From NCBI RefSeq assembly GCF_964355755.1, contig NC_092680.1, forward strand, positions 21,213,045 through 21,277,044: a DNA stretch of 64,000 nucleotides. Reading direction: 5' to 3'. Origin of the DNA: Antedon mediterranea. Taxonomy: Eukaryota; Animalia; Echinodermata. Position 1 is the stretch's first letter. The number at the start of each line of letters is the position of its first letter. A program made the position numbers and the translations under genes. Positions 1-64,000 of this stretch are shown piece by piece. The notes below the pieces were generated by a model. That model did no database searches and was not told where the DNA came from. It saw nothing but the letters and a program-made list of their open reading frames with translations.

Positions 1-249
1 TGGTGGCATTAGAAAACGTGGTATAAAAAGGGAAGAGTGTATAATTTCACTCTTTCCTGGTATAACGGTATGGAATTTAACTAGACCTGTATGCGAGAAG
101 CTACCGGTTCAAATCTCGCTAGACAATTTTTATAGGGAAATGAAACTTCTATTGATGGACTATGACTGTCACTGATTCAATATTTGAGTATTTTATATAA
201 AACACAGTGAAAGTAATAATATTCGTTCTTATATAGCTTATTGCACAAT

Positions 250-340
250 GCTTCTAAGCGCTGAACACTATTACCCCAGTCATTTTTTAAGCATCAGACA
301 CATGGAAACATACTTGTACTTCCATAATGCAGCTAGTATA
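250..340. repeat. Dispersed repeat fragment (likely SINE) shared with ~42320-42400
   Basis: CTAAGCGCTGAACA(C/T)TATTACCCCAGTCAT occurs at ~254 and ~42323. The SINE identity is inference. Confidence 0.55.
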
Positions 341-1227
341 TTAAAATCAGCGCAAAGTTGTGTCTTGATCTAACCGGGTACCAATTATACACGTCTGGGT
401 GGAGAGAGACAAACGTAAGTTTGTGGTACTTGTGTTCATAATCATAAATAAAGCTATATCCATTTTTAAAATATCGAAAACAAAAATAATTAAATTGATA
501 CGTACCATGCCGCTAAGGCAACTGACTAACTCTGTCTTAACACTTTCCATATTAACACACGGTGTGTATTCCAAATATTAACATTCCATTATTCCGATTG
601 ATATAATCATATATGAAGAATCCCTGGTCATCACAGTACAACAGAGTCGGAGTTCATCTTTACTTATCGAATTTCTTTGACTGCTGTTCCAATACGGGCA
701 CGATCGATTCACTAACAACGACGGCTATTGACACTTTGCTGGAGGGCCAGCCATGTATTACACCGTGAGAGTCCCTATCGATCTGACGGTAAAAGAAGGA
801 GAAAAATTACCGTAAAGGCATCAGGTTAGAACGCACGAAACAAAAGACAACCGAATGCATTGCAGTAGTACCTATGCGCTAACAGTGTCGAGTCAGTTGA
901 TTATTTTTGCAGACAATAGTTCGGTGAACTAATTATGTACAATACATCCATTATAATTATTTTAAAGTCGGGTGCATTTTGGGAACTAATGTTCATGGCT
1001 ATCAAATGACATGATTGACGTATGACCCAGATTAACTTTTGTAATCATATTTAATAAATACATTAAACTTAATTTGCTCTATCAAAGACTGAATTATAAT
1101 AAATTGTGTATTAATATTAGTAGTAGTCTAGATATTATCAGATATATTAGCGTATGTAGGTTTGGTTCACACGCACACAAAGCAATATGCAAATGATTGG
1201 TTCCCAGGATGCAATGCAAAGATGTAA

Positions 1228-1372
1228 AGCTTGGTTCCCATTGACGTAACGCAAGGACGTAAGCGCAACGCAAGCGAGTTGATTATTGACAACAACCTGA
1301 TGTATTGTGTCGAGATTGGTAAAATTACTTGCGCTGCGCTTACGTTGCGTCGTCCTAGTGGGAACCACGCTT
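1228..1372. mobile_element. MITE family B copy (further degenerate pieces to ~1535)
   Basis: AGCTTGGTTCCCA..ACGCAAGGACGTAAGCGCAACGCAAG..TAGTGGGAACCACGCT. Confidence 0.8.
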
Positions 1373-2895
1373 TTGCGATGGATTATTTGAACTGTAGCTT
1401 GTCATTGGCCAACTCGATTGCGTTTACGTCCCTGCATGAGTGATAACCAAACTTAAGGACGACACAAAATATAAAGGACATTTCAAATCATCCGTCGCTT
1501 TTAATTGGTCAAGCTTACTTCGTGCGTTGCGTGTGTTAGTATTATATTAAGAGCGCAACTCTCCTCCCCTCCCCCAACAAATCAAATGTTTAGTACTATG
1601 TAGATTTAGGAGATATAATACATTGTGTCTTGGTTGTCAGTTGGTGAATTAGTCTGTCAGACCCTCAATCACCCTCAGTAGTAGTGGCTTCGTCTCAGTA
1701 GCAAGTCATTAGGCAACGCTGACCTGTCCTGGCTGTGTTTGTGAAACTAAACTCATGCAATTACGTGGGTTGCTATTCAAACAGAGTTCTGACTACATCT
1801 ATGTAATCATGTTCTGTAACATTAAAGTCCTATGACATTAACCAACATACGTTCTATGACATTAACTAAAATGTTAAACAAAATTTATAGTATTCAATTA
1901 ATTCCGCATGACATTTTGTTAAGTTACTTGGATAACGGTAACTTTGAACTACGATTAAAGAAATAATAATCATTATATAACACCTAAATACATTACTGTC
2001 ATTTGATTGGACGAGTGTGGGTCACATGGCGTGCATTAGTACGCACTATTGAACGGTCGCATTCAATCAGGGAAGAGTGCCTTCTTTGATATCATAATTA
2101 TAATATTTAAAATTTTAAAAACTATTATACTCCATGGTAAACACTAGTAATATTGTAAAGCTGAATTTGGCTCATCATAATGTAAATTGAGTTTGCAACG
2201 TGATAACGAGATTAAGGTTGGCAAGCTTACACTGAAATATCAAACACGCTGCTGAATTAAATCAATTTGTCGTACAATTAATTCACTACTTAAAATTTTG
2301 TGTCAATCAAATGGCAGATTTTATACGACATTAATTAATACGGCATGTTACATATCATTCATAGATAATAATGTGGATATTACAAACATTGTGGTTTGAA
2401 TTGCAAACAAAATGGCTATAGGATAATTTTTATTGTACGTCATTAATCAACTCCGATGTTGCATGTTATTGCGCACAACACAAACGCGTTCAATTATCTC
2501 TTTTAGAGCTTAGACGGAACAGAAACAGTTTGATCTTTCTTGACCAGTATAAATGTTCTATTGTTCAATTAATTTGATTAGAAGCATAAATGAGTTTTTG
2601 TTTGTTGTTTAAAGCTTAGACTTAGCTTTTCGTAGCTGGAATATCTAAGTAAGAGAATTGATGCTCGCCCGGAATCACAACATTACGACTGTGAAAACAC
2701 ACCATGTTTGTATATATATTGTATACATTTTTTAACGTACGGGTGAGTTTTAAAACAAAGTGAAAAATGTGTTGCAATGGCTGTATTCCACTCATGATGC
2801 AAAAAGAAAACATAATAAACATTATTGTGTCTTCTGACAACAAACGCTATCACATGGGAAACTGCTCGACACAATGACGTAGGCAGGCTGTGTAA

Positions 2896-3040
2896 AGCTT
2901 AGTTCCCATTTACATGCATTTACAGACACAACGCAAGTGAATTGACCAATCATAAGCAACAGTTCGGATGATGCATCACCTCATGATTGGTTAAATTGCA
3001 CACGGCGCGCTTACATCCTTGTGTTGCGTCCACGTAACTC
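2896..3040. mobile_element. MITE family B degenerate copy
   Basis: AGCTTAGTTCCCA..CAACGCAAGTGAATTGACCAATCA..TGTGTTGCGTC. Confidence 0.7.
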
Positions 3041-3935
3041 CATACACACCTCCAATATATAACTCCGATATGTTTCAGATTAAGGCACAACTGACATTTG
3101 AACTTCCAATCCAGATAATAACGAAATACACGATTTGTAACCGGTCTGCGTACGTGTGAACGCAGGTGACTTGCCCAAAGTTTCTATTTATTGTGTCCAC
3201 CAGTAGAAATGTCGAGTTTTGTAAAATTTACAAGCGCAAGTAGTATGAGACGCCTTATGTGCCAAAATATTTATTTTTTTATTAATAATAAGTCAGAACT
3301 CCGTATGAAACCCAGACACAGGCTAAATTGCAAGATTGATGTAATGCTGATAGAAAAAAGAGTGCGTAAACATAGTAGCTATAATGACTAATGAATGCAA
3401 TGGATAGGGAGCAGTAAAACCACTCCATCACCTAGTTTGTTTGGTAGACTATGTTTGACGACAAGCATGAGATCTATAAACACAAAGCACATAATAAATG
3501 AATTAGACTGTGTTTGCTGTTGGGCATTTCGACGACATACTCAGCAGTCACGGAGGAATTGCGGCACAAATTGAGATATAGGTCAGTTTGGCATGTTCAT
3601 TTTGGTCAATATCCCGAGTTTTAAGGATATTTCAGTGTTATATCGTTTCTCCATAATCATTAACATTACATCTATGTTGGCTGTTGGCATGGTAGTTGTA
3701 ATTACGTTAGTAAAAAAGAAAATATTTGTTAAGAAATCGTAGCCTACATTAAGAATAGGTAATGCTGAATTATTCAAATTTAAAAATGAAAAACAAAAAA
3801 GTGTGTTAACGTTAAGAGCGCAAACCGTGGACCTAATGTTCGATCGTAATTTTTAAAATACCAGACCGTTACTCGACGCATTCTCTACATTAATTTAGTA
3901 CGTTAGTTTTACATAAAATCAAGTTAGGATATCCA

Positions 3936-4045
3936 ATGATTACCGATAATTGCCGATATAGTGATTACCGATGATTACCAATAATTGCCGATGATTATTG
4001 ATGATTACCGATGATTATCGATAATTGCCGATGATTTTCGCTGAT
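3936..4045. repeat. Degenerate 10-bp tandem repeat (ATGATTACCG/ATAATTGCCG)
   Basis: About 10 visible copies. Confidence 0.85.
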
Positions 4046-7000
4046 GACCAATTCATTAATGTATGCTCGCCGACACACAATGTGACCGATTCATGTATCA
4101 TGGTATAGGCCTAAAATATCCATCATGATATTTTATCATTTAAATTGATAAAATTAATATTATAATATACATCCACTAAGCTGTTACAATTACGAGTGTT
4201 TATGCATTCGTACGCTCTCACAAAACATGACATTTAGTTCATTTGTATTTGAATCATACGTTAGGGAAATAAATTTTCCAAACGAACCATAAACTTCAAC
4301 AAAACTAATCAGTCGCCGTGAAAGATAACTAGAAATATAGTAATTAAACATTCAATTTCCATACATTTGAAAATAAAGGACACACGACTCTTATTTATTT
4401 ATCTACTTGATCTTGATAAATAGTCATTTTAAATTGAAGCATCGCAACATCAACATCCAATTAAATTTAGTTGTTCATCCGAAACTAGCATTAAATTTAT
4501 TGTTTTTTTCCTGTGTGTTGGTTGTTACGCACATTGACTTTTTTCTTGCATTACGCACATGGACTATACGACTGGATGACACATCGGTGACCTTTGGTAA
4601 TTCATTGACATTTCCAGATATAGTAACCAAACATTCGCTAGATTCAAAATCATAGTTCTTATAACTTAAACTGTGTTATGGTGATCGATTTTGATCGATT
4701 ATAGCAGACGTAAATAAATCACGGGAAGTGTAGGACACTGGAGGACGTACTCCCGCTGATGAATATTTGACAGAACAGATTGATGTCATAACACAATTCA
4801 CTGGTAAGAAGTACGGGGCGCCGTTCGAGACACGGAAACTATAAAGGAGCATCAAAACAATCATGGGGTTAATTTTGTATAACTACCGATTAATTACGTT
4901 TTTCTTACTATTTTTATATACAATATTTGTTGACGTATTGTGACGTGTTGAAACCACATAGTGACAACTGCTTTAAAGAACTACATAGAGAACAATGAAT
5001 ATAATTACAATTATCATTAATTAATAATTAATATTGCAACGTATAAATATGAAATGAAAATCAAACAATCAACCATTGCCGTTTTTTCTATATAAAGCTT
5101 ACATACATTAGTTGCCATTAACGTTCACAAATTTAGCAATTATCAATAATAACCATTAGGTTAACAATCAATTAGAAACGATTAGCATACGAATAAGGCA
5201 AACATAAATTGCTCACCAGCGGTACGCTTGCAACCATGCCAAAATAACGTGTAGTGTACGATATAATACAGATATATATATATACAGATTCGAATTTATA
5301 GATATTGCCATTATGTCGCTTTTATCAATTTTTTCATAAAGGTCTATCGGTAAATTAAAAAATGGACGTAAGACGGAGTGATGAAAAAAAGAAGAAACTG
5401 GAAGAACAACTAATAATTGAGGCGCGCGCATGTGTCGTCGAGGATCACAAGTACATCGTCGAGGATGTAGACAAAGAGGGTACAGTAAATTATTATTAAC
5501 GTTCCATATTTACTGACTCTTATATTTTTCATATAAATAAATAAAAAGGCGTTGGCAATCGTTTCATGTAAAGGGATTTCAATGCATGGCAGAAAACGGA
5601 GTTTAAATTTGGAATATATCAGGAATAGAAAGAAATATATTGAGCCTATACCCGCCGCGGTTTTACCATCACTCTCCAAATATACAAGAACTTCAGTGAT
5701 TGGTCAGTTTTCTCTGTATTTGCTACTACTTTACAAAAAAGAGCGAGTATTGATTGTTGGACCGTTTTTGTCTTTATTGAAAAGTGGTTTCTAATCTGTT
5801 CAAAATGATGATATTGATTACTGCCGCTTTTTGTAAAACTACTTTTTCCACAAGCAGATGTGTGGCCATTTGAAACAAAACTGTGGTTTTTTTTCCTCAA
5901 AGGCACATGCAAACATATTGTTTTCAATTAGTGTAAATTGACCTTTATTGACCTTAGAACAATCAATAATTACACAACTCATTCAATATTTGCGTTAAAT
6001 ATAAAATACAAAAAATGACATCAGTACACGGTATTATAGCCACTTCAACTGCAATCACATTCTGCAACCGCACTCTCGGCCGCCGCAACCGCACATTCAT
6101 GGTCTACGCAATAGCTTCGCGATTCTACAACCACGTACTAAAAACAACAAATGCGTGTCATTACATCATGCAACATTCATTGCTACATACAGCTGCGCCT
6201 ATCAGCTGCATTTATTAGCCTATTGACAGAGGATTGATAAAATAAACAAGAAAGATTTCAAAGCATGCATACGTTATGAACTTAGCAGGCGTGCGTTGTT
6301 TGTTGTTTATTAAGACTTTCCGTCATAAATGCTCGCCGCTTACATTAGAGCACGAAAACAAACGTTTAATCATCATTATAAAGAGTGGGGTGGTGTTGAG
6401 TTACTTTATGCAGTCACAATTACTTTAAAATATTAAAAGCATAGTATTGTATTAACCACTCTATTGCAGGATTGTCATGTAACAATGCATTATTCGGCTT
6501 TATATTTTACATCAATTTGCTACAACTGTATATTTAGTAAATATTTTCATTTCAAAAGTTTGATAAGCAATAATAGGAAACATGTTTTGTAGGGCCTACC
6601 ACATTTTATTTGTTTTGATCATGTGAGAAGGAGCATTCATTTGGCTACGCACACTCAGTTGGTGAATAGTTTCTTTCTCATCCTGAATCATAGTGTGAAC
6701 ACTTTTTAAAATAATCCTTCTTCAATTATTTACATAGGCCTAAAGTGTAATGCAATCGAATGAATGTAGTCCTAACTGGTTTCACCTTTAGCAGGCCTAA
6801 TGGTTGTCTATCCCTCAGGGTCTTGCTCACGGTGTCTAACTACTTTTGTCGGCCAATCACTGCACACAAGCTCGTGGAATGCTAAGACGTTCATACATTG
6901 GTTACATTAGTAAACATTGGTGCTTTCATCATGGTGTGAATGTATCTATTACATCCATAGATTATTAATCTTATCAGGCAACATTTGTAAAGCTGTCTTT

Positions 7001-7532
7001 AATTATGCAGAAGTTTTGTTCACCAGAATAATTCACACAAATTAGTAGGCCTACTGATCCATAATGTTTACGGCACGCAAATTTCCCGGCCAATTTCAGA
7101 TCAAAATTACGAGTGTAATTGTATCGTATTAGTAGTGTAGGCAGAGGGGGGTTACCGTGCTCTCCATGAGCATGAAACCATAGTTGACAATGAACTGTGG
7201 AAAATACTCTCTGAATTTTAACATTAAAAAATGACGGTACCAAAAAATGGTATTTACTCGATTTAAGATAACATCACCTTAAGCCTTTCTCAGTTATCAG
7301 GAGAAAGTTTAGTATTCGTTATGCCAGGCTATGAGACTTCTTAACATATCTTACATTCCTAAAACTCGACGGTCCACAGAAACGATTATCTTTTAAAAAC
7401 ACTCGCTCGAGTCCAAAATAAACATTCCACTCTATATGGCATTTAAATCGGTACCGGTAAATGATACTAAGAAGAAAGACAAAAACCGGCTTGGCGCAGA
7501 AACCTATAACGCGGCGGTACAAACATTACTTT

Positions 7533-7659
7533 AAGTTAGGTTTCCATCGTAACGTACGCAACGATGATTTGACCAATCACAAGCGATGGATGAAACAATG
7601 GTTTGTCATTGGTCAAATCGCTTACGTCCTGCGTTGCGTCTATAGTGGGAACCATGCTT
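7533..7659. mobile_element. MITE family B copy (another degenerate copy at ~9078-9205)
   Basis: TTGACCAATCACAAGCGATGG..CTTACGTCCTGCGTTGCGTCTATAGTGGGAACCATGCT. Confidence 0.75.
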
Positions 7660-9629
7660 TCACAAATAAAGTTGCTTGCGTTGTTGTCATTAAGTTTTAC
7701 TTCAGGTTATGTCCAGAATATCTTACATTGGTTGTTGTCCATACATGATACATTTGTTTTTACCCGAAGATATTATTAAAGTTCATATGAAATACTAATA
7801 ATAAGAAATTCGACAGTATTGACGTCAATCCTTTTCAAGTAGAAAAATAATATAACGTCTAAACCATTAGAACGATACACGCCAAAAGCACAGTTTTATT
7901 TAAAGATATATCAGGCTTATAACAAGGACGAAATAAACAAATTCTAGAAGGATAGGAAGCCATGGATATACTGTACAATATGTAGGCCTGCGGTACCTCA
8001 AGAGTAAACGGTGCTCTTAGCTAATATTTTTAATTTAGGAATTTTCAAGGATATTATATCAGCGAACTATTTCACAGTACAAACATACAGATTATAAGAT
8101 TCTATACAAAAGAGTGAGTCTTTAGAAGTTGACTTTAACCAACAACATAAATTTGTACACTGCTATATCATAACTAAAATTAACATTGGAAGTATATACG
8201 TCAACATAACAGCACCAATTACACGTAAATTGGTTTACCTTGTTTTATCTTAATTAATGGAAATATTTGCATGAGTCAATTTTAACTCTCTGATCTCAGC
8301 TAATGTACCGAGAGTAATCCTATAATCCATACTGTAATACTGATGTTATATTATGGAACCTTGGAAGTCAATTCTATAAATGAACTGACTTGCACTTAAA
8401 CCTGGCACATACGGGTACTCAGAAGAGATACACACATGACGAAATGACATTCAACTTGCGCGTACAGAACTTCAGCATGACGCAACCCCAAATAGACGCG
8501 CTGTTGTTTTCTATCAAATTATATCATTTAAACGTTATTTCCTCTATCATAAACAAATACCCGCTGATTTTCTCATTATTCCATTATCGACAAAAATGTT
8601 TAAATAATTTGATGATGCCGATGACGTAATCCATTTCCGCGCGCATGCGCAAGATGGCGGAAGGTTTCAATTTCTTAAAAACATAACGTTAATGGATTGT
8701 GTAACCTGTTAAAGTGATTGTAGCTTTCTGCTGTTAGACATGCAAAATTATTCGATAATATTTAATTAAATTAAACTTTGTATTGCCGAATGATGACGTC
8801 ACGTGGTTTGATTGTTGCAAAATGTCATGCTCATAATTACAACTTCATAATATGTCTCAAATAATACAAATTATAAAATGAAAGAAAGCAGAATACATAA
8901 ATTGAAAATATTGTTAATCGTAAACGAAATGATGTATATTATTTATAGGCCTTGTCTTTTATGGTTAAAATTAACTGTTTATTTTGTCTTTTTTTGTAAT
9001 AAGAGATATTACTATTTTTGCCGGCAAATTCATCCTTATTGTTAATGTTGGAGGCACAATAAATTTAAGTGATGGTTAGGTTATTGTGGACGCATCGCAA
9101 CGACGGGCGCAACGCAATGAAAGTTAATCAATCAAAGTGACAGTTTCGGACTGTCCATCCCACGTGATTGGTCACATATCTTGCGGTATACGCTTACGTC
9201 CTACCTACGAAACGCCATATGTGCCAAAATATTAATTTTTTTACTAACATTAAGTAGAAAAAACAGTCTGGAACCCAGACCAACGTCCGAACTATTTATA
9301 TCCACGTGACACCCGACTCGCGTACTTCTGGAACGTGACATCTATAAACAAACGTGAACCATAAACCAACTCGTTTGTAAAAGAAAATATTTTAATTGCG
9401 TGATTATAAAATTGTCTACATTAGGACAGTTCAGTGGCGTGCTGACGTCACACGGAAGCGTACTATTGAAGTGAGCACGTGTTTACTATTATTAAATAAC
9501 GATAATGACGATGCAGGTGGAAAGGCAAATATTATTAATAGAGATGGAAACAGCATTTTACCCCACGGTGACAGATGTAATAATATAACTTACCGGTGTA
9601 ACACTTTCGATCCAAACTTGCTCGATCCA

Positions 9630-9828
9630 AGCTTTGTCTACACTATCAAACAAGTTTGACAAAAAAAAAGTGTGATGTGCCCAAATATGGTAGTGATATG
9701 CTTAAATATGGTAGTGATATGACATCATGTCAAAAAATGTTACTTTGATTGATTGATTGATTGATGTCTGTCTATATGGGCAAATCACATTTTTTTTCCA
9801 CATATTTGTTTGACAGTGGCAAGGCTTT
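9630..9828. mobile_element. MITE family A copy
   Basis: AGCTTTGTCTACACTATCAAAC..GTGATGTGCCCAAATATGGTAGTGATATG; right end degenerate. Confidence 0.8.
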
Positions 9829-11711
9829 GTGTAGTACTAAATTAAGGATTCCATATAATTACACTTCTTATCTAAACAAAATACTAGACAGAGTATCTAT
9901 AGGAATTTAACACTTTATCTTCATAATATTAGGCCTACATTAATTCGTCTACGGACGGCCAATGGTCTAATTGTCGACGAAGATGATGACGCCGTTCCCC
10001 TTATGGAATCTTACGTCCCACCAGAATGTAGTCTGCTCATTTACCATATTTGGTTGATCTATTTTTTGTATTAAAGATCTTGAGAATTATTGACGAAATT
10101 AATTTGATTGTGACTAAAAGTTGGTGTGATTTATCCGACTTTAACCAAATCGGTTTTCTGCGCCGCGCACTGATTGCGTATCCAACTTAATTATGACGCG
10201 ACGCGCTTTGTTAGAAAGTACTTAAGTGCTGTGCGACGCGCTTTTACGTAGAGTACCTACCGTACAATCTCTCTACAGGTACCTTTCTAATCCAACTTCA
10301 ATTTTGGTATGGTAGTTCGACATGAACCATTTTGGATGTATAATATAGTCAGTCAACTAATATGTTCAAATGTTAAATTATAACAATGGGAGAGCCAACG
10401 TATAAATGCCCATTCAAGTTGTAAAATTCTTAGCTTTGTTAAGGTTAAGTTTAGTTATTGATTGTCGACAACAACCTGGCCGGAAGTACCATATCCCTTT
10501 AGATAGATGGTAGACTGGATAGTGAGAATCGAAAGCCTTCCTGTAGTGTTACATTGATTCCCGTTTAAACGGACACTTTCCTTATTAGTTAGAACCTAAA
10601 CAAAGATTATTTGAACCACTCATCATATCATAATTTAATATAACGGCAAATATAAATTATAATAATGCATCGATTCCACGCGCGCGCGTGCATGGGACAT
10701 GTACGCACGCAGTCCAATTTAATTTATTGATTGGAATTTCTACAAAAGTGATACAAGAGATAATACTATGGGCGGCCATTGGGCCAAAATAGCCAAACGT
10801 TGGCGTACGAACAATTCCGCTCCCGTAGCCAAACAAATGGCGCTAAAGACATCGTAAGTAACTCACCCAACGTCCCTGACAGTTTTTTTATGTTGAACTT
10901 CTTGATGTGAACACTAAAAATCAGCATTACCATCGATAATATTATGAATTACAATTTAACCAGTAAAGTTGAATATGTCCACTGGTGCGAGGATAATGGG
11001 TTCAGTAATTATATCAAAGCTTCTAGAGGTCGAAATAATAACACCGTGTTATTAACAATCGTTAGGTTTACAGGTACCATGGAAACAACAACAGTTGGAT
11101 GAACAGTGGTAAATTATTGCTATAAAAATACCGGACTTAAAAATAATATAGGCCTACATCGAAATTGGTTGCTGAGTTGCGTGGAAACGAACTGAAGTAC
11201 CTTAAAATACTGTTTATGATAGTGACGCGACAAACTTAATCGTAACAATTATACAAAAAAACAATACTTCATTAATAATAATATAATATATTAAGTCAAA
11301 ATTGCTTCGATTAAAATCAAACCATTTCGGGACGCATGCATTGAAAATAATTTACCTTAATGTTACCTTATTCGAGAGCTATGGAATCCAAGAGCACTCC
11401 ACGTTATGTTCCTAGATACATTATTAATGTCATTCAGTTATTGTCACATTCAAGATAACAGGAAGGTATCTGTCGCTACGCCTCATCTGTCACTTTCTCG
11501 TATTCAAATGGTCACGTCACAATTCCAAATCAGCGTCGATATACGATAGACAGCGGGCGCTCTCCCTGTCACTACGCTGTTGAGAAATGTTAAAATACGG
11601 CAAACGGAATTGGCGTTTGATGTAGTAAATTTGGTGGCGGTGTTCAAAAACACGACTTTAAAAGTTGATTTTTAATTGTTTTATTATGAATAAGTTAGTC
11701 AATTTAAGTTA

Positions 11712-11856
11712 AGCTCTGTCTACAAACTTTATGTGTCAAATAAATGTATATATTGACATAATGATGTCATATAACTAACCATGTTTGTGCATATCACTAC
11801 CATTTGGGCACATCACATTTTGTTGTCACATAAAGTTTGATAGTGTAGACATAGCT
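11712..11856. mobile_element. MITE family A (PIF/Harbinger-type, Tourist-like)
   Basis: TIR AGCTCTGTCTACA..TGTAGACATAGCT with TTA on both sides (11709-11711, 11857-11859). Confidence 0.85.
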
Positions 11857-12441
11857 TTATTTATTGACGATTAAAAATTAAGTTCCTTGTACAGTATTGT
11901 ATGTTTTTGAAAAAATCAGTAAAAATAAATGTCTGCATGTCCGAAAATGGATATAATATTTGATATAAAATGGGGTAGAGACTTTTTTTTCTGAATACAG
12001 AAAAAAATAGAGAGCGTCTATCGTATTCTAGTTTCAATCATAATATCATTCAAATATAAAAAACAAAACAAAAAACAATAAACATAGAGTATAATTTAAC
12101 TGTTACTGATTATTTCTATTTATTTAGCAAAGAATGTATATACATTTGAAAACGAACAGTAACTTCAATTGGTACATTCTGGTAAAAGAGCAGAGTATCT
12201 TAAGACACAATGAGAGAATGGCTTACATCATGCAATGGACATTAAGACTGGAATATTAAAATAAGTGGGTGTTTTATATCCTAGCTAGAAATACTGTTTA
12301 TTAAAAACATGGGCTTCTTTATTTCTACAAAAACGAATGTTGAATGTTATTTTATTTTAATAATAATTTTCAACCTAAATGATGTTTATACTAAATAAGA
12401 TACTAAATGTAAATCATGCAAAATGTTACTGAATGTTGTTA

Positions 12442-12778
12442 TGCACTTGTCAATTGTATGACTCACTATACGACCCCCGGGAGAGGTGCGTCATGGGTGC
12501 GTCATTTACAAATAATTACTGACGCAGGGGTGCGTCAAAAAACCTAGATGGTACGTCACATCAATGAACAAGGTGTGTCAATGTCCGTCACTTTACCACC
12601 CACCATATCATAAACAACATGGTCACAGTGCGTCAAAATGGGTACGTCATGGTCACCTAAAGGTTAAGTCACCTTTTTGACGAACGGGTGCGTCATGGTA
12701 TTCAAAAGTATGACGCACATCGGACAAATGACGCACCTCTCCCGGGGGGGGGGGGGGGTCATACAATTAACAAGTGCA
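12442..12778. mobile_element. Palindromic MITE (family C) downstream of the RPA2 stop codon
   Basis: TIR TGCACTTGTCAATTGTATGAC..CCCCCGGGAGAGGTGCGTCAT / ATGACGCACCTCTCCCGGGGG..GTCATACAATTAACAAGTGCA, flanked by TTA on both sides. Many internal TGCGTCA/TGACGCA repeats. Confidence 0.85.
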
Positions 12779-13064
12779 TTAGCACATGAGAAGCAACTTA
12801 TGTGCCATCCCCATAGAGGTGTTGTCATCAAACCTAGAGTGTCAACCTCGGCATAATTGAGTAGTTGACACTCTAGTAGTTTACTATGATTTCCCACAAA
12901 CCAACAGCTCTGTATTTCTCACATTATTAGCATTTTCTAATGTTAGCTCACTTTGATTTCAAAACAAAAGATAAATATGAAACTGAAAGTGTCACCAAGA
13001 AAGTTGCTTATGATTGTTTTTCTTGTATCGATGATGTCATCATAGTCAAAATCATCATAATCAT

Positions 13065-15880
13065 TCAACCATCAGTTGATTTGAAATGGTCATCATCAAT
13101 TGTTGAATAGATGTGGCCTTCGTTACTTAGAAACTCCAAAGCATTTCTGAAACAAAATTAATACTTGTTATATAATATAATAGTAGTTTTTTTGGGGGTT
13201 TTTTTGGGTACTATTTTCACTTTTTATTAGAACAGCCAAGTGAACAAAAATTAATAATCTTGCAATATTTAAGTCATAATTAAATTAACAATGCAAACAA
13301 GAAAAAGCGTATTTCACTTACTTTATGGCGTCTTTGGACACGCCCTTCAACTGGCTACAGAGGGCGCTAATACTGATTCCGGACTGGTCGCCGACATGCG
13401 CATTGATTAACTGATGTACCTAAAATATACAAAAGAAGAAATTTGATGGTTTCTGATAATTATTTAAATATAAACTGAAAACAATTGAAAGAGAAGGCGA
13501 CTGATGTTTTGATAACAGTAAAGTTGTTACATGTCACAATATCAGATCAGAGAGGTCACTAGAGAACCAACTAGAGTAGTAAATACATTACCTGGCCTTG
13601 CACCCCAGTTAGACCATTATTATTAACTCCTCCTCCATTATAAGCCCCTCCTCCCTTCACTGGGGTAACCATCATACTGCTTGAATGTCCATTTGATACC
13701 TGAAATTAAAAATGCTCACACTAACATTCTATGTACTGGTGTTATCAGGTACTCCATCTATGGGAGTTGAATCCCATTGATAATGAAAACCCAGGTACTC
13801 ATTTACAGATTATATTTTACCCACAATGCAATGAAACAACGTAAAAATAAATGTATTAAATGCTCACACTTGTTGCCAACTTGCTAATTAGCATATGACA
13901 TTTGGTGACCTCTAACATGTGCATTGAAATCTCATTGAGGTCAACGACTGGTAAAATACTAAACACGCTTAAGATCCTTTTGTTGTTGAATACACGCACC
14001 GTGCCGGTCACTCTTACATACGTATTTTCCTTGTGTAACATAGTTGTGTTTTCTTCTCCTTCCTACAAGACATTACAAGCGTATGGAAACACATTAGGCC
14101 TCTGTCTACACTATCAAACTTTATGTTACAAAACCATGTGATGTGCCCATATATGGACATGATGATTTCATATCACTATCATATTTGGGCACATCACACT
14201 TGTCATACTAGTTTGATAGTGTAGACAGAGCTTAAATGACAAAGCAGTAATGGCAACTAGTTCAAATCCTGACCACAACAAACAATTATAGTACATTTTA
14301 ATTTAAAATATTTATATTATAATAGCACTAAATAAAAACTTTGTACTCTATCACCTTCTATCATGCCATTCAATTTTTGGCAACTTTTAATATCCCGAAA
14401 GCTCTGTCTACACTATCAAATTTGATGTGACAAAAAAATGTGATGTGGCCATGGACATGATGATGTCATATCACTACAAATATCCCTTAGCAACTCGGCT
14501 ATGTTAGAATAGCAATTATTTTGAGAAATAATGTGTTTTAAATCAATTTCTTTCACTAGTTACAGCTTGATCACTATACTGCACTCTGATACTCACTGCT
14601 GAGTCAATCCACTCCCTTATTTCCATGGTTGATGATGTCATATCATGTAGTTCATACAAAACACAGGTTGCCTGAACTTCAATTCTCCGAACTAAACCGA
14701 CAATTGTCACCTGAGAAAATACAACAATATTGTAAAAGCATCCAACAATAAACAATACATCTGTACAGAATGTCATGATTCAGTTTTTTATAAATTATGT
14801 CAATTAATAAGGCCCCATAAAAAGTTATTACTTTATTACCCCCACGCACATCACTTTTGGAAAGCCAGAGCCAGCCTGTATTTAGGGGAATCACCTGATA
14901 TAAGAAGCTAATTGAATTGCTAATAGTTCAATCAAATTGACCACAAACAATATTTACCTGATGGATTTGGACATCACCTATTTTAAATATGTCATCAAGT
15001 TGTTCAGCCATCTTAATTTGTGCAATAGTACATGGTATTAAGTGCTTTGGCTTTTCCTTGTCCTAAATAAAAAGTTTCAAATATTTTAATAATGAAATAA
15101 ATAACAAATAATATTATACTATAATATACCGGTAACCATAACTATTATAATTTTTGCTTTAAGGTTACATTAATTGTAAACATGGCAGTACACAACTGTA
15201 GGATAAACCCAATAATTTGTACCTTTTTTTGTGTACTTTGTGTGGCGTCAAATCCACCTGGCGAGTTGAAATATCCACCTGATTGGGTGCTTTGTCCAAA
15301 TCCTGTGTAGTATAAAAAAGTATAGGCCTAGTATTAGTAGGCTAATAGAATGTCTCGGGAAGAACAACAGATTAGCTAGCAACTAGTTAGCTAGTTAGTA
15401 GGGTCAGACCAGGCTATTTATTTTATTTATAATATTACATGTAGAAAATTAATTTTAATTTAGTTAAAATTTGAAAACTTGATAAATTATATATCACAAA
15501 AGTTTAGGCAAGGCAATTATTTTGTGGGATGTGTGGTACGTATCGGCCTAAATGCGCAGGACATATGAGTGGTGTCGGCCTAAAAGTCACTTCGTACCCG
15601 GGCCGAAACGTCCCTGATTCGTGTAGGCCTAGCTACTAGTCCTAGTAGTAGCCTACTCTATATAGAGAGGCCTAGGGGTAGGCTGAATAGCTAGGCTAGG
15701 CAAGGCTAGGCCTAGACTAAAGGCCTAGCTAGGCCCAGGCAGGGCTAGACTGGGCCTACATTTTACCTAGAATAGAAAGAAGGTAAGAATAAAAAACTGT
15801 ATATATAGAAAACAAAATCCTACTAAACCAAGAGATGTATCACAGAAATTCACAGACTTACCTGACTCGTTTCCCCACAT
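13065..15880 (-). CDS. RPA2: Replication protein A 32 kDa subunit, 8 coding exons
   Basis: Exons reconstructed with GT-AG boundaries and consistent phase: 15862-15880, 15223-15302, 14958-15062, 14597-14710, ~13868-14062, 13592-13699, 13322-13419, 13065-13146. Translation: [91 protein letters not shown]. This matches the RPA32 phospho-domain, OB fold and winged-helix C-terminus. Confidence 0.96.
14098..14232. mobile_element. MITE family A copy in RPA2 intron (a second partial copy at ~14400-14478)
   Basis: CTCTGTCTACACTATCAAAC..GTTTGATAGTGTAGACAGAGCT. Confidence 0.85.
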
Positions 15881-16649
15881 GTTGTTTCAGATGTTCAATT
15901 AGTTATGATATGTACGTCAAAACAATTCGCAATAATTTCGCGCGATTTTCCTCCGATCCTCTCTCTCTCCTTGTTGAGTTTAGTTGCCAAATGTTATAGT
16001 ATAATACACCCAATTTTGAAAAACAGAATGCGAACACCATCGTAAAAAAATTATCATTAGATTTATTTAAATTATGTTTATTATAGTTTATTTATTATAT
16101 TGGTTATTATTCTAACAATTACCACAAGATTTAATTGATATAAAGAACTTCTTCTTTTAATTTAATTAATTTAAATCTGGTAACTCTCTTCAGTCAACAT
16201 TTTTAATAACAAACATTTTGACCTGCTCTCTGACCTCGTTTACGTTTTTTCTTCTCATTTGAGCTATATATCCAATACCAAATTGGCGAGTAAATCATGT
16301 TTTACTTTAAATTAAATTTATACGCTCTTCCACAAGGTCAATTGTTAGTTATACATACAGACTATATTAAAACAATGATTTTGAACACGTAGGGCATTTC
16401 TTTGAATTCTTTCCTATTGTCGTTTTGTGGTAATTTACAGCTTTTTATATGTTTAACAAACGTACATAATCAATTGCGTCTGCATCATGCTAGACTACAA
16501 CTTCCGGTAGTGACGTAATCAGCATATTTTTGATAATAAAACTTTTTCACTAAGCTAGGGAATCTTCTGATATCAATATTCATTAGACCGTACTTTAGTT
16601 AGCCAATCAAAATAAACGTATAAACAATTTTGCGGCGATGTTGTTGAGG

Positions 16650-19100
16650 TAAAATATACTGTGTTTTACAATAACCAATTTGGTTAGAGTAAAACACAAT
16701 GATAAAGAATAGGAAACATTTAATAATATGATAAATGTCATTACATAGCAATTTATCACTGTGTTTTACTATAACCAATTTGGTTAGAGTAAAACACAAT
16801 GATATAGAATAGGCAACATTTAATAATATGATAAATGACATTTACATAGCAATTTAGCACTGTGTTTTACTATAAACAATTTGGTTAAAGTAAAGCAGAA
16901 TGATAAAGAATAGGAATTTAATAATATGATATATGACATTTACATAGCAATTTAGCACTGTGTTTTACTATAACCAATTTGGTTAGAGTAAAACACAATG
17001 ATAAAGAATAGGAAACATTTAATAATATGATATATGACATTCACATAGCAATTTAGCACTGTGTTTTACTATAACCAATTTGGTTAAAATAAAACACAAT
17101 GATAAAGAATAGGAAACATTTAATAACATGATAAATGACATTTACATAGCAATTTAGCACTGTGTTTTACTATAACCAATTTGGTTAGAGTAAAACACAA
17201 TGATAAAGAATAGGAAATATTTAATAATAATGATTATTTACATAGCAATTTAGCACTGTGTTTTACTATAACCAATTTGGTTATAGTAAAACACAATGAT
17301 ATAGAATAGGAAACATTTAATAATATGATAAATGACATTTACATAGCAATTTATCACTGTGTTTTACTATAACCAATTTGGTTAGAGTAAAACACAATGA
17401 TAAAGAATAGGAAACATTTAATAATAATGATTATTTACATAGCAATTTAGCACTGTGTTTTACTATAACCAATTTGGTTATAGTAAAACACAATGATAAA
17501 GAATAGGAAACATTTAATAATATGATATATGACATTCACATAGCAATTTGGCACTGTGTTTTACTATAACCAATTTGGTTAGAGTAAAACACAATGATAT
17601 AGAATAGGAAACATTTAATAATTTGATAAATGACATTTACATAGCAATTTAGCACTGTGTTTTACTATAACCAATTTGGTTAAAGTAAAACACAATGATA
17701 AAGAATAGGAAACACTTAATAATATGATAAATGACATTTACATAGCAATTTAGCACTGTGTTTTACTATAACCAATTTGGTTAAAGTAAAGCAGAATGAT
17801 AAAGAATAGGAATTTAATGATATGATATATGACATTTACATAGCAATTTAGCACTGTGTTTTACTATAACCAATTTGGTTAGAGTAAAACACAATGATAA
17901 AGAATAGGAAATATTTAATAATAATGATTATTTACATAGCAATTTAGCACTGTGTTTTACTATAACCAATTTGGTTATAGTAAAACACAATGATATAGAA
18001 TAGGAAACATTTAATAATATGATAAATGACGTTTACATAGCAATTTATCACTGTGTTTTACTATAACCAATTTGGTTATGGTAAAGCACAATGATATAGA
18101 ATAGGAAACATTTAATAATATGATAAATGACATTTACATAGCAATTTAGCACTGTGTTTTACTATAACCAATTTGGTTAAAGTAAAACATAATGATAAAG
18201 AATAGGAAACATTTAATAATATGATAAATGACATTTACATAGCAATTTATCACTGTGTTTTACTATAACCAATTTGGTTATGGTAAAGCACAATGATATA
18301 GAATAGGAAACATTTAATAATAATGATTATTTACATAGCAATTTAGCACCATGTTTTACTATAACCAATTTGGTTATGGTAAAGCACAATGATATAGAAT
18401 AGGAAACATTTAATATTATGATAAATGTCATTACATAGCAATTTAGCACTGTGTTTTACTATAACCAATTTGGTTAGAGTAAAACACAATGACAAAGAAT
18501 AGGAAACATTTAATAATAATGATTATTTACATAGCTAGCAATTTAGCACAATGTTTTACTATAACCAATTTGGTTATGGTAAAGCACAATGATATAGAAT
18601 AGGAAACATTTAATAATATGATAAATGTCATTACATAGCAATTTAGCACTGTGTTTTACTATAACCAATTTGGTTAGAGTAAAACACAATGATAAAGAAT
18701 AGGAAACATTTAATAACATGATAAATGACATTCACATAGAAATTTAGCACTGTGTTTTACTATAACCAATTTGATTAGAGTAAAGCACAATGATAAAGAA
18801 TATGAAACATTTAATAATATGATAAATGACATTTACATAGTAATTTATCACTGTGTTTTACTATAACCAATTTGGTTAGAGTAAAACATTTTAACTATGA
18901 TAAATGATATTTAGCACTGTGCTGGATACAGTAAAACACAAATTAAGAATAGGAAACATATAATAATATGATACATTTACATACAAATTTAGTATTGTGT
19001 TTTACTATAGCCAATTTGGTTACAGTAAAACACAATGATAATGAAACATTTATTATATGATATTATTTACATAGCAAAATATTATATTAAACATATCTTA
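16650..19100 (+). repeat. Tandem array of ~97-101-bp monomers (about 24 copies), left arm of the foldback element
   Basis: Monomer AATTTAGCACTGTGTTTTACTATAACCAATTTGGTTAGAGTAAAACACAATGATAAAGAATAGGAAACATTTAATAATATGATAAATGACATTTACATAGC recurs, e.g. TGTGTTTTAC at 16861, 16959, 17060 and 17161. Monomers degenerate toward the inner edge. Confidence 0.97.
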
Positions 19101-19125
19101 TTATCTAAACGTTATGAAAAGAATA

Positions 19126-20385
19126 GGATACATATAATGTAATAATATAATAAATACAAGTTACATAGTTTATCATTTTGATTTACAGAACCAATTTGGT
19201 GACACAGTTAAACACAGTGATAAAGAATAGATACTGTTTTAGGTTATATAACCCTAACCCTAGTTTGAAGCGACATACTAAATTCATCGCGAAAAAGTAC
19301 GTATCGTATTTAGAAACTTTTGAAATTTGTTAGATATGTTTAATAGGTTCTTACGTCTATAAAACAAACAAAAAATATAAATTTCACAAAAAATTCGTGA
19401 TTTTAATAATTTGCATTTCTAAAAATGTACACTTATGAAATACCATACATTTTCCAACACATTTTTACTTCATTGATGATTCCCAGAAATCAAAATAAAA
19501 CAAATTATGATATTTCTTTTACATTATAGATGTAAGAACCTATATTGAACATGTACCAAATTTCAAACGTTTTTTAAGACGATACGTATATTTTTATCGA
19601 TGAATTAAGTATGTGATCGCTTCAAACTAGGGTTAGGGTTAAATAACCTAACAGTTCCATTCTTTAACACTGTGTTTAACTTGTAACCAAATTGGTTTTA
19701 GTACAACACAATGATAAACTATGTACATTTTATTTTTCATATTACATTATAGGATACATATAATGTAATAATAATAAATACAAGTTACATAGTTTATCAT
19801 CTTGTTTTACAGAACCAATTTGGTTACACAGTTAAACACAATGATAAAGAATAGACACTGTTTTAGGTTATATAACTCTAACCTTAGTTTGAAGCGATCA
19901 CATACTTAATTCATCGCGAAAAAATACGTATCGTATTCAGAAACATTTGAAATTTGGTAAATATGTTCAATAGGTTCTTACGTCTATAAAACAAACAAAA
20001 AATAAAAGTTTCAAGACAAATTCGTGATTTTAATAATTTGCATTTCTAAACATTTACACTTATGAAAGACAATACATTTCCAACACATTTTTACTTCATT
20101 GATGATTCTCAGAAATCAAAATAAAACTATTAGGATATTTCTTTTGCATTTTAGATGTAAGAACCTATATTGAACATATCTACCAAATATCAAACGTTTT
20201 TCAAGACGATACGTATTTTTAGCGATGAATATTAAATATGTGATCGCTTCAAACTAGGGTTAGGGTTAAATAAACTAAAACAGTTCTATTCTTTATCACT
20301 CACTGTGTTTAACTTTTAACCAAAATGGTTATAGTAAAACACAATGATAAACTTATATGTCAATTTTATTTTTCATAACATAAAA
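19126..20385. repeat. Two tandem ~625-bp palindromic modules (plus a third partial inverted copy at ~20650-20960)
   Basis: AGGATACATATAATGTAATA starts at 19126 and 19751. Each module has ~200-bp inverted arms (AACCCTAACCCTAGTTTGAAGCGA ... TCGCTTCAAACTAGGGTTAGGGTT) around a central spacer. Confidence 0.9.
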
Positions 20386-21579
20386 TGTTTGATATTCTTT
20401 ATAATATTTAATATTATATTTTAGGCCTACTATTAATGACGTATAAATGCACACTACATCTGAAATAACTTTCTACTTCATTGGCGATTCTTACCAAAAA
20501 AAAAGAACTAATTTTGTTATGTATATAGAGCAACCTATTATAACATGTCTTGTATGATTTTTATCTCGTTTCAATGACATTTTATACTACAATTCAAATG
20601 AAAAAGCATCACAAAAAAATACGTCTGGTATTCAAAAAGTTTCTAAACTCGGTACACAGAAAAAAGGAAATATTGAAAATGTATGGTCTTTCATAAGTGT
20701 GAATTTTTAGAAATGCAAATAATGGAAATCATCGATTTGTCTTGAAATTTATAATTTGTTTTGTCTTATTGAACATATCTATACAAAATGTCAAACGTTT
20801 CTGAATACGATACGTTTTTTTTCTCGATGAATTTATAATGTCGCTTCAAACTAGAGGGTAGGGTAGTAACCTAACAAGTATCTATTCTTTATCACTATGT
20901 TTAACTGTGTAACCATATTGGTTCTAATAAAAAACAATGATAAACTATGTAAATTGTATGTTTCATATAATTACATTTTTTCAAAAAAAAAATTATTGGG
21001 AATGTCAAATTTCTTTTTCATGACATATATCTACAAATTTCAGAAGCTTTTGAGTACGAGTATTTTACGCGATGTTTTTTTATCCTCATTTTAATATTTT
21101 GGTAATGTAATTCACATAAAGTATTATATCCAAAAATTGTTTATTCTTGGGTAGAAATGAGGAAATAAATAGTATTCCTGTATAATATAATAATCAATAA
21201 TAAAGTATAAAAAAAAATGTTGTGTAAACGAACGTTTTTTACGCTTCGAATTTTCTGTTACATTATGTTTGGATTGAAGCTACAGATATTGAATCATGGA
21301 CCTATAAATTAGTAATTTATAGGTCCATGATTGAACATATCGTCACTCACCACACATTTTTTGTTTTGTATTTCGAAAGTATTTATTCTAAAGAACAATT
21401 GATGCAAACATCAACTGCGTATCTTATTTCATTAATTAATTATATTAATTATAATTTGGCGATTATTCGTCACACGAAGAGTCGAATATCGATTCGTCTC
21501 GTCATGAGAAGAAAACGTGCATTGCGCACACTGTTTACGCGCCTCAACAATAAACGGCGAATATGCGATTCGTCACTTA

Positions 21580-22509
21580 TGGAACGCCGTTTTACACAAG
21601 TTTTTGGCGATGATAAAAATTGCATCGATGATGAAATTGCGTCGATGAAAATTGCATCGACGCAATGTAGATTGCGTCGATGCAATGTAGATTGCGTCGA
21701 CGCAATTTACATTGCGTCGATGAAAATTGCATCGATGAAAATTGCGTCGATGAAAATTGCGTCGATGAAAACTGCATCGATGAAAATTGCGTCGATGAAA
21801 ACTGCATCGATGAAAATTGATGTGATGAATTTAATTGATTATGAAAATTCCAAATGGTTTTAATTCAATCAATGATGAAAATGACTACTAGTAAAGTAAA
21901 TGATGATGTTAATAATGATGTTAATAATGTTATTATGTTGCTAAAAATTGACGGTTTCTGAATATTTTGATATGATAAACATGTTTACCGCTTGCGCTAG
22001 CGCGCGTTATAGACAAGCGCACAGTGATCGCGCACTAAAACAATGTTGAAATATATGCACTGATTAACATTTTAGTGATTTATTGTCAACACATTTTAGC
22101 AATGGATCCATTATTGTCCTTTCGGACACATTATATCTTCTAGCTAATTGCTTCCGTTAATCCACCAGTTCAGTACATAAAATCCAGATGTCCAGCATCC
22201 ATGACATCATATTCAAATCATACCGGCAGGGAGATCGCAATTTTCATCGATGAAAACTGCATCGATGAAAATTATTTTTTTTTTCATCGATGCAGTTTTC
22301 ATCGATGCAGTTTTCATCGACGCAATTTTCATCGACGCAATTTTCATCACATTAACGCAATTTTCATTACATCGACGCAATTTTCATCGACGCAATGTTC
22401 ATCACATCATTACATCAATACTATATTCATCGACGCAATTTTCATCACATCGACGCAATTTTCATTGCATCATCGACGCGATTTTATCATCGCCTAAACT
22501 GGCATTCCA
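21580..22509. mobile_element. Nested ~930-bp foldback/MITE whose arms are built from 15-bp ATCGATGAAAATTGC repeats
   Basis: Tandem 15-mers at ~21620-21825 and inverted copies at ~22238-22490. Outer ends are TGGAACGCC..GGCGATGATAAAA and TTTTATCATCGCC..GGCATTCCA, bounded by TA on both sides. Confidence 0.7.
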
Positions 22510-22859
22510 TACTAATTGCGTGTGATCTGATTGGTGTATTATAAATAAATTCATCGCGATGAATTTTTCAGTAGATGTAATGAGACAGTTCAGTAGATGT
22601 AATGACAGTTAATTTAATTGTTCTGCTCTTTTTGTACAAATCTATACTACTTTATATTATGGATTTTGTAGTACTGTTAAAATTATCAAATCTCTGGAAG
22701 TGTGTTTTACGAGTATGTCCGCAAATTTATGCGTTTACGGTTTTAAATAGCGAACATGATCTTGTTAGGTGCACTACGCACGCAGTACTCCAAAATGTCT
22801 TACTAATTGGGAGAAAATCATATTGTATCATATCATATTATATCCATTTTTTAAATTCA

Positions 22860-24860
22860 TATTCTTTATCCAAAACTAAATTGGTATAGTAAAACACAGT
22901 GCTAGCAATTTATCATATTATTAAATGTTTCATATTCTTTATCATTGTGTTTTACTCTAATCAAATTGGTATAGTAAAACACAGTGCTAAATTGCTATGT
23001 GAATGTCATTTATCATATTTTTAAATGTTTCCTATTCTTTATCATTGTGCTTTACCATAACCAAATTGGTTATAGTAAAACACAGTGCTAAATTGCTATG
23101 TAAATGTTATATATCATATTATTAAATTCCTATTCTTTATCATTGTGTTTTACTCTAACCAAATTGGTTATAGTAAAACACAGTGATAAATTGCTATGTA
23201 AATGTAATTTATCATATTATTAAATGTTTCCTATTCTTTATCATTGTGTTTTACTCTAACCATTTTGGTTATAGTAAAACACAGTGATAAATTGCTATGT
23301 AAATGTAATTTATCATGTTATTAAATGTTTCCTATTCTTTATCGTTGAGTTTTACTCTAATCAAATTGGTTATAGTAAAACACAGTGCTAAATTGCTATG
23401 TAAATGTTATATATCATATTATTAAATGTTTCCTATTCTTTATCATTGTGTTTTACTCTAATCTGATTGGTTATAGTAAAACACAGTGCTAAATTGCTAT
23501 GTGAATGTCATTTATCATGTTATTAAATGTTTCCTATTCTTTATCATTGTGCTTTACTCTAACCAAATTGGTTATAGTAAAACACAGTGCTAAATTGCTA
23601 AATGTCATTTATCATGTTATTAAATGTTTCTTATTCTTTATCATTGTGTTTTACTCTAACCAAATTGGTTATAGTAAAACACAGTGCTAAATTGCTATGT
23701 AAATGTCATTTATCATGTTATTAAATGTTTCTTATTCTTTATCATTGTGTTTTACTCTAACCAAATTGGTTATAGTAAAACACAGTGATAAATTGCTATG
23801 TAAATGTAATTTATCATATTATTAAATGTTTCCTATTCTTTATCATTGTGTTTTACTCTAACCAAATTGGTTATAGTAAAACACAGTCATAAATTGCTAT
23901 GTAAATGTTATATATCATATTATTAAATGTTTCCTATTCTTTATCGTTGTGTTTTACTCTAATCAAATTGGTTATAGTAAAACACAGTGCTAAATTGCTA
24001 TGTAAATGTTATATATCATATTATTAAATGTTTCCTATTCTTTATCATTGTGTTTTACTCTAATCTGATTGGTTATAGTAAAACACAGTGCTAAATTGCT
24101 ATGTGAATGTCATTTATCATGTTATTAAATTAATGTTTCCTATTCTTTATCATTGTGCTTTACTCTAACCAAATTGGTTATAGTAAAACACAGTGCTAAA
24201 TTGCTAAATGTCATTTATCATGTTATTAAATGTTTCTTATTCTTTATCATTGTGTTTTACTCTAACCAAATTGGTTATAGTAAAACACAGTGATAAATTG
24301 CTATGTAAATGTAATTTATCATATTATTAAATGTTTCCTATTCTTTATCATTGTGTTTTACTCTAACCAAATTGGTTATAGTAAAACACAGTGATAAATT
24401 GCTATGTAAATGTTATATATCATATTATTAAATGTTTCCTATTCTTTATCGTTGTGTTTTACTCTAATCAAATTGGTTATAGTAAAACACAGTGCTAAAT
24501 TGCTATGTGAATGTCATTTATCATGTTATTAAATGTTTCCTATTCTTTATCATTGTGCTTTACTCTAACCAAATTGGTTATAGTAAAACACAGTGCTAAA
24601 TTGCTAAATGTCATTTATCATGTTATTAAATGTTTCTTATTCTTTATCATTGTGTTTTACTCTAACCAAATTTGTTATAGTAAAACACAGTGCTAAATTG
24701 CTATGTAAATGTAATTTATCATATTATTAAATGTTTCCTATTCTTTATCATTGTGTTTTACTCTAACCAAATTGGTTATAATTTATTTAATTTCATTTCA
24801 AAAGACATTTACCTAAATTGCTATTTAATTATAGTAAAACACTGTGCTAAATTGCTATTG
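22860..24860 (-). repeat. Inverted tandem array of the same ~100-bp monomer (about 20 copies), right arm of the foldback element
   Basis: Reverse complement of the 16650-19100 monomer (TTTATCATTGTGTTTTACTCTAACCAAATTGGTTATAGTAAAACACAGTGCTAAATTGCTATGTAAATG...). Confidence 0.97.
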
Positions 24861-25502
24861 TATTAAGGACGAGTTCCGAGAAGATGTATTCAAAGCTACA
24901 ACCAATCAGAACAGTGTTAATCAATATAGTCCATGGCTACAGCCAATCAGAAACGTCCAAATCGCAATAACCCCTAGGCTAATAGAAATTATTGGTCCGA
25001 GTAGCCTTTTCAACCAGACGTTGCGAGGTTTAAAAAGTAAAACATGATTTACTCGCCAGTTTGGTATAGTTTATATACCTGCTCATTTCGGATCGTACGT
25101 ATACTCTGTAAATAAATAATATCACTTTATACGATAATTAATTGCTATTAGTCGATTGTTGTATATATTGCACAGAAATCTAAGCGTATTAATTGAAAGG
25201 TAAGACATTTAATAGAGAGATCATTTAGCTAGGCCTAGCCCCCCGTACGTAGCCAGCCTAACAAGTTGAAGAAATATTGCGATCAGCAAATGAGATCATT
25301 TCTGACGACTTATCGCTGCATGCCTGGTCGTTTGGTCCATGTTAATTTTTTTGCGTTTAACCTAAATAAATGTAAACTTTGTTTGGTTGAACCATTTTTG
25401 AGTTTGATTTAGGTTCGGGCATGGAGAGCCTCAATCATAAAACTTGCAGTAGCCTAGTTTTATGAAGTATGATTATTTTCCCTTTTCCAGGTAGTTGCAT
25501 TC

Positions 25503-26874
25503 ATGATGATGTCACCAGGCAAATTTCTCTGTAGAACATTGCCACTTGTAAGAAATGTTATAAAAAGAAGTTGTTACAAGGAAGGCATCACAGCAATTAA
25601 TCTAACTGAGGTGACTTCAAGTCAACAAATTCAGCACTCGGAGTTGAACGCGCCAAAGGACAGTTTTAGACCACCATTGTATATTGAGAGTACCCAAAGA
25701 GTGACACTTCAGGGCCTAGGTGGAGGAAGTATTGAGAGTGACTTAAATAATGAGACAGGAATTGCAACAATCACCATTAGCAACACAAAGAATGCAAATG
25801 CACTATCAGGTAAAAAATAGATTAAATTTAATTAATAAATTAAAATATTAATATATTGATATAAATCTGGTTTTATGTTTCAAATGTTGGTATGTTTGAC
25901 CTACCAAATGATAAATTTAATTTTAAAAGCTAAGGTTTTACTTCAATTTATGATAAAGTGGACGCATTCAAATGGAGTTTACAATTATATGTCAGATTAT
26001 ACGCATGCTTAGAGAGTGATTTGGAAGATGAAAACAAGAATATGCATGCGTATTAGCTGGCGCTTTCGATTTACACAAACAAATTCGCCTAGTGGAAAAC
26101 CGGCTTAAAGTAAATATACACTGAATATACTACCCTCAATTTGAGTAATAATTGAATTAAAACATGTTGTTTTTTTTTTTAGGATCTATGATGGTAGAAC
26201 TCGCAGATGTTATTTCTGAGCTTGAAAATTGGAAGAAAGGTAAAGCTGTTATACTTGTGGGCAACCCAAATGGAAACAATTTCAGTGCTGGAGCTGACCT
26301 GACATCAATGAAAGAATTGAAAACACCTCAAGCAGGTACCATGATGTGTTTATTCATGCAGAACACTTTACTGCGGCTGCAACAACTTCCGTTGATAAGC
26401 GTTGCAGCCATTGATGGAAGAGCTATGGGTGGCGGTGCAGAGATCACGACGTCATGTGACTTTCGAATTATGACGGAAGGATCCGTCATACAATTTGTGC
26501 ACAGAAAGCTTGGTCTGTCTCCCGGATGGGGTGGGGGCGCTAGACTTGTCCACATTGTCGGACACAGAGAAGCATTAAAAATGTTATGTAGTTCTGATCC
26601 AGTGGACGCTGAAACTGCTCTGAAAGTTGGCTTATCTGATGGAACTTTACCAGAAACCAAAGATCTAATTAAGGGAACAGCTGATTGGCTAGCTCCTTTT
26701 ATTAGTGCCCCATACCAGCTTGTTCAAGCAATAAAAAAAGTTGTTTTAGCTGGTTCGGAACTTCCTCTTGATAAAGCTATGAAAAAAGAAAAAGATATTT
26801 TCACAGGTCTGTGGGCAGCAGACTTGCAACTGGAGATAATGGAACGCTACATGAAACAAAAGCGTTTTAAATAA
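25503..26874 (+). CDS. ECHDC1: Ethylmalonyl-CoA decarboxylase (crotonase/enoyl-CoA hydratase fold), 2 coding exons
   Basis: Exons 25503-25809 and 26183-26874 join in frame (NALSG|SMMVEL). Motifs GGGSIE, ELENWKKGK, FSAGADL, CLFMQNTL, AMGGGAEITTSCDFRIM and PGWGGG match ECHDC1. Candidate upstream non-coding exon with donor AAG|GTAAGA at 25200 and acceptor at 25490. AATAAA at ~26883. Confidence 0.92.
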
Positions 26875-27793
26875 ACAGTTACAATAAATGATTATAGAGT
26901 GCTACAGTGAGTGAATATATGAATATATAGTGTGGGAAATAAATAATAGGTTTAACAATAGACCATTATTTAATGCCACAGTATGAATAAAAATCTTGTG
27001 AAATACTGGTTAGCTTTAACAATAGACGATTATGGAACACTATATGAATGAAAAAGCACTAATAGGTTTGTTTAACCATAGACAACAATACACCACTGTA
27101 TAAGCAAAAGTGAATGAAATATACATTGTTTAGCTTTAACAGGATTTTTATTTCTACCTCCGTGTTTTAACAAAACAGTGCATTTAGAAAAATAATGTTA
27201 AAATGTGTGTGTGTTTGTTAGATGTATTCTAATTTAAAAGGAATAATATTCACAGAAGGGTCTTATTCCAATGATATGTTTCAGCCATGATTTCAGAGAG
27301 AATATTTTCCTTCCTAAATTGTGTTTACATTCATTTTATATTAGTTAGAGCATAGGGGAGTAACTGCCATAGTTCTGGGTAGCACAAATATATTGTAGTA
27401 AATAATATTTTATAACATTTATTTTCAAAAATTATTTTATATTTCATGTAATACTGTAATTGTTATTTTTCCCTGACTGTATAATATGTATTGTTATTTT
27501 TAGGCTTACTAATAAAGTCCAGTATGAAACATACATATTATATGCAATTCTGGTGACGATGTACGGCGCTCGTTCCGAGATTCGTATCATTGGCCTTTCC
27601 TTATAAAGCTAAGTTACTATACAGTGACGTTTTTAGTGTCCTCAAATTTTGTAAACAAAATGACTTGAACAACGTTATGTTTTGTTTTTATTGCTCGCAA
27701 TATTTATTAGGTACTGTATTACCATTCTTTATTGTTAACGTTTATCATTGAATAGTATTATCTGTTAATTTGAACTGTATTATCTTATCATTA

Positions 27794-27904
27794 AGCTCTG
27801 TCTACACAGTGTGATATGCCCAAATATGGTAATGATATGACGTCATCGTGTCCATATATGGGCACATCACATTTTTGTTTGTCACAAAAGTTTGATAGAG
27901 AGCT
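27794..27904. mobile_element. MITE family A copy
   Basis: AGCTCTGTCTACAC..AGAGCT with TTA on both sides. Confidence 0.8.
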
Positions 27905-28757
27905 TTAAAATAGCATTATCTTTACAAAATGCATTCTGATGCTGCAGTACCGTAGTACAACGCATATAACCAGTAGATATTGTACAAAGAGATTCGTATA
28001 TCTAGAGTCTATATAAAGTTAAGTTTTACTTGGATTGTATTATTTTACATACTATAAAAAAATACGCGGATGATTTGAAGTACAACATTAAACAGAGTTT
28101 AAGGTAAACGTTTTGTTTCATTGCATTTATATTTTTATTCGCAGTGTTCTTAAATGTGTTAACCAAAATTAGCTTATAATTCAGCTCATTCAAAATTACT
28201 TCAATTTTCAGATCTTTATGAAATTTACAAATTGATTGAATTATTATTTTAATTCGTCAACGTCGGATGCAAAAATAGTATTGTAAGATACGAATGTTAT
28301 ATGTGTGAAAACCTTCAGACCTGTGAGCACAGCAAAAATATTTAAAAACAGGTTCTATTGTCGAGACTAAAGAGTCCACTGTGTAACCAGATATTGGAAG
28401 CCTAGTTCTGTAAAAGTACTCTAAACAATGAAACCAGTTCATCATGAGTATATTCATATACTACTAATGTATTCCATTGCTCTCGTTCATGTTCGTTCAA
28501 AAATATTTATCATGTTTAATATCTACGTAGTGTTTCTTGGTACATTGTTTCACAACTTTTGACCGTGTCATCGTGTTGGGTAGGCCTATATACACGATTG
28601 TTTACCATTGTTATACCATTTACGTATTTTGAAAAGAATTGAACATAAAAGTGCAAACGATGCATGTGTAAAATGTTTGTCTAAGGTGCGTGGTGGTAAT
28701 CAGTCTTTGTACGGTTATTGTACTAGTTCACGTGTGGTAAACAATTTGGTTTTGGGT

Positions 28758-28912
28758 CACCTGTTGCCCTCGTATGGTTCCCTCCTTCGTAACTAAGCCT
28801 ACTCACTTCACCTGGTGCCCTCGTATGGTTCCCTCCTTCGTAACTAAGCCTACTCACTTCACCTGGTGCCCTCGTATGGTTCCCTCCTTCGTAACTAAGC
28901 CTACTCACTTCA
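28758..28912. repeat. 51-bp minisatellite, 3 copies
   Basis: TCACCTGGTGCCCTCGTATGGTTCCCTCCTTCGTAACTAAGCCTACTCACT repeated three times. It generates the repetitive ORF 28723..28908. Confidence 0.95.
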
Positions 28913-29196
28913 CTCGTTCTAATATTAATTTTATGATCTATTGGCTTTAAGTGTATTTAACTAAGAATAGTTTAAAATACAGTGGTTTGAATAATCAGGA
29001 GGGAAGAGTGAAATGTTACTCTTCCCTGGAATAATACAAAGATGTTTTATGTGCAAAGTTCTTTAGAAAGATACAAAAAAACAAAAATTGAAATAATCTC
29101 AGTAGAGTAAAACCATTCTTGTTTAAATTCTCTATTCAAATTTTTCATTGTTAATTGAACTGTTGATAGTAGTAGTAGTTGATCACATTTGGTATT

Positions 29197-31182
29197 TTAA
29201 AATACTTGTATTCTCTTATTCTTCGAGTCACAGACAACTATGTTACCGCCTCTTGTCATGACAACACCCATTGGGTAGTCAAGCCTTCCATTTTCTGCAC
29301 CTTTAGAGCCAAATGATGTTATAAATTTCCCCGCCCTATCAATAACTTGTAGCCGATGGTTTCCAGCGTCAACCACAATCAGAAACGAATCATCAACGGC
29401 TACTCCAGTTGGTTCTCTCAGCTGACCTAGGTTCACGCCTTCAGAACCTATTGAGCAAAAGAATTTCCCAGATTGTTCAAACACCATGATACAATGTTTT
29501 AGAAGATCGGTAACGATAAGTTTGTCGTGGAATGTTGTCAGACCAGATGGGTATTTGAATTGTCCATCTCCCCAGCCGTGATGTCCAATCTGTCGGATGT
29601 AGATACCTTGTCGATCAAGCACTTTGATACAATAATGATCTGGATCACAAACATAAATGTTACCTCTTTCATCACAATCTATACCAGTTGATTTATAATT
29701 AAAGCTTTGAGATCGTTTAGGGCGACATATTGCAAGTTGATCTAACGGTGTTCCTGCTGAATTGTACACCTGGATGAACAAAGTGGCATCAACGACTAAA
29801 ATTTGACCCATTGCATTTGTACAGATTCCTTTTGGATACATTAGCTGTCCTTTCTTCATACCCTTTTTTCCAAACATCAATAGATGTTGGCCCGCCGGGT
29901 TAAAAACATGGACACAATGATTTTCACTGTCAACTACAAAATATTTTCCTTGAGCCACGGCCACATCGTAAGGAACTCCTAAAACTCCAACTCCAAAGAC
30001 TTTACTCGGTTCACCTTTATTCTTAAGCACTGTTTCTCTTTGTTTCATTTGTATTGTCTGTTTTAGTTCAATGTTAAATAAATTAAATATTGTTGATCTG
30101 GGAGTGATGTCTTTCTGAGACCCATCAACGTTGTTACCAGAGTCTCGTCGTTCCCTGGGTTTTGGTGTTGGATTTCGCTGTCGTTCATTTGCTGGTATTG
30201 ACGAATAAGGTGAAGATGGTAAAGAAGAAGATAGAGAATTTCGACGACGTCTTTCGGATTCATTCGCAACACCATTTCTTGCAGAGGCTATTTCAAGATA
30301 TCTGTCTGTACTATGGGACACGACAACAGAACTGGGTCGTTTTGGCTTAGCTTGTACGAGTGGCGGATTGTTGTTGTCAGCCTTTGAAGATGCAGGTCTT
30401 CGTATATCAACTGATTTGGAATGACCAACTTGAACTTTTCCAAAGAAACTTTGGGCAGACGACAACTGCTCTCTACCACATTCCACGTAGACAATCTTTT
30501 TAATTTCAGAACTCAATCTGCTCTGTATTTCGGCCATTGATTTACTGAAATCTGTGCACGTTTTAAGAAGATCAACTAATTGTGTCTCTTCAACTTTTAC
30601 ATTAGGAATTTCTTTGCTGAATTCTTCAATTTTGGAAATCTTCTCGCGGTATGTCGCTTGCTTTCCTTTAAGAGTTTCAATTTCAACTTTGACATGGCTA
30701 TCAATCTGCGCCCACAAGTCCTTTTGTCTCTGCTTCAATTCGTCTCCAATCTGTTTAAAACTTTTCTGGATTTCACTTTTTGCAAGTTCGGCTCTACTGT
30801 TCAATTGTCTCCTCTGACGCTCCATGTTCCAGAAAGCATCGACCTGCTCTTTCAGTTCGCTTGTTCTTTTCTCTAAACATTTCTTGAGATCGTTGTTTCC
30901 TTGTTGTTCTCTGGCTACAGACTGTGACTTCATTTCCACCAAGCTAGTGATGGTGACATTACTTGGTAACCCCTTTGAACCTTCTGAGGACAAAGAATGA
31001 AGCGTACGGCATTCGGGACATTTCAAACGAAGCGGTTTCTTGTCACCTTCTAGTTGCTGTAGACACGTTAAACAAAAGGTATGATAACAAGGTAAGCCTT
31101 TAGGTAGATGGTATCCTTCGTCGTATTGCTCAAAACATAGAGAACACTCCAAGAGTACGGCTATGTCACTTTCTCCAGACAT
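29197..31182 (-). CDS. RING-HC + coiled-coil + NHL-repeat protein (TRIM-NHL-like E3 ligase), single coding exon, 661 aa
   Basis: N-terminal C3HC4 RING (CSLC..LPCYHTFCLTC..CPEC), a helical coiled-coil, a Ser-rich linker and about six NHL repeats (P.GVAVD..G.I.V.D..NHRIQVF). Acceptor 7 nt upstream of the ATG (31190-31191) and candidate 5' UTR donors at 31754 and 32302. Confidence 0.9.
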   Translation of the reverse strand: MSGESDIAVLLECSLCFEQYDEGYHLPKGLPCYHTFCLTCLQQLEGDKKPLRLKCPECRTLHSLSSEGSKGLPSNVTITSLVEMKSQSVAREQQGNNDLKKCLEKRTSELKEQVDAFWNMERQRRQLNSRAELAKSEIQKSFKQIGDELKQRQKDLWAQIDSHVKVEIETLKGKQATYREKISKIEEFSKEIPNVKVEETQLVDLLKTCTDFSKSMAEIQSRLSSEIKKIVYVECGREQLSSAQSFFGKVQVGHSKSVDIRRPASSKADNNNPPLVQAKPKRPSSVVVSHSTDRYLEIASARNGVANESERRRRNSLSSSLPSSPYSSIPANERQRNPTPKPRERRDSGNNVDGSQKDITPRSTIFNLFNIELKQTIQMKQRETVLKNKGEPSKVFGVGVLGVPYDVAVAQGKYFVVDSENHCVHVFNPAGQHLLMFGKKGMKKGQLMYPKGICTNAMGQILVVDATLFIQVYNSAGTPLDQLAICRPKRSQSFNYKSTGIDCDERGNIYVCDPDHYCIKVLDRQGIYIRQIGHHGWGDGQFKYPSGLTTFHDKLIVTDLLKHCIMVFEQSGKFFCSIGSEGVNLGQLREPTGVAVDDSFLIVVDAGNHRLQVIDRAGKFITSFGSKGAENGRLDYPMGVVMTRGGNIVVCDSKNKRIQVF

Positions 31183-31422
31183 CGTTTATCTACGCATAAA
31201 TATACAATACAAAATGTTATTGACGAGCAATCTAGTCATATAAGTTCAGGTATGTCGCGGACTAAGTAAGTAAGTATGTAAGTATTCATTGAAGATATTG
31301 AAGAATTTTAGCCCTCTTATTATAATTATGATGATAAAAAAAAACTTTAAAATTAAAAATTTCCCTCACCAAACTTTGGTTATTTTGTTCCAATAGTGAA
31401 ATGAAAAATAATTTAGCTCAGT

Positions 31423-31523
31423 GGATAATAATTGAATAGTTGATAATAATTGAATAGTTGATAATAATTGAATAGTTGATAATAATTGAATATTGGATAA
31501 TAATTGAATAGTTGATAATAATT
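31423..31523. repeat. 18-bp tandem repeat (GATAATAATTGAATAGTT) x ~5.5
   Basis: Directly visible tandem copies. Confidence 0.9.
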
Positions 31524-32504
31524 TTCCCAGCATTTAGTGTGTATGGATAGTACTGTATATAATGTAATCACGTGACGTCGTTATTCACCTAACAATTATG
31601 CCTCTAATCGCCTGTATGATTTAAATAAGTTTACGCTAGAAACGTTTCACTTATAATATAATGTATAATAAGATATGTAAGCTATAAGCTTATGTTAACA
31701 AGAGCCTGTTTTATATGAATGCCCGTGAAACTACATCATACGGAGACTTCTTACCTTCTTGTTGCTACCATGAAACTGTGTTATTCAACAACTCGCCAAA
31801 CTCAAAGGTGTTTTAATTATTACATCGATATATGACGTAAAGTATAGTCTAATAAAGTTAACGTTAGTATTGTTTGTGCTGAACTGAAGCCTGGTGAGTA
31901 TTATTTGAAGTGAGTGAAGTGTTGAATGGTTCACCGATGATATATAAAGGACCATTGTACAGAGTGCTTCAGCTTTTGATTCAAAGATGTTTGTTCACGT
32001 CCTTCGGTGATTCATTTATACTGTTTGCTATACAGAATAGATCCAGACAATAAAAGGATAGGCCTATTAAAGAAAGTAATACAACATATGATAGCTGGTA
32101 AACAGTTTTGGTAACGTAATACATAACCTCAAAAAATATAAAAATTGAATCTAGTCTACAAATATAGACCTAATTAGGATTATTTCAACGGATAAGTTAA
32201 CTTCTCAAAATATATCATCGATCAAAATTTATTGAATTCATTCGAAATTCGTATTAAAAGTTTAAAAGAAGAAAGAAGGCCCAACCTAAAACAGTAGCTC
32301 ACCTCGAAAAGAAGCCCACCAGAAAAATTCCATTAGCTTTTTTTCGAATTTAGGCCTACTTGTTATAATTATTAGAAACCTGTTTCCAATTGTGTCCAAA
32401 AGTAAAACATGGAGTCAGTATTGATATGATTGAGTCTCTACTCTTGAGAACAACCGGGAACCATATCATATAGCGCCACCAATGTTGAATTATGGGATGG
32501 TTTG

Positions 32505-32548
32505 GTGCCTTCGATCCTTTCTGTCGATCGTTGCCATAAACGTGACAT
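32505..32548 (+). promoter_or_regulatory. Putative TCT/5'TOP start and non-coding exon 1 of RPS21
   Basis: Pyrimidine tract (TCCTTTCTG) followed by donor ACAT|GTGAGT. This layout is typical of ribosomal-protein genes. Confidence 0.6.
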
Positions 32549-32675
32549 GTGAGTAAAATATGTGTTAAAAACTTGTAATTTTAGCAATTTTATAAATACA
32601 ATCAATAATCGTATATCGATTTATTGGTATTTTAAATATTTTCTGTATCCGTTTTTAACAGAAACATTTGCCAAG

Positions 32676-34492
32676 ATGCAGAACGAAGCCGGAGAATACG
32701 TGGATTTGTACACTCCAAGAAAGTGGTAAGGAGGCGCAGAAGCACGATGAATGTGTGTAAGCCCGGCCTCGGTCGGCATGGCCATGTTGGATGGCACTAG
32801 CGGGAGGATTTGTCCTAGGCCTAGGGACGATTTATTTGGCCGAGGAACGTTTAGGAGCTCTGCTTTTTTCAATGCAATTATAAATAAGCCTGATTCAATA
32901 ATATTAATATGAAGTTTATAAATAATCCTACTTAATTTAAATAAATTTAAATTAGTGTACCCGCCACGCATATTTATTATTATTTAGACAGTAATTTGTT
33001 TAATGAAATGATGAAAGGTCTTTGACTCTGGAAAAGTAAATCAAACCTCAATGTTTCCTTTCACAATGCAACACGCGGCCACGCACATATCGATTGCTAC
33101 ATAGCCTAAAAGTGAGATGTTTCAGCCTGCCTGACCCTAGCTAGCCTACCTTAATAACTATTAGGCCTAGTACTAGGCTATAGTTTACAATTAACTTTAT
33201 TCTGCACTTGGTAGATTGCAAAATATTTGATACACACCGATTTTGATTGCTTATTAATTTTGTTTTTTCAGTTCCACCAGCAACAGAATAATATCAGCCA
33301 AGGACCATGCCTCAGTACAGATAAACATTGCAGAGGTGAGTTCACAATTATTAGACAATTTATTGATATAGAAAAAGTCATGATAATTAACAATTAAAGT
33401 AACATTACATTGCAAAATGACAATCAAACAGATATATAAAATGTGTAGATGCATGCCAGCTGTAGCAATAAAAAGTCATAACAGTTAATGTAAAAAAAAT
33501 TATATCTTCTTTTAAATCATGTAAGTAATATTATTTTGAATTCATAGATAGATTATTATGTGAATGATCTACAACATTACTGTGCCATTCTTATGTTTTG
33601 TTGTTTTGTGTACAGGTTGATCCAACTACTGGGATGTACACTGGTACGTTTAAGACCTACGCTTTATGTGGCGCCATCAGAAGAATGGTAAGATGTACAT
33701 CTAACGTGATCCTTTTATATCTGCTCCAAATATTAAATTATATAACTATTTTTATTTTCTAATCTAAAGCTTTCTCTACACATTAAACTTTATCAAACTA
33801 TCAAACTAATTTGACAAAAAAAAGTGTGATGTGCCCAAATATGGTAGTAATACATAACCTGTTATAGTCAAGAGAAAATAAAGTTTTTGAAAAATATATA
33901 TTTTGATTGTGTATATCAAATAAATAATGATTTTATGATTTATTTACAGGGTGAATCGGATGATTCATTGGTTAGACTGTCGAAGGAAGACAACATAATT
34001 GCCACGTAAATACTACAGTTATATTTGTACAGTTATATTTGTAACTCAAATTGCAAATCAAATTCTTTTATCCTTTCTCTCTTCATCACTGTTTTGAAGC
34101 AAACAAAAACTTGTTTCCCAAACCGCTAAATAATCTTTGATTTTTGCAATAGTTTGAGATATTCCTAATTTTGAACCTACAATTTTTTTATTTATATCTT
34201 GTTTTCATATCTTTATTCCTAGTAAGTCACATATGATAAACACAAACCCTATTCATTAAACGTCTCACAAATAGTAACGTCAATCCTGAAGTGCTGTCTA
34301 CACTATCAAACTTTATGTGACAAAAAAAGTGATGTGCCCATATATGGACATGATAATGTCATATCATTACCATATTTGGGCACATCACACTTTGTTTGAT
34401 AGTGTAAACAGAGCTTTACATTGGTCTGATCTCCTGTTAACATAAAATGTACTAAAGTCTTCTTTTTGTTTTTTTTTCACAGTAATTATTAA
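32676..34492 (+). CDS. RPS21: 40S ribosomal protein S21 (eS21), 5 coding exons, 83 aa
   Basis: Exons 32676-32725, 33272-33335, 33616-33687, 33950-34005, 34483-34492 translate to [89 protein letters not shown] at ~34607. Confidence 0.98.
34291..34415. mobile_element. MITE family A copy in RPS21 intron (another partial copy at ~33769-33850)
   Basis: CTGTCTACACTATCAAAC..GTTTGATAGTGTAAACAGAGCT. Confidence 0.85.
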
Positions 34493-35238
34493 TCCAGTCC
34501 CTTACCAAGCCACAATGCAGTGATGTAGTTAGCTTATAAATTAATGTCTATTCCAGCATTTAAATTTTAAAATGGCAAACATGACTTGTACAATATTGAG
34601 ATTGCAAATAAAGTAAATGTAATCTTGTATTCATTTGTATTGTTATTTGTTTTATAAATCACAAATTGAACAAACTACACCAATTTGGTTAAAAGAAGTG
34701 TGCCCTCTATATCAGCACAACGGTTTATACTAATGTAGCTGCTGCGGTTTCTGGCTATAGTAGAAATAAGAAGAAAATAATCAGATACATAATGAAGCAC
34801 ATGACATCAGCAGAAAACAACTAGTTTTGGATATTCATGAATTTGTAATTCTTTCCGAAACAGCCACAAATTTGTGAAACTAACTTGCTTGACAGTTTCT
34901 TCAGACGAAATGACAAATGTCATTAAACTAACAAGCTGGTTAGTTTCGCAAATTTTTTTCAAAAAGAATTACAAATTTAGAAAACAAATATCGCACACAA
35001 GTAAAGAAATTATGAAATGTTAAGAAAATTCTACCAGTCGTTCAAATAATCCATTGTAGAGCATTGTCAAAGTGCGAGCCAGAGGGGAATGCAATTCATG
35101 TGCAATAATGATTCAACAGAACAAACAGTGGGAGCCCACACACAAAAGCCTAATGTTAATCTTTGTACAATTCATAAAAAAATTATAATAATCAGTCGAC
35201 GGAGCTAACAGGTCATCTTGTTTACAGCTAGATTATTA

Positions 35239-35417
35239 AGCGTAGTTCCCACTAGTGACGCAACGCAAGGACGTAACGCAACGCAAGTGAATTGACCAAT
35301 CACAAGCGATGGCTTATTCGCTTGTGATTGCTAACTGTCCATAACTTCGCTTGTCATTGGTTAAAACGCTTGCGTTGCGTTTACGTCCTTGCGTTACGTT
35401 CTAGTGGGAGCCAAGCT
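35239..35417. mobile_element. MITE family B (PIF/Harbinger-type), best-preserved copy
   Basis: Near-perfect palindrome AGCGTAGTTCCCACTAG..ACGCAAGGACGTAA..TTACGTCCTTGCGT..CTAGTGGGAGCCAAGCT, with TTA on both sides. Confidence 0.88.
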
Positions 35418-37613
35418 TTACTAGTTTCGTTACGGATTGGTTGAAAGTTGCTTGTTACTCAACCGTGAACAACCAGAAAATGAATTGATCCTACCGATTT
35501 ACCGATAAAGGCACAATAACACAGAAGGTGAAATTAAGTTAAAATAAAACTAGAAACAAAACACATACAATACACGAGGCACCTTCTATAAATTAATGTA
35601 AAAAGATTACTCAAGTAAATAAACAGTGTGGCGTGTTGACCGCGAATGACAAACCACCAGTCCCACTACACCTGCACAATTTCATTTGCATAACAACGCA
35701 CAGCATACCAAGCCGTGTCGTACAACTACGATGAGATATAAATTCTCTTCTTCACGTAACGAAGAGAATTATCAATTCTAAAATATAAACGGTGGATATG
35801 CGCTCTCTTGATGTGATAAACTATGACGAAAGAGATGGAAATACTACTTTTTACATGTTATTCAAATTTTTATCCATGATGACGTAATCAAAATAAAATG
35901 GCGGTAATTGATTAACAATTTGGGTATCCTAAATAAACTTAGCTTTCTAAAAATCTCTCAAAAAACAACATTTATTTTTAATTAAAAAAAATCTGTATCT
36001 GTAAAGATTTTAACACCAGGTAGAGCAGAGAGTAGGCAACTCAAATTAGGGCGTATTACCCGTTGGGCCACCAAGTACATGACTGAACAGCTGATAATAG
36101 TCTGCTTCATATTACGTCATTCTAACCGTTACGTCATAATATGCATATTCATGAGCACCATCTTGAGGGAACAAAGCTTGTATTAACGTAGCAATAAATA
36201 AGACGGCCGGTTAACAACACGACTGTCGTGGGTTCTAACCCCACGCTGGTGGAATAGAGTTAAAGGTATGCGACCAACTGTGTTTGGGTTCACAGAATTA
36301 TACGTCCCCCTTTCCAATAGGCAATAACTTCAATGCATCTGGTAATGTGCTGGAAACGACCCCAAAAGGCTGTGGCAAGGCCTTAGTGCTGAGGCAGGGA
36401 GAGCACATTTAACATCTTTTTTTTTGGCTTATGCCACCTGTATTCGATCTCGTAAATTTTATGTTTAGCGCCCTCAATTTTAAGAACGCCCGCGTTTACA
36501 GTAGATTATTTATCCATGTCTTACTGTACTTTATGTATAATTCAATTCAATTCACTTTTATTTCAGAACAAAGTCCATATCATAACACATAACAATATTC
36601 TAAAAAATAAATGTAAGTAAGTAAAAAAATCTAAACCACATAATTTATGCCGTCGGAAAACCGTCGGTTTTCAACTGGAGTGAAAAAACATTTACCGTAG
36701 CCTTAAAGTATAATAATAAGACGAATTGATCGTACTACAAATCGGAAACAAGTTTTCCAAATCAATGAGCGTTATGAAATTGAAAAGTTAACCTGGCAAC
36801 CTATTAAGTCAGACGATGAACATATCATTGGCGCCACTTTCCTATTTCTTCTTATTTATTTAACAATCTTTTCAATGCGGCGTATCGATAATCAGAATAC
36901 TGAATCTTTCGTTAGTAGCTTTATTTATAGTAAAAACACGCGATATGAATAATTAGTTGCTATTGAATGACCATCCTCTAGTTTCTATACATACTTTCTA
37001 CTTTTATATACTTAAGTTCACTTTCCTATATTTTTTGTTAAAGTATGATTCGGTGGTGGTATTTACAAATCATTTAGAATTACATTCTATACTCTGTACT
37101 TTATAATACTTAAGTTCACTTTCTTATTAATAGTAATAACTGTATTTTTCCGTGGTCAATAATTTAGATAGAAGATGGTAAATATACAGCAGGTGAACAT
37201 GGAAAACTCGTAATGGCAATTCCGCTCACACAGAGTTACGGGACGTCGGGAGTGAGACATCAGTCTCAGGTGTGTGTATAATTTACATGAGTACATCGTG
37301 ATTTTAGGCCTATATCGCATGGATTATGATGACGAATGTTTGAACTCAGTGGGGAGGGGGAGAATTGCAGGATAGAGTGAGGTGCCAATGAAGCGTGGTT
37401 TTTATACCGTTTCGTAATTCACGTAAAATGCAACGAATACAAACTAACGGCAACTTTTAAGTTAAAATTTTCATTCGTGTTGACGTTACGACTTTAACGT
37501 TACGACTTAATTGACGATAAAAATACGAAGACTGCAGTATAGAAATAGTGTGATGAGGGTGATATATTGATTGTGAAAAGGATCGCAAAGAAAACATGAT
37601 GAGGAAGATTTAA

Positions 37614-37794
37614 AGCTCTCTGTCTACACTATCAAACTTTATGTGACCAATAAAGATGTGCCATATAGGCCTACCATTACCATTTTTATACCTCCATGCA
37701 TATACGGACATGATGATGTCCTATATCACTACTATTTTTGGGCACATCACGTTTTTTTTGTCGTCAAACTAGTTTGATAGTGTAGACAGAGCTT
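37614..37794. mobile_element. MITE family A copy with a small internal insertion
   Basis: Both TIRs are present. A ~35-bp insert lies between duplicated CATATA. Confidence 0.85.
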
Positions 37795-40247
37795 TAGATT
37801 GTCAAGCTTGTCCGCTTGTAGGCCTAAATATAATAGTCGGTATTGGTGGTAATAAACGTGATAAATGCCACGAAGAAGTAGACAAAAACTCACTGATAAT
37901 ATTTAGCAATTATTTTATTAACATATTTTATAATTTTATCAGAATCTTTATTTATACAAGTTTACACTCCAAACAAACACAGAGTTGAATGACAATAAGT
38001 GGCGGGTCAGCAATTACACAACAGTCTAAACGTAAACGTAACTTAAAATGTAATAAATATTATAAATATTCTCAAAATGATATTCAATAAGATCAAATAA
38101 AGAGAGACATATAAAGTGACGTCACAAATTTAATATCACGTGCAAAGTTCATAAAGTATTCCAACTGTTATTCTTTCTATGATAAATTATGCTATTTAAA
38201 CTTATGACTATTTAAACTTTTGACTATTTAAACTTACATGTGCTGTAATTTGTAATATTTTATGTTCGGTGTAAGTTAAATTTTATTTGATTATTCAGAA
38301 GCAATGTTATAGCATTCTGTAATGATGACAAGAATGTTGATTTATTTAACGTATTGGGTTTGAACCAACCTGGTTTATGACAAAATTAAATAGTTCAAAA
38401 TAAACAATAAAGCAACTACAGTGTATGTACTTAATATTTCTTAAATGCTCCAGGGTACTTAAGTGAAATCAATTTAATGGAAACACTTTCACTAATGATA
38501 TTCTAGCATGTCTACAATATTACTGATTATATCAGATATTTTAAACTAAAAATAACATTTTATTTCATTGCTACAAAAGTGTAAAATTACTAGTTCTAAA
38601 TGTTTTCTTTTCAAGACATCTTCAAATGCCTGACAGACAGTAAAATATCTTTTATCCAAAATGGCATTTCATGTTTAATTTTGATGGGCATTTGTGGTTA
38701 CAAACATTATATAACATTTACAATGACAAGAACAAACATAAACAGGCCTATTCATAAATAAATAATTTAAAGAATTTTATATTTTTAAACAACAAATAAA
38801 AATTAAGTTGGTATTAAAAAATTGAACAATAACTTGTAAAAAATTAATTTTAATGGATATGTATTTCATCAATCTATCACTGAGTTAATACATTGCAGTT
38901 TAATTAGAAAAATTAAATACTCTATGGTACTTTACCTACAACACTAAAACATGGTTGCGAGTGCTTAATGATTGTATGATAATTCCAGTGCAAATATTCC
39001 AATACAAATTAACATTAATTAAACATTTTAAATGTTGATTTAATCTAGATATTTACAATATTTTTATAATTATAATACATCACTTCTTTTTAACATCCCA
39101 TTATTGGACAGATAATTTTATCATAACATTTTTAAATTGGTTTTGAAATCATTTTGTTGCATTTGTATATCAATACAAATAACGTAATTTTCCTAGAATG
39201 CATACATTTTATAATGCAGCAAATTTTACTTTTATTCTTTTTGATAAATTTACAATATTATACTACCGTTTGATTTAGCATTTTATATCATAGCAAGTAT
39301 AAAATACTGATATACAGAGTCTGACATTTGAGAATATAATATTTTGGCTAAAATTGCTTTAACAAAATTAATAAAATGTTACCTCTACACATTGTGAAGA
39401 TAATCATTGAAATACTTGTTACATATTAGTTACAGTATATACTTATATTAACTGTTACAATTATATATATAAAGCAAGTATGTATTCTATGAAATTGAAA
39501 CAGGTCAATTATGGATGTCCCTACATGCATTGCAATATCACCATGGCAACCAGGTGCAATGAACTCTTCAGTCAATCTAAGAAGCGGTTTGATGGTCATT
39601 TGCAATTCAACTTCAGATAGTTACTATCCTCTGCTTGCATTAGTGCAGCTATAAATCAGCTGTTTAGATTTCAATATGCATTGATTGTATTGCTTTCTTT
39701 CGTGAATCTATGTGAATTCTCCCGTAGTTACGAATGAAGAATGATGTAGCCTGCTGTATATTAATGCAGACAAGCGCCTCCAACAGTCGGCGGACGGTAT
39801 CATAAGTACACATTCACTCCATTACAACAATGTCACTCACTCTGCAAAGAAACCAAAAAAATTATGAAATTATTTATTTATTCAAGAACTTCTTCATTCA
39901 AAATGTAGCTAACGGCAGAGAGGCTCTATACAGAAAAAGCTAAGCATCTACAATACATTAAACATCAAACAACATTTTCATAAAAGATAAAATTGATGAC
40001 TATAATGGGTCAAACTTAAAGTCTTTCTGACTTATATGACCCCCCCCCCCCACCCCCACCCCTCCCACATGATTACTTTATTGTATTTATTATCCTGTAT
40101 GTTATTATATTGTGGAAATATTGAATTAAATTTAATAAAATTGGCAACATTCAATAAAGATCAAAGAGTTTCGCTGCTTCAAAAGATTATAGTTACATAA
40201 CAAGGAGGAATGTCAGAGTGTAAATTTGAGATCTGAAGACAAAATGT

Positions 40248-41823
40248 AACTAGACATGTAACTCGTCACTTTGACGAGTTTGGTTATCCGCCGCGCAAGT
40301 GGTGCAACATTAACATTAAGGGGATAGGTTGAGGACAAAAGGAAGTGTTCACGTTGGCATTATGACCTGAACTGAAGAATATGATATGTTGTTATTGCTG
40401 AATTTTATTATTTAAATTCATATATAGTATACACAGTATAATCTGTATCCATATCACATACAGTGACATACATAGAATAGGCGAAATTACGGGACCCGTT
40501 ATTTATTGCAATTTTTAACATGTTGACGGTTTTAAAATGAAACGCGAAGGTAGCAATTCCGAAAGGAAATTATCTCAGCAACAACGTATTAGCGTGTAGA
40601 AGAAATTTGAATACGTGAAATATTGATGCGCGCTCGTTTAAATGTAATGAATTATGACGCAAAAGATGAAAATACGACCTTTTTTATTTTACTGGCCATA
40701 TGATGACGTCACAACATCCGATTGGCAACATTTTTACATAATTTTGTATCTACAATCCAATAGCTTCCAGAAAAAGTTTTAATCGTGATTATCACATTTT
40801 ATTCTTACGAGCTATAACAGATTAAAATTTACTGTAAAGATGAAATTAATGCCACACGTGATTTAAATTTTTAGGCATGATGACGTCAAAAAAATTAAAA
40901 TATTTTTAACTCATGCGAAAGATACTTGATTGACCTAGACAATATTAAAATCGGGGTGAAAATGGAAAACGGATAAGTGGAGATGCGCTCTATTCAATGT
41001 GATGAGCTATGACGAAAGATACAAAAATCCTAAATTTTATATTCGCAAGGCCATACGATGACGTCACAATGTCCGGTTAGCCATATTAGTACCTGATCCG
41101 ACATCTACAACTCATCTACTTCTAGAATATGTCATCCACAAAAATTTGACCGTCTAGTTTAGAAAGTACGACTGTTTTAAAAAAGGCATATTTTAAACGA
41201 ATTTTTTAACCTTTTCATAAAAAACGCGCGCAAATTGTCCAATTCGACGTGCTCGTATGACGTATCTTTAAGTCGAAATTGTTTAAAATTTTGTAAAATT
41301 ACTAGAAAAGGCTGGAAAAACATAAATCACGCGAAAAAAATACGTTTTCAATGCTACGTGCGCACCGCACACGTAAAATTATGCGCACGCGTGGGAATTT
41401 TTGACATGCTTAAACCGACATGAAACGCGTAGAAAGTTGATTAGAAAATAATTTTGCGCATTTTGAAATTTTAAATGCGCGTGCGCGCGTAACTTTGTGT
41501 AAAACACGGAATTTTTTTTCAACAGAAAGTTAGCGCATGATATAAATTAAACTTTTGCAAAGTTTCAAGTTGAAATGTTATTTGGTTGTCGAGCTATGTT
41601 AAATACGAAAAAATCGTTAAATCGCGCGTAAGTCACGTTGCGCAATTGTAAACGTCATGAAAAGCTTCGCTTGACGACGTTACGTAAATGTCAATATGTT
41701 AAGATAGTTACCGAAATGTTATGTTTGCGAGTTTTAGAGAAAAGCGTTACACAAAAATCATACAGAATGATTTCGTACAATCACAAGAGGTTATCCTGCA
41801 ACTTCGTTGCGGATAACCAAAAA
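40248..41823 (-). mobile_element. Helentron-associated non-autonomous element (HINE/DINE-1-like), ~1.57 kb
   Basis: Read on the minus strand: a T-run, subTIR TGGTTATCCGC with nearby partial inverted copy GGATAACC, and an internal ~355-bp duplicated core (40625/40982). Then a second subTIR (40281-40291), stem-loop AACTCGTCA-CTT-TGACGAGTT (40260-40280) and terminal CTAGTT. No TSD. Confidence 0.78.
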
Positions 41824-43129
41824 GCTAGTATAGTTGATATAATAAATCACAGTTATTATTGATCAATGTTAATTGGCTTTGGTCGTTAGTGATTCACTTA
41901 CTGTACATAAGTGAATTAATTATTTTCATTTTTTTGCTTTGTAATATTGTGTTACAGTATTAGGTATTGATTGAACTACAAATTGTAATAGATTTGTGAT
42001 AATAATTATGAAAATGCAAACAATAATGAATATTATGAATGCATTATACAATAGTGGGTTAATAATAATATGGAAGTACGGTACTTTGTCAATAAAATAA
42101 ATATCAAAATAGGTAGAAATAAGATACATAATAAGCATTGTAAGCAGCTACATAGTAATTACTTTGAAATTAATTTAAAAACTTATTTATTTGGCAAGTT
42201 TAAAAATAAATTTAAAAACGATCTGATTTTTTGTGAATTAAATTGTGTCGAAAATATTTTTAAACCCTCAGTATCGGTTTAATAATAATAATATCATGGA
42301 TTTATATAAGTGCTTGAAACCTCTAAGCGCTGAACATTATTACCCCAGTCATGTTTTTAGATCAAACATGTATGGAACATTTACATATAGTAGCCTACTT
42401 CTAGTGTAATCAACTCCAATTAATGATGACTGCTATTTATTTGTACATAAATAAACAATCTCTGTATAATATCATTTTCATTATGAATTGCATGCCTGGG
42501 CTGTGAACCTTTGACTTATGTCACCTGTCTGGTTTGCCATCACAATAGCATGATATGATTCAATTAAGGAGCTACCTCCCTTGCATAGCTGTCTGCCACA
42601 CTTCATGTTACCTCAATGTTTTCACAGAGTTCTCGTCAAAATACCCCAGGCAAGTGAGCGCACAGAACCCATTTATAGATGCACTCTGTACTCGCATCCT
42701 AATTTAGCATTTTATGAACTACAATCAGGGTAAGCTTGTGAGCAAGTGAATAACTTGGAAAGATTGTTAGAACGAGGAATAAATATACAATATAAGGTAA
42801 CTATAGTTTAATAAAAATGGCTATAGGAATTCACAAAAAAAGAATACAGTGTGCTTGACCTTGCATTGACCTTTCCCAGGGTCTAACAGGAAGTGAAATA
42901 TATTATACTGTATTGCAATGAAGTGTTTACACTCTAGCTGCAATATAACGAATAATGAAGGCATATGCTAGAAATGAAATTTTTATGTGAGAAATAATTA
43001 TTGGAAAATAAAGTAAATAGTAAAAATTTAAATTTAGTAACTTCCATTTTGCTGTCTTCTAAAATATGTTAAAATATAAAAAGAATAAAAAAAGGAGTCA
43101 GATAAAACAAGGGTACTCCTAAAGCGACT

Positions 43130-44150
43130 GTGGAAAACATTTTGAGAAGCCTATCAATTTACAAGAAACTGATGAGCTTTATTAATCACCATCAAATATT
43201 GATAACAGGGAGTTGCAACTCTGCTGAAATATTATCTTCTTCTTATTATCAACCCAGTTTAATAATACAACTTCACATCAATAGTCATTTGTTTAAAATC
43301 TGTTCTTAATTGGATTCCGGAAACAAATAAAAGAAGTAGGTCTGTATTAATTTATATGCTTTACAAGGTTCACGATGACAATATTATTTAATTAGACATT
43401 GTCCTGTTTTACTGCTGTATTTTGATATCTTCACTGGAAGACAACAAAACCTACCAGGATTGTCCTGTCGCAGCCTAAGGTAAAAAATAAGCTAAGATAA
43501 TCCTCCCTTCTTTTCAGGAACCACTTAGTAAATCTTAAAATGGATATTTCAGTAATAAATATTGAGTAAAGTATGAATACTTAGAGGACGTTTGATGCAA
43601 TTAAATGGCTGCGGACTAAATTAGAGAAAGGGTGTCTGTATAATGGAGTTATGAACAACACAAAGCAACTGTTTGTCAAGTTTAATAAGCTGTAGCCTAC
43701 ATTTTATTTGGTTCAATGTTCATGAGGACAGAGTATGTCATTCAAGGAAGTAGGATAAATCAATGGATATTATGCAGTTGTACAATTTCATTTGTTTTGC
43801 TACACTGAACATGATAGACATAAGCTCTTGCAAAATTTATTACAAAAAAATACAAAACAGTTCTTGGCAAGAAGATAATATTAACATAGAAAGTTTGATC
43901 TTAAATAATAAAAAAAGAAAGCACTGTAGACCAATAACAAAGCAATTAAGACTAGAAGAAGAGTAGGAGGAAAAATACAAGCCATTTGACAAAGTATTTC
44001 AAGTCTCAAACCCTTACAAAATACTAATTGTACATGACAGTTAAAATTCAATTACGATTTGCAGAAAGAATATTCCACAGATCAACGACCGTGATTGAAC
44101 CACACATGCTCAGTTGGAGTGAAGATTATCTAGACAAGGGTATTGTTATG
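43130..44150 (-). mobile_element. Highly decayed CR1/L2-type LINE remnant
   Basis: Minus strand near 44070-44095 reads ..VVDLWNIL.., typical of the CR1 ORF2 tail. Weaker RT-like fragments lie elsewhere in the interval. Many stops. Confidence 0.35.
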
Positions 44151-45049
44151 AATTAATAAAGAAGAGATAGTCATTTAGTTTGTGATATGATTGATTCAAT
44201 ACAAGGTTATATTATAATAGTTTGCTTTCAATAACATGTTTATGTTCTGAAGGTATTGATCAATCTCTTCATAATATCATCTTTGTTTTCAGTTTAGATT
44301 GTATGTTAGTTGATGCTTAGTTGATATTAATAACAAGCAACCCGAACCCTGAAAACGTTGACAATTTTCAAAAATACAATTGGGGTAAAAAAACAGAGAC
44401 TACTGTATACATATAAATATATATTAACAGGTTAAAACCTCTCAATGAATTTAGTATTCAATTCAATTGATTAAAAGAAAAAAAAAGATATATATTTTAA
44501 CTACTGTAATTCAGATGAAACTAGCCCATATCCATCCAGCATATTCGTGATCCATCATAGCCAAACCAAACACATTACTGTCTAGGACACTTTAGGCACA
44601 CAAAACATTAAATCATTTATGTTTACAGTAGATCAACTTGGCTATAATAATGTTTACTTGCTTTAAACCAATATAATCAATCTGAATTTATAAGAAAATG
44701 TAAATTATTGCTAGATTTACATAAAATAATAATCCATGGTTATTGAGTTTGGGAATCAAACATCGTGGAAGACATCAAGTCAAGTTCATACCGAAACTAG
44801 TGAAATTTGAAATTGTAATATGTAATCAATAATTAGGCCGAGACGACACCATAATAATTATTCACAACACAAATTAATTACTTAATTACACTTGGTTTGT
44901 AATATATTGATTGGTTAAATTTTCTAATCAATTTGTTATTGTGTGAACTTCGTGAGGTGTAGCTGGGCTCTTGTTAAGTGTAACAGAATGTATTTAAACT
45001 ACAGCATTATAGCAGGAGTTCAACTCCCTGATTATACAATGTAAATGTT

Positions 45050-45400
45050 TAAAAAGGGTGCCAGTATTTTATCAACGGTGATCTCCATATCCTCATAAGA
45101 ATTAAAGTGGTGCAGTGGTCACAAAATAAAGGAACAATTCCATCAGGCCACTGGGTTATCAAAAGACTCTGTTGAAACCTTACCAACTGTACTGGGTATG
45201 GTATAGCTCCTCCCCACCACCCATACCTAAACACTACTTGGAATTTTGAAACAGCCTTTCAACTTCAATGCTCAGGCATCGTTCTTTAATTCTCTTTTGG
45301 CTATCCAACATGTTTCATCTTTACTTCTTTCAAGCATTTCCTCAAAACCATCTTCTTTCAAATGGTCAATTAATCTGAAATTCCTCCTTTTTTAAATATA
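45050..45400 (+). mobile_element. Decayed L2/CR1 LINE 3' end
   Basis: Plus frame ends FTSFKHFLKTIFFQ*, resembling the SFKxxLKTxLF terminal motif of L2/CR1 ORF2. Confidence 0.35.
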
Positions 45401-47051
45401 TGAATTTTATTATTTGTTTATTAAATGTATTATTCTACTGGATGGACCACCCTCATAAAATACTGAACAGGTGAACTAAAATATAAAATAAATAAATAGC
45501 TATTATTTGTTATCATTCAAAATATTTTCAAATTTGATAATAAAACCATGGTTACAAAAGTAGTTCAAGATAAGACAAACATGAACTCAAACTCCATTTT
45601 CTGCAAGTCAGCGAATCCTGGATCTCAAACTGTGCGACTTCAATACAGTTTATTCAGAACTGTGTGGTAGATGTTTAAAAATAGATATGAAGTCATGCTG
45701 TGTTTTGACAACACCGTGAGTCATTGCGTATTGGTGGACACCGACTAAGAACCAATTATTTTAAAAGTATAACGAGATAGATGTACAGGTGTAAAGCAAC
45801 AGCGCTTCAAACAAGTATTATCTTGCGATTCATACACGATGAGTAATACTAATACTATCATTGCTTGCCTTGATGAATGGATATAATCAATAATCATGTT
45901 GTTGTTGTGGAATCATTTTACTTCACTTTAAGGGCGTGACCAAGTGGAGTGGAATATTAATGAGACATTAGAATCAAGGAGATATTACAGATAATACTGC
46001 ATTTAGAAGATTAAATAAATAGTAATTAGATAAAAATTAATTAACTGAAGTGTGGTATGGTGAATACACTTGTGACATACAGTGAGGTTTGTGGTAATTA
46101 ATCAAGTAATAATCTCATACAGTTTGCCACATTTCAGTGGCGGATCCAAGATTTAGAAAAAAAAGTGGGGGGTGGGAGTGGGGGTAGGGCCTAAAAGTAG
46201 TAAAATGAAGTGTTGAACTTAAATTGATGTCCTATCTTTTGCATTACACTATTTGTGAAATTTTCTGCTGCATAAACATCTTCTTCAATACTGTACTCAG
46301 AGAGGAACAAGAAAATAAATGGAAGAAATCAACAAGTGAAACATCTTCATGAAACTGATACATTATTGGTAGTTTTGAATTGAATTATTGTTTCATTAAT
46401 AATACAGCTGGCAAACCACTTTGATGATTAATACCCAGAACTAATTATAATGATAAACATTTTGCATAATTTTAGTACAGCCTCACATAGAACCTTGGGC
46501 AGATTAATAGAAAATATGTTTCAGCAAAAAAATAAGTTAGGTTTAATGGGCTTAACAATAACAAATAAAATGCCAGAAAATTCTAAAGACAGAGGTGCAC
46601 ATTCGTTTTCCTTTCCTTTTCCCAACATACTAGGTTCACGGAATAAGTAGGATACGCACAGGATCATTCTATATGTATAAGAGTTTGAATGTTGGTGGTT
46701 GATATTGTTTGAGATACAAATGTTTGGGCACGATATTGATCTAATACACAGCATAAATGCTAATAATAAATTAAAACCAATTAATAATATATAGCATATT
46801 GTGTTTTGAGGGTGTGGTAACTAACAGTGACTCATCCAAACAATTTAACTTGTGTAAGTAGAGGAAATCCGATAAAAAAGAACAATAACAAATTTACAAT
46901 GGAAATGTGTAGTATGGTTGTACTCTTTGTGTAATGTAATAAATTATTATAGGAATGATAAAGCAGATATAATGTTATGCTAACAAAGGGCTGTTAAAGT
47001 GAAGACTTAGATGATTTGCTGGTACTGTAGTTGGAATAAAATATAGCACTA

Positions 47052-47213
47052 ACCCTCGGTCCACACTATCAAACTTTATGTCACAAAAAATGTGATGTGC
47101 CCATATATGGACATGATGATGTCATATCACTAACCATATTTGAACATATTACTACCATGCATTGGCACATCACACTTTTTTTTGTCAAACCCATTTGATA
47201 AGTGTAGACAGAG
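47052..47213. mobile_element. MITE family A copy
   Basis: CACACTATCAAACTTTATG..TTTGATAAGTGTAGACAGAG. Confidence 0.8.
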
Positions 47214-50200
47214 AAATTTAGAGTTTTAAGTATTACAAATAACATGTGATGAAACAAATGATTTTGTACACAATTTCAGTTTTAGATCATACCAAAAATT
47301 GTACAAATAACCAACGTTTAATACAGAGGATATTTTTATGAGTTTTGACTGCTTCTTTTCAACGAGTTGAATAGAAGGCTTTCAGCAAATCATTATTGAA
47401 TTGAAGGTGTCGCACATAGATGTCTGAAAGTCACAAAAAGCTCACCATACAATAATACCATACAATAATACCTCTAAATCACTAATAATAATTTGCATGG
47501 CTCGTGATAGGAAACCAACTGATCCAATGACAAGGTGTGTTAAAAATAAAAATTAATGATAGTTGCAAACTGTTGTTGTTATTGTTATTGATATCCTTGC
47601 TGTGTAATTGAACTTTACTCATTAAGACACTCCTGATTTCTAAACCCTCACTTCCTGGTATTGACAGATCAGCATAGGTAATTGTACATTGAGTCTTGAA
47701 AAACATGTATTTCTTGGAATAAACACAGGTGGCATGTAAACAAGGAAATCATACTTTATTACAGCCAAGAGTCATTGGATTCATGCTAAAGAACTATTTA
47801 CAATAAATTTAAAAAAACTTGAAATATTAAACACAGACTTGGGGAACCAGGGGGGGGGGGGGGAAATGCTAGATTACTAAATATTAAAAATGACAACATT
47901 ATTTCTTTGTTAATGATGCAATCAATTTCCGATTAGACAACCAATATACCTTCCTCCAATGTATTATTGTACTGTATTCATAGGAGATAGAAATCTCCAA
48001 ACAAAGATAACTATTGTATGAGTAAAACTGTGTATAGTTTAAAATGCAATGGAACACATCAATTCAACATTCAATTCAACAAAAAAAAGGACTATAAAGT
48101 ATTTAGTACAGTATTTACTATGAAATTGCATTCAGGGAAACCAGACTATGAAAACCAATGTTGGGTCAGCACATTTGATGCTGTAATGATATTGTTTAAT
48201 ATAATACAGGTATTGTGTTCAGACATGAGTCATCAATACACACCTTTACCAGATGTTAACATCCTTTCACACCTTAAATGGTGAGTGCAATATTTTCAAG
48301 TTCCTTGCACTTCCCAAAAATCCCAGGGTAGTTTTATGACGCTGCTTTACACAGTAAATTTTTTGTTTTTAATGATGATTCAGTAAATGAATTATAAATG
48401 CAATGTATGTAAATTGTGAAAGTGAAATGTCTGCTTTCCAAGAACTTTAAAGTAGTTTTGCATTTTCAATTAGGTATACACCTTACATTACCATGTGCAA
48501 TTTTGTCAATGCATTTTATATACTGTATATTATTTTTAATGAGTGTCTATTACTATTAGTATTATCCTTAAAAAATATTAAAATTATATTAATTTTTTCG
48601 TTAATCTTGTGCTTAGGATTATATCGACACACCTGACTAGCCTCTGGCTTCAAACCTGGCTGCTGACCTAGGTAAGGTCAAATCTGAATCCAACACAAGG
48701 TCAAATACAAGTTCATTCCATATCCTGTTTTATTCAAGATCAGTTTGGTTTTAGGCTTCTTAACCCCGGATAACAAATTCAATGAGTTAGAATAGAGTGT
48801 AAAAGATTCTCTAAACAAAGCTGTTAATACCATTAGTCAAGTAGATGAGTGTGTATCATGTGTTTTTTACAGCGACCACAAAAAAAAGTTTTTATACACT
48901 GATGATGAATAAATGAACTTGAATAAAAGACTTTCAATGAATTCATTGTTAAAAACAACAAAATGGAAAACTCTTTAACAGACTCATGCTTCTGTTTTTC
49001 TTCTATTCAATTCTTTGTCATAGTTAGATAGATATTCCAGATGTAGATGTACAAAGGGGTAAACTATTCTGTAACACAAAATATAAAATCAAATCCGAAA
49101 TTAAAAACATTGTTGAACTCTCAACATAGGTCAACAAAACCAAAGTAAGAGAATAGTTAATGAGAAGACCAAAGAAATCCACATGGATTTGACGCCGGCC
49201 ACTCTAATTTAAATGTGAATGTCGATCTGCTAATGGATGGTGTGAATTAGAACATTTAAATGGCACGTGTTATCAGCAAAACCCATTGGGACTTAATGTC
49301 AGTTCAGGCGCTTTCTGTGATCACCCGATGTTGTGCACGAAATGATTGTTATTATCAAATTTATGTCTTTTTTAATAGTAGTGGGTAGATATATCCAAAG
49401 ATGCTCTGAAAACTGTATTTGATCTTTTGAATAAAATGAAAACATATAAATCATCACAAAGAAGTATCCTACTACAAAATTATTATTACAAAATATAATT
49501 ATTACAACTAAATAAATGTATATATATTTTGTTTGTGTTTTCCTATTTCCTAGCAAATACAATATTTAACATAAACCGAGATTGATTTTTTTTTTTGGAG
49601 TGGGTGGGGGGTTGTGCATGGGATGAGTGTTACCCAATTTGCAACAAAATCATCCCATGCATAATAGGCAAAAGGCAGGTATAAATGTGGTAACATTAAA
49701 CAATGTTTTTGACTTGTTTCAAGATCATAGACTCAACAAAAACGATTTTTTTTTCATAGTTTAAAATGGAAATTACTGTACATCTGCACTATGAGTAAAT
49801 CTTAATTATAACTAGACAGAAGTTACTAACTAAATTTATGAGGCATGTGATGCAATGATACTGTTGGTCTTAATAAGATGAATCCTATACAAACATTACA
49901 TTTTAAAAATGCTATTTTTTATTTTTTACCAACTACATTTCGTGGCAATTTAGTTTCATGATTACATTAATTAAATTTAAATTGTTTATTTAATTAAGAC
50001 AATTAATTTTAATTACGTTTCAGGTATGTGGTATATAATCATGAAGCAGAGGTTAGAGAGTAAGCCTACGGGTGAATGAGATACCACCAAACTCAATAAC
50101 ATTCCTAGGTGTTTAAAACTCCAGGGTCCTTAAACATGAGTATTCCACTACCCTAGGTAACCCCATCAGGTATTGTTTATGGGCCTTGGAATTCACAGAG

Positions 50201-52851
50201 GTGGCCAATTTGGTTGTGTGTCTTAAAATAGGGGTACAATGTACACCAAAATATGTATCCACAAAACCATGTTGAAATCAGTGTAAATTATAAATATTTC
50301 AAGATACATTTCCCTATTATCATCTTAAGTTCCTTAAAGTTATTTTTGCTTGCTTTATTGTTGTTATTATTACTGATTACTGTTTTTAAATATCAAGTAT
50401 TTCTGTACTTTGTTTTTATTTATTAGGGTATCTGTTTAAAGCTTCGATTACTTTGAGCTCCATTTTCTATAGCTTTTGATAAGATATGTTTTTAAAAATA
50501 AAATTGATTGATTGGCGATCACACAATAATCGTCAAATGAAATATAAAATAAATGTGTGGAAATAAAACATAAAATAGCAGATGGTACAGTATGTGAAAG
50601 AAGTGCTCTAATATATATGGCATGACAAAGAAAAACAATTGCTGAAAACAGGCTATACACATAACTGGCATTTCTAGATTAATTTTTAAAATGATTGGTT
50701 GTTGTTGAACAAAAATATTTCAAAGTAAAGAAAGTATTCAGTACATGTAAATACTTTCTAAACAAATAACATTCTGGTTATAGATGGTTTTGCTAATTGA
50801 ATATTTTCAAAAGCAATGATTAATATGTTACTTGCTTGTTAAAGATTAGTACAGAAAGGAGGACAAACAGGCAATAAATCTTTGATAAACAATACAAAAC
50901 CAATTCAATATAACATTTATTTCTTTTCTCTTTAAAGAAAATGTACTGTATAGAGTCAAAATACACACTGAAAGTAATTGAAAAGTCTCCAATCTTACTT
51001 GTGATTGGAGCACTGAATATTTGTCTAGCTAGTTTGGTTGTTTCTGAAGGTTGATAATTAATAAGTACCTGCAGGTTATTTGTTGTTTTGACTTTTTTTA
51101 AAGTTAAAGGTAAACATAATCGAAATATGCCTAACTGAATATTAAGATTTATATTTTTGTTTTATGAGCAGCAATATCTTTTAATTTTAAAAACACTAAA
51201 ATTACATAATATTTGACCTTTAACATTAAGTGCTATTCCTGCATGACAGGTATCAAATCAGGTTCACTTCCTATTCCTTGATTTTAGTATTAAATATCAT
51301 TTCCTTTGTTTTTCTAGTATTTTGCTTTGTAATTTGCCATTTTAAGTGCAGTGTACAAATCTATGAGAAAGGGATTACATGTATTCTTCCCTTGGGATGT
51401 TTAATGGGTTTTGTTGTTACAATAATCCGCTGTACCCTTGATGTCAATGTCCTGAGTAAATGTATGTAATTAGATATTTGTTCATTAATCAATTATAATT
51501 AGTAGCCACTTTGTAATCCCTCTTTCATTGAGTTATTTCTGCCTTTCATCTTTCATTCACCATAATTTATTAGTCACTCATAAATTAGTGAAGACAGATT
51601 GTTCTATTTATCTATAATTAATGACGTCGTTAAATTATTGTACACAATATTGCTAATAAAACAATGTATACTCTACATTGTGATGATGATCCAATAAAGA
51701 TTGAAATGTTGAATCAATGATTTTACTCTCATATTGGAGAAATGTTTTACTGTTCTACTGTACTATACTCTACTATAGTAATTATATAACATTATAAAGA
51801 TTCTAACAACGAATGAAGCTCTTAAACTGGTTATAAAGTATGGCATGTAATGTAAGTTACATACAGCGGAAGTTTGATACACTTATATAGCACGGTTAGA
51901 GGGGACTATCATAAAGATAAAGGCTTAATGATTGTTAAACAAAAGCTTATAAGTTTCCTATATTGGCCGGACTAACTTCCTATCTTATCAGGATGATGGT
52001 TAGCATTGTAACCTACGATGGAACGGATGACAGGCAACAAGTCATGGGTGACACTCACAAACAAACAGATAATTATATTACAGTATTTTAATAGATACAG
52101 ATCACCAGAACAAAGCATACCTCTCCTCACTACTTTTGACTCTCTATTCGTAGTGGGCTAACCTACAGATTTGCATCAATGACTTTATTTCCATTCACAA
52201 TACACAATTATAATAATTGCATTTCATTTTTAATGGAGAGAGTATTATTAGCATTACAATCAGAAAGAGACTTAGCACACTTTAAAAATTGTGTAAAGTG
52301 AGTTTAAACAAAGTGGAAATTCAATAACGGTATAGTCTAGTAGTTTGTTGAAAAACATGTAAATCCTACTCCATTTACTGAACGACGAAGAAGATATATC
52401 AGCCTTTGAATTACTTGTGCCATTTCCATCAAATGTACAGTATGGTGTAAATGATAGCTATCAATTAATGCTAGATATAAATTAAATGAAACATTTGCCA
52501 AAGAGACAGAATGTTTTCAATATTTATTGAATGTTATGCAAATTATGAAAGCAACTGAAAATAATTCATACATGAAAACAAACATTCATGATATAAATAA
52601 AATACTGTAATTATGGTAATTCAAAATACAACAACAGTTTTACTGAATGTAAATTGAACTGCAGAATTGTAAGTTTATCACAACTTTATGCTAATGTGAT
52701 GTATGCCATATAAAATATTCTCATAATATTAAGGGTACACTGTATGGTAATCTATTTTTAGTTGAAGGTTATTCAATACTGTGCGTGGAACTGTTTAGAT
52801 TTCTTACTAAAAAATAGAAAAAAATGAAAAACTTACCAGTTTGGTAACTGT

Positions 52852-55800
52852 TCATTTTGAGAGTTGAGTCTTGGCTTTCTTAACTTGGCACAACCATTTT
52901 ATGACTTTAGCATTGCGTGTAATTATTGATGAAGTGTTATCTGGAATCTTCTTTAACTTTTTGGTTAGTCCACTTTCACTGACTCGACTTCCTTCTGACA
53001 TGACATCCGAGTCGGCATCTACATGATCATCATTTATTGCTGCCATATACATTGTGTGAAAGACATCATCAAGTTCATGTGGAGACTGTGCAGTAAACAA
53101 CACGTTATCATCAAGACCCATTTGATCAAAAAACGTGTCCAACTCTGTCAGTGAGCTATGGCGCGATGGGGTAGCAACCTGCGGTGTGCTTACGTCCGAA
53201 GACGAGCCCCAAGAGTTTCTTCGCATCAAATGTTGTTTCCGTTTTAAAGAATTATGATTGCTTCCAGTATCGGGTTTTTCTTCAACAGATTTTAGATCAA
53301 GAAATTGAGGTTTTTCTTTCCTTTTTCCACTATTTCTTTTTTCTAGTAATTCCTTTGAGTTGCGTCTGACTCTCATGGCAGATTGTTCATCATGTCTCAT
53401 AACAGATATCATCGTAGCTTCTACAACGCTTTCAGTCGACAAAACCTGAACATTATCTTCTACAAAAACGGAATCTGGACTGTTGTTCTTACTTGAGGTA
53501 GGCTTGTTAGTGGACATCTCACGACTCAGATCTGATGTTCCAATACTATGAGAAACAACACCAGAACTATGACATTTGTTTTTGGTACTACTACCCATAC
53601 TTGGCGAAGTGGAATGTTTGGGTGAAGGTGGATTGTTGGAAGAGTTTAACTTGGATAACACCTCGTGTACTTCATCTATACTTGCTTGTCTTGTTTTAAG
53701 TTCATTTTTCTCAGCCTCTATGTTACGTTGCGTGCTCTGAGTGGTATGCTGCGGTTGACTATAACGACTTGGACAAACAACTTTAACTTCATCAGAAAGT
53801 TCTGTTTTAAATACATCACAATTATTATTACCTTCAGCAGGTTTTCGGTAAGATTTAACACCTTCAGTTCTAATAATCAGCAATTCTTTAGCGGTGGGTT
53901 TATTATCCACATTCTTAGTGTTACAAAATTGCACATTAGTAGAAGTATCTTTCCTATATACATTTTCTTGTTTTTCTGCCTCTGTATTTGAAATTGTCTT
54001 GCATTGTTGTTTATTAACAAGTTTTTGCTTATTTTCCTTCAATGCTTTTTTGTATAAATCCTTAGAATCCTTTTCTCTCCGTCGCTCTCTGGAAACATGA
54101 TCGTTCCAACTATTAACACGTTTCACAACAGGTCGAAAGAAACGATCCATTTTAATATCTTGTTCGTAGTCAGTCTGGCTAAGAGAACTATAAGATGTTT
54201 TATGTTGAGGACAGGTTGGCCTAGAAACTTGAATAGTTGAGGCACTATCCTGGCCAGTAGGTGTGATTTGTTTTATCCTTCCTTCCTGATCTAAACTTGT
54301 AACAACATTACCACAATCTGATACCAGTAAATTTCTATCTGTTGGCTTACTATTCACTGTTGAATATTCATGAGCTTGAACTCTCCAATCATTTTCTTTC
54401 TCAGTAAAACATGCAGGATTTGATTCACTTCTTGTGGGAGGAGCTACACTAGCGTATTGCTTGGTCGGGTTTCCTGTCAAATCAGCATCCAATGGTAATG
54501 AATATTCATATGGCTTATGTCTCAGACTAAAAGCTAATGGTTTCATGGATGACTTACTTTTGCTTGCTTGACTTACTCCAGATAATGAATATTCATTAAA
54601 AACTTTTGAAGGCAGAAAATGTGATTGGTACTGGTATTCATTACCTTCTTGTCCTTTCATGGTTTTTAATTCTGCAGGTTTTAAACCGTAATTAAACTTC
54701 GGCTCATTAGCCTCCAGCACTTGACCCGTAGTTGACCTTAATATCTTCCAATTGATATCATTTGTACATCCATCAACATCACCTGGTTTGACAGTTGTTT
54801 TGAGTTCACTTGAAGTTATTGACCTATGAGACGTAAATTGATTATCACTTATAAGTTCAACTGATGTTGCATCTCCTACACTAGTTTCGTGCCTGAAATC
54901 TTTTATCTGTTTACCATTTTCCAAATTCTCATGTGAGATGCCAGAGCGAATACTGGAAGAAGTTGACAAAGTGGAAGACTTCCTTCTCGGTTGAAATCTG
55001 ACTGGTTTATACTGTTTGGTGAATTTTGATTTTTGTGTTACTAAATATTCTTTGGCATTGCTAGAATGCATGCCATAGTGATCATCCAGTGACTTCTCAT
55101 TCACCTTAGCATATACCTGATATTTTTCTTTTTCTCTATGTGATGATAATGTATCATTGCCATGTTTTGTAATGGTACAATCTACATTCATGTCCTTGAT
55201 ATTAGTAGAGGGCATAATACTTGGTTTTGTACCAGTTCTTCCAAATTCATCAGATTTGATTTGTATCACTTCGTTATTTTTTCTTGAATTAAATCCTGTT
55301 TTCATTACATTTTTATGTTGTATTCTTTTTAATACATTTTCGTTCAGAGGTTTTTTGAGGATTATAGGTTTCTTCGGCTTTTCTGGAATCTTAGGTTTTG
55401 TTGAAGTATTTGATGGATTGTAAATCTCAACAGTTTCTGGTGATTTTCTCTGGTGTCGTGCGTTGCTAGTTTGAACGCCAAGTTTCACAGAAGAAGATGA
55501 TTCTTGCTTGATTGACTTCCTTGGAAAATCTCCAGAATATGGACTATGTTGTGATACTATACTATTGTCATCTTTGATAGGTCTAACAATATATGGAGAT
55601 GCATCAGGATGTAACCAGGTGTTTGCATCAGGTGCAGATCTCTGTCTTACATGTTTCTTAACAAAACCACTAGAAACCTGAGATGGTTTATTTAATATTT
55701 CAGGTTTTTTATCGATTGTTTTATCAGATGGAAAATAATGAAAGCTATGACTTGCTACCATCTTCCGTTCGCCCTCATTCTTTGATTGAGTGCTAACTCC

Positions 55801-56859
55801 GAGTCGTTCGGCAACACTTAACTTTGACGTTGTTTCTACATTGGAATGTGTAAGATCTATTGACAGTGCCTTGACAGCATTGTGATCATTCTTTGCCAGC
55901 CTGTTCTTAGCGCTACTTAATACAGAGTTACCAATACCACTTTGATCAGATTTCAACGTTATTTTATCATGATGTTGTATAGTGCGATTTGAGGTACTGC
56001 TTTTGCTCGTTGGGAATAAAGGCTTCGCTTCAATTACTCTTCTATGCCTCTCGTGGTTCATAGCTTCTAATGAATTATTATTTTCTTGAGTACTAACATA
56101 GTCTTTCAACTGTATATGATATCCAGGTTCTTTTTTTCTTTGCGTTCCTGTGATGTTGGTTTCTTTGTGGTTCTCCTTACCTTGGACAATCTTCAATGAG
56201 TATCCAAGTGGTTTAGGTGGTGTCGGAGGTTTCTTTGGGCTGCTTGGCTTCACATGGTGGCTCTTTTCAATGTTGCTACCTGTTTCTGCACTTATACGCT
56301 GGTCATATTTAATTGCACTTGGTTTATTGGTTAAATTTTCGTCGGAGTTTGAAAAAAACGTAATCCTGTTCAAAACTCTTCCGGATGGAATGTTATTTAA
56401 ATTATCGTTGCATTTGTCCTTTTGGATTTCATTATCCGAGTCATCTGAAGAGAAAGTTGTTATAACAAGTCGTGATTCCACGTGAGGACGTTCAACACTT
56501 CTTGCTCGATGCATCTTCTCTCTTTGTTGTTGTTGTCTTCGGCTTCTCTGTCTAGATTCAATCAAACCAATATCATCCTGAACCTTGTTACTTTGTGAAT
56601 CTCGTACTGGTACGGTTTTACTTCCAAGACTTTTCTTATTCTTGTTAAAATATTCTACTCTGTTGTGACTCATATTCAAACTATTTTCATTCTCACCACC
56701 CCGTGCAAAAATGGTATGATCTCCTCTACCTTGAAACAGTTGCTCAGCTGCGGTTCGTTTCCGCGGTTGGCTTGAAGTATTCCGACGGAAAAAATTTGGA
56801 CTTTTATTCACCACTTGAAGAGGAGTCTTTCTCTTGACTGTGTCATCGTCGAAAGCCAT
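52852..56859 (-). CDS. FAM110: FAM110-family protein, 1335 aa, single coding exon
   Basis: N-terminal TPLQVVNKSPNFFRR..KRTAAEQL resembles the FAM110 PLRILNKGPDYFRR/SAVERL motif. C-terminal ELDTFFDQMGLD..SIITRNAKVIKWLCQVKKA resembles LERFFNYCGLD..SIIERNARIIKWL. The middle is low-complexity and S/K/N-rich. Acceptor at 57021 and 5' UTR donor at 58609. Confidence 0.82.
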   Translation of the reverse strand: MAFDDDTVKRKTPLQVVNKSPNFFRRNTSSQPRKRTAAEQLFQGRGDHTIFARGGENENSLNMSHNRVEYFNKNKKSLGSKTVPVRDSQSNKVQDDIGLIESRQRSRRQQQQREKMHRARSVERPHVESRLVITTFSSDDSDNEIQKDKCNDNLNNIPSGRVLNRITFFSNSDENLTNKPSAIKYDQRISAETGSNIEKSHHVKPSSPKKPPTPPKPLGYSLKIVQGKENHKETNITGTQRKKEPGYHIQLKDYVSTQENNNSLEAMNHERHRRVIEAKPLFPTSKSSTSNRTIQHHDKITLKSDQSGIGNSVLSSAKNRLAKNDHNAVKALSIDLTHSNVETTSKLSVAERLGVSTQSKNEGERKMVASHSFHYFPSDKTIDKKPEILNKPSQVSSGFVKKHVRQRSAPDANTWLHPDASPYIVRPIKDDNSIVSQHSPYSGDFPRKSIKQESSSSVKLGVQTSNARHQRKSPETVEIYNPSNTSTKPKIPEKPKKPIILKKPLNENVLKRIQHKNVMKTGFNSRKNNEVIQIKSDEFGRTGTKPSIMPSTNIKDMNVDCTITKHGNDTLSSHREKEKYQVYAKVNEKSLDDHYGMHSSNAKEYLVTQKSKFTKQYKPVRFQPRRKSSTLSTSSSIRSGISHENLENGKQIKDFRHETSVGDATSVELISDNQFTSHRSITSSELKTTVKPGDVDGCTNDINWKILRSTTGQVLEANEPKFNYGLKPAELKTMKGQEGNEYQYQSHFLPSKVFNEYSLSGVSQASKSKSSMKPLAFSLRHKPYEYSLPLDADLTGNPTKQYASVAPPTRSESNPACFTEKENDWRVQAHEYSTVNSKPTDRNLLVSDCGNVVTSLDQEGRIKQITPTGQDSASTIQVSRPTCPQHKTSYSSLSQTDYEQDIKMDRFFRPVVKRVNSWNDHVSRERRREKDSKDLYKKALKENKQKLVNKQQCKTISNTEAEKQENVYRKDTSTNVQFCNTKNVDNKPTAKELLIIRTEGVKSYRKPAEGNNNCDVFKTELSDEVKVVCPSRYSQPQHTTQSTQRNIEAEKNELKTRQASIDEVHEVLSKLNSSNNPPSPKHSTSPSMGSSTKNKCHSSGVVSHSIGTSDLSREMSTNKPTSSKNNSPDSVFVEDNVQVLSTESVVEATMISVMRHDEQSAMRVRRNSKELLEKRNSGKRKEKPQFLDLKSVEEKPDTGSNHNSLKRKQHLMRRNSWGSSSDVSTPQVATPSRHSSLTELDTFFDQMGLDDNVLFTAQSPHELDDVFHTMYMAAINDDHVDADSDVMSEGSRVSESGLTKKLKKIPDNTSSIITRNAKVIKWLCQVKKAKTQLSK

Positions 56860-59581
56860 AATAAAGCTGATCTATTCTAGCTCATATCATTAAAAAATAC
56901 TTGTGTATCACAGCAGTCTACCACCAACCATTGAATATGGTTGATTCAGCAATTGATAATAATTAACATCTGTTCATTAATTTCACTATTCATCCACTGG
57001 TCTTCCTTCCTTCGCATGATCTGTGAACAAAAGATGAGAATCAACGTTAACAATAGATTTTATTACATTTGTGCATTCAACTTTAAAAGGCTTCCATCCT
57101 TCCAATTGGATGCTGTTCAAAATTCAAATTGAGAAAACTCCTAAAATGGAAACTTCCATTTAACATAAAAGGTATGATTAGATACCAGAAATCAAATACA
57201 ACCATAGTGTGTATTAAACTATTATTTACAAATGTCCTGATCAAAATGGAAGATTCCAACGGACACTTTTGAGAACCTTTGAACAGGAACTCATGACAAA
57301 ATTACACAAACTTTTGTTGAGATGTGGACATAGACTATTAAATACTAAAGTACAATAAACTAAGTCAACAAAGTGACACATATTTCAACTGAATGATAAT
57401 TGATTGAGAACTTCTCAAATATCAAAGTACTATACAGTACTATAAACAGAAATCATTGATGTACATTTTCAATTTTCTACATGTACCGGTATTATAATAA
57501 AGGTCAATTTGAATGTACAGTATTATATAAATCTTTTTAAACTAGAGATTGAGTGCAGTGATAAATAACTTACATTTTTTTATGTGCATCCTACTAAATT
57601 CTAATTTTTTTTTTCATCAAACATACAGTACTTTACTGTACTATTGAAAATACTATTGAACATTTTAGTTTGAAAGTTACAGCAACACCTCCTTTTTTTT
57701 AAATGTAACACAAATTTGTACAAAATGATTCATTTTGTTCTGTCTTTGAATTGTACATTTTTGTTCAATTGCAATTGCCTAGTCATTCTTAATACGGTCA
57801 GTGACCACACAGAAATTAATTTATCAAATGGTATTATTGACCAATGTTTATTTTGTTAAATTCATATTGAGAAAATTAACCCAAAGATATTAAATGCCAA
57901 TGAATTTGAGATATTTTAATGTATTTAAGTAAAATAACGAAATGAAATAAATGACATATGTTAAGGTGATTGTTTGTATCTACTGTACTGTAGTAGATGA
58001 ACATTTTCAGAATGTCATATTAAACCAGCAATTTTCTGCTAAGTATCTTTAAGGATTTTTACCGAGATAAAGTTGGCCTATGGATGTTTATTATTTTAAA
58101 AAATGGAAAAAAGTACACATTTGTCAAACTCCTCCGGTAGAACTTCAGTATAAATTAAAAATGACTTTAATTTTCAATTTATTTATTCACTTTAATTCAA
58201 GTAGGCCTGAATATAACTGGACTAGGCTAGTGCTTATTACTTTAAGCACATTCATAGAAAATTTACATGCTAGGGATTTTTAAATTAACATGGTGTTAAA
58301 TCCCCCGAAGACGCTGTTATTTTTGTTTGGTTACGCTCGGCTGGTCACGACTGTTTATCATCTCTGCAAATCTATTTCCTTATGACACCTGGTTTAAAAT
58401 ACCCCCTCACCTGCCAGAATTGACCTTTTTGGTTGGGTACATGTTCTATTCATATTACATTACATATGTTGTAACAATAGGCAGTCACTCCTCCTGCCTT
58501 CCTGCTAGAATTAATACCACCAGAGTATAAGTATGCAACAATAAGAACAGCTGAGTACATATTTTAATCTTATTATTAGAGTTAAGTTAACAATAAATGG
58601 GTTTCTTACCGATTTAAGCTTAGCTACCATCACATGCATGCACACATCAACATCAGCTGATCATTTCCCCATCTTTTACCGGTCAACATCACCTCCTGAC
58701 GATCTGTTGACTTGTTAATAGCAGCATCAACCTGTCGGCTAAAGTAAGGGCGTACCTGTATTCTACGTTGGTATCTACGTTATTTTTAAGATTAAGAATG
58801 TATAAAAAGGTCCACGAACCGTTGGATTTATTCGATTTCACGGCTCACAAAATGTTTAATGACGTATAAAATAACAAATAAACGTCGGATAATATTTTCA
58901 TGAGACAAAACAACACTACACAACAAAAATACGCTATATTTCGTATCCCGCCCTCTTGATTGAAAAATAATAATAAACACAGAGAAAAACATTCAGTCTA
59001 GCGAGGGCGCCATTTACATTTATCATTCCAAAATCACGCTTGGAGACGCATGATGCAGACTGTCAAGACGATTTTGTATCATTTAGTAAAATAATATTAT
59101 TTTGTTAATGTTACCCAACATTCTTTGTCCCTTTCCCATTTTCTTAGATGAAACACTATTTTTGCCGTGGATGTGACGAGTTCACATCTGATTACGTAAT
59201 ACAATTAGGCCTATTCAACTTTGACTTTACTCAAAATAATATTAATAATCATTCAAATAAAAACAAATTCCAAATCCAATTAAAATTTACTACTAATCAT
59301 AACGGAAACCGATGGTTTTTTAAACTTTTTTTTAAAATATAAAATATACCGGTACCGGTTGCAGTGTGAACATGATACTGCCGGTTCAGAGCGCCCTCTA
59401 AAACACACACATTATCAATATTACGGTCAAAGATTTATCAGCCATTACCTGTAAAATAAATAAGGTCGTTAAATTGAGAAGATTAACGATAGGCCTAGCT
59501 GGTTGCCTATATCAAGGGACTTAATGAAACAATAGAAAAAAACACGGAAGAAACAGTAAAATAAGGGTACAAAGCTGAGAC

Positions 59582-62500
59582 ATGGAGTCTGTAAAAATAA
59601 AACATGCACGCATTACAGAAGAGGAGGTAGGTTTGATGAAGTTGTACATTTTAATTTTAATTTATTTTTGGCCATGCGTAACGTCCTGGCATACTTCAAT
59701 ACAAAATTAAACTCTCCCAAAAGTGAACATTTTTATGGCTGGAAAACAACGTTTGGTTTCCCGGAAATCATTTCAGAATTCTTTTTTGGAAAATTTGAAC
59801 GAATTCAGGTTCATTTTGAGTAAGATGTGTTTCGATTTGGAACCGTCGATATATTAGGCTACTTGCAAAACTATAGTTTGCACAATGTCAGATGTAGTCC
59901 CTATACGTGTCTCATATCCAGGAATCTGTATTGTAGTGGTTTTATTCACTTTTTCTGCTTTGATCCCAAGTTTTATAAAGTTCATCAAACTAAATATTGA
60001 ATAAAGTAAAACAGGCAAAGTCCAATCGATTATGGCTGCTAGTTGTATGATTATGGCTGCTAGTTGTATGATTATAATTCTAATTTTACCATTGAGATAA
60101 GAAGAACCGGGATTGGTGCTACAATGATGCTGATATACTTTATTATTATCTCTTTGCTCGAATAGTATACTGCAAGGCCGTAGCAAGAAGTTAAAAACAG
60201 ACGAGGCATAAAATATGACGATCTCTCTCTGCTGGGGAGTTTGGGTGGGCGGTGAACATTGAAAAGACGTGGTGGGCGCCTCTTCTGCCACATGCTGGCT
60301 ACGGCCCCCTGATAGATGCCAATGAATCATGCTAAACATTAATTTCATCGCAATAAAAAAATGATAAAAGTAATCGAATCGGTATGACGCTGTTTTACAA
60401 CAATTGGTACAAGTGTATTTGCTGCAACCGCAAACGCGGACATGATCCTATCAACCGATTGAATATTTAAATAAGATAATAACGGCCAAAGATAAACACA
60501 CACACAAAATATAAACGTAATTTCTTATAAAATGATTATTTACGGTTCCGTATATTTCTACACTATAAAACTAGTTTGACAAAAAAAAGGGTGATGTGCC
60601 CAAATATGGCGTCATGGCCATATATGGGCACATCACGTTTTTTTGTCACATAAAGTTTGATAGTGTAGACAGAGCTTTATTATATATCATGTGACCACTT
60701 GGTTAGCATCTACAATGTTCTAAAAATATTTTTATTTTATAGAAAATACCACTGAGACGCGGGAAACCTCCGAAATTAACAGTATTTAACAAATTATGTT
60801 TTGGCGTCGGTGGCATGCCATATCAGCTTACAAACACAGTCATTGGTTTTTATATTTCAGTTTTTCTTCTGGAAACTGCAGGGGTGAGTAAATCACAAAA
60901 GAATTGTTCGATCTTAATTCACAATAAAAGCAAAAAATATCGTAGAACGAACTTTGAATAATATTCGTCAGTATTTAATTTAATGTAAAGACCCGCAACT
61001 GAGTAAAAAACTCATCAACCATGATGGTATAATGAAATTATGTAAACTTTTCGTTTAGGTTCCACCGCAATACGCAAGTGCAATTATTTTTTCTGGTAGA
61101 GTATGGGACGCTCTTACCGACCCAGTCATTGGATTGTTGGTAACTAAGACGGATACGAGATTCGGAAAACTCAAACCATGGTAAATAATTTACAAGTATC
61201 ATAATCATCATTATAGTAATAATAGACTTTAACGTGTATAAAGCTCTGTCCACACTATCAAACTTAACGTGACAACAAAATTTGATGTGTCCATATCATG
61301 GACATGGTGATGTCATATCACTACCATATTTGGGCATATCTCTACCATAATTGGACGCATTACACATTTTTGTCAAACTAGTTTGATAGTGAAGACATAG
61401 CTTTAGAAATTGTTGGAGTATAGGCCCAACATCTTATTATAAGGTGCGTATGACGACGTACTGCGTACTGCGTACTGCGTACTTCATGGAGGAAAAAATA
61501 AAAAAAAGAAAGGAAAGAACATGTTTTTTTCCGTGGTTACTTTAATTCTTTCATGATGTTTCTACAACGAAATCCGAAAAGTAGCAAAATTCTCAATTTT
61601 TCTTCTTGATTTTATTTTTAATTATAGAATCTTTGAAATGAAATAGGACCTAAATAACAACTAAATGAATCTATTTCAAACACAATTTATTTCAGGATGG
61701 CAACAGCCGCTCCATTTGCAGTAGTTACGTTCTTCTTTCTCTGGTATGTTCCTGACTTTGAGGAGGACGGGTACAAACTCGCTTGGTATCTTTTATTTTA
61801 TTGTGTTTTCCAGACATTGTTGTCGGTAAGCTTTTTATTTCAATTACACTATTGACTTTTATACAGAGATTGGTTTTCATATTCTTCTCATTAACGCAGT
61901 TTTTACGATGGTGATAAGCTTTGATTGGCTAAATCACCGCCTTATCATTGCCAATTGCTTATTACATGGCAAATTTGCCATGGATGTTAATTACCGTACT
62001 TTGTGTGGTATTTAGTAAAAAGGTTCACCTAAATCTATTTTATTGTATGTGTGATATGATTGTTTGTTGCACGATAACAATTCTCAAGTCCTGAATTGCC
62101 TTTTTTAAAAACTTGTATAGGCCTAGATGTTATTTTATTAGCTATATCGTATACAATGGACCATGCGTGTTGATTTTCAGGAAAATTATGTCTCAAACAT
62201 TTATTAAAATCTCGAGTTATCTATCTTCAATATGGACCGAAATATTACAAAACAATTTCAAACCCAAATTGAACATAAAACATGTTAAATAACTTTCATT
62301 TTTTCAAAAGGTAGACCTACTCCAGATACTGTCTATCTTCAAATTGAAGAAATTGACTATGTTCATCAATCCAGTGTCTTGATCTTTCGTTTCCGTTTTA
62401 TCTTGCAGTCATTCCACATGCCCTTCTCAGCACTCACTTTATTTATCACAGAGGACCAGGCAGAGAGGGATTCTGCTACCGCTTACAGTAAGTTACCTTT

Positions 62501-63668
62501 TAGGCCTAATTCAATTAAAATTAAATTAATGGCTGCATAAATTGTGAACATTTGCATAGTACAATATCATTATTTCGATTCTATCACTCAAATAACGCTC
62601 GTATTCAATTATGTTTCCAAAATGACACCTGTTTTGTGCAATTGTTTGAATCGAAGATATACTACACAATTTGCATTTGTATGTTATCTTTGCGCAGAGG
62701 CGATATCGTAGCCAATGAGGTTTATCCGAGGCGTGATTATTGCTAGTTGAAAACTTATCCCAATACCCCGCACAAGAGACGTGAAATATCGTAACTTGAT
62801 GCAATGTTTGAACGTTCTAACGAACGAATTATGAAATAAAAACAGAATTTTCAATTGTCAAATGTGTTTGGTACACTTTATCAATTGTTTACAAATACGC
62901 CAAGATGTTGTTTAACTTCTTCTATTAACTTATTTAGGATTTTAATAACTGAATATTCTATCAAAAGTACAACCAGGGAAGAGTGACATTGTAATTTCCT
63001 TCTTCCCTGGTACAACACACGTTGATACGAAAAAAATATATGTTGATAAAGCTTACGTTCTGCCGATAGTACAATAGAAATCTTAACTTTCGAAAGACAT
63101 TTGTAAAACTAAATTTGAGTTGCTCTCGTACCTTTGTTGACAGTATCTTTTTTCTGCTGTATTTTGATATGAAATTAGATACAATTGTATCAACTATAGG
63201 GAAACCGATAAAGTTTATTTATTAACTTTAAACATGACATCATTCATGATGATACCATATTCAAGTTCACACAATGACACCTATATTGTGCAATTGTTTA
63301 AATAGAACATACTACACGATTAGTATTTGTACGTTATCTTTGCGCAGAGGCGATATCATAGCCAATGAGGTTTATCCGAGGCGTGATTATTGCTAGTTGA
63401 AAACTTATCCCAATACCCCGCACAAGAGACGTGAAATATCGTAACTTGATGCAATTTGTAAACGTTCTAGCGAACGAATAACGAAATAAAATCAGAAACT
63501 ATTCATGAAAAACTTGTCTTTTTAGGAATGGCAAGCGAGGTAGCAGGAACCTTACTTGGAAACATAATAATGGGCCAAACCGTGTTTATATACGTTAAGA
63601 ACTCGGGAGAATCAAGAGATTGTTCGGGAAATGCTACAGAAGTTCCACAGGAAATTATTGATGCTGAG
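59582..63668 (+). CDS. MFSD2A: MFSD2A/B-like sodium-dependent lysolipid (MFS, glycoside-pentoside-hexuronide family) transporter, first 6 exons; continues beyond window
   Basis: Exons 59582-59626, 60743-60883, 61059-61180, 61696-61825, 62409-62487, 63526-63668 are in phase. Translation includes NKLCFGVGGMPYQ, GRVWDALTDP, GKLKPW, WYLLFYCVFQT, FHMPFSALTLFITEDQAERDSATAYRM and EVAGTLLG. Orthology to A versus B cannot be resolved. Confidence 0.9.
60556..60676. mobile_element. MITE family A copy in MFSD2 intron 1
   Basis: CTACACTATAAAACTAGTTTGAC..GTTTGATAGTGTAGACAGAGCT. Confidence 0.8.
61242..61402. mobile_element. MITE family A copy in MFSD2 intron 3
   Basis: AGCTCTGTCCACACTATCAAAC..GTTTGATAGTGAAGACATAGCT. 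Confidence 0.85.
62620..63492 (+). repeat. ~220-bp direct duplication in MFSD2 intron 5 (62620-62845 and 63275-63492)
   Basis: Near-identical TTATCTTTGCGCAGAGGCGATATC..GTAACTTGATGCAAT blocks about 660 bp apart. Confidence 0.9.
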
Positions 63669-64000
63669 GTAGAATAGAGATATCAAAAATAATCACTAAA
63701 TGTCTTTTTTTTGTATAAATTCTAAATAAAATGGTTCGTCAATCCCATAAAGGTTAAGACAATATGTACTAAGGTCAATGCGTACAAAGTCGATCTAATT
63801 TAAAACTAATTCAAGCTATCTCTCTCTGATACAATGTGAGGTGATTTTTTCAATTAATATAAGTGAAAACATTAAAATTATGCATAATAAAATGTAAAAC
63901 TTCCCTAAAAAATTATCAATATGTACTGTGGAATGAAGAAGCTTCAAATATACAGTGCTAATTGGTTTAAGCTACGTCGCAGAACTGCATGTCTTCTTTA

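What the first reader, a model, noticed from the sequence alone, without database searches (positions are those of the whole stretch)
15880..25500. The foldback element splits a compact RPA2-ECHDC1 bidirectional promoter
Seen: the RPA2 ATG (15880, minus) is ~380 bp left of the element. The candidate ECHDC1 first-exon donor (25200, plus) is ~115 bp right of it. Removing the element puts both 5' ends within about 0.5 kb, like the other two head-to-head pairs in this window. Inference: an essential replication gene and its partner have been pushed 8.8 kb apart by satellite-rich, cruciform-prone DNA, yet both ORFs are intact. ECHDC1 would be cut off from most of the ancestral promoter.
Basis: partly seen in the sequence, partly recalled or inferred. 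Interest (0 to 1): 0.72.

Follow-up and report, generated by a model that had tools for sequence, protein, structure and literature searches.

The report
Satellite transposon splits head-to-head gene pair
An 8.8-kb gene-less, repeat-filled insertion with jumping-element ends sits in the short gap between two back-to-back genes of a feather star, likely on only one chromosome copy and likely recently arrived, which would explain why both genes are intact; it is a new example of a known kind of element, and its effect on either gene is untested.

Summary
An 8,821-bp non-coding foldback element (16261-25081; 48-bp terminal inverted repeats, 7-bp target duplication, opposed 101-bp satellite arms) lies 380 bp from the RPA2 ATG and 118 bp from the ECHDC1 exon-1 donor. 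Both reading frames equal RefSeq Antedon mediterranea proteins. A spliced RNA contig of a related organism supports the non-coding exon 1, starting about 30 bp from the element. Contig breaks in the best-matching sample fit only a filled-plus-empty model, so the insertion is likely heterozygous and recent; the empty allele puts ATG and donor 491 bp apart. The gene pair also looks adjacent in Anneissia and Patiria. The ends are multicopy and shared with a second organism. The implied paradox therefore dissolves: RPA2 keeps its E2F-like site and an empty allele likely remains. Closest kinds: Galileo, Tetris, Rehavkus; start-site targeting is known for P and Mu. A shared promoter and any expression effect are untested. 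Open lead: both ends carry CCAAT/ETS/CRE motifs that may act as outward promoters. This scan earlier noted two other satellite-filled foldbacks at gene starts in this genome (unchecked).

The parts
13065..15880 (-). RPA2 (RPA32) coding region, 8 exons, 266 aa, open
   Evidence: exon model; identical to P0053; PDB RPA32 hit
15936..15943 (+). E2F-like motif upstream of RPA2, outside the element (motif name recalled)
   Evidence: 26 of 2000 shuffles reach it; no change listed at 15910-15949 in organism B DNA
16254..16260 (+). left copy of the 7-bp target-site duplication CTCATTT
   Evidence: left-flank contigs of X1 and X2 end at 16260
16261..25081 (.). non-autonomous foldback-type DNA transposon, 8,821 bp, 27% GC
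   Evidence: ends fixed by other copies; no transposase family at cut-off in 86 of 86 frames scanned
16261..16308 (+). left terminal inverted repeat (42 of 48 bases match the right one; first base differs)
   Evidence: other copies start at 16261 (X1 loose end) or 16260 (X7 record 29, one chance base)
16309..16657 (.). unique left subterminal region with ETS-like (16500-16507), CRE-like (16511-16518) and CCAAT (16601-16609) motifs
   Evidence: 14, 47 and 55 of 2000 shuffles reach them; motifs chosen after seeing them
16658..18888 (+). left satellite arm, 22.4 copies of a 101-bp unit with an internal hairpin
19123..20977 (.). two whole and one partial ~650-bp imperfect palindromes whose ends resemble the 101-bp unit
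   Evidence: self-BLAST (88% between the two whole units); 78% paired when folded
21600..22499 (.). inner 900-bp module with opposed 15-bp repeat arrays; no flanking direct repeat of 4 bp or more found
22908..24780 (-). right satellite arm, 18.7 copies of the same unit in opposite orientation
24781..25033 (.). unique right subterminal region with two CCAAT boxes (24900, 24941) facing ECHDC1
   Evidence: 1 of 2000 shuffles of 24860-25033 reaches two
25034..25081 (-). right terminal inverted repeat
   Evidence: X5 record 9 and X1 record 1 stop at 25081
25082..25088 (+). right copy of the 7-bp target-site duplication
   Evidence: X1 record 2 aligns from 25082
25112..25199 (+). ECHDC1 non-coding exon 1 (5' bound estimated from contig length, assuming no indels or further exon)
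   Evidence: X7 record 26: 27-nt match ending 25188, 86 letters before 25489; consensus donor at 25200
25491..26874 (+). ECHDC1 exons 2-3, ATG 25503, 332 aa, open
   Evidence: intron 2 spliced in X7

Best explanation
This is a gene-less, satellite-filled foldback element with transposon ends and a 7-bp target duplication that was likely pasted recently, by an enzyme made elsewhere, into the short gap between RPA2 and ECHDC1, likely on one chromosome copy only. Shown: the ends, the target duplication, the arms, many similar ends in two organisms, intact frames, a spliced ECHDC1 exon 1 close to the right end. Inferred: (1) a cut-and-paste transposase acting in trans, most likely P-like as in Galileo (about 0.45; Mutator-type about 0.3; hAT about 0.15; other 0.1); (2) the landing place reflects the known pull of such enzymes to transcription starts; (3) the satellite arms would serve as extra transposase-binding arrays; (4) RPA2 would be little affected because its 380-bp upstream part and E2F-like site stay in place, while the filled ECHDC1 allele would be lowered or driven from the element's end; (5) the empty allele would cover any loss, so no compensation is needed.
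For: Exact 7-bp direct repeat abutting both ends and 42/48 terminal inverted repeat. Other copies stop at the same ends. End contigs are far deeper than flanks: 431 against 5.9 in X1, 2665 against about 200 in X6 (the tool warns depth is no copy number). Empty allele: neighbouring contigs overlap by 30 nt; the left-flank contig ends exactly at 16260 in X1 and X2 (predicted beforehand), and X1 record 2 aligns from 25082 with 23 letters left over. Of 3 simulated genotypes only filled-plus-empty gives both features. Pair linkage: RPA2 and ECHDC1 share a contig and lie 4-9 accession numbers apart in Antedon, Anneissia and Patiria. Literature: a 9,021-bp coding-free Galileo copy with ~140-bp tandem repeats and 7-bp TSDs as the rule (PMC4168063, passages); THAP sites in the tandem repeats (PMC3688188, abstract); P and Mu peak within 50 bp of starts (PMC7337890, passages).
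Against: The 23 letters were not printed, and no listed contig spans the empty site with 31 letters on both sides, so the empty allele is an inference from contig geometry. In the simulation the empty unitig breaks again after 25082, whereas record 2 runs to 25270, which needs the filled right junction to be missing or cleaned from X1. Allele depths in three nearby bubbles are near 2:1, not 1:1 (28.8/15.9, 4.5/2.0, 4.8/2.7). Organism B was laid only to about 16115, so its state at the site is unknown. No transposase is linked to these ends; the ends are unequal at base 1; the target does not match Galileo's GTANTAC. Similarity of the terminal repeat to the satellite unit was not significant (190 and 90 of 1000 shuffles). 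Acanthaster has both genes on one 4.57-Mb scaffold but about 2000 accession numbers apart. Most Mu insertions in promoters have little effect (PMC7337890), so step 4 may be wrong.
Confidence: 0.8

Rival explanations
1. The element is a promoter-carrying plug: each end holds its own outward-reading promoter module, so both genes keep near-normal output on the filled allele and such insertions are tolerated.
For: Two CCAAT boxes in 174 bp of the right end (1 of 2000 shuffles) and ETS-, CRE- and CCAAT-like motifs in the left end (14, 47, 55 of 2000), none of these three in the native flanks. Maize Mu gives outward transcripts in 20 of 33 alleles (bioRxiv 10.1101/2023.06.05.543741, abstract). Two other satellite-filled foldbacks at gene starts were noted in this genome (unchecked).
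Against: Motifs were picked after reading the sequence; the boxes sit about 170-210 bp above the estimated exon start, farther than the usual -60 to -100 (recalled); they may be the relic inward promoter of a lost transposase gene; some organism-B copies lack this stretch (table 5c); no RNA from the filled allele was seen.
Confidence: 0.2
2. The insertion is old and fixed, and the two promoters have been separated for good; the empty form would be a duplicated copy of the locus or an assembly-graph artefact.
For: Bubble depths near 2:1 could mean three copies; internal units are diverged (74-88%); family ends occur in a second organism.
Against: The homozygous-filled model ends the flank contig at 16288, not 16260, and leaves no unmatched letters; bubble arms add up to about the flank depth; this copy's ends have 0 differences from deep end contigs (71 nt in X1, 222 nt in X5); one RPA2 protein of this species among the 120 rows listed.
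Confidence: 0.1
3. The element lies inside a first exon or 5' intron rather than between two starts, or the two genes have separate core promoters that merely abut.
For: About 50 letters at the 5' end of the ECHDC1 RNA contig did not lay on the window; the RPA2 RNA contig stops at 15273; RPA2 has its own E2F-like motif about 320 bp from the site.
Against: The contig length fits an exon of about 88 nt ending at the donor, which would start downstream of the target duplication; the empty gap is under 0.5 kb; the pair looks adjacent in three echinoderms.
Confidence: 0.25

Closest known systems
Galileo (P superfamily, Drosophila), especially D. willistoni copy 112 (PMC4168063, passages; PMC3688188, abstract)
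   Same: About 9 kb, no coding part, long inverted arms with tandem repeats, 7-bp target duplication
   Different: Here true end-to-end repeats are only 48 bp, followed by unlike subterminal regions; no transposase remnant; target differs from GTANTAC; no sequence comparison was possible
Tetris (D. virilis; PMC4079207, passages) and Rehavkus/TfSat06 elements (Tribolium; PMC12581902, passages)
   Same: Foldback elements whose inverted ends carry satellite arrays, up to more than 11 kb, no coding middle
   Different: Tetris has 8-10-bp duplications and is assigned to Mutator; here 7 bp; unit 101 bp with its own hairpin
P and Mu insertions at transcription starts (PMC7337890, passages; PMC1592238, search listing only)
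   Same: Insertion within tens of bases of a likely start, segregating in a natural population
   Different: A much larger, satellite-filled insert in a head-to-head gap; expression effect unknown
Maize Mu outward-reading promoter (bioRxiv 10.1101/2023.06.05.543741, abstract)
   Same: Model for the lead that the ends could drive the flanking genes
   Different: Shown by RNA in maize; here only motifs

Membership tests
Foldback-type DNA transposon (structural class) | Long inverted arms built of tandem repeats around a non-coding middle | tested here: met
Foldback-type DNA transposon (structural class) | Terminal inverted repeats and target-site duplication | tested here: met
   42/48 repeat, exact 7-bp duplication
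Foldback-type DNA transposon (structural class) | Dispersed copies and an empty site | tested here: met
   other flanks at the same ends; empty site inferred from contig geometry
P superfamily / Galileo | 7-bp (or 8-bp) target duplication | tested here: met
   against PMC4168063 and PMC3698922 passages; one copy only
P superfamily / Galileo | THAP-DDE transposase in the element or in a partner with the same ends | tested here: inconclusive
   none in 86 of 86 frames of this copy; no genome to look for a partner
P superfamily / Galileo | Galileo target consensus GTANTAC | tested here: not met
   target is CTCATTT; excludes Galileo proper, not the superfamily
P superfamily / Galileo | Terminal 11 bases aligning with a classified family (Repbase rule, PMC4455052) | not testable with these tools
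   no repeat library is held
Mutator-type foldbacks (Tetris, Tm1, Rehavkus) | 8-10-bp target duplication | tested here: not met
   8- and 9-bp tests fail; Phantom elements with 7-12 bp are recalled only (paper not held)
Mutator-type foldbacks (Tetris, Tm1, Rehavkus) | MULE transposase in cis or in a partner | tested here: inconclusive
   none in this copy
hAT | 7-bp duplication occurs in some families; hAT transposase | tested here: inconclusive
   PMC4455052 mentions 7-bp-TSD hAT families; no transposase here
Sola1 | 4-bp AWWT duplication with the end at 25084 | tested here: not met
   fits the window alone, but two other copies stop at 25081
Bidirectional promoter | Two divergent starts less than 1 kb apart on the empty allele | tested here: inconclusive
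   ATG to donor 491 bp; ECHDC1 exon 1 supported; RPA2 5' end not seen
Bidirectional promoter | Shared elements drive both genes | not testable with these tools
   needs reporter or allele-specific data

The most novel reading that the evidence does not exclude
Feather-star genomes carry active giant satellite-filled foldback transposons that home in on head-to-head promoters and bring an outward promoter module at each end, replacing the lost half for both genes; this would move kilobases of satellite into housekeeping promoters at little cost and uncouple ancient co-regulated gene pairs in one step.
Probability: 0.15. Interest if true: 0.65.

Novelty: new member of a known kind. Interest (0 to 1): 0.36.

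Why it matters
The element type and its landing place have precedents, so the specialist surprise is modest. The value is as a natural experiment: if one animal carries both a filled and an empty allele with linked SNPs in the first introns, allele-specific RNA and chromatin data can test in one nucleus whether an old head-to-head pair shares a promoter, and whether 8.8 kb of satellite silences, spares or re-drives its neighbours. If the ends prove to be outward promoters across the family, it would show how satellites enter gene-dense DNA.

Tried and rejected
A 4-bp Sola-like reading of the ends was dropped when other copies stopped at 25081. Derivation of the satellite unit from the terminal repeat: not significant. 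Transposase remnant: none; weak HTH hits at E 0.06-0.09 and pentapeptide hits from the 15-bp repeats were rejected. Rfam: 0 matches in 15800-25600. Terminal-repeat pattern: 0 matches in metagenome and viral contigs. No whole genome is held, so copies could not be counted or paired with their targets. No RNA holder was listed on record; X5 covered only repeats and gave no gene cover, which is no evidence on expression. Organism B's state at the site and the RPA2 5' end were not covered. The bacterial promoter scan does not apply. Scan look-up by sequence: nothing. Searches for RPA2 plus ECHDC1 (3 unrelated papers), for foldback plus promoter plus divergently transcribed (1 paper, listing only), for bidirectional promoter plus transposon insertion (68 papers, 20 listed) and for Antedon plus transposable element (8 listed) showed no title on this locus or family. 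Yuan and Wessler 2011 and Marquez and Pritham 2010 were not held; no supplements were read.
Full report
Organism and genes. The last ECHDC1 exon is 81% identical to Anneissia japonica ethylmalonyl-CoA decarboxylase, its best named hit. Exon models built from splice signals give a 266-aa RPA2 and a 332-aa ECHDC1, letter-identical to proteins that RefSeq files under Antedon mediterranea, and 80% identical to the Anneissia proteins.

The element. GC drops to about 25% from 16 to 25 kb. Two arrays of a 101-bp unit, 16658-18888 and 22908-24780, face each other and make up 47% of the element. Between them lie ~650-bp imperfect palindromes and a 900-bp module with opposed 15-bp repeats. A 48-bp terminal inverted repeat matches at 42 positions. 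The window alone allows a 4-bp or a 7-bp target duplication. Two other copies stop at 25081 (X5 record 9, X1 record 1) and others start at 16261, so the element is 16261-25081, 8,821 bp, with a 7-bp duplication. No transposase family reached its cut-off in 86 of 86 frames of 28 aa or more from the non-satellite parts.

A dispersed family. End contigs are much deeper than flanks: 431 against 5.9 in X1 and 2665 against about 200 in X6, a second organism. The tool warns that depth is no copy number; I read it only as tens of copies. This copy's ends show 0 differences from those deep contigs over 71-222 nt, whereas an orthologous RPA2 intron differs at 18 of 160 positions between the two organisms. 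That fits a family that is still moving and whose ends are constrained (inference).

An empty allele. In one search, X1 record 2 (212 nt) aligned from exactly 25082 with 23 letters left over. Neighbouring contigs overlap by 30 nt, and 23 plus the 7-bp target is 30. I predicted that the left flank contig would end at 16260; it does, in X1 and X2. Of three simulated genotypes, homozygous filled ends that contig at 16288, homozygous empty lets it run on, and only filled-plus-empty ends it at 16260 and yields a 23-letter unmatched lead. Limits: the 23 letters were not printed; record 2 runs on past the point where a full graph would branch again; both runs are one sample, probably the window's source; bubble depths are near 2:1; a duplicated locus is not excluded. 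I put heterozygosity at about 0.85.

The gap. On the empty allele the RPA2 ATG and the end of ECHDC1 exon 1 are 491 bp apart. A spliced RNA contig of organism B carries a 27-nt match to 25162-25188 joined to exon 2 and has 86 letters before 25489. If colinear, exon 1 begins near 25112, about 30 bp from the element; about 50 of those letters did not lay, and contigs cannot show a start. The RPA2 contig stops at 15273, so its start is unseen. An E2F-like motif at 15936 (3 in the 64-kb window; 26 of 2000 shuffles) stays with RPA2 and is unchanged in organism B DNA. The pair seems old: same contig and accession numbers 4-9 apart in Antedon, Anneissia and Patiria; same scaffold but about 2000 apart in Acanthaster. 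Accession order is only a proxy for position and says nothing on orientation.

How it likely works. A transposase made elsewhere cut and pasted the element, leaving the 7-bp duplication. Galileo (P superfamily) makes 7-bp duplications and has a 9,021-bp coding-free copy with tandem repeats in its arms (PMC4168063, passages), where extra THAP sites lie (PMC3688188, abstract). Most other foldbacks are Mutator-type with 8-10 bp (PMC4079207 and PMC3169594, passages), some hAT families have 7 bp (PMC4455052, passage), and foldback shape does not imply kinship. The superfamily stays open, P-like being the best guess. P and Mu insertions peak within 50 bp of starts and most Mu promoter insertions have little effect (PMC7337890, passages), so the landing place is expected. 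RPA2 likely keeps its core promoter; the filled ECHDC1 allele likely loses its native upstream region; the empty allele likely masks any loss. None of the expression steps was tested.

The open lead. The right end holds two CCAAT boxes (1 of 2000 shuffles) and the left end ETS-, CRE- and CCAAT-like motifs (14, 47, 55 of 2000); the native flanks hold none of these. The motif patterns are recalled and were chosen after the fact. Mu ends can act as outward promoters (bioRxiv 10.1101/2023.06.05.543741, abstract). Earlier notes of this scan describe two 19-kb satellite-filled foldbacks with other units at gene starts in the same genome; I could not check them, and they are leads, not support. They led me to the Tribolium Rehavkus paper (PMC12581902, passages), which shows that satellite-filled foldback ends are a described design.

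Verdict. Real and correctly placed; a new member of a known kind; the paradox is explained by a likely recent, heterozygous insertion. Interest 0.36, resting on the allele pair as a ready test of promoter sharing and on the end motifs.

Noticed in passing
window 25990-26106: A ~115-bp inverted-repeat element in ECHDC1 intron 2 with summed depth near 12,000 against 7 for the flanks in X1, present in all four runs laid: a very abundant MITE-like family.
   Followed up: no
window 22908-24780: The right arm shows higher-order duplication: 4 identical unit pairs 5-10 units apart, against 1 in the left arm and none between arms, so the arms grow separately.
   Followed up: partly
window 21600-22499: Inner 900-bp module with opposed 15-bp repeats, possibly a nested element; no flanking direct repeat found.
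   Followed up: partly
window 19123-20977: The ~650-bp palindromes carry paired telomere-like TTAGGG hexamers at both arms (seen; telomere motif recalled).
   Followed up: no
window 16266-16345: The element's left end has 0 differences over 80-86 nt between the two organisms, while an RPA2 intron differs at 18 of 160 positions.
   Followed up: partly
window 15302-15413 and 25241-25374: Allele bubbles in the best-matching sample have depth ratios near 2:1.
   Followed up: no
window 15303-15861, 25200-25490, 32730-33200: AGGCCT-rich stretches cluster by eye in first introns of RPA2, ECHDC1 and RPS21 (31 sites in the window); enrichment not tested.
   Followed up: no
P0054 (Anneissia RPA2): The Anneissia model is 378 aa, with about 112 extra N-terminal residues; possibly a gene-model extension into the promoter gap.
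   Followed up: no
window 9672, 11800, 14150, 14450, 27810, 60590: Copies of another short interspersed repeat seen by eye in introns and gaps.
   Followed up: no
window 52855-56871 (-) and 29200-31185 (-): A 1,339-aa single-exon frame with a FAM110 C-terminus and a 662-aa single-exon RING-NHL frame.
   Followed up: no

What the first reader, a model, noticed from the sequence alone, without database searches (positions are those of the whole stretch)
16254..25088. Nested ~8.8 kb foldback element: palindromes inside palindromes, with real termini and a target-site duplication
Seen: four levels of inverted symmetry. (1) A ~55-bp hairpin (TTTAKCACTGTGTTTTACTATAACCAA-T-TTGGTTAGAGTAAAACACAATGATAAA) in every ~100-bp monomer. 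(2) Two 2-2.4 kb monomer arrays facing each other. (3) ~625-bp palindromic modules whose arms begin with a degenerate monomer. (4) A separate 15-mer foldback core. A ~48-bp outer TIR lies a few hundred bp outside the arrays, with direct repeat CT(T/G)CTCATTT on both flanks. Known: Drosophila FB, sea-urchin TU and Galileo elements have long, internally repetitive TIRs. Inference: this is a non-autonomous foldback family, possibly undescribed, that carries and spreads a satellite. The superfamily is ambiguous: 7-bp TSD (P/Galileo-like, end 25081), 9-10-bp TSD with one mismatch (Mutator/FB-like), or GAG..CTC termini with 4-bp ATTT (Sola-like, end 25084).
Basis: partly seen in the sequence, partly recalled or inferred. 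Interest (0 to 1): 0.85.

Follow-up and report, generated by a model that had tools for sequence, protein, structure and literature searches.

The report
Palindrome-packed transposon splitting a gene's start
An 8.8-kb gene-less stretch made of facing satellite arrays and palindromes sits in the first exon of a metabolic gene in this assembly but is absent at the same spot in other sequenced copies; it is a real jumping element of a multi-copy family, likely moved by a P-element-type enzyme made elsewhere, and a new example of a design already known from flies and beetles.

Summary
Real and mobile. The insert is 16261-25081 (8,821 bp) with 48-bp TIRs (42/48 identical) and a 7-bp TSD, CTCATTT. 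Public-run contigs show the empty site with one CTCATTT in two samples. Other copies stop at the same two ends, so the Sola-like (end 25084) and 9-10-bp readings are refuted. The family's termini are mismatched: GAGC at the left, CAGG at the right read inwards. End contigs are about 60-75 times deeper than the flank (roughly that many copies), and a second species carries near-identical ends. The insertion lies inside the spliced 5' exon of an enoyl-CoA-hydratase-family gene, head-to-head with an RPA2-like gene. The symmetry is real but side by side rather than concentric; no transposase remnant was found. Closest known: Galileo (P superfamily; 7-bp TSD; a 9-kb gene-less copy with repeats in its TIRs), Tetris and Tribolium Rehavkus/TfSat06. 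The superfamily is inferred only (P about 0.55; hAT and Mutator remain). Untested: whether other copies carry the arrays and interior. The scan earlier noted a similar design (181/186-bp monomers) elsewhere in this genome, with no sequence look-alike. New member of a known kind.

The parts
16254..16260 (+). Left target-site duplication CTCATTT (7 bp)
   Evidence: single copy in the empty allele
16261..16308 (+). Left TIR, 48 bp, starts GAGC
   Evidence: 42/48 to right TIR; other copies diverge before 16261 in X2 and X5, and depth jumps here
16309..16645 (+). Left subterminal domain, not an inverted copy of the right one; ETS-, CRE- and CCAAT-like motif matches (names recalled)
   Evidence: one contig at depth 1966 against a flank of 33 in X1
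16658..18888 (+). Left array, 22.4 x 101-bp monomers, each with a ~55-bp hairpin; decays to ~19110
19123..19751 (.). Palindromic module 1 (degenerate monomer + inner arm + ~100-bp middle + inverted arm)
   Evidence: arms 81% identical
19749..20413 (.). Palindromic module 2, 88% direct repeat of module 1
   Evidence: arms 82.5% identical
20583..20980 (-). Partial, more diverged third module (about 80% over 20673-20977), inverted; a further decayed arm lies at 21020-21197
21286..21338 (.). 53-bp near-perfect hairpin
   Evidence: z = -8.3
21602..21849 (+). 15-mer array, left arm of the core foldback
22236..22498 (-). 15-mer array, right arm of the core foldback; an 18-bp palindrome at 22548-22565 shares a 14-mer with the module arm
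22908..24780 (-). Right array, 18.7 x 101-bp monomers, with its own internal block duplications
24790..25033 (+). Right subterminal domain with two CCAAT-box matches (24900, 24941) pointing out of the element
25034..25081 (-). Right TIR, 48 bp; reads CAGG inwards and ends CCTG on the + strand
   Evidence: family contigs end at 25081 in X1, X2, X5 and X7
25082..25088 (+). Right target-site duplication CTCATTT
25089..25199 (+). Remainder of the non-coding first exon of an enoyl-CoA-hydratase-family gene; on the empty allele the spliced contig starts at 16244 and runs across the insertion point
   Evidence: X5 record 21, loose ends matching 16244-16253 and exon 2 at 25494; ECH_1 Pfam E=1.5e-35 for 26161-26871
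13571..15954 (-). RPA2-like host gene, head-to-head with the ECH gene (host flank, not part of the element; lower limit approximate)
   Evidence: exon 14546-14713 matches RPA32, E=5e-8; splice joint 15301-15861 in X5

Best explanation
This is a gene-less cut-and-paste transposon of 8,821 bp with a 7-bp target duplication, present in this assembly and absent at the same site in other sequenced copies, and likely moved in trans by a P-superfamily (Galileo-like) transposase. Shown: ends, TSD, empty site, repeated ends in two species, position in the first exon of the ECH gene. Inferred: the transposase reads the 48-bp ends and short subterminal domains, and extra binding sites in the monomer arrays would favour longer arms, as shown for Galileo and Muta1. 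Inferred: each arm's array grew separately by slippage or unequal exchange, and the centre grew by repeated duplication and inversion of an 'inner arm - middle - inner arm' unit during break repair. Inferred: the copy landed in the open bidirectional promoter region of RPA2 and ECH, as P elements tend to, and would move the ECH exon 8.8 kb away from its shared promoter.
For: Empty allele with one CTCATTT in X1, X2 (sample S1) and X5 (sample S2) (loose end equals window 16231-16253). The flank contig ends exactly at 16260 in X1 and X2, a fork as expected for a heterozygote. Right-end contigs stop at 25081; in X7 the mean depth of bin 25080-25087 (1440.2) is exactly 2/8 of the previous bin (5760.8), and in X5 it equals that plus the empty-allele contig. 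Left and right ends have matching depth: 1966/1819 (X1), 431/468 (X2), 176/169 (X5), about 60-75 times the flank in S1. The arms are not mirror images: 0 of 374 between-arm monomer pairs are identical, against 5 of 367 within-arm pairs, and a right-arm block repeats at 394/402. No transposase hit in 23 frames. Galileo and 1360 make 7-bp TSDs (PMC3698922); a 9,021-bp gene-less Galileo copy has ~140-bp repeats in its TIRs (PMC4168063); THAP sites lie in Galileo repeats (PMC3688188); P elements favour promoters (PMC7776569); MULE TSDs are 8-10 bp (PMC5499845).
Against: No autonomous partner was seen, so the superfamily rests on TSD length and structure. The left end starts GA, not the CA recalled for P elements. 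hAT families with 7-bp TSDs exist in Repbase (PMC4455052 passage). The 7-bp TSD comes from one locus; left and right flanks of other copies could not be paired. No contig crossing the filled right junction (25081 into 25089+) was listed in X1 or X2. TIR-monomer similarity is weak: local-alignment P = 0.09-0.14, longest shared word P = 0.03 and 0.09, so 'binding sites in monomers' is not shown.
Confidence: 0.55

Rival explanations
1. Same real, polymorphic element, but moved by a hAT transposase.
For: The right end reads CAG inwards, typical of hAT (recalled); hAT families with 7-bp TSDs are in Repbase; unequal left and right subterminal domains are common in hAT (recalled).
Against: [quoted passage not shown]
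Confidence: 0.2
2. Same element, moved by a Mutator/Rehavkus/Phantom-type transposase, as most foldbacks are.
For: Most foldbacks are assigned to Mutator (Tetris paper); Rehavkus elements carry satellite arrays in inverted termini; the left end GAG fits G-starting MULE ends (recalled).
Against: The TSD is exactly 7 bp given the empty allele, against 8-10 bp for MULEs and 9 bp for Tm1.
Confidence: 0.13
3. The mobile family is much shorter or more variable, and this 8.8-kb interior (modules, 15-mer core, perhaps the long arrays) is a one-off chimera or holds old nested insertions. This is compatible with the best explanation for the ends.
For: Deletion-type joints 16298 to 16466 and diverged end variants exist; the core has its own outer inverted edge at about 21578/22513.
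Against: The X5 left-end contig runs straight from the TIR into monomer sequence (loose end behind 16653); module arms start with degenerate monomers; no TSD surrounds the core or the modules.
Confidence: 0.3
4. Assembly artefact: a foldback chimera, or a mis-joined repeat placed at an empty site.
For: No listed contig bridges the filled right junction; no raw long reads were available.
Against: The fork lies exactly at 16260 in X1 and X2; the TSD is perfect; the arms carry arm-specific variants and are not mirror copies; the modules are 80-88% alike, not identical.
Confidence: 0.05
5. Sola-like element with GAG..CTC ends (end 25084) and a 4-bp ATTT TSD.
For: The letters at this one locus allow that reading.
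Against: Family contigs end at 25081, and X5 and X7 have no element depth beyond it; CTC belongs to the empty site.
Confidence: 0.01

Closest known systems
Galileo (P superfamily), especially D. willistoni copy 112 (PMC4168063, passages and section 6 read; PMC3573991, passages; PMC3688188, abstract and sections 5 and 12)
   Same: 7-bp TSD; gene-less copy of about 9 kb; tandem repeats of 100-200 bp in facing arms with unequal numbers; conserved terminal 40-50 bp; arms extended by recruiting internal sequence.
   Different: Galileo TIRs are continuous; here unrelated left and right subterminal domains separate the 48-bp TIR from the arrays. The target is not GTANTAC. The first bases of the two ends are mismatched family-wide. 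About 20 monomers per arm, each a hairpin, and tandem palindromic modules. No transposase is known; not an insect.
Tetris of Drosophila virilis (PMC4079207, first sixth of the text and passages)
   Same: Non-autonomous foldback with flanking, tandem-repeat outer, inner and middle domains; a satellite in the arms.
   Different: Tetris has 8-10-bp TSDs and is assigned to Mutator; its flanking domains are part of the TIR; its monomer is 220 bp.
TfSat06 / Rehavkus elements of Tribolium (PMC12581902, passages)
   Same: Kilobase satellite arrays as the inverted termini of a transposon-like element.
   Different: Rehavkus belongs to MuDR (PMC4455052 passage); no 7-bp TSD appeared in the passages read.
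Sea-urchin TU and Drosophila FB (recalled; seen only as citations)
   Same: Long internally repetitive inverted arms in an animal.
   Different: Short repeat units and 8-9-bp TSDs (recalled, not checked); no sequence comparison was possible.

Membership tests
Non-autonomous TIR (cut-and-paste) DNA transposon | TIRs at defined ends | tested here: met
   42/48 identical; family contigs start at 16261 and stop at 25081
Non-autonomous TIR (cut-and-paste) DNA transposon | TSD, single at the empty site | tested here: met
   one CTCATTT in X1, X2 and X5
Non-autonomous TIR (cut-and-paste) DNA transposon | Dispersed copies with different flanks | tested here: met
   different loose flanks at both ends and end depth 60-75 times the flank; pairing of ends per locus is not shown
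Non-autonomous TIR (cut-and-paste) DNA transposon | No transposase gene | tested here: met
   23 of 122 stop-to-stop frames of 35 aa or more (chosen outside the arrays) scanned: no family at its curated cut-off
Foldback structure (FD-OD-ID-M) | Long inverted arms containing tandem repeats | tested here: met
Foldback structure (FD-OD-ID-M) | Flanking domain is part of the inverted repeat | tested here: not met
   16309-16645 against 24790-25033 scores at shuffle level; only the outer 48 bp pair
P superfamily (Galileo/1360 type) | 7-8-bp TSD | tested here: met
   7 bp at one locus; literature
P superfamily (Galileo/1360 type) | CA..TG termini (recalled) | tested here: inconclusive
   right end fits (CAGG inwards); left end is GAGC in all copies seen
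P superfamily (Galileo/1360 type) | THAP-domain P transposase in an autonomous partner | not testable with these tools
   no genome is held for this window
Mutator/MULE foldbacks | 8-10-bp TSD | tested here: not met
   7 bp against 8-10 bp
hAT | TSD mostly 8 bp, sometimes 7; YA..TR ends (recalled) | tested here: inconclusive
   7 bp; right end fits, left end does not
Sola2/Sola3 | GAG..CTC termini and 4-bp TSD (recalled; paper not held) | tested here: not met
   the family's right end is CCTG at 25081

The most novel reading that the evidence does not exclude
A long-lived lineage of giant P-like foldbacks outside insects, with permanently mismatched ends (GAG/CAG), homes to bidirectional housekeeping promoters and is tolerated there because its CCAAT/ETS-bearing subterminal domains act as replacement promoters, thereby ferrying a hairpin satellite into gene starts.
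Probability: 0.12. Interest if true: 0.72.

Novelty: new member of a known kind. Interest (0 to 1): 0.42.

Why it matters
It is a segregating, cleanly bounded case of a satellite-laden foldback with a known empty allele. One can therefore ask directly what 8.8 kb of palindromes does to a shared housekeeping promoter (allele-specific expression in a likely heterozygote) and how arrays grow inside arms. If a P-type partner is found, it extends the Galileo design, which I saw described only in Drosophilidae, to another animal group. It would also give a family whose two ends differ at the first base.

Tried and rejected
No whole genome is held, so no genome-wide collection of copies or partner search was possible. 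Exact-pattern scans found nothing: TIR 22-mer and monomer 22-mer in metagenome contigs, TIR 22-mer in viral contigs. Rfam: 0 hits in 15000-26500. The frames at 21228-21863 and 22144-22497 are 15-mer read-through with no Pfam hit; weak pentapeptide-repeat hits are below cut-off. Derivation of the monomer from the TIR: not significant. Derivation of the 15-mer core from the module arm: they share a heptamer (24 in the element, 3 in the other 55 kb), but the longest-word test is not significant for either 15-mer array (P = 0.61 and 0.96); only the spacer palindrome passes (14-mer, P = 0.007, one of 7 regions tested). No nested TSDs. No run was on record as RNA; X5 is a guessed RNA run with some intron cover, so its depth on the element ends is not used as evidence of transcription. 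Organism B gave no cover of the insertion site, which shows nothing about its state there. The sigma-70 scan is irrelevant to an animal. Other copies' right flanks that partly match CTCATT could not be decoded into a target consensus. No earlier scan note resembles this sequence. The Sola, Phantom and Galileo 2008 papers and one P-element review were not held.
Full report
What the sequence shows. The window is animal DNA with spliced genes. Earlier scan notes call the genome a feather star; I did not check this. Two 101-bp arrays face each other: 16658-18888 (22.4 copies) and 22908-24780 (18.7 copies). Each monomer holds a hairpin far more stable than shuffles (z = -6.5). Between the arrays lie two 625-bp palindromic modules (88% alike, arms 81-83% complementary), a third partial inverted one, a 53-bp hairpin and a small foldback of 15-mers. 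A 48-bp TIR (42/48) bounds everything, and CTCATTT lies on both sides. The symmetry is discontinuous: the 250-340 bp just inside each TIR are unrelated to each other, and the modules and core sit side by side, off-centre, without their own TSDs.

Is it an artefact? I aligned 44 monomer units, dropped 5 of abnormal length, and compared 39 (22 left, 17 right). No left-right pair is identical (0 of 374, minimum 2 differences), while 5 of 367 within-arm pairs are. A right-arm block repeats at 394/402. The arms therefore expanded separately and are not a mirror chimera.

Public runs. Nine runs hold the right flank: four of sample S1 and one of sample S2 (organism A), and four of organism B at a share of about 0.15. 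I laid four of the nine (X1, X2, X5, X7), all as contigs, on the two junctions only. Left: flank contigs have depth 33-40 in X1 and about 6 in X2; the subterminal contig has 1966 and 431. The flank contig stops exactly at 16260 in both runs. Other copies diverge before 16261 (X2, one contig; X5, three contigs). Right: a contig in X1 and X2 covers 25082-25260 and continues upstream with exactly window 16231-16253, which is the empty site with one CTCATTT. X5, another sample, shows the same. Family contigs end at 25081 in all four runs, and in X5 and X7 the bin depths leave no room for element sequence beyond it. The insert is thus 16261-25081 with a 7-bp TSD; the Sola-like and 9-10-bp readings fail. 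The ends are GAGC (left) and CAGG (right, read inwards) in the family as a whole. Left and right end depths match, about 60-75 times the flank in S1 and 12-18 times in organism B. The tool warns that depth is not a copy number, so this is rough. S1 is likely heterozygous: the fork fits, and the observed depth 29.6 is close to the 30.1 predicted, though this is within noise. Against: no listed contig bridges the filled right junction. Graph cleaning may drop such links, but this is not shown. S1 may be the source of the window and is then not independent; S2 is a second sample.

Second species. In X7 one contig matches 16266-16397 at 132/132 and the right end at 40/40. Host exon-containing pieces differ by 3 substitutions and 15 gap letters, and 6 substitutions and 23 gap letters. 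One diverged right end is followed by a similar flank in organisms A and B, which likely marks an old shared insertion. The family is then likely older than the species split yet still segregating; exchange between species is not excluded.

Host context. The left gene is RPA2-like, on the minus strand, with a spliced contig reaching 15954. The right gene is of the enoyl-CoA hydratase family. Its spliced contig in X5 starts at 16244 on the empty allele, crosses the insertion point, and splices from 25199 to 25491. The element therefore sits at least 17 nt inside the transcribed first exon, within about 300 bp of the opposite gene's start. Contigs cannot give the true start, and X5 is only guessed to be RNA, although the splice supports it. 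CCAAT-, ETS- and CRE-like matches lie in the subterminal domains (names recalled; function untested).

Mechanism. No transposase remnant was found in 23 of 122 frames scanned, so movement must be in trans. I commit to a P-superfamily partner (0.55). Galileo and 1360 make 7-bp TSDs (PMC3698922, passages). A 9,021-bp gene-less Galileo copy has tandem repeats in both arms (PMC4168063, section 6). Galileo arms grow by repeat expansion and by recruiting internal sequence (PMC3573991, passages). Galileo repeats bind the THAP domain (PMC3688188, sections 5 and 12). P elements favour promoters (PMC7776569, passages). More subterminal repeats raise Muta1 excision, and MULE TSDs are 8-10 bp (PMC5499845, passages). 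hAT remains possible, since Repbase holds 7-bp hAT families (PMC4455052, passage), and so does Mutator, to which most foldbacks are assigned (PMC4079207, passages). That the monomers carry binding sites is an analogy: TIR-monomer similarity is marginal.

Novelty. The design is in print (Galileo, Tetris, TfSat06/Rehavkus). Ten literature searches listed no description of this family or of a Galileo-like foldback in echinoderms. Repbase, Dfam and subscription journals were not searchable, and no supplements were read; they may hold it. An unchecked scan note (e1-10650426) reports a 19.4-kb element of the same design between back-to-back genes in this genome. If that holds, it would hint at a shared promoter preference. 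Verdict: new member of a known kind, unusually well evidenced, interest 0.42.

Noticed in passing
window 9629, 11711, 14099, 14398, 27804, 33785, 34281, 37611, 47055, 60553, 61238 (each 80-190 bp): Eleven copies of a ~140-bp palindromic MITE; several have intact ends next to TTAA/TAAA-like flanks, possibly Kolobok-type (name recalled).
   Followed up: partly
window 1224-1373, 2926-2957, 7548-7659, 35238-35421: A second palindromic MITE-like family.
   Followed up: no
window 12433-12787: A ~355-bp element with 62-bp inverted ends (81%) and many GCGTCA/TGACGC repeats inside.
   Followed up: no
window 29197-31185 (-): Single-frame 662-aa RING + coiled-coil + NHL (TRIM-NHL-like) gene.
   Followed up: partly
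window 52852-56871 (-): Single-frame 1339-aa FAM110-family gene, much longer than the vertebrate members I recall.
   Followed up: partly
run X5, record 21 (matches window 16261-16298): A diverged left TIR lies inside a 565-nt contig at depth 200 in the guessed RNA run; possibly an old copy within a host transcript.
   Followed up: no
runs X1, X2 and X7, loose end behind window 25081: A diverged right end with a similar flank in organisms A and B: likely an orthologous old insertion.
   Followed up: partly
window 19252 and 19638, 20265 (module arms): A short CCCTAA-type (telomere-like) dimer in the module arms; meaning unknown.
   Followed up: no
window 62602-62847 and 63258-63497: A 246-bp direct repeat at 89%.
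   Followed up: no
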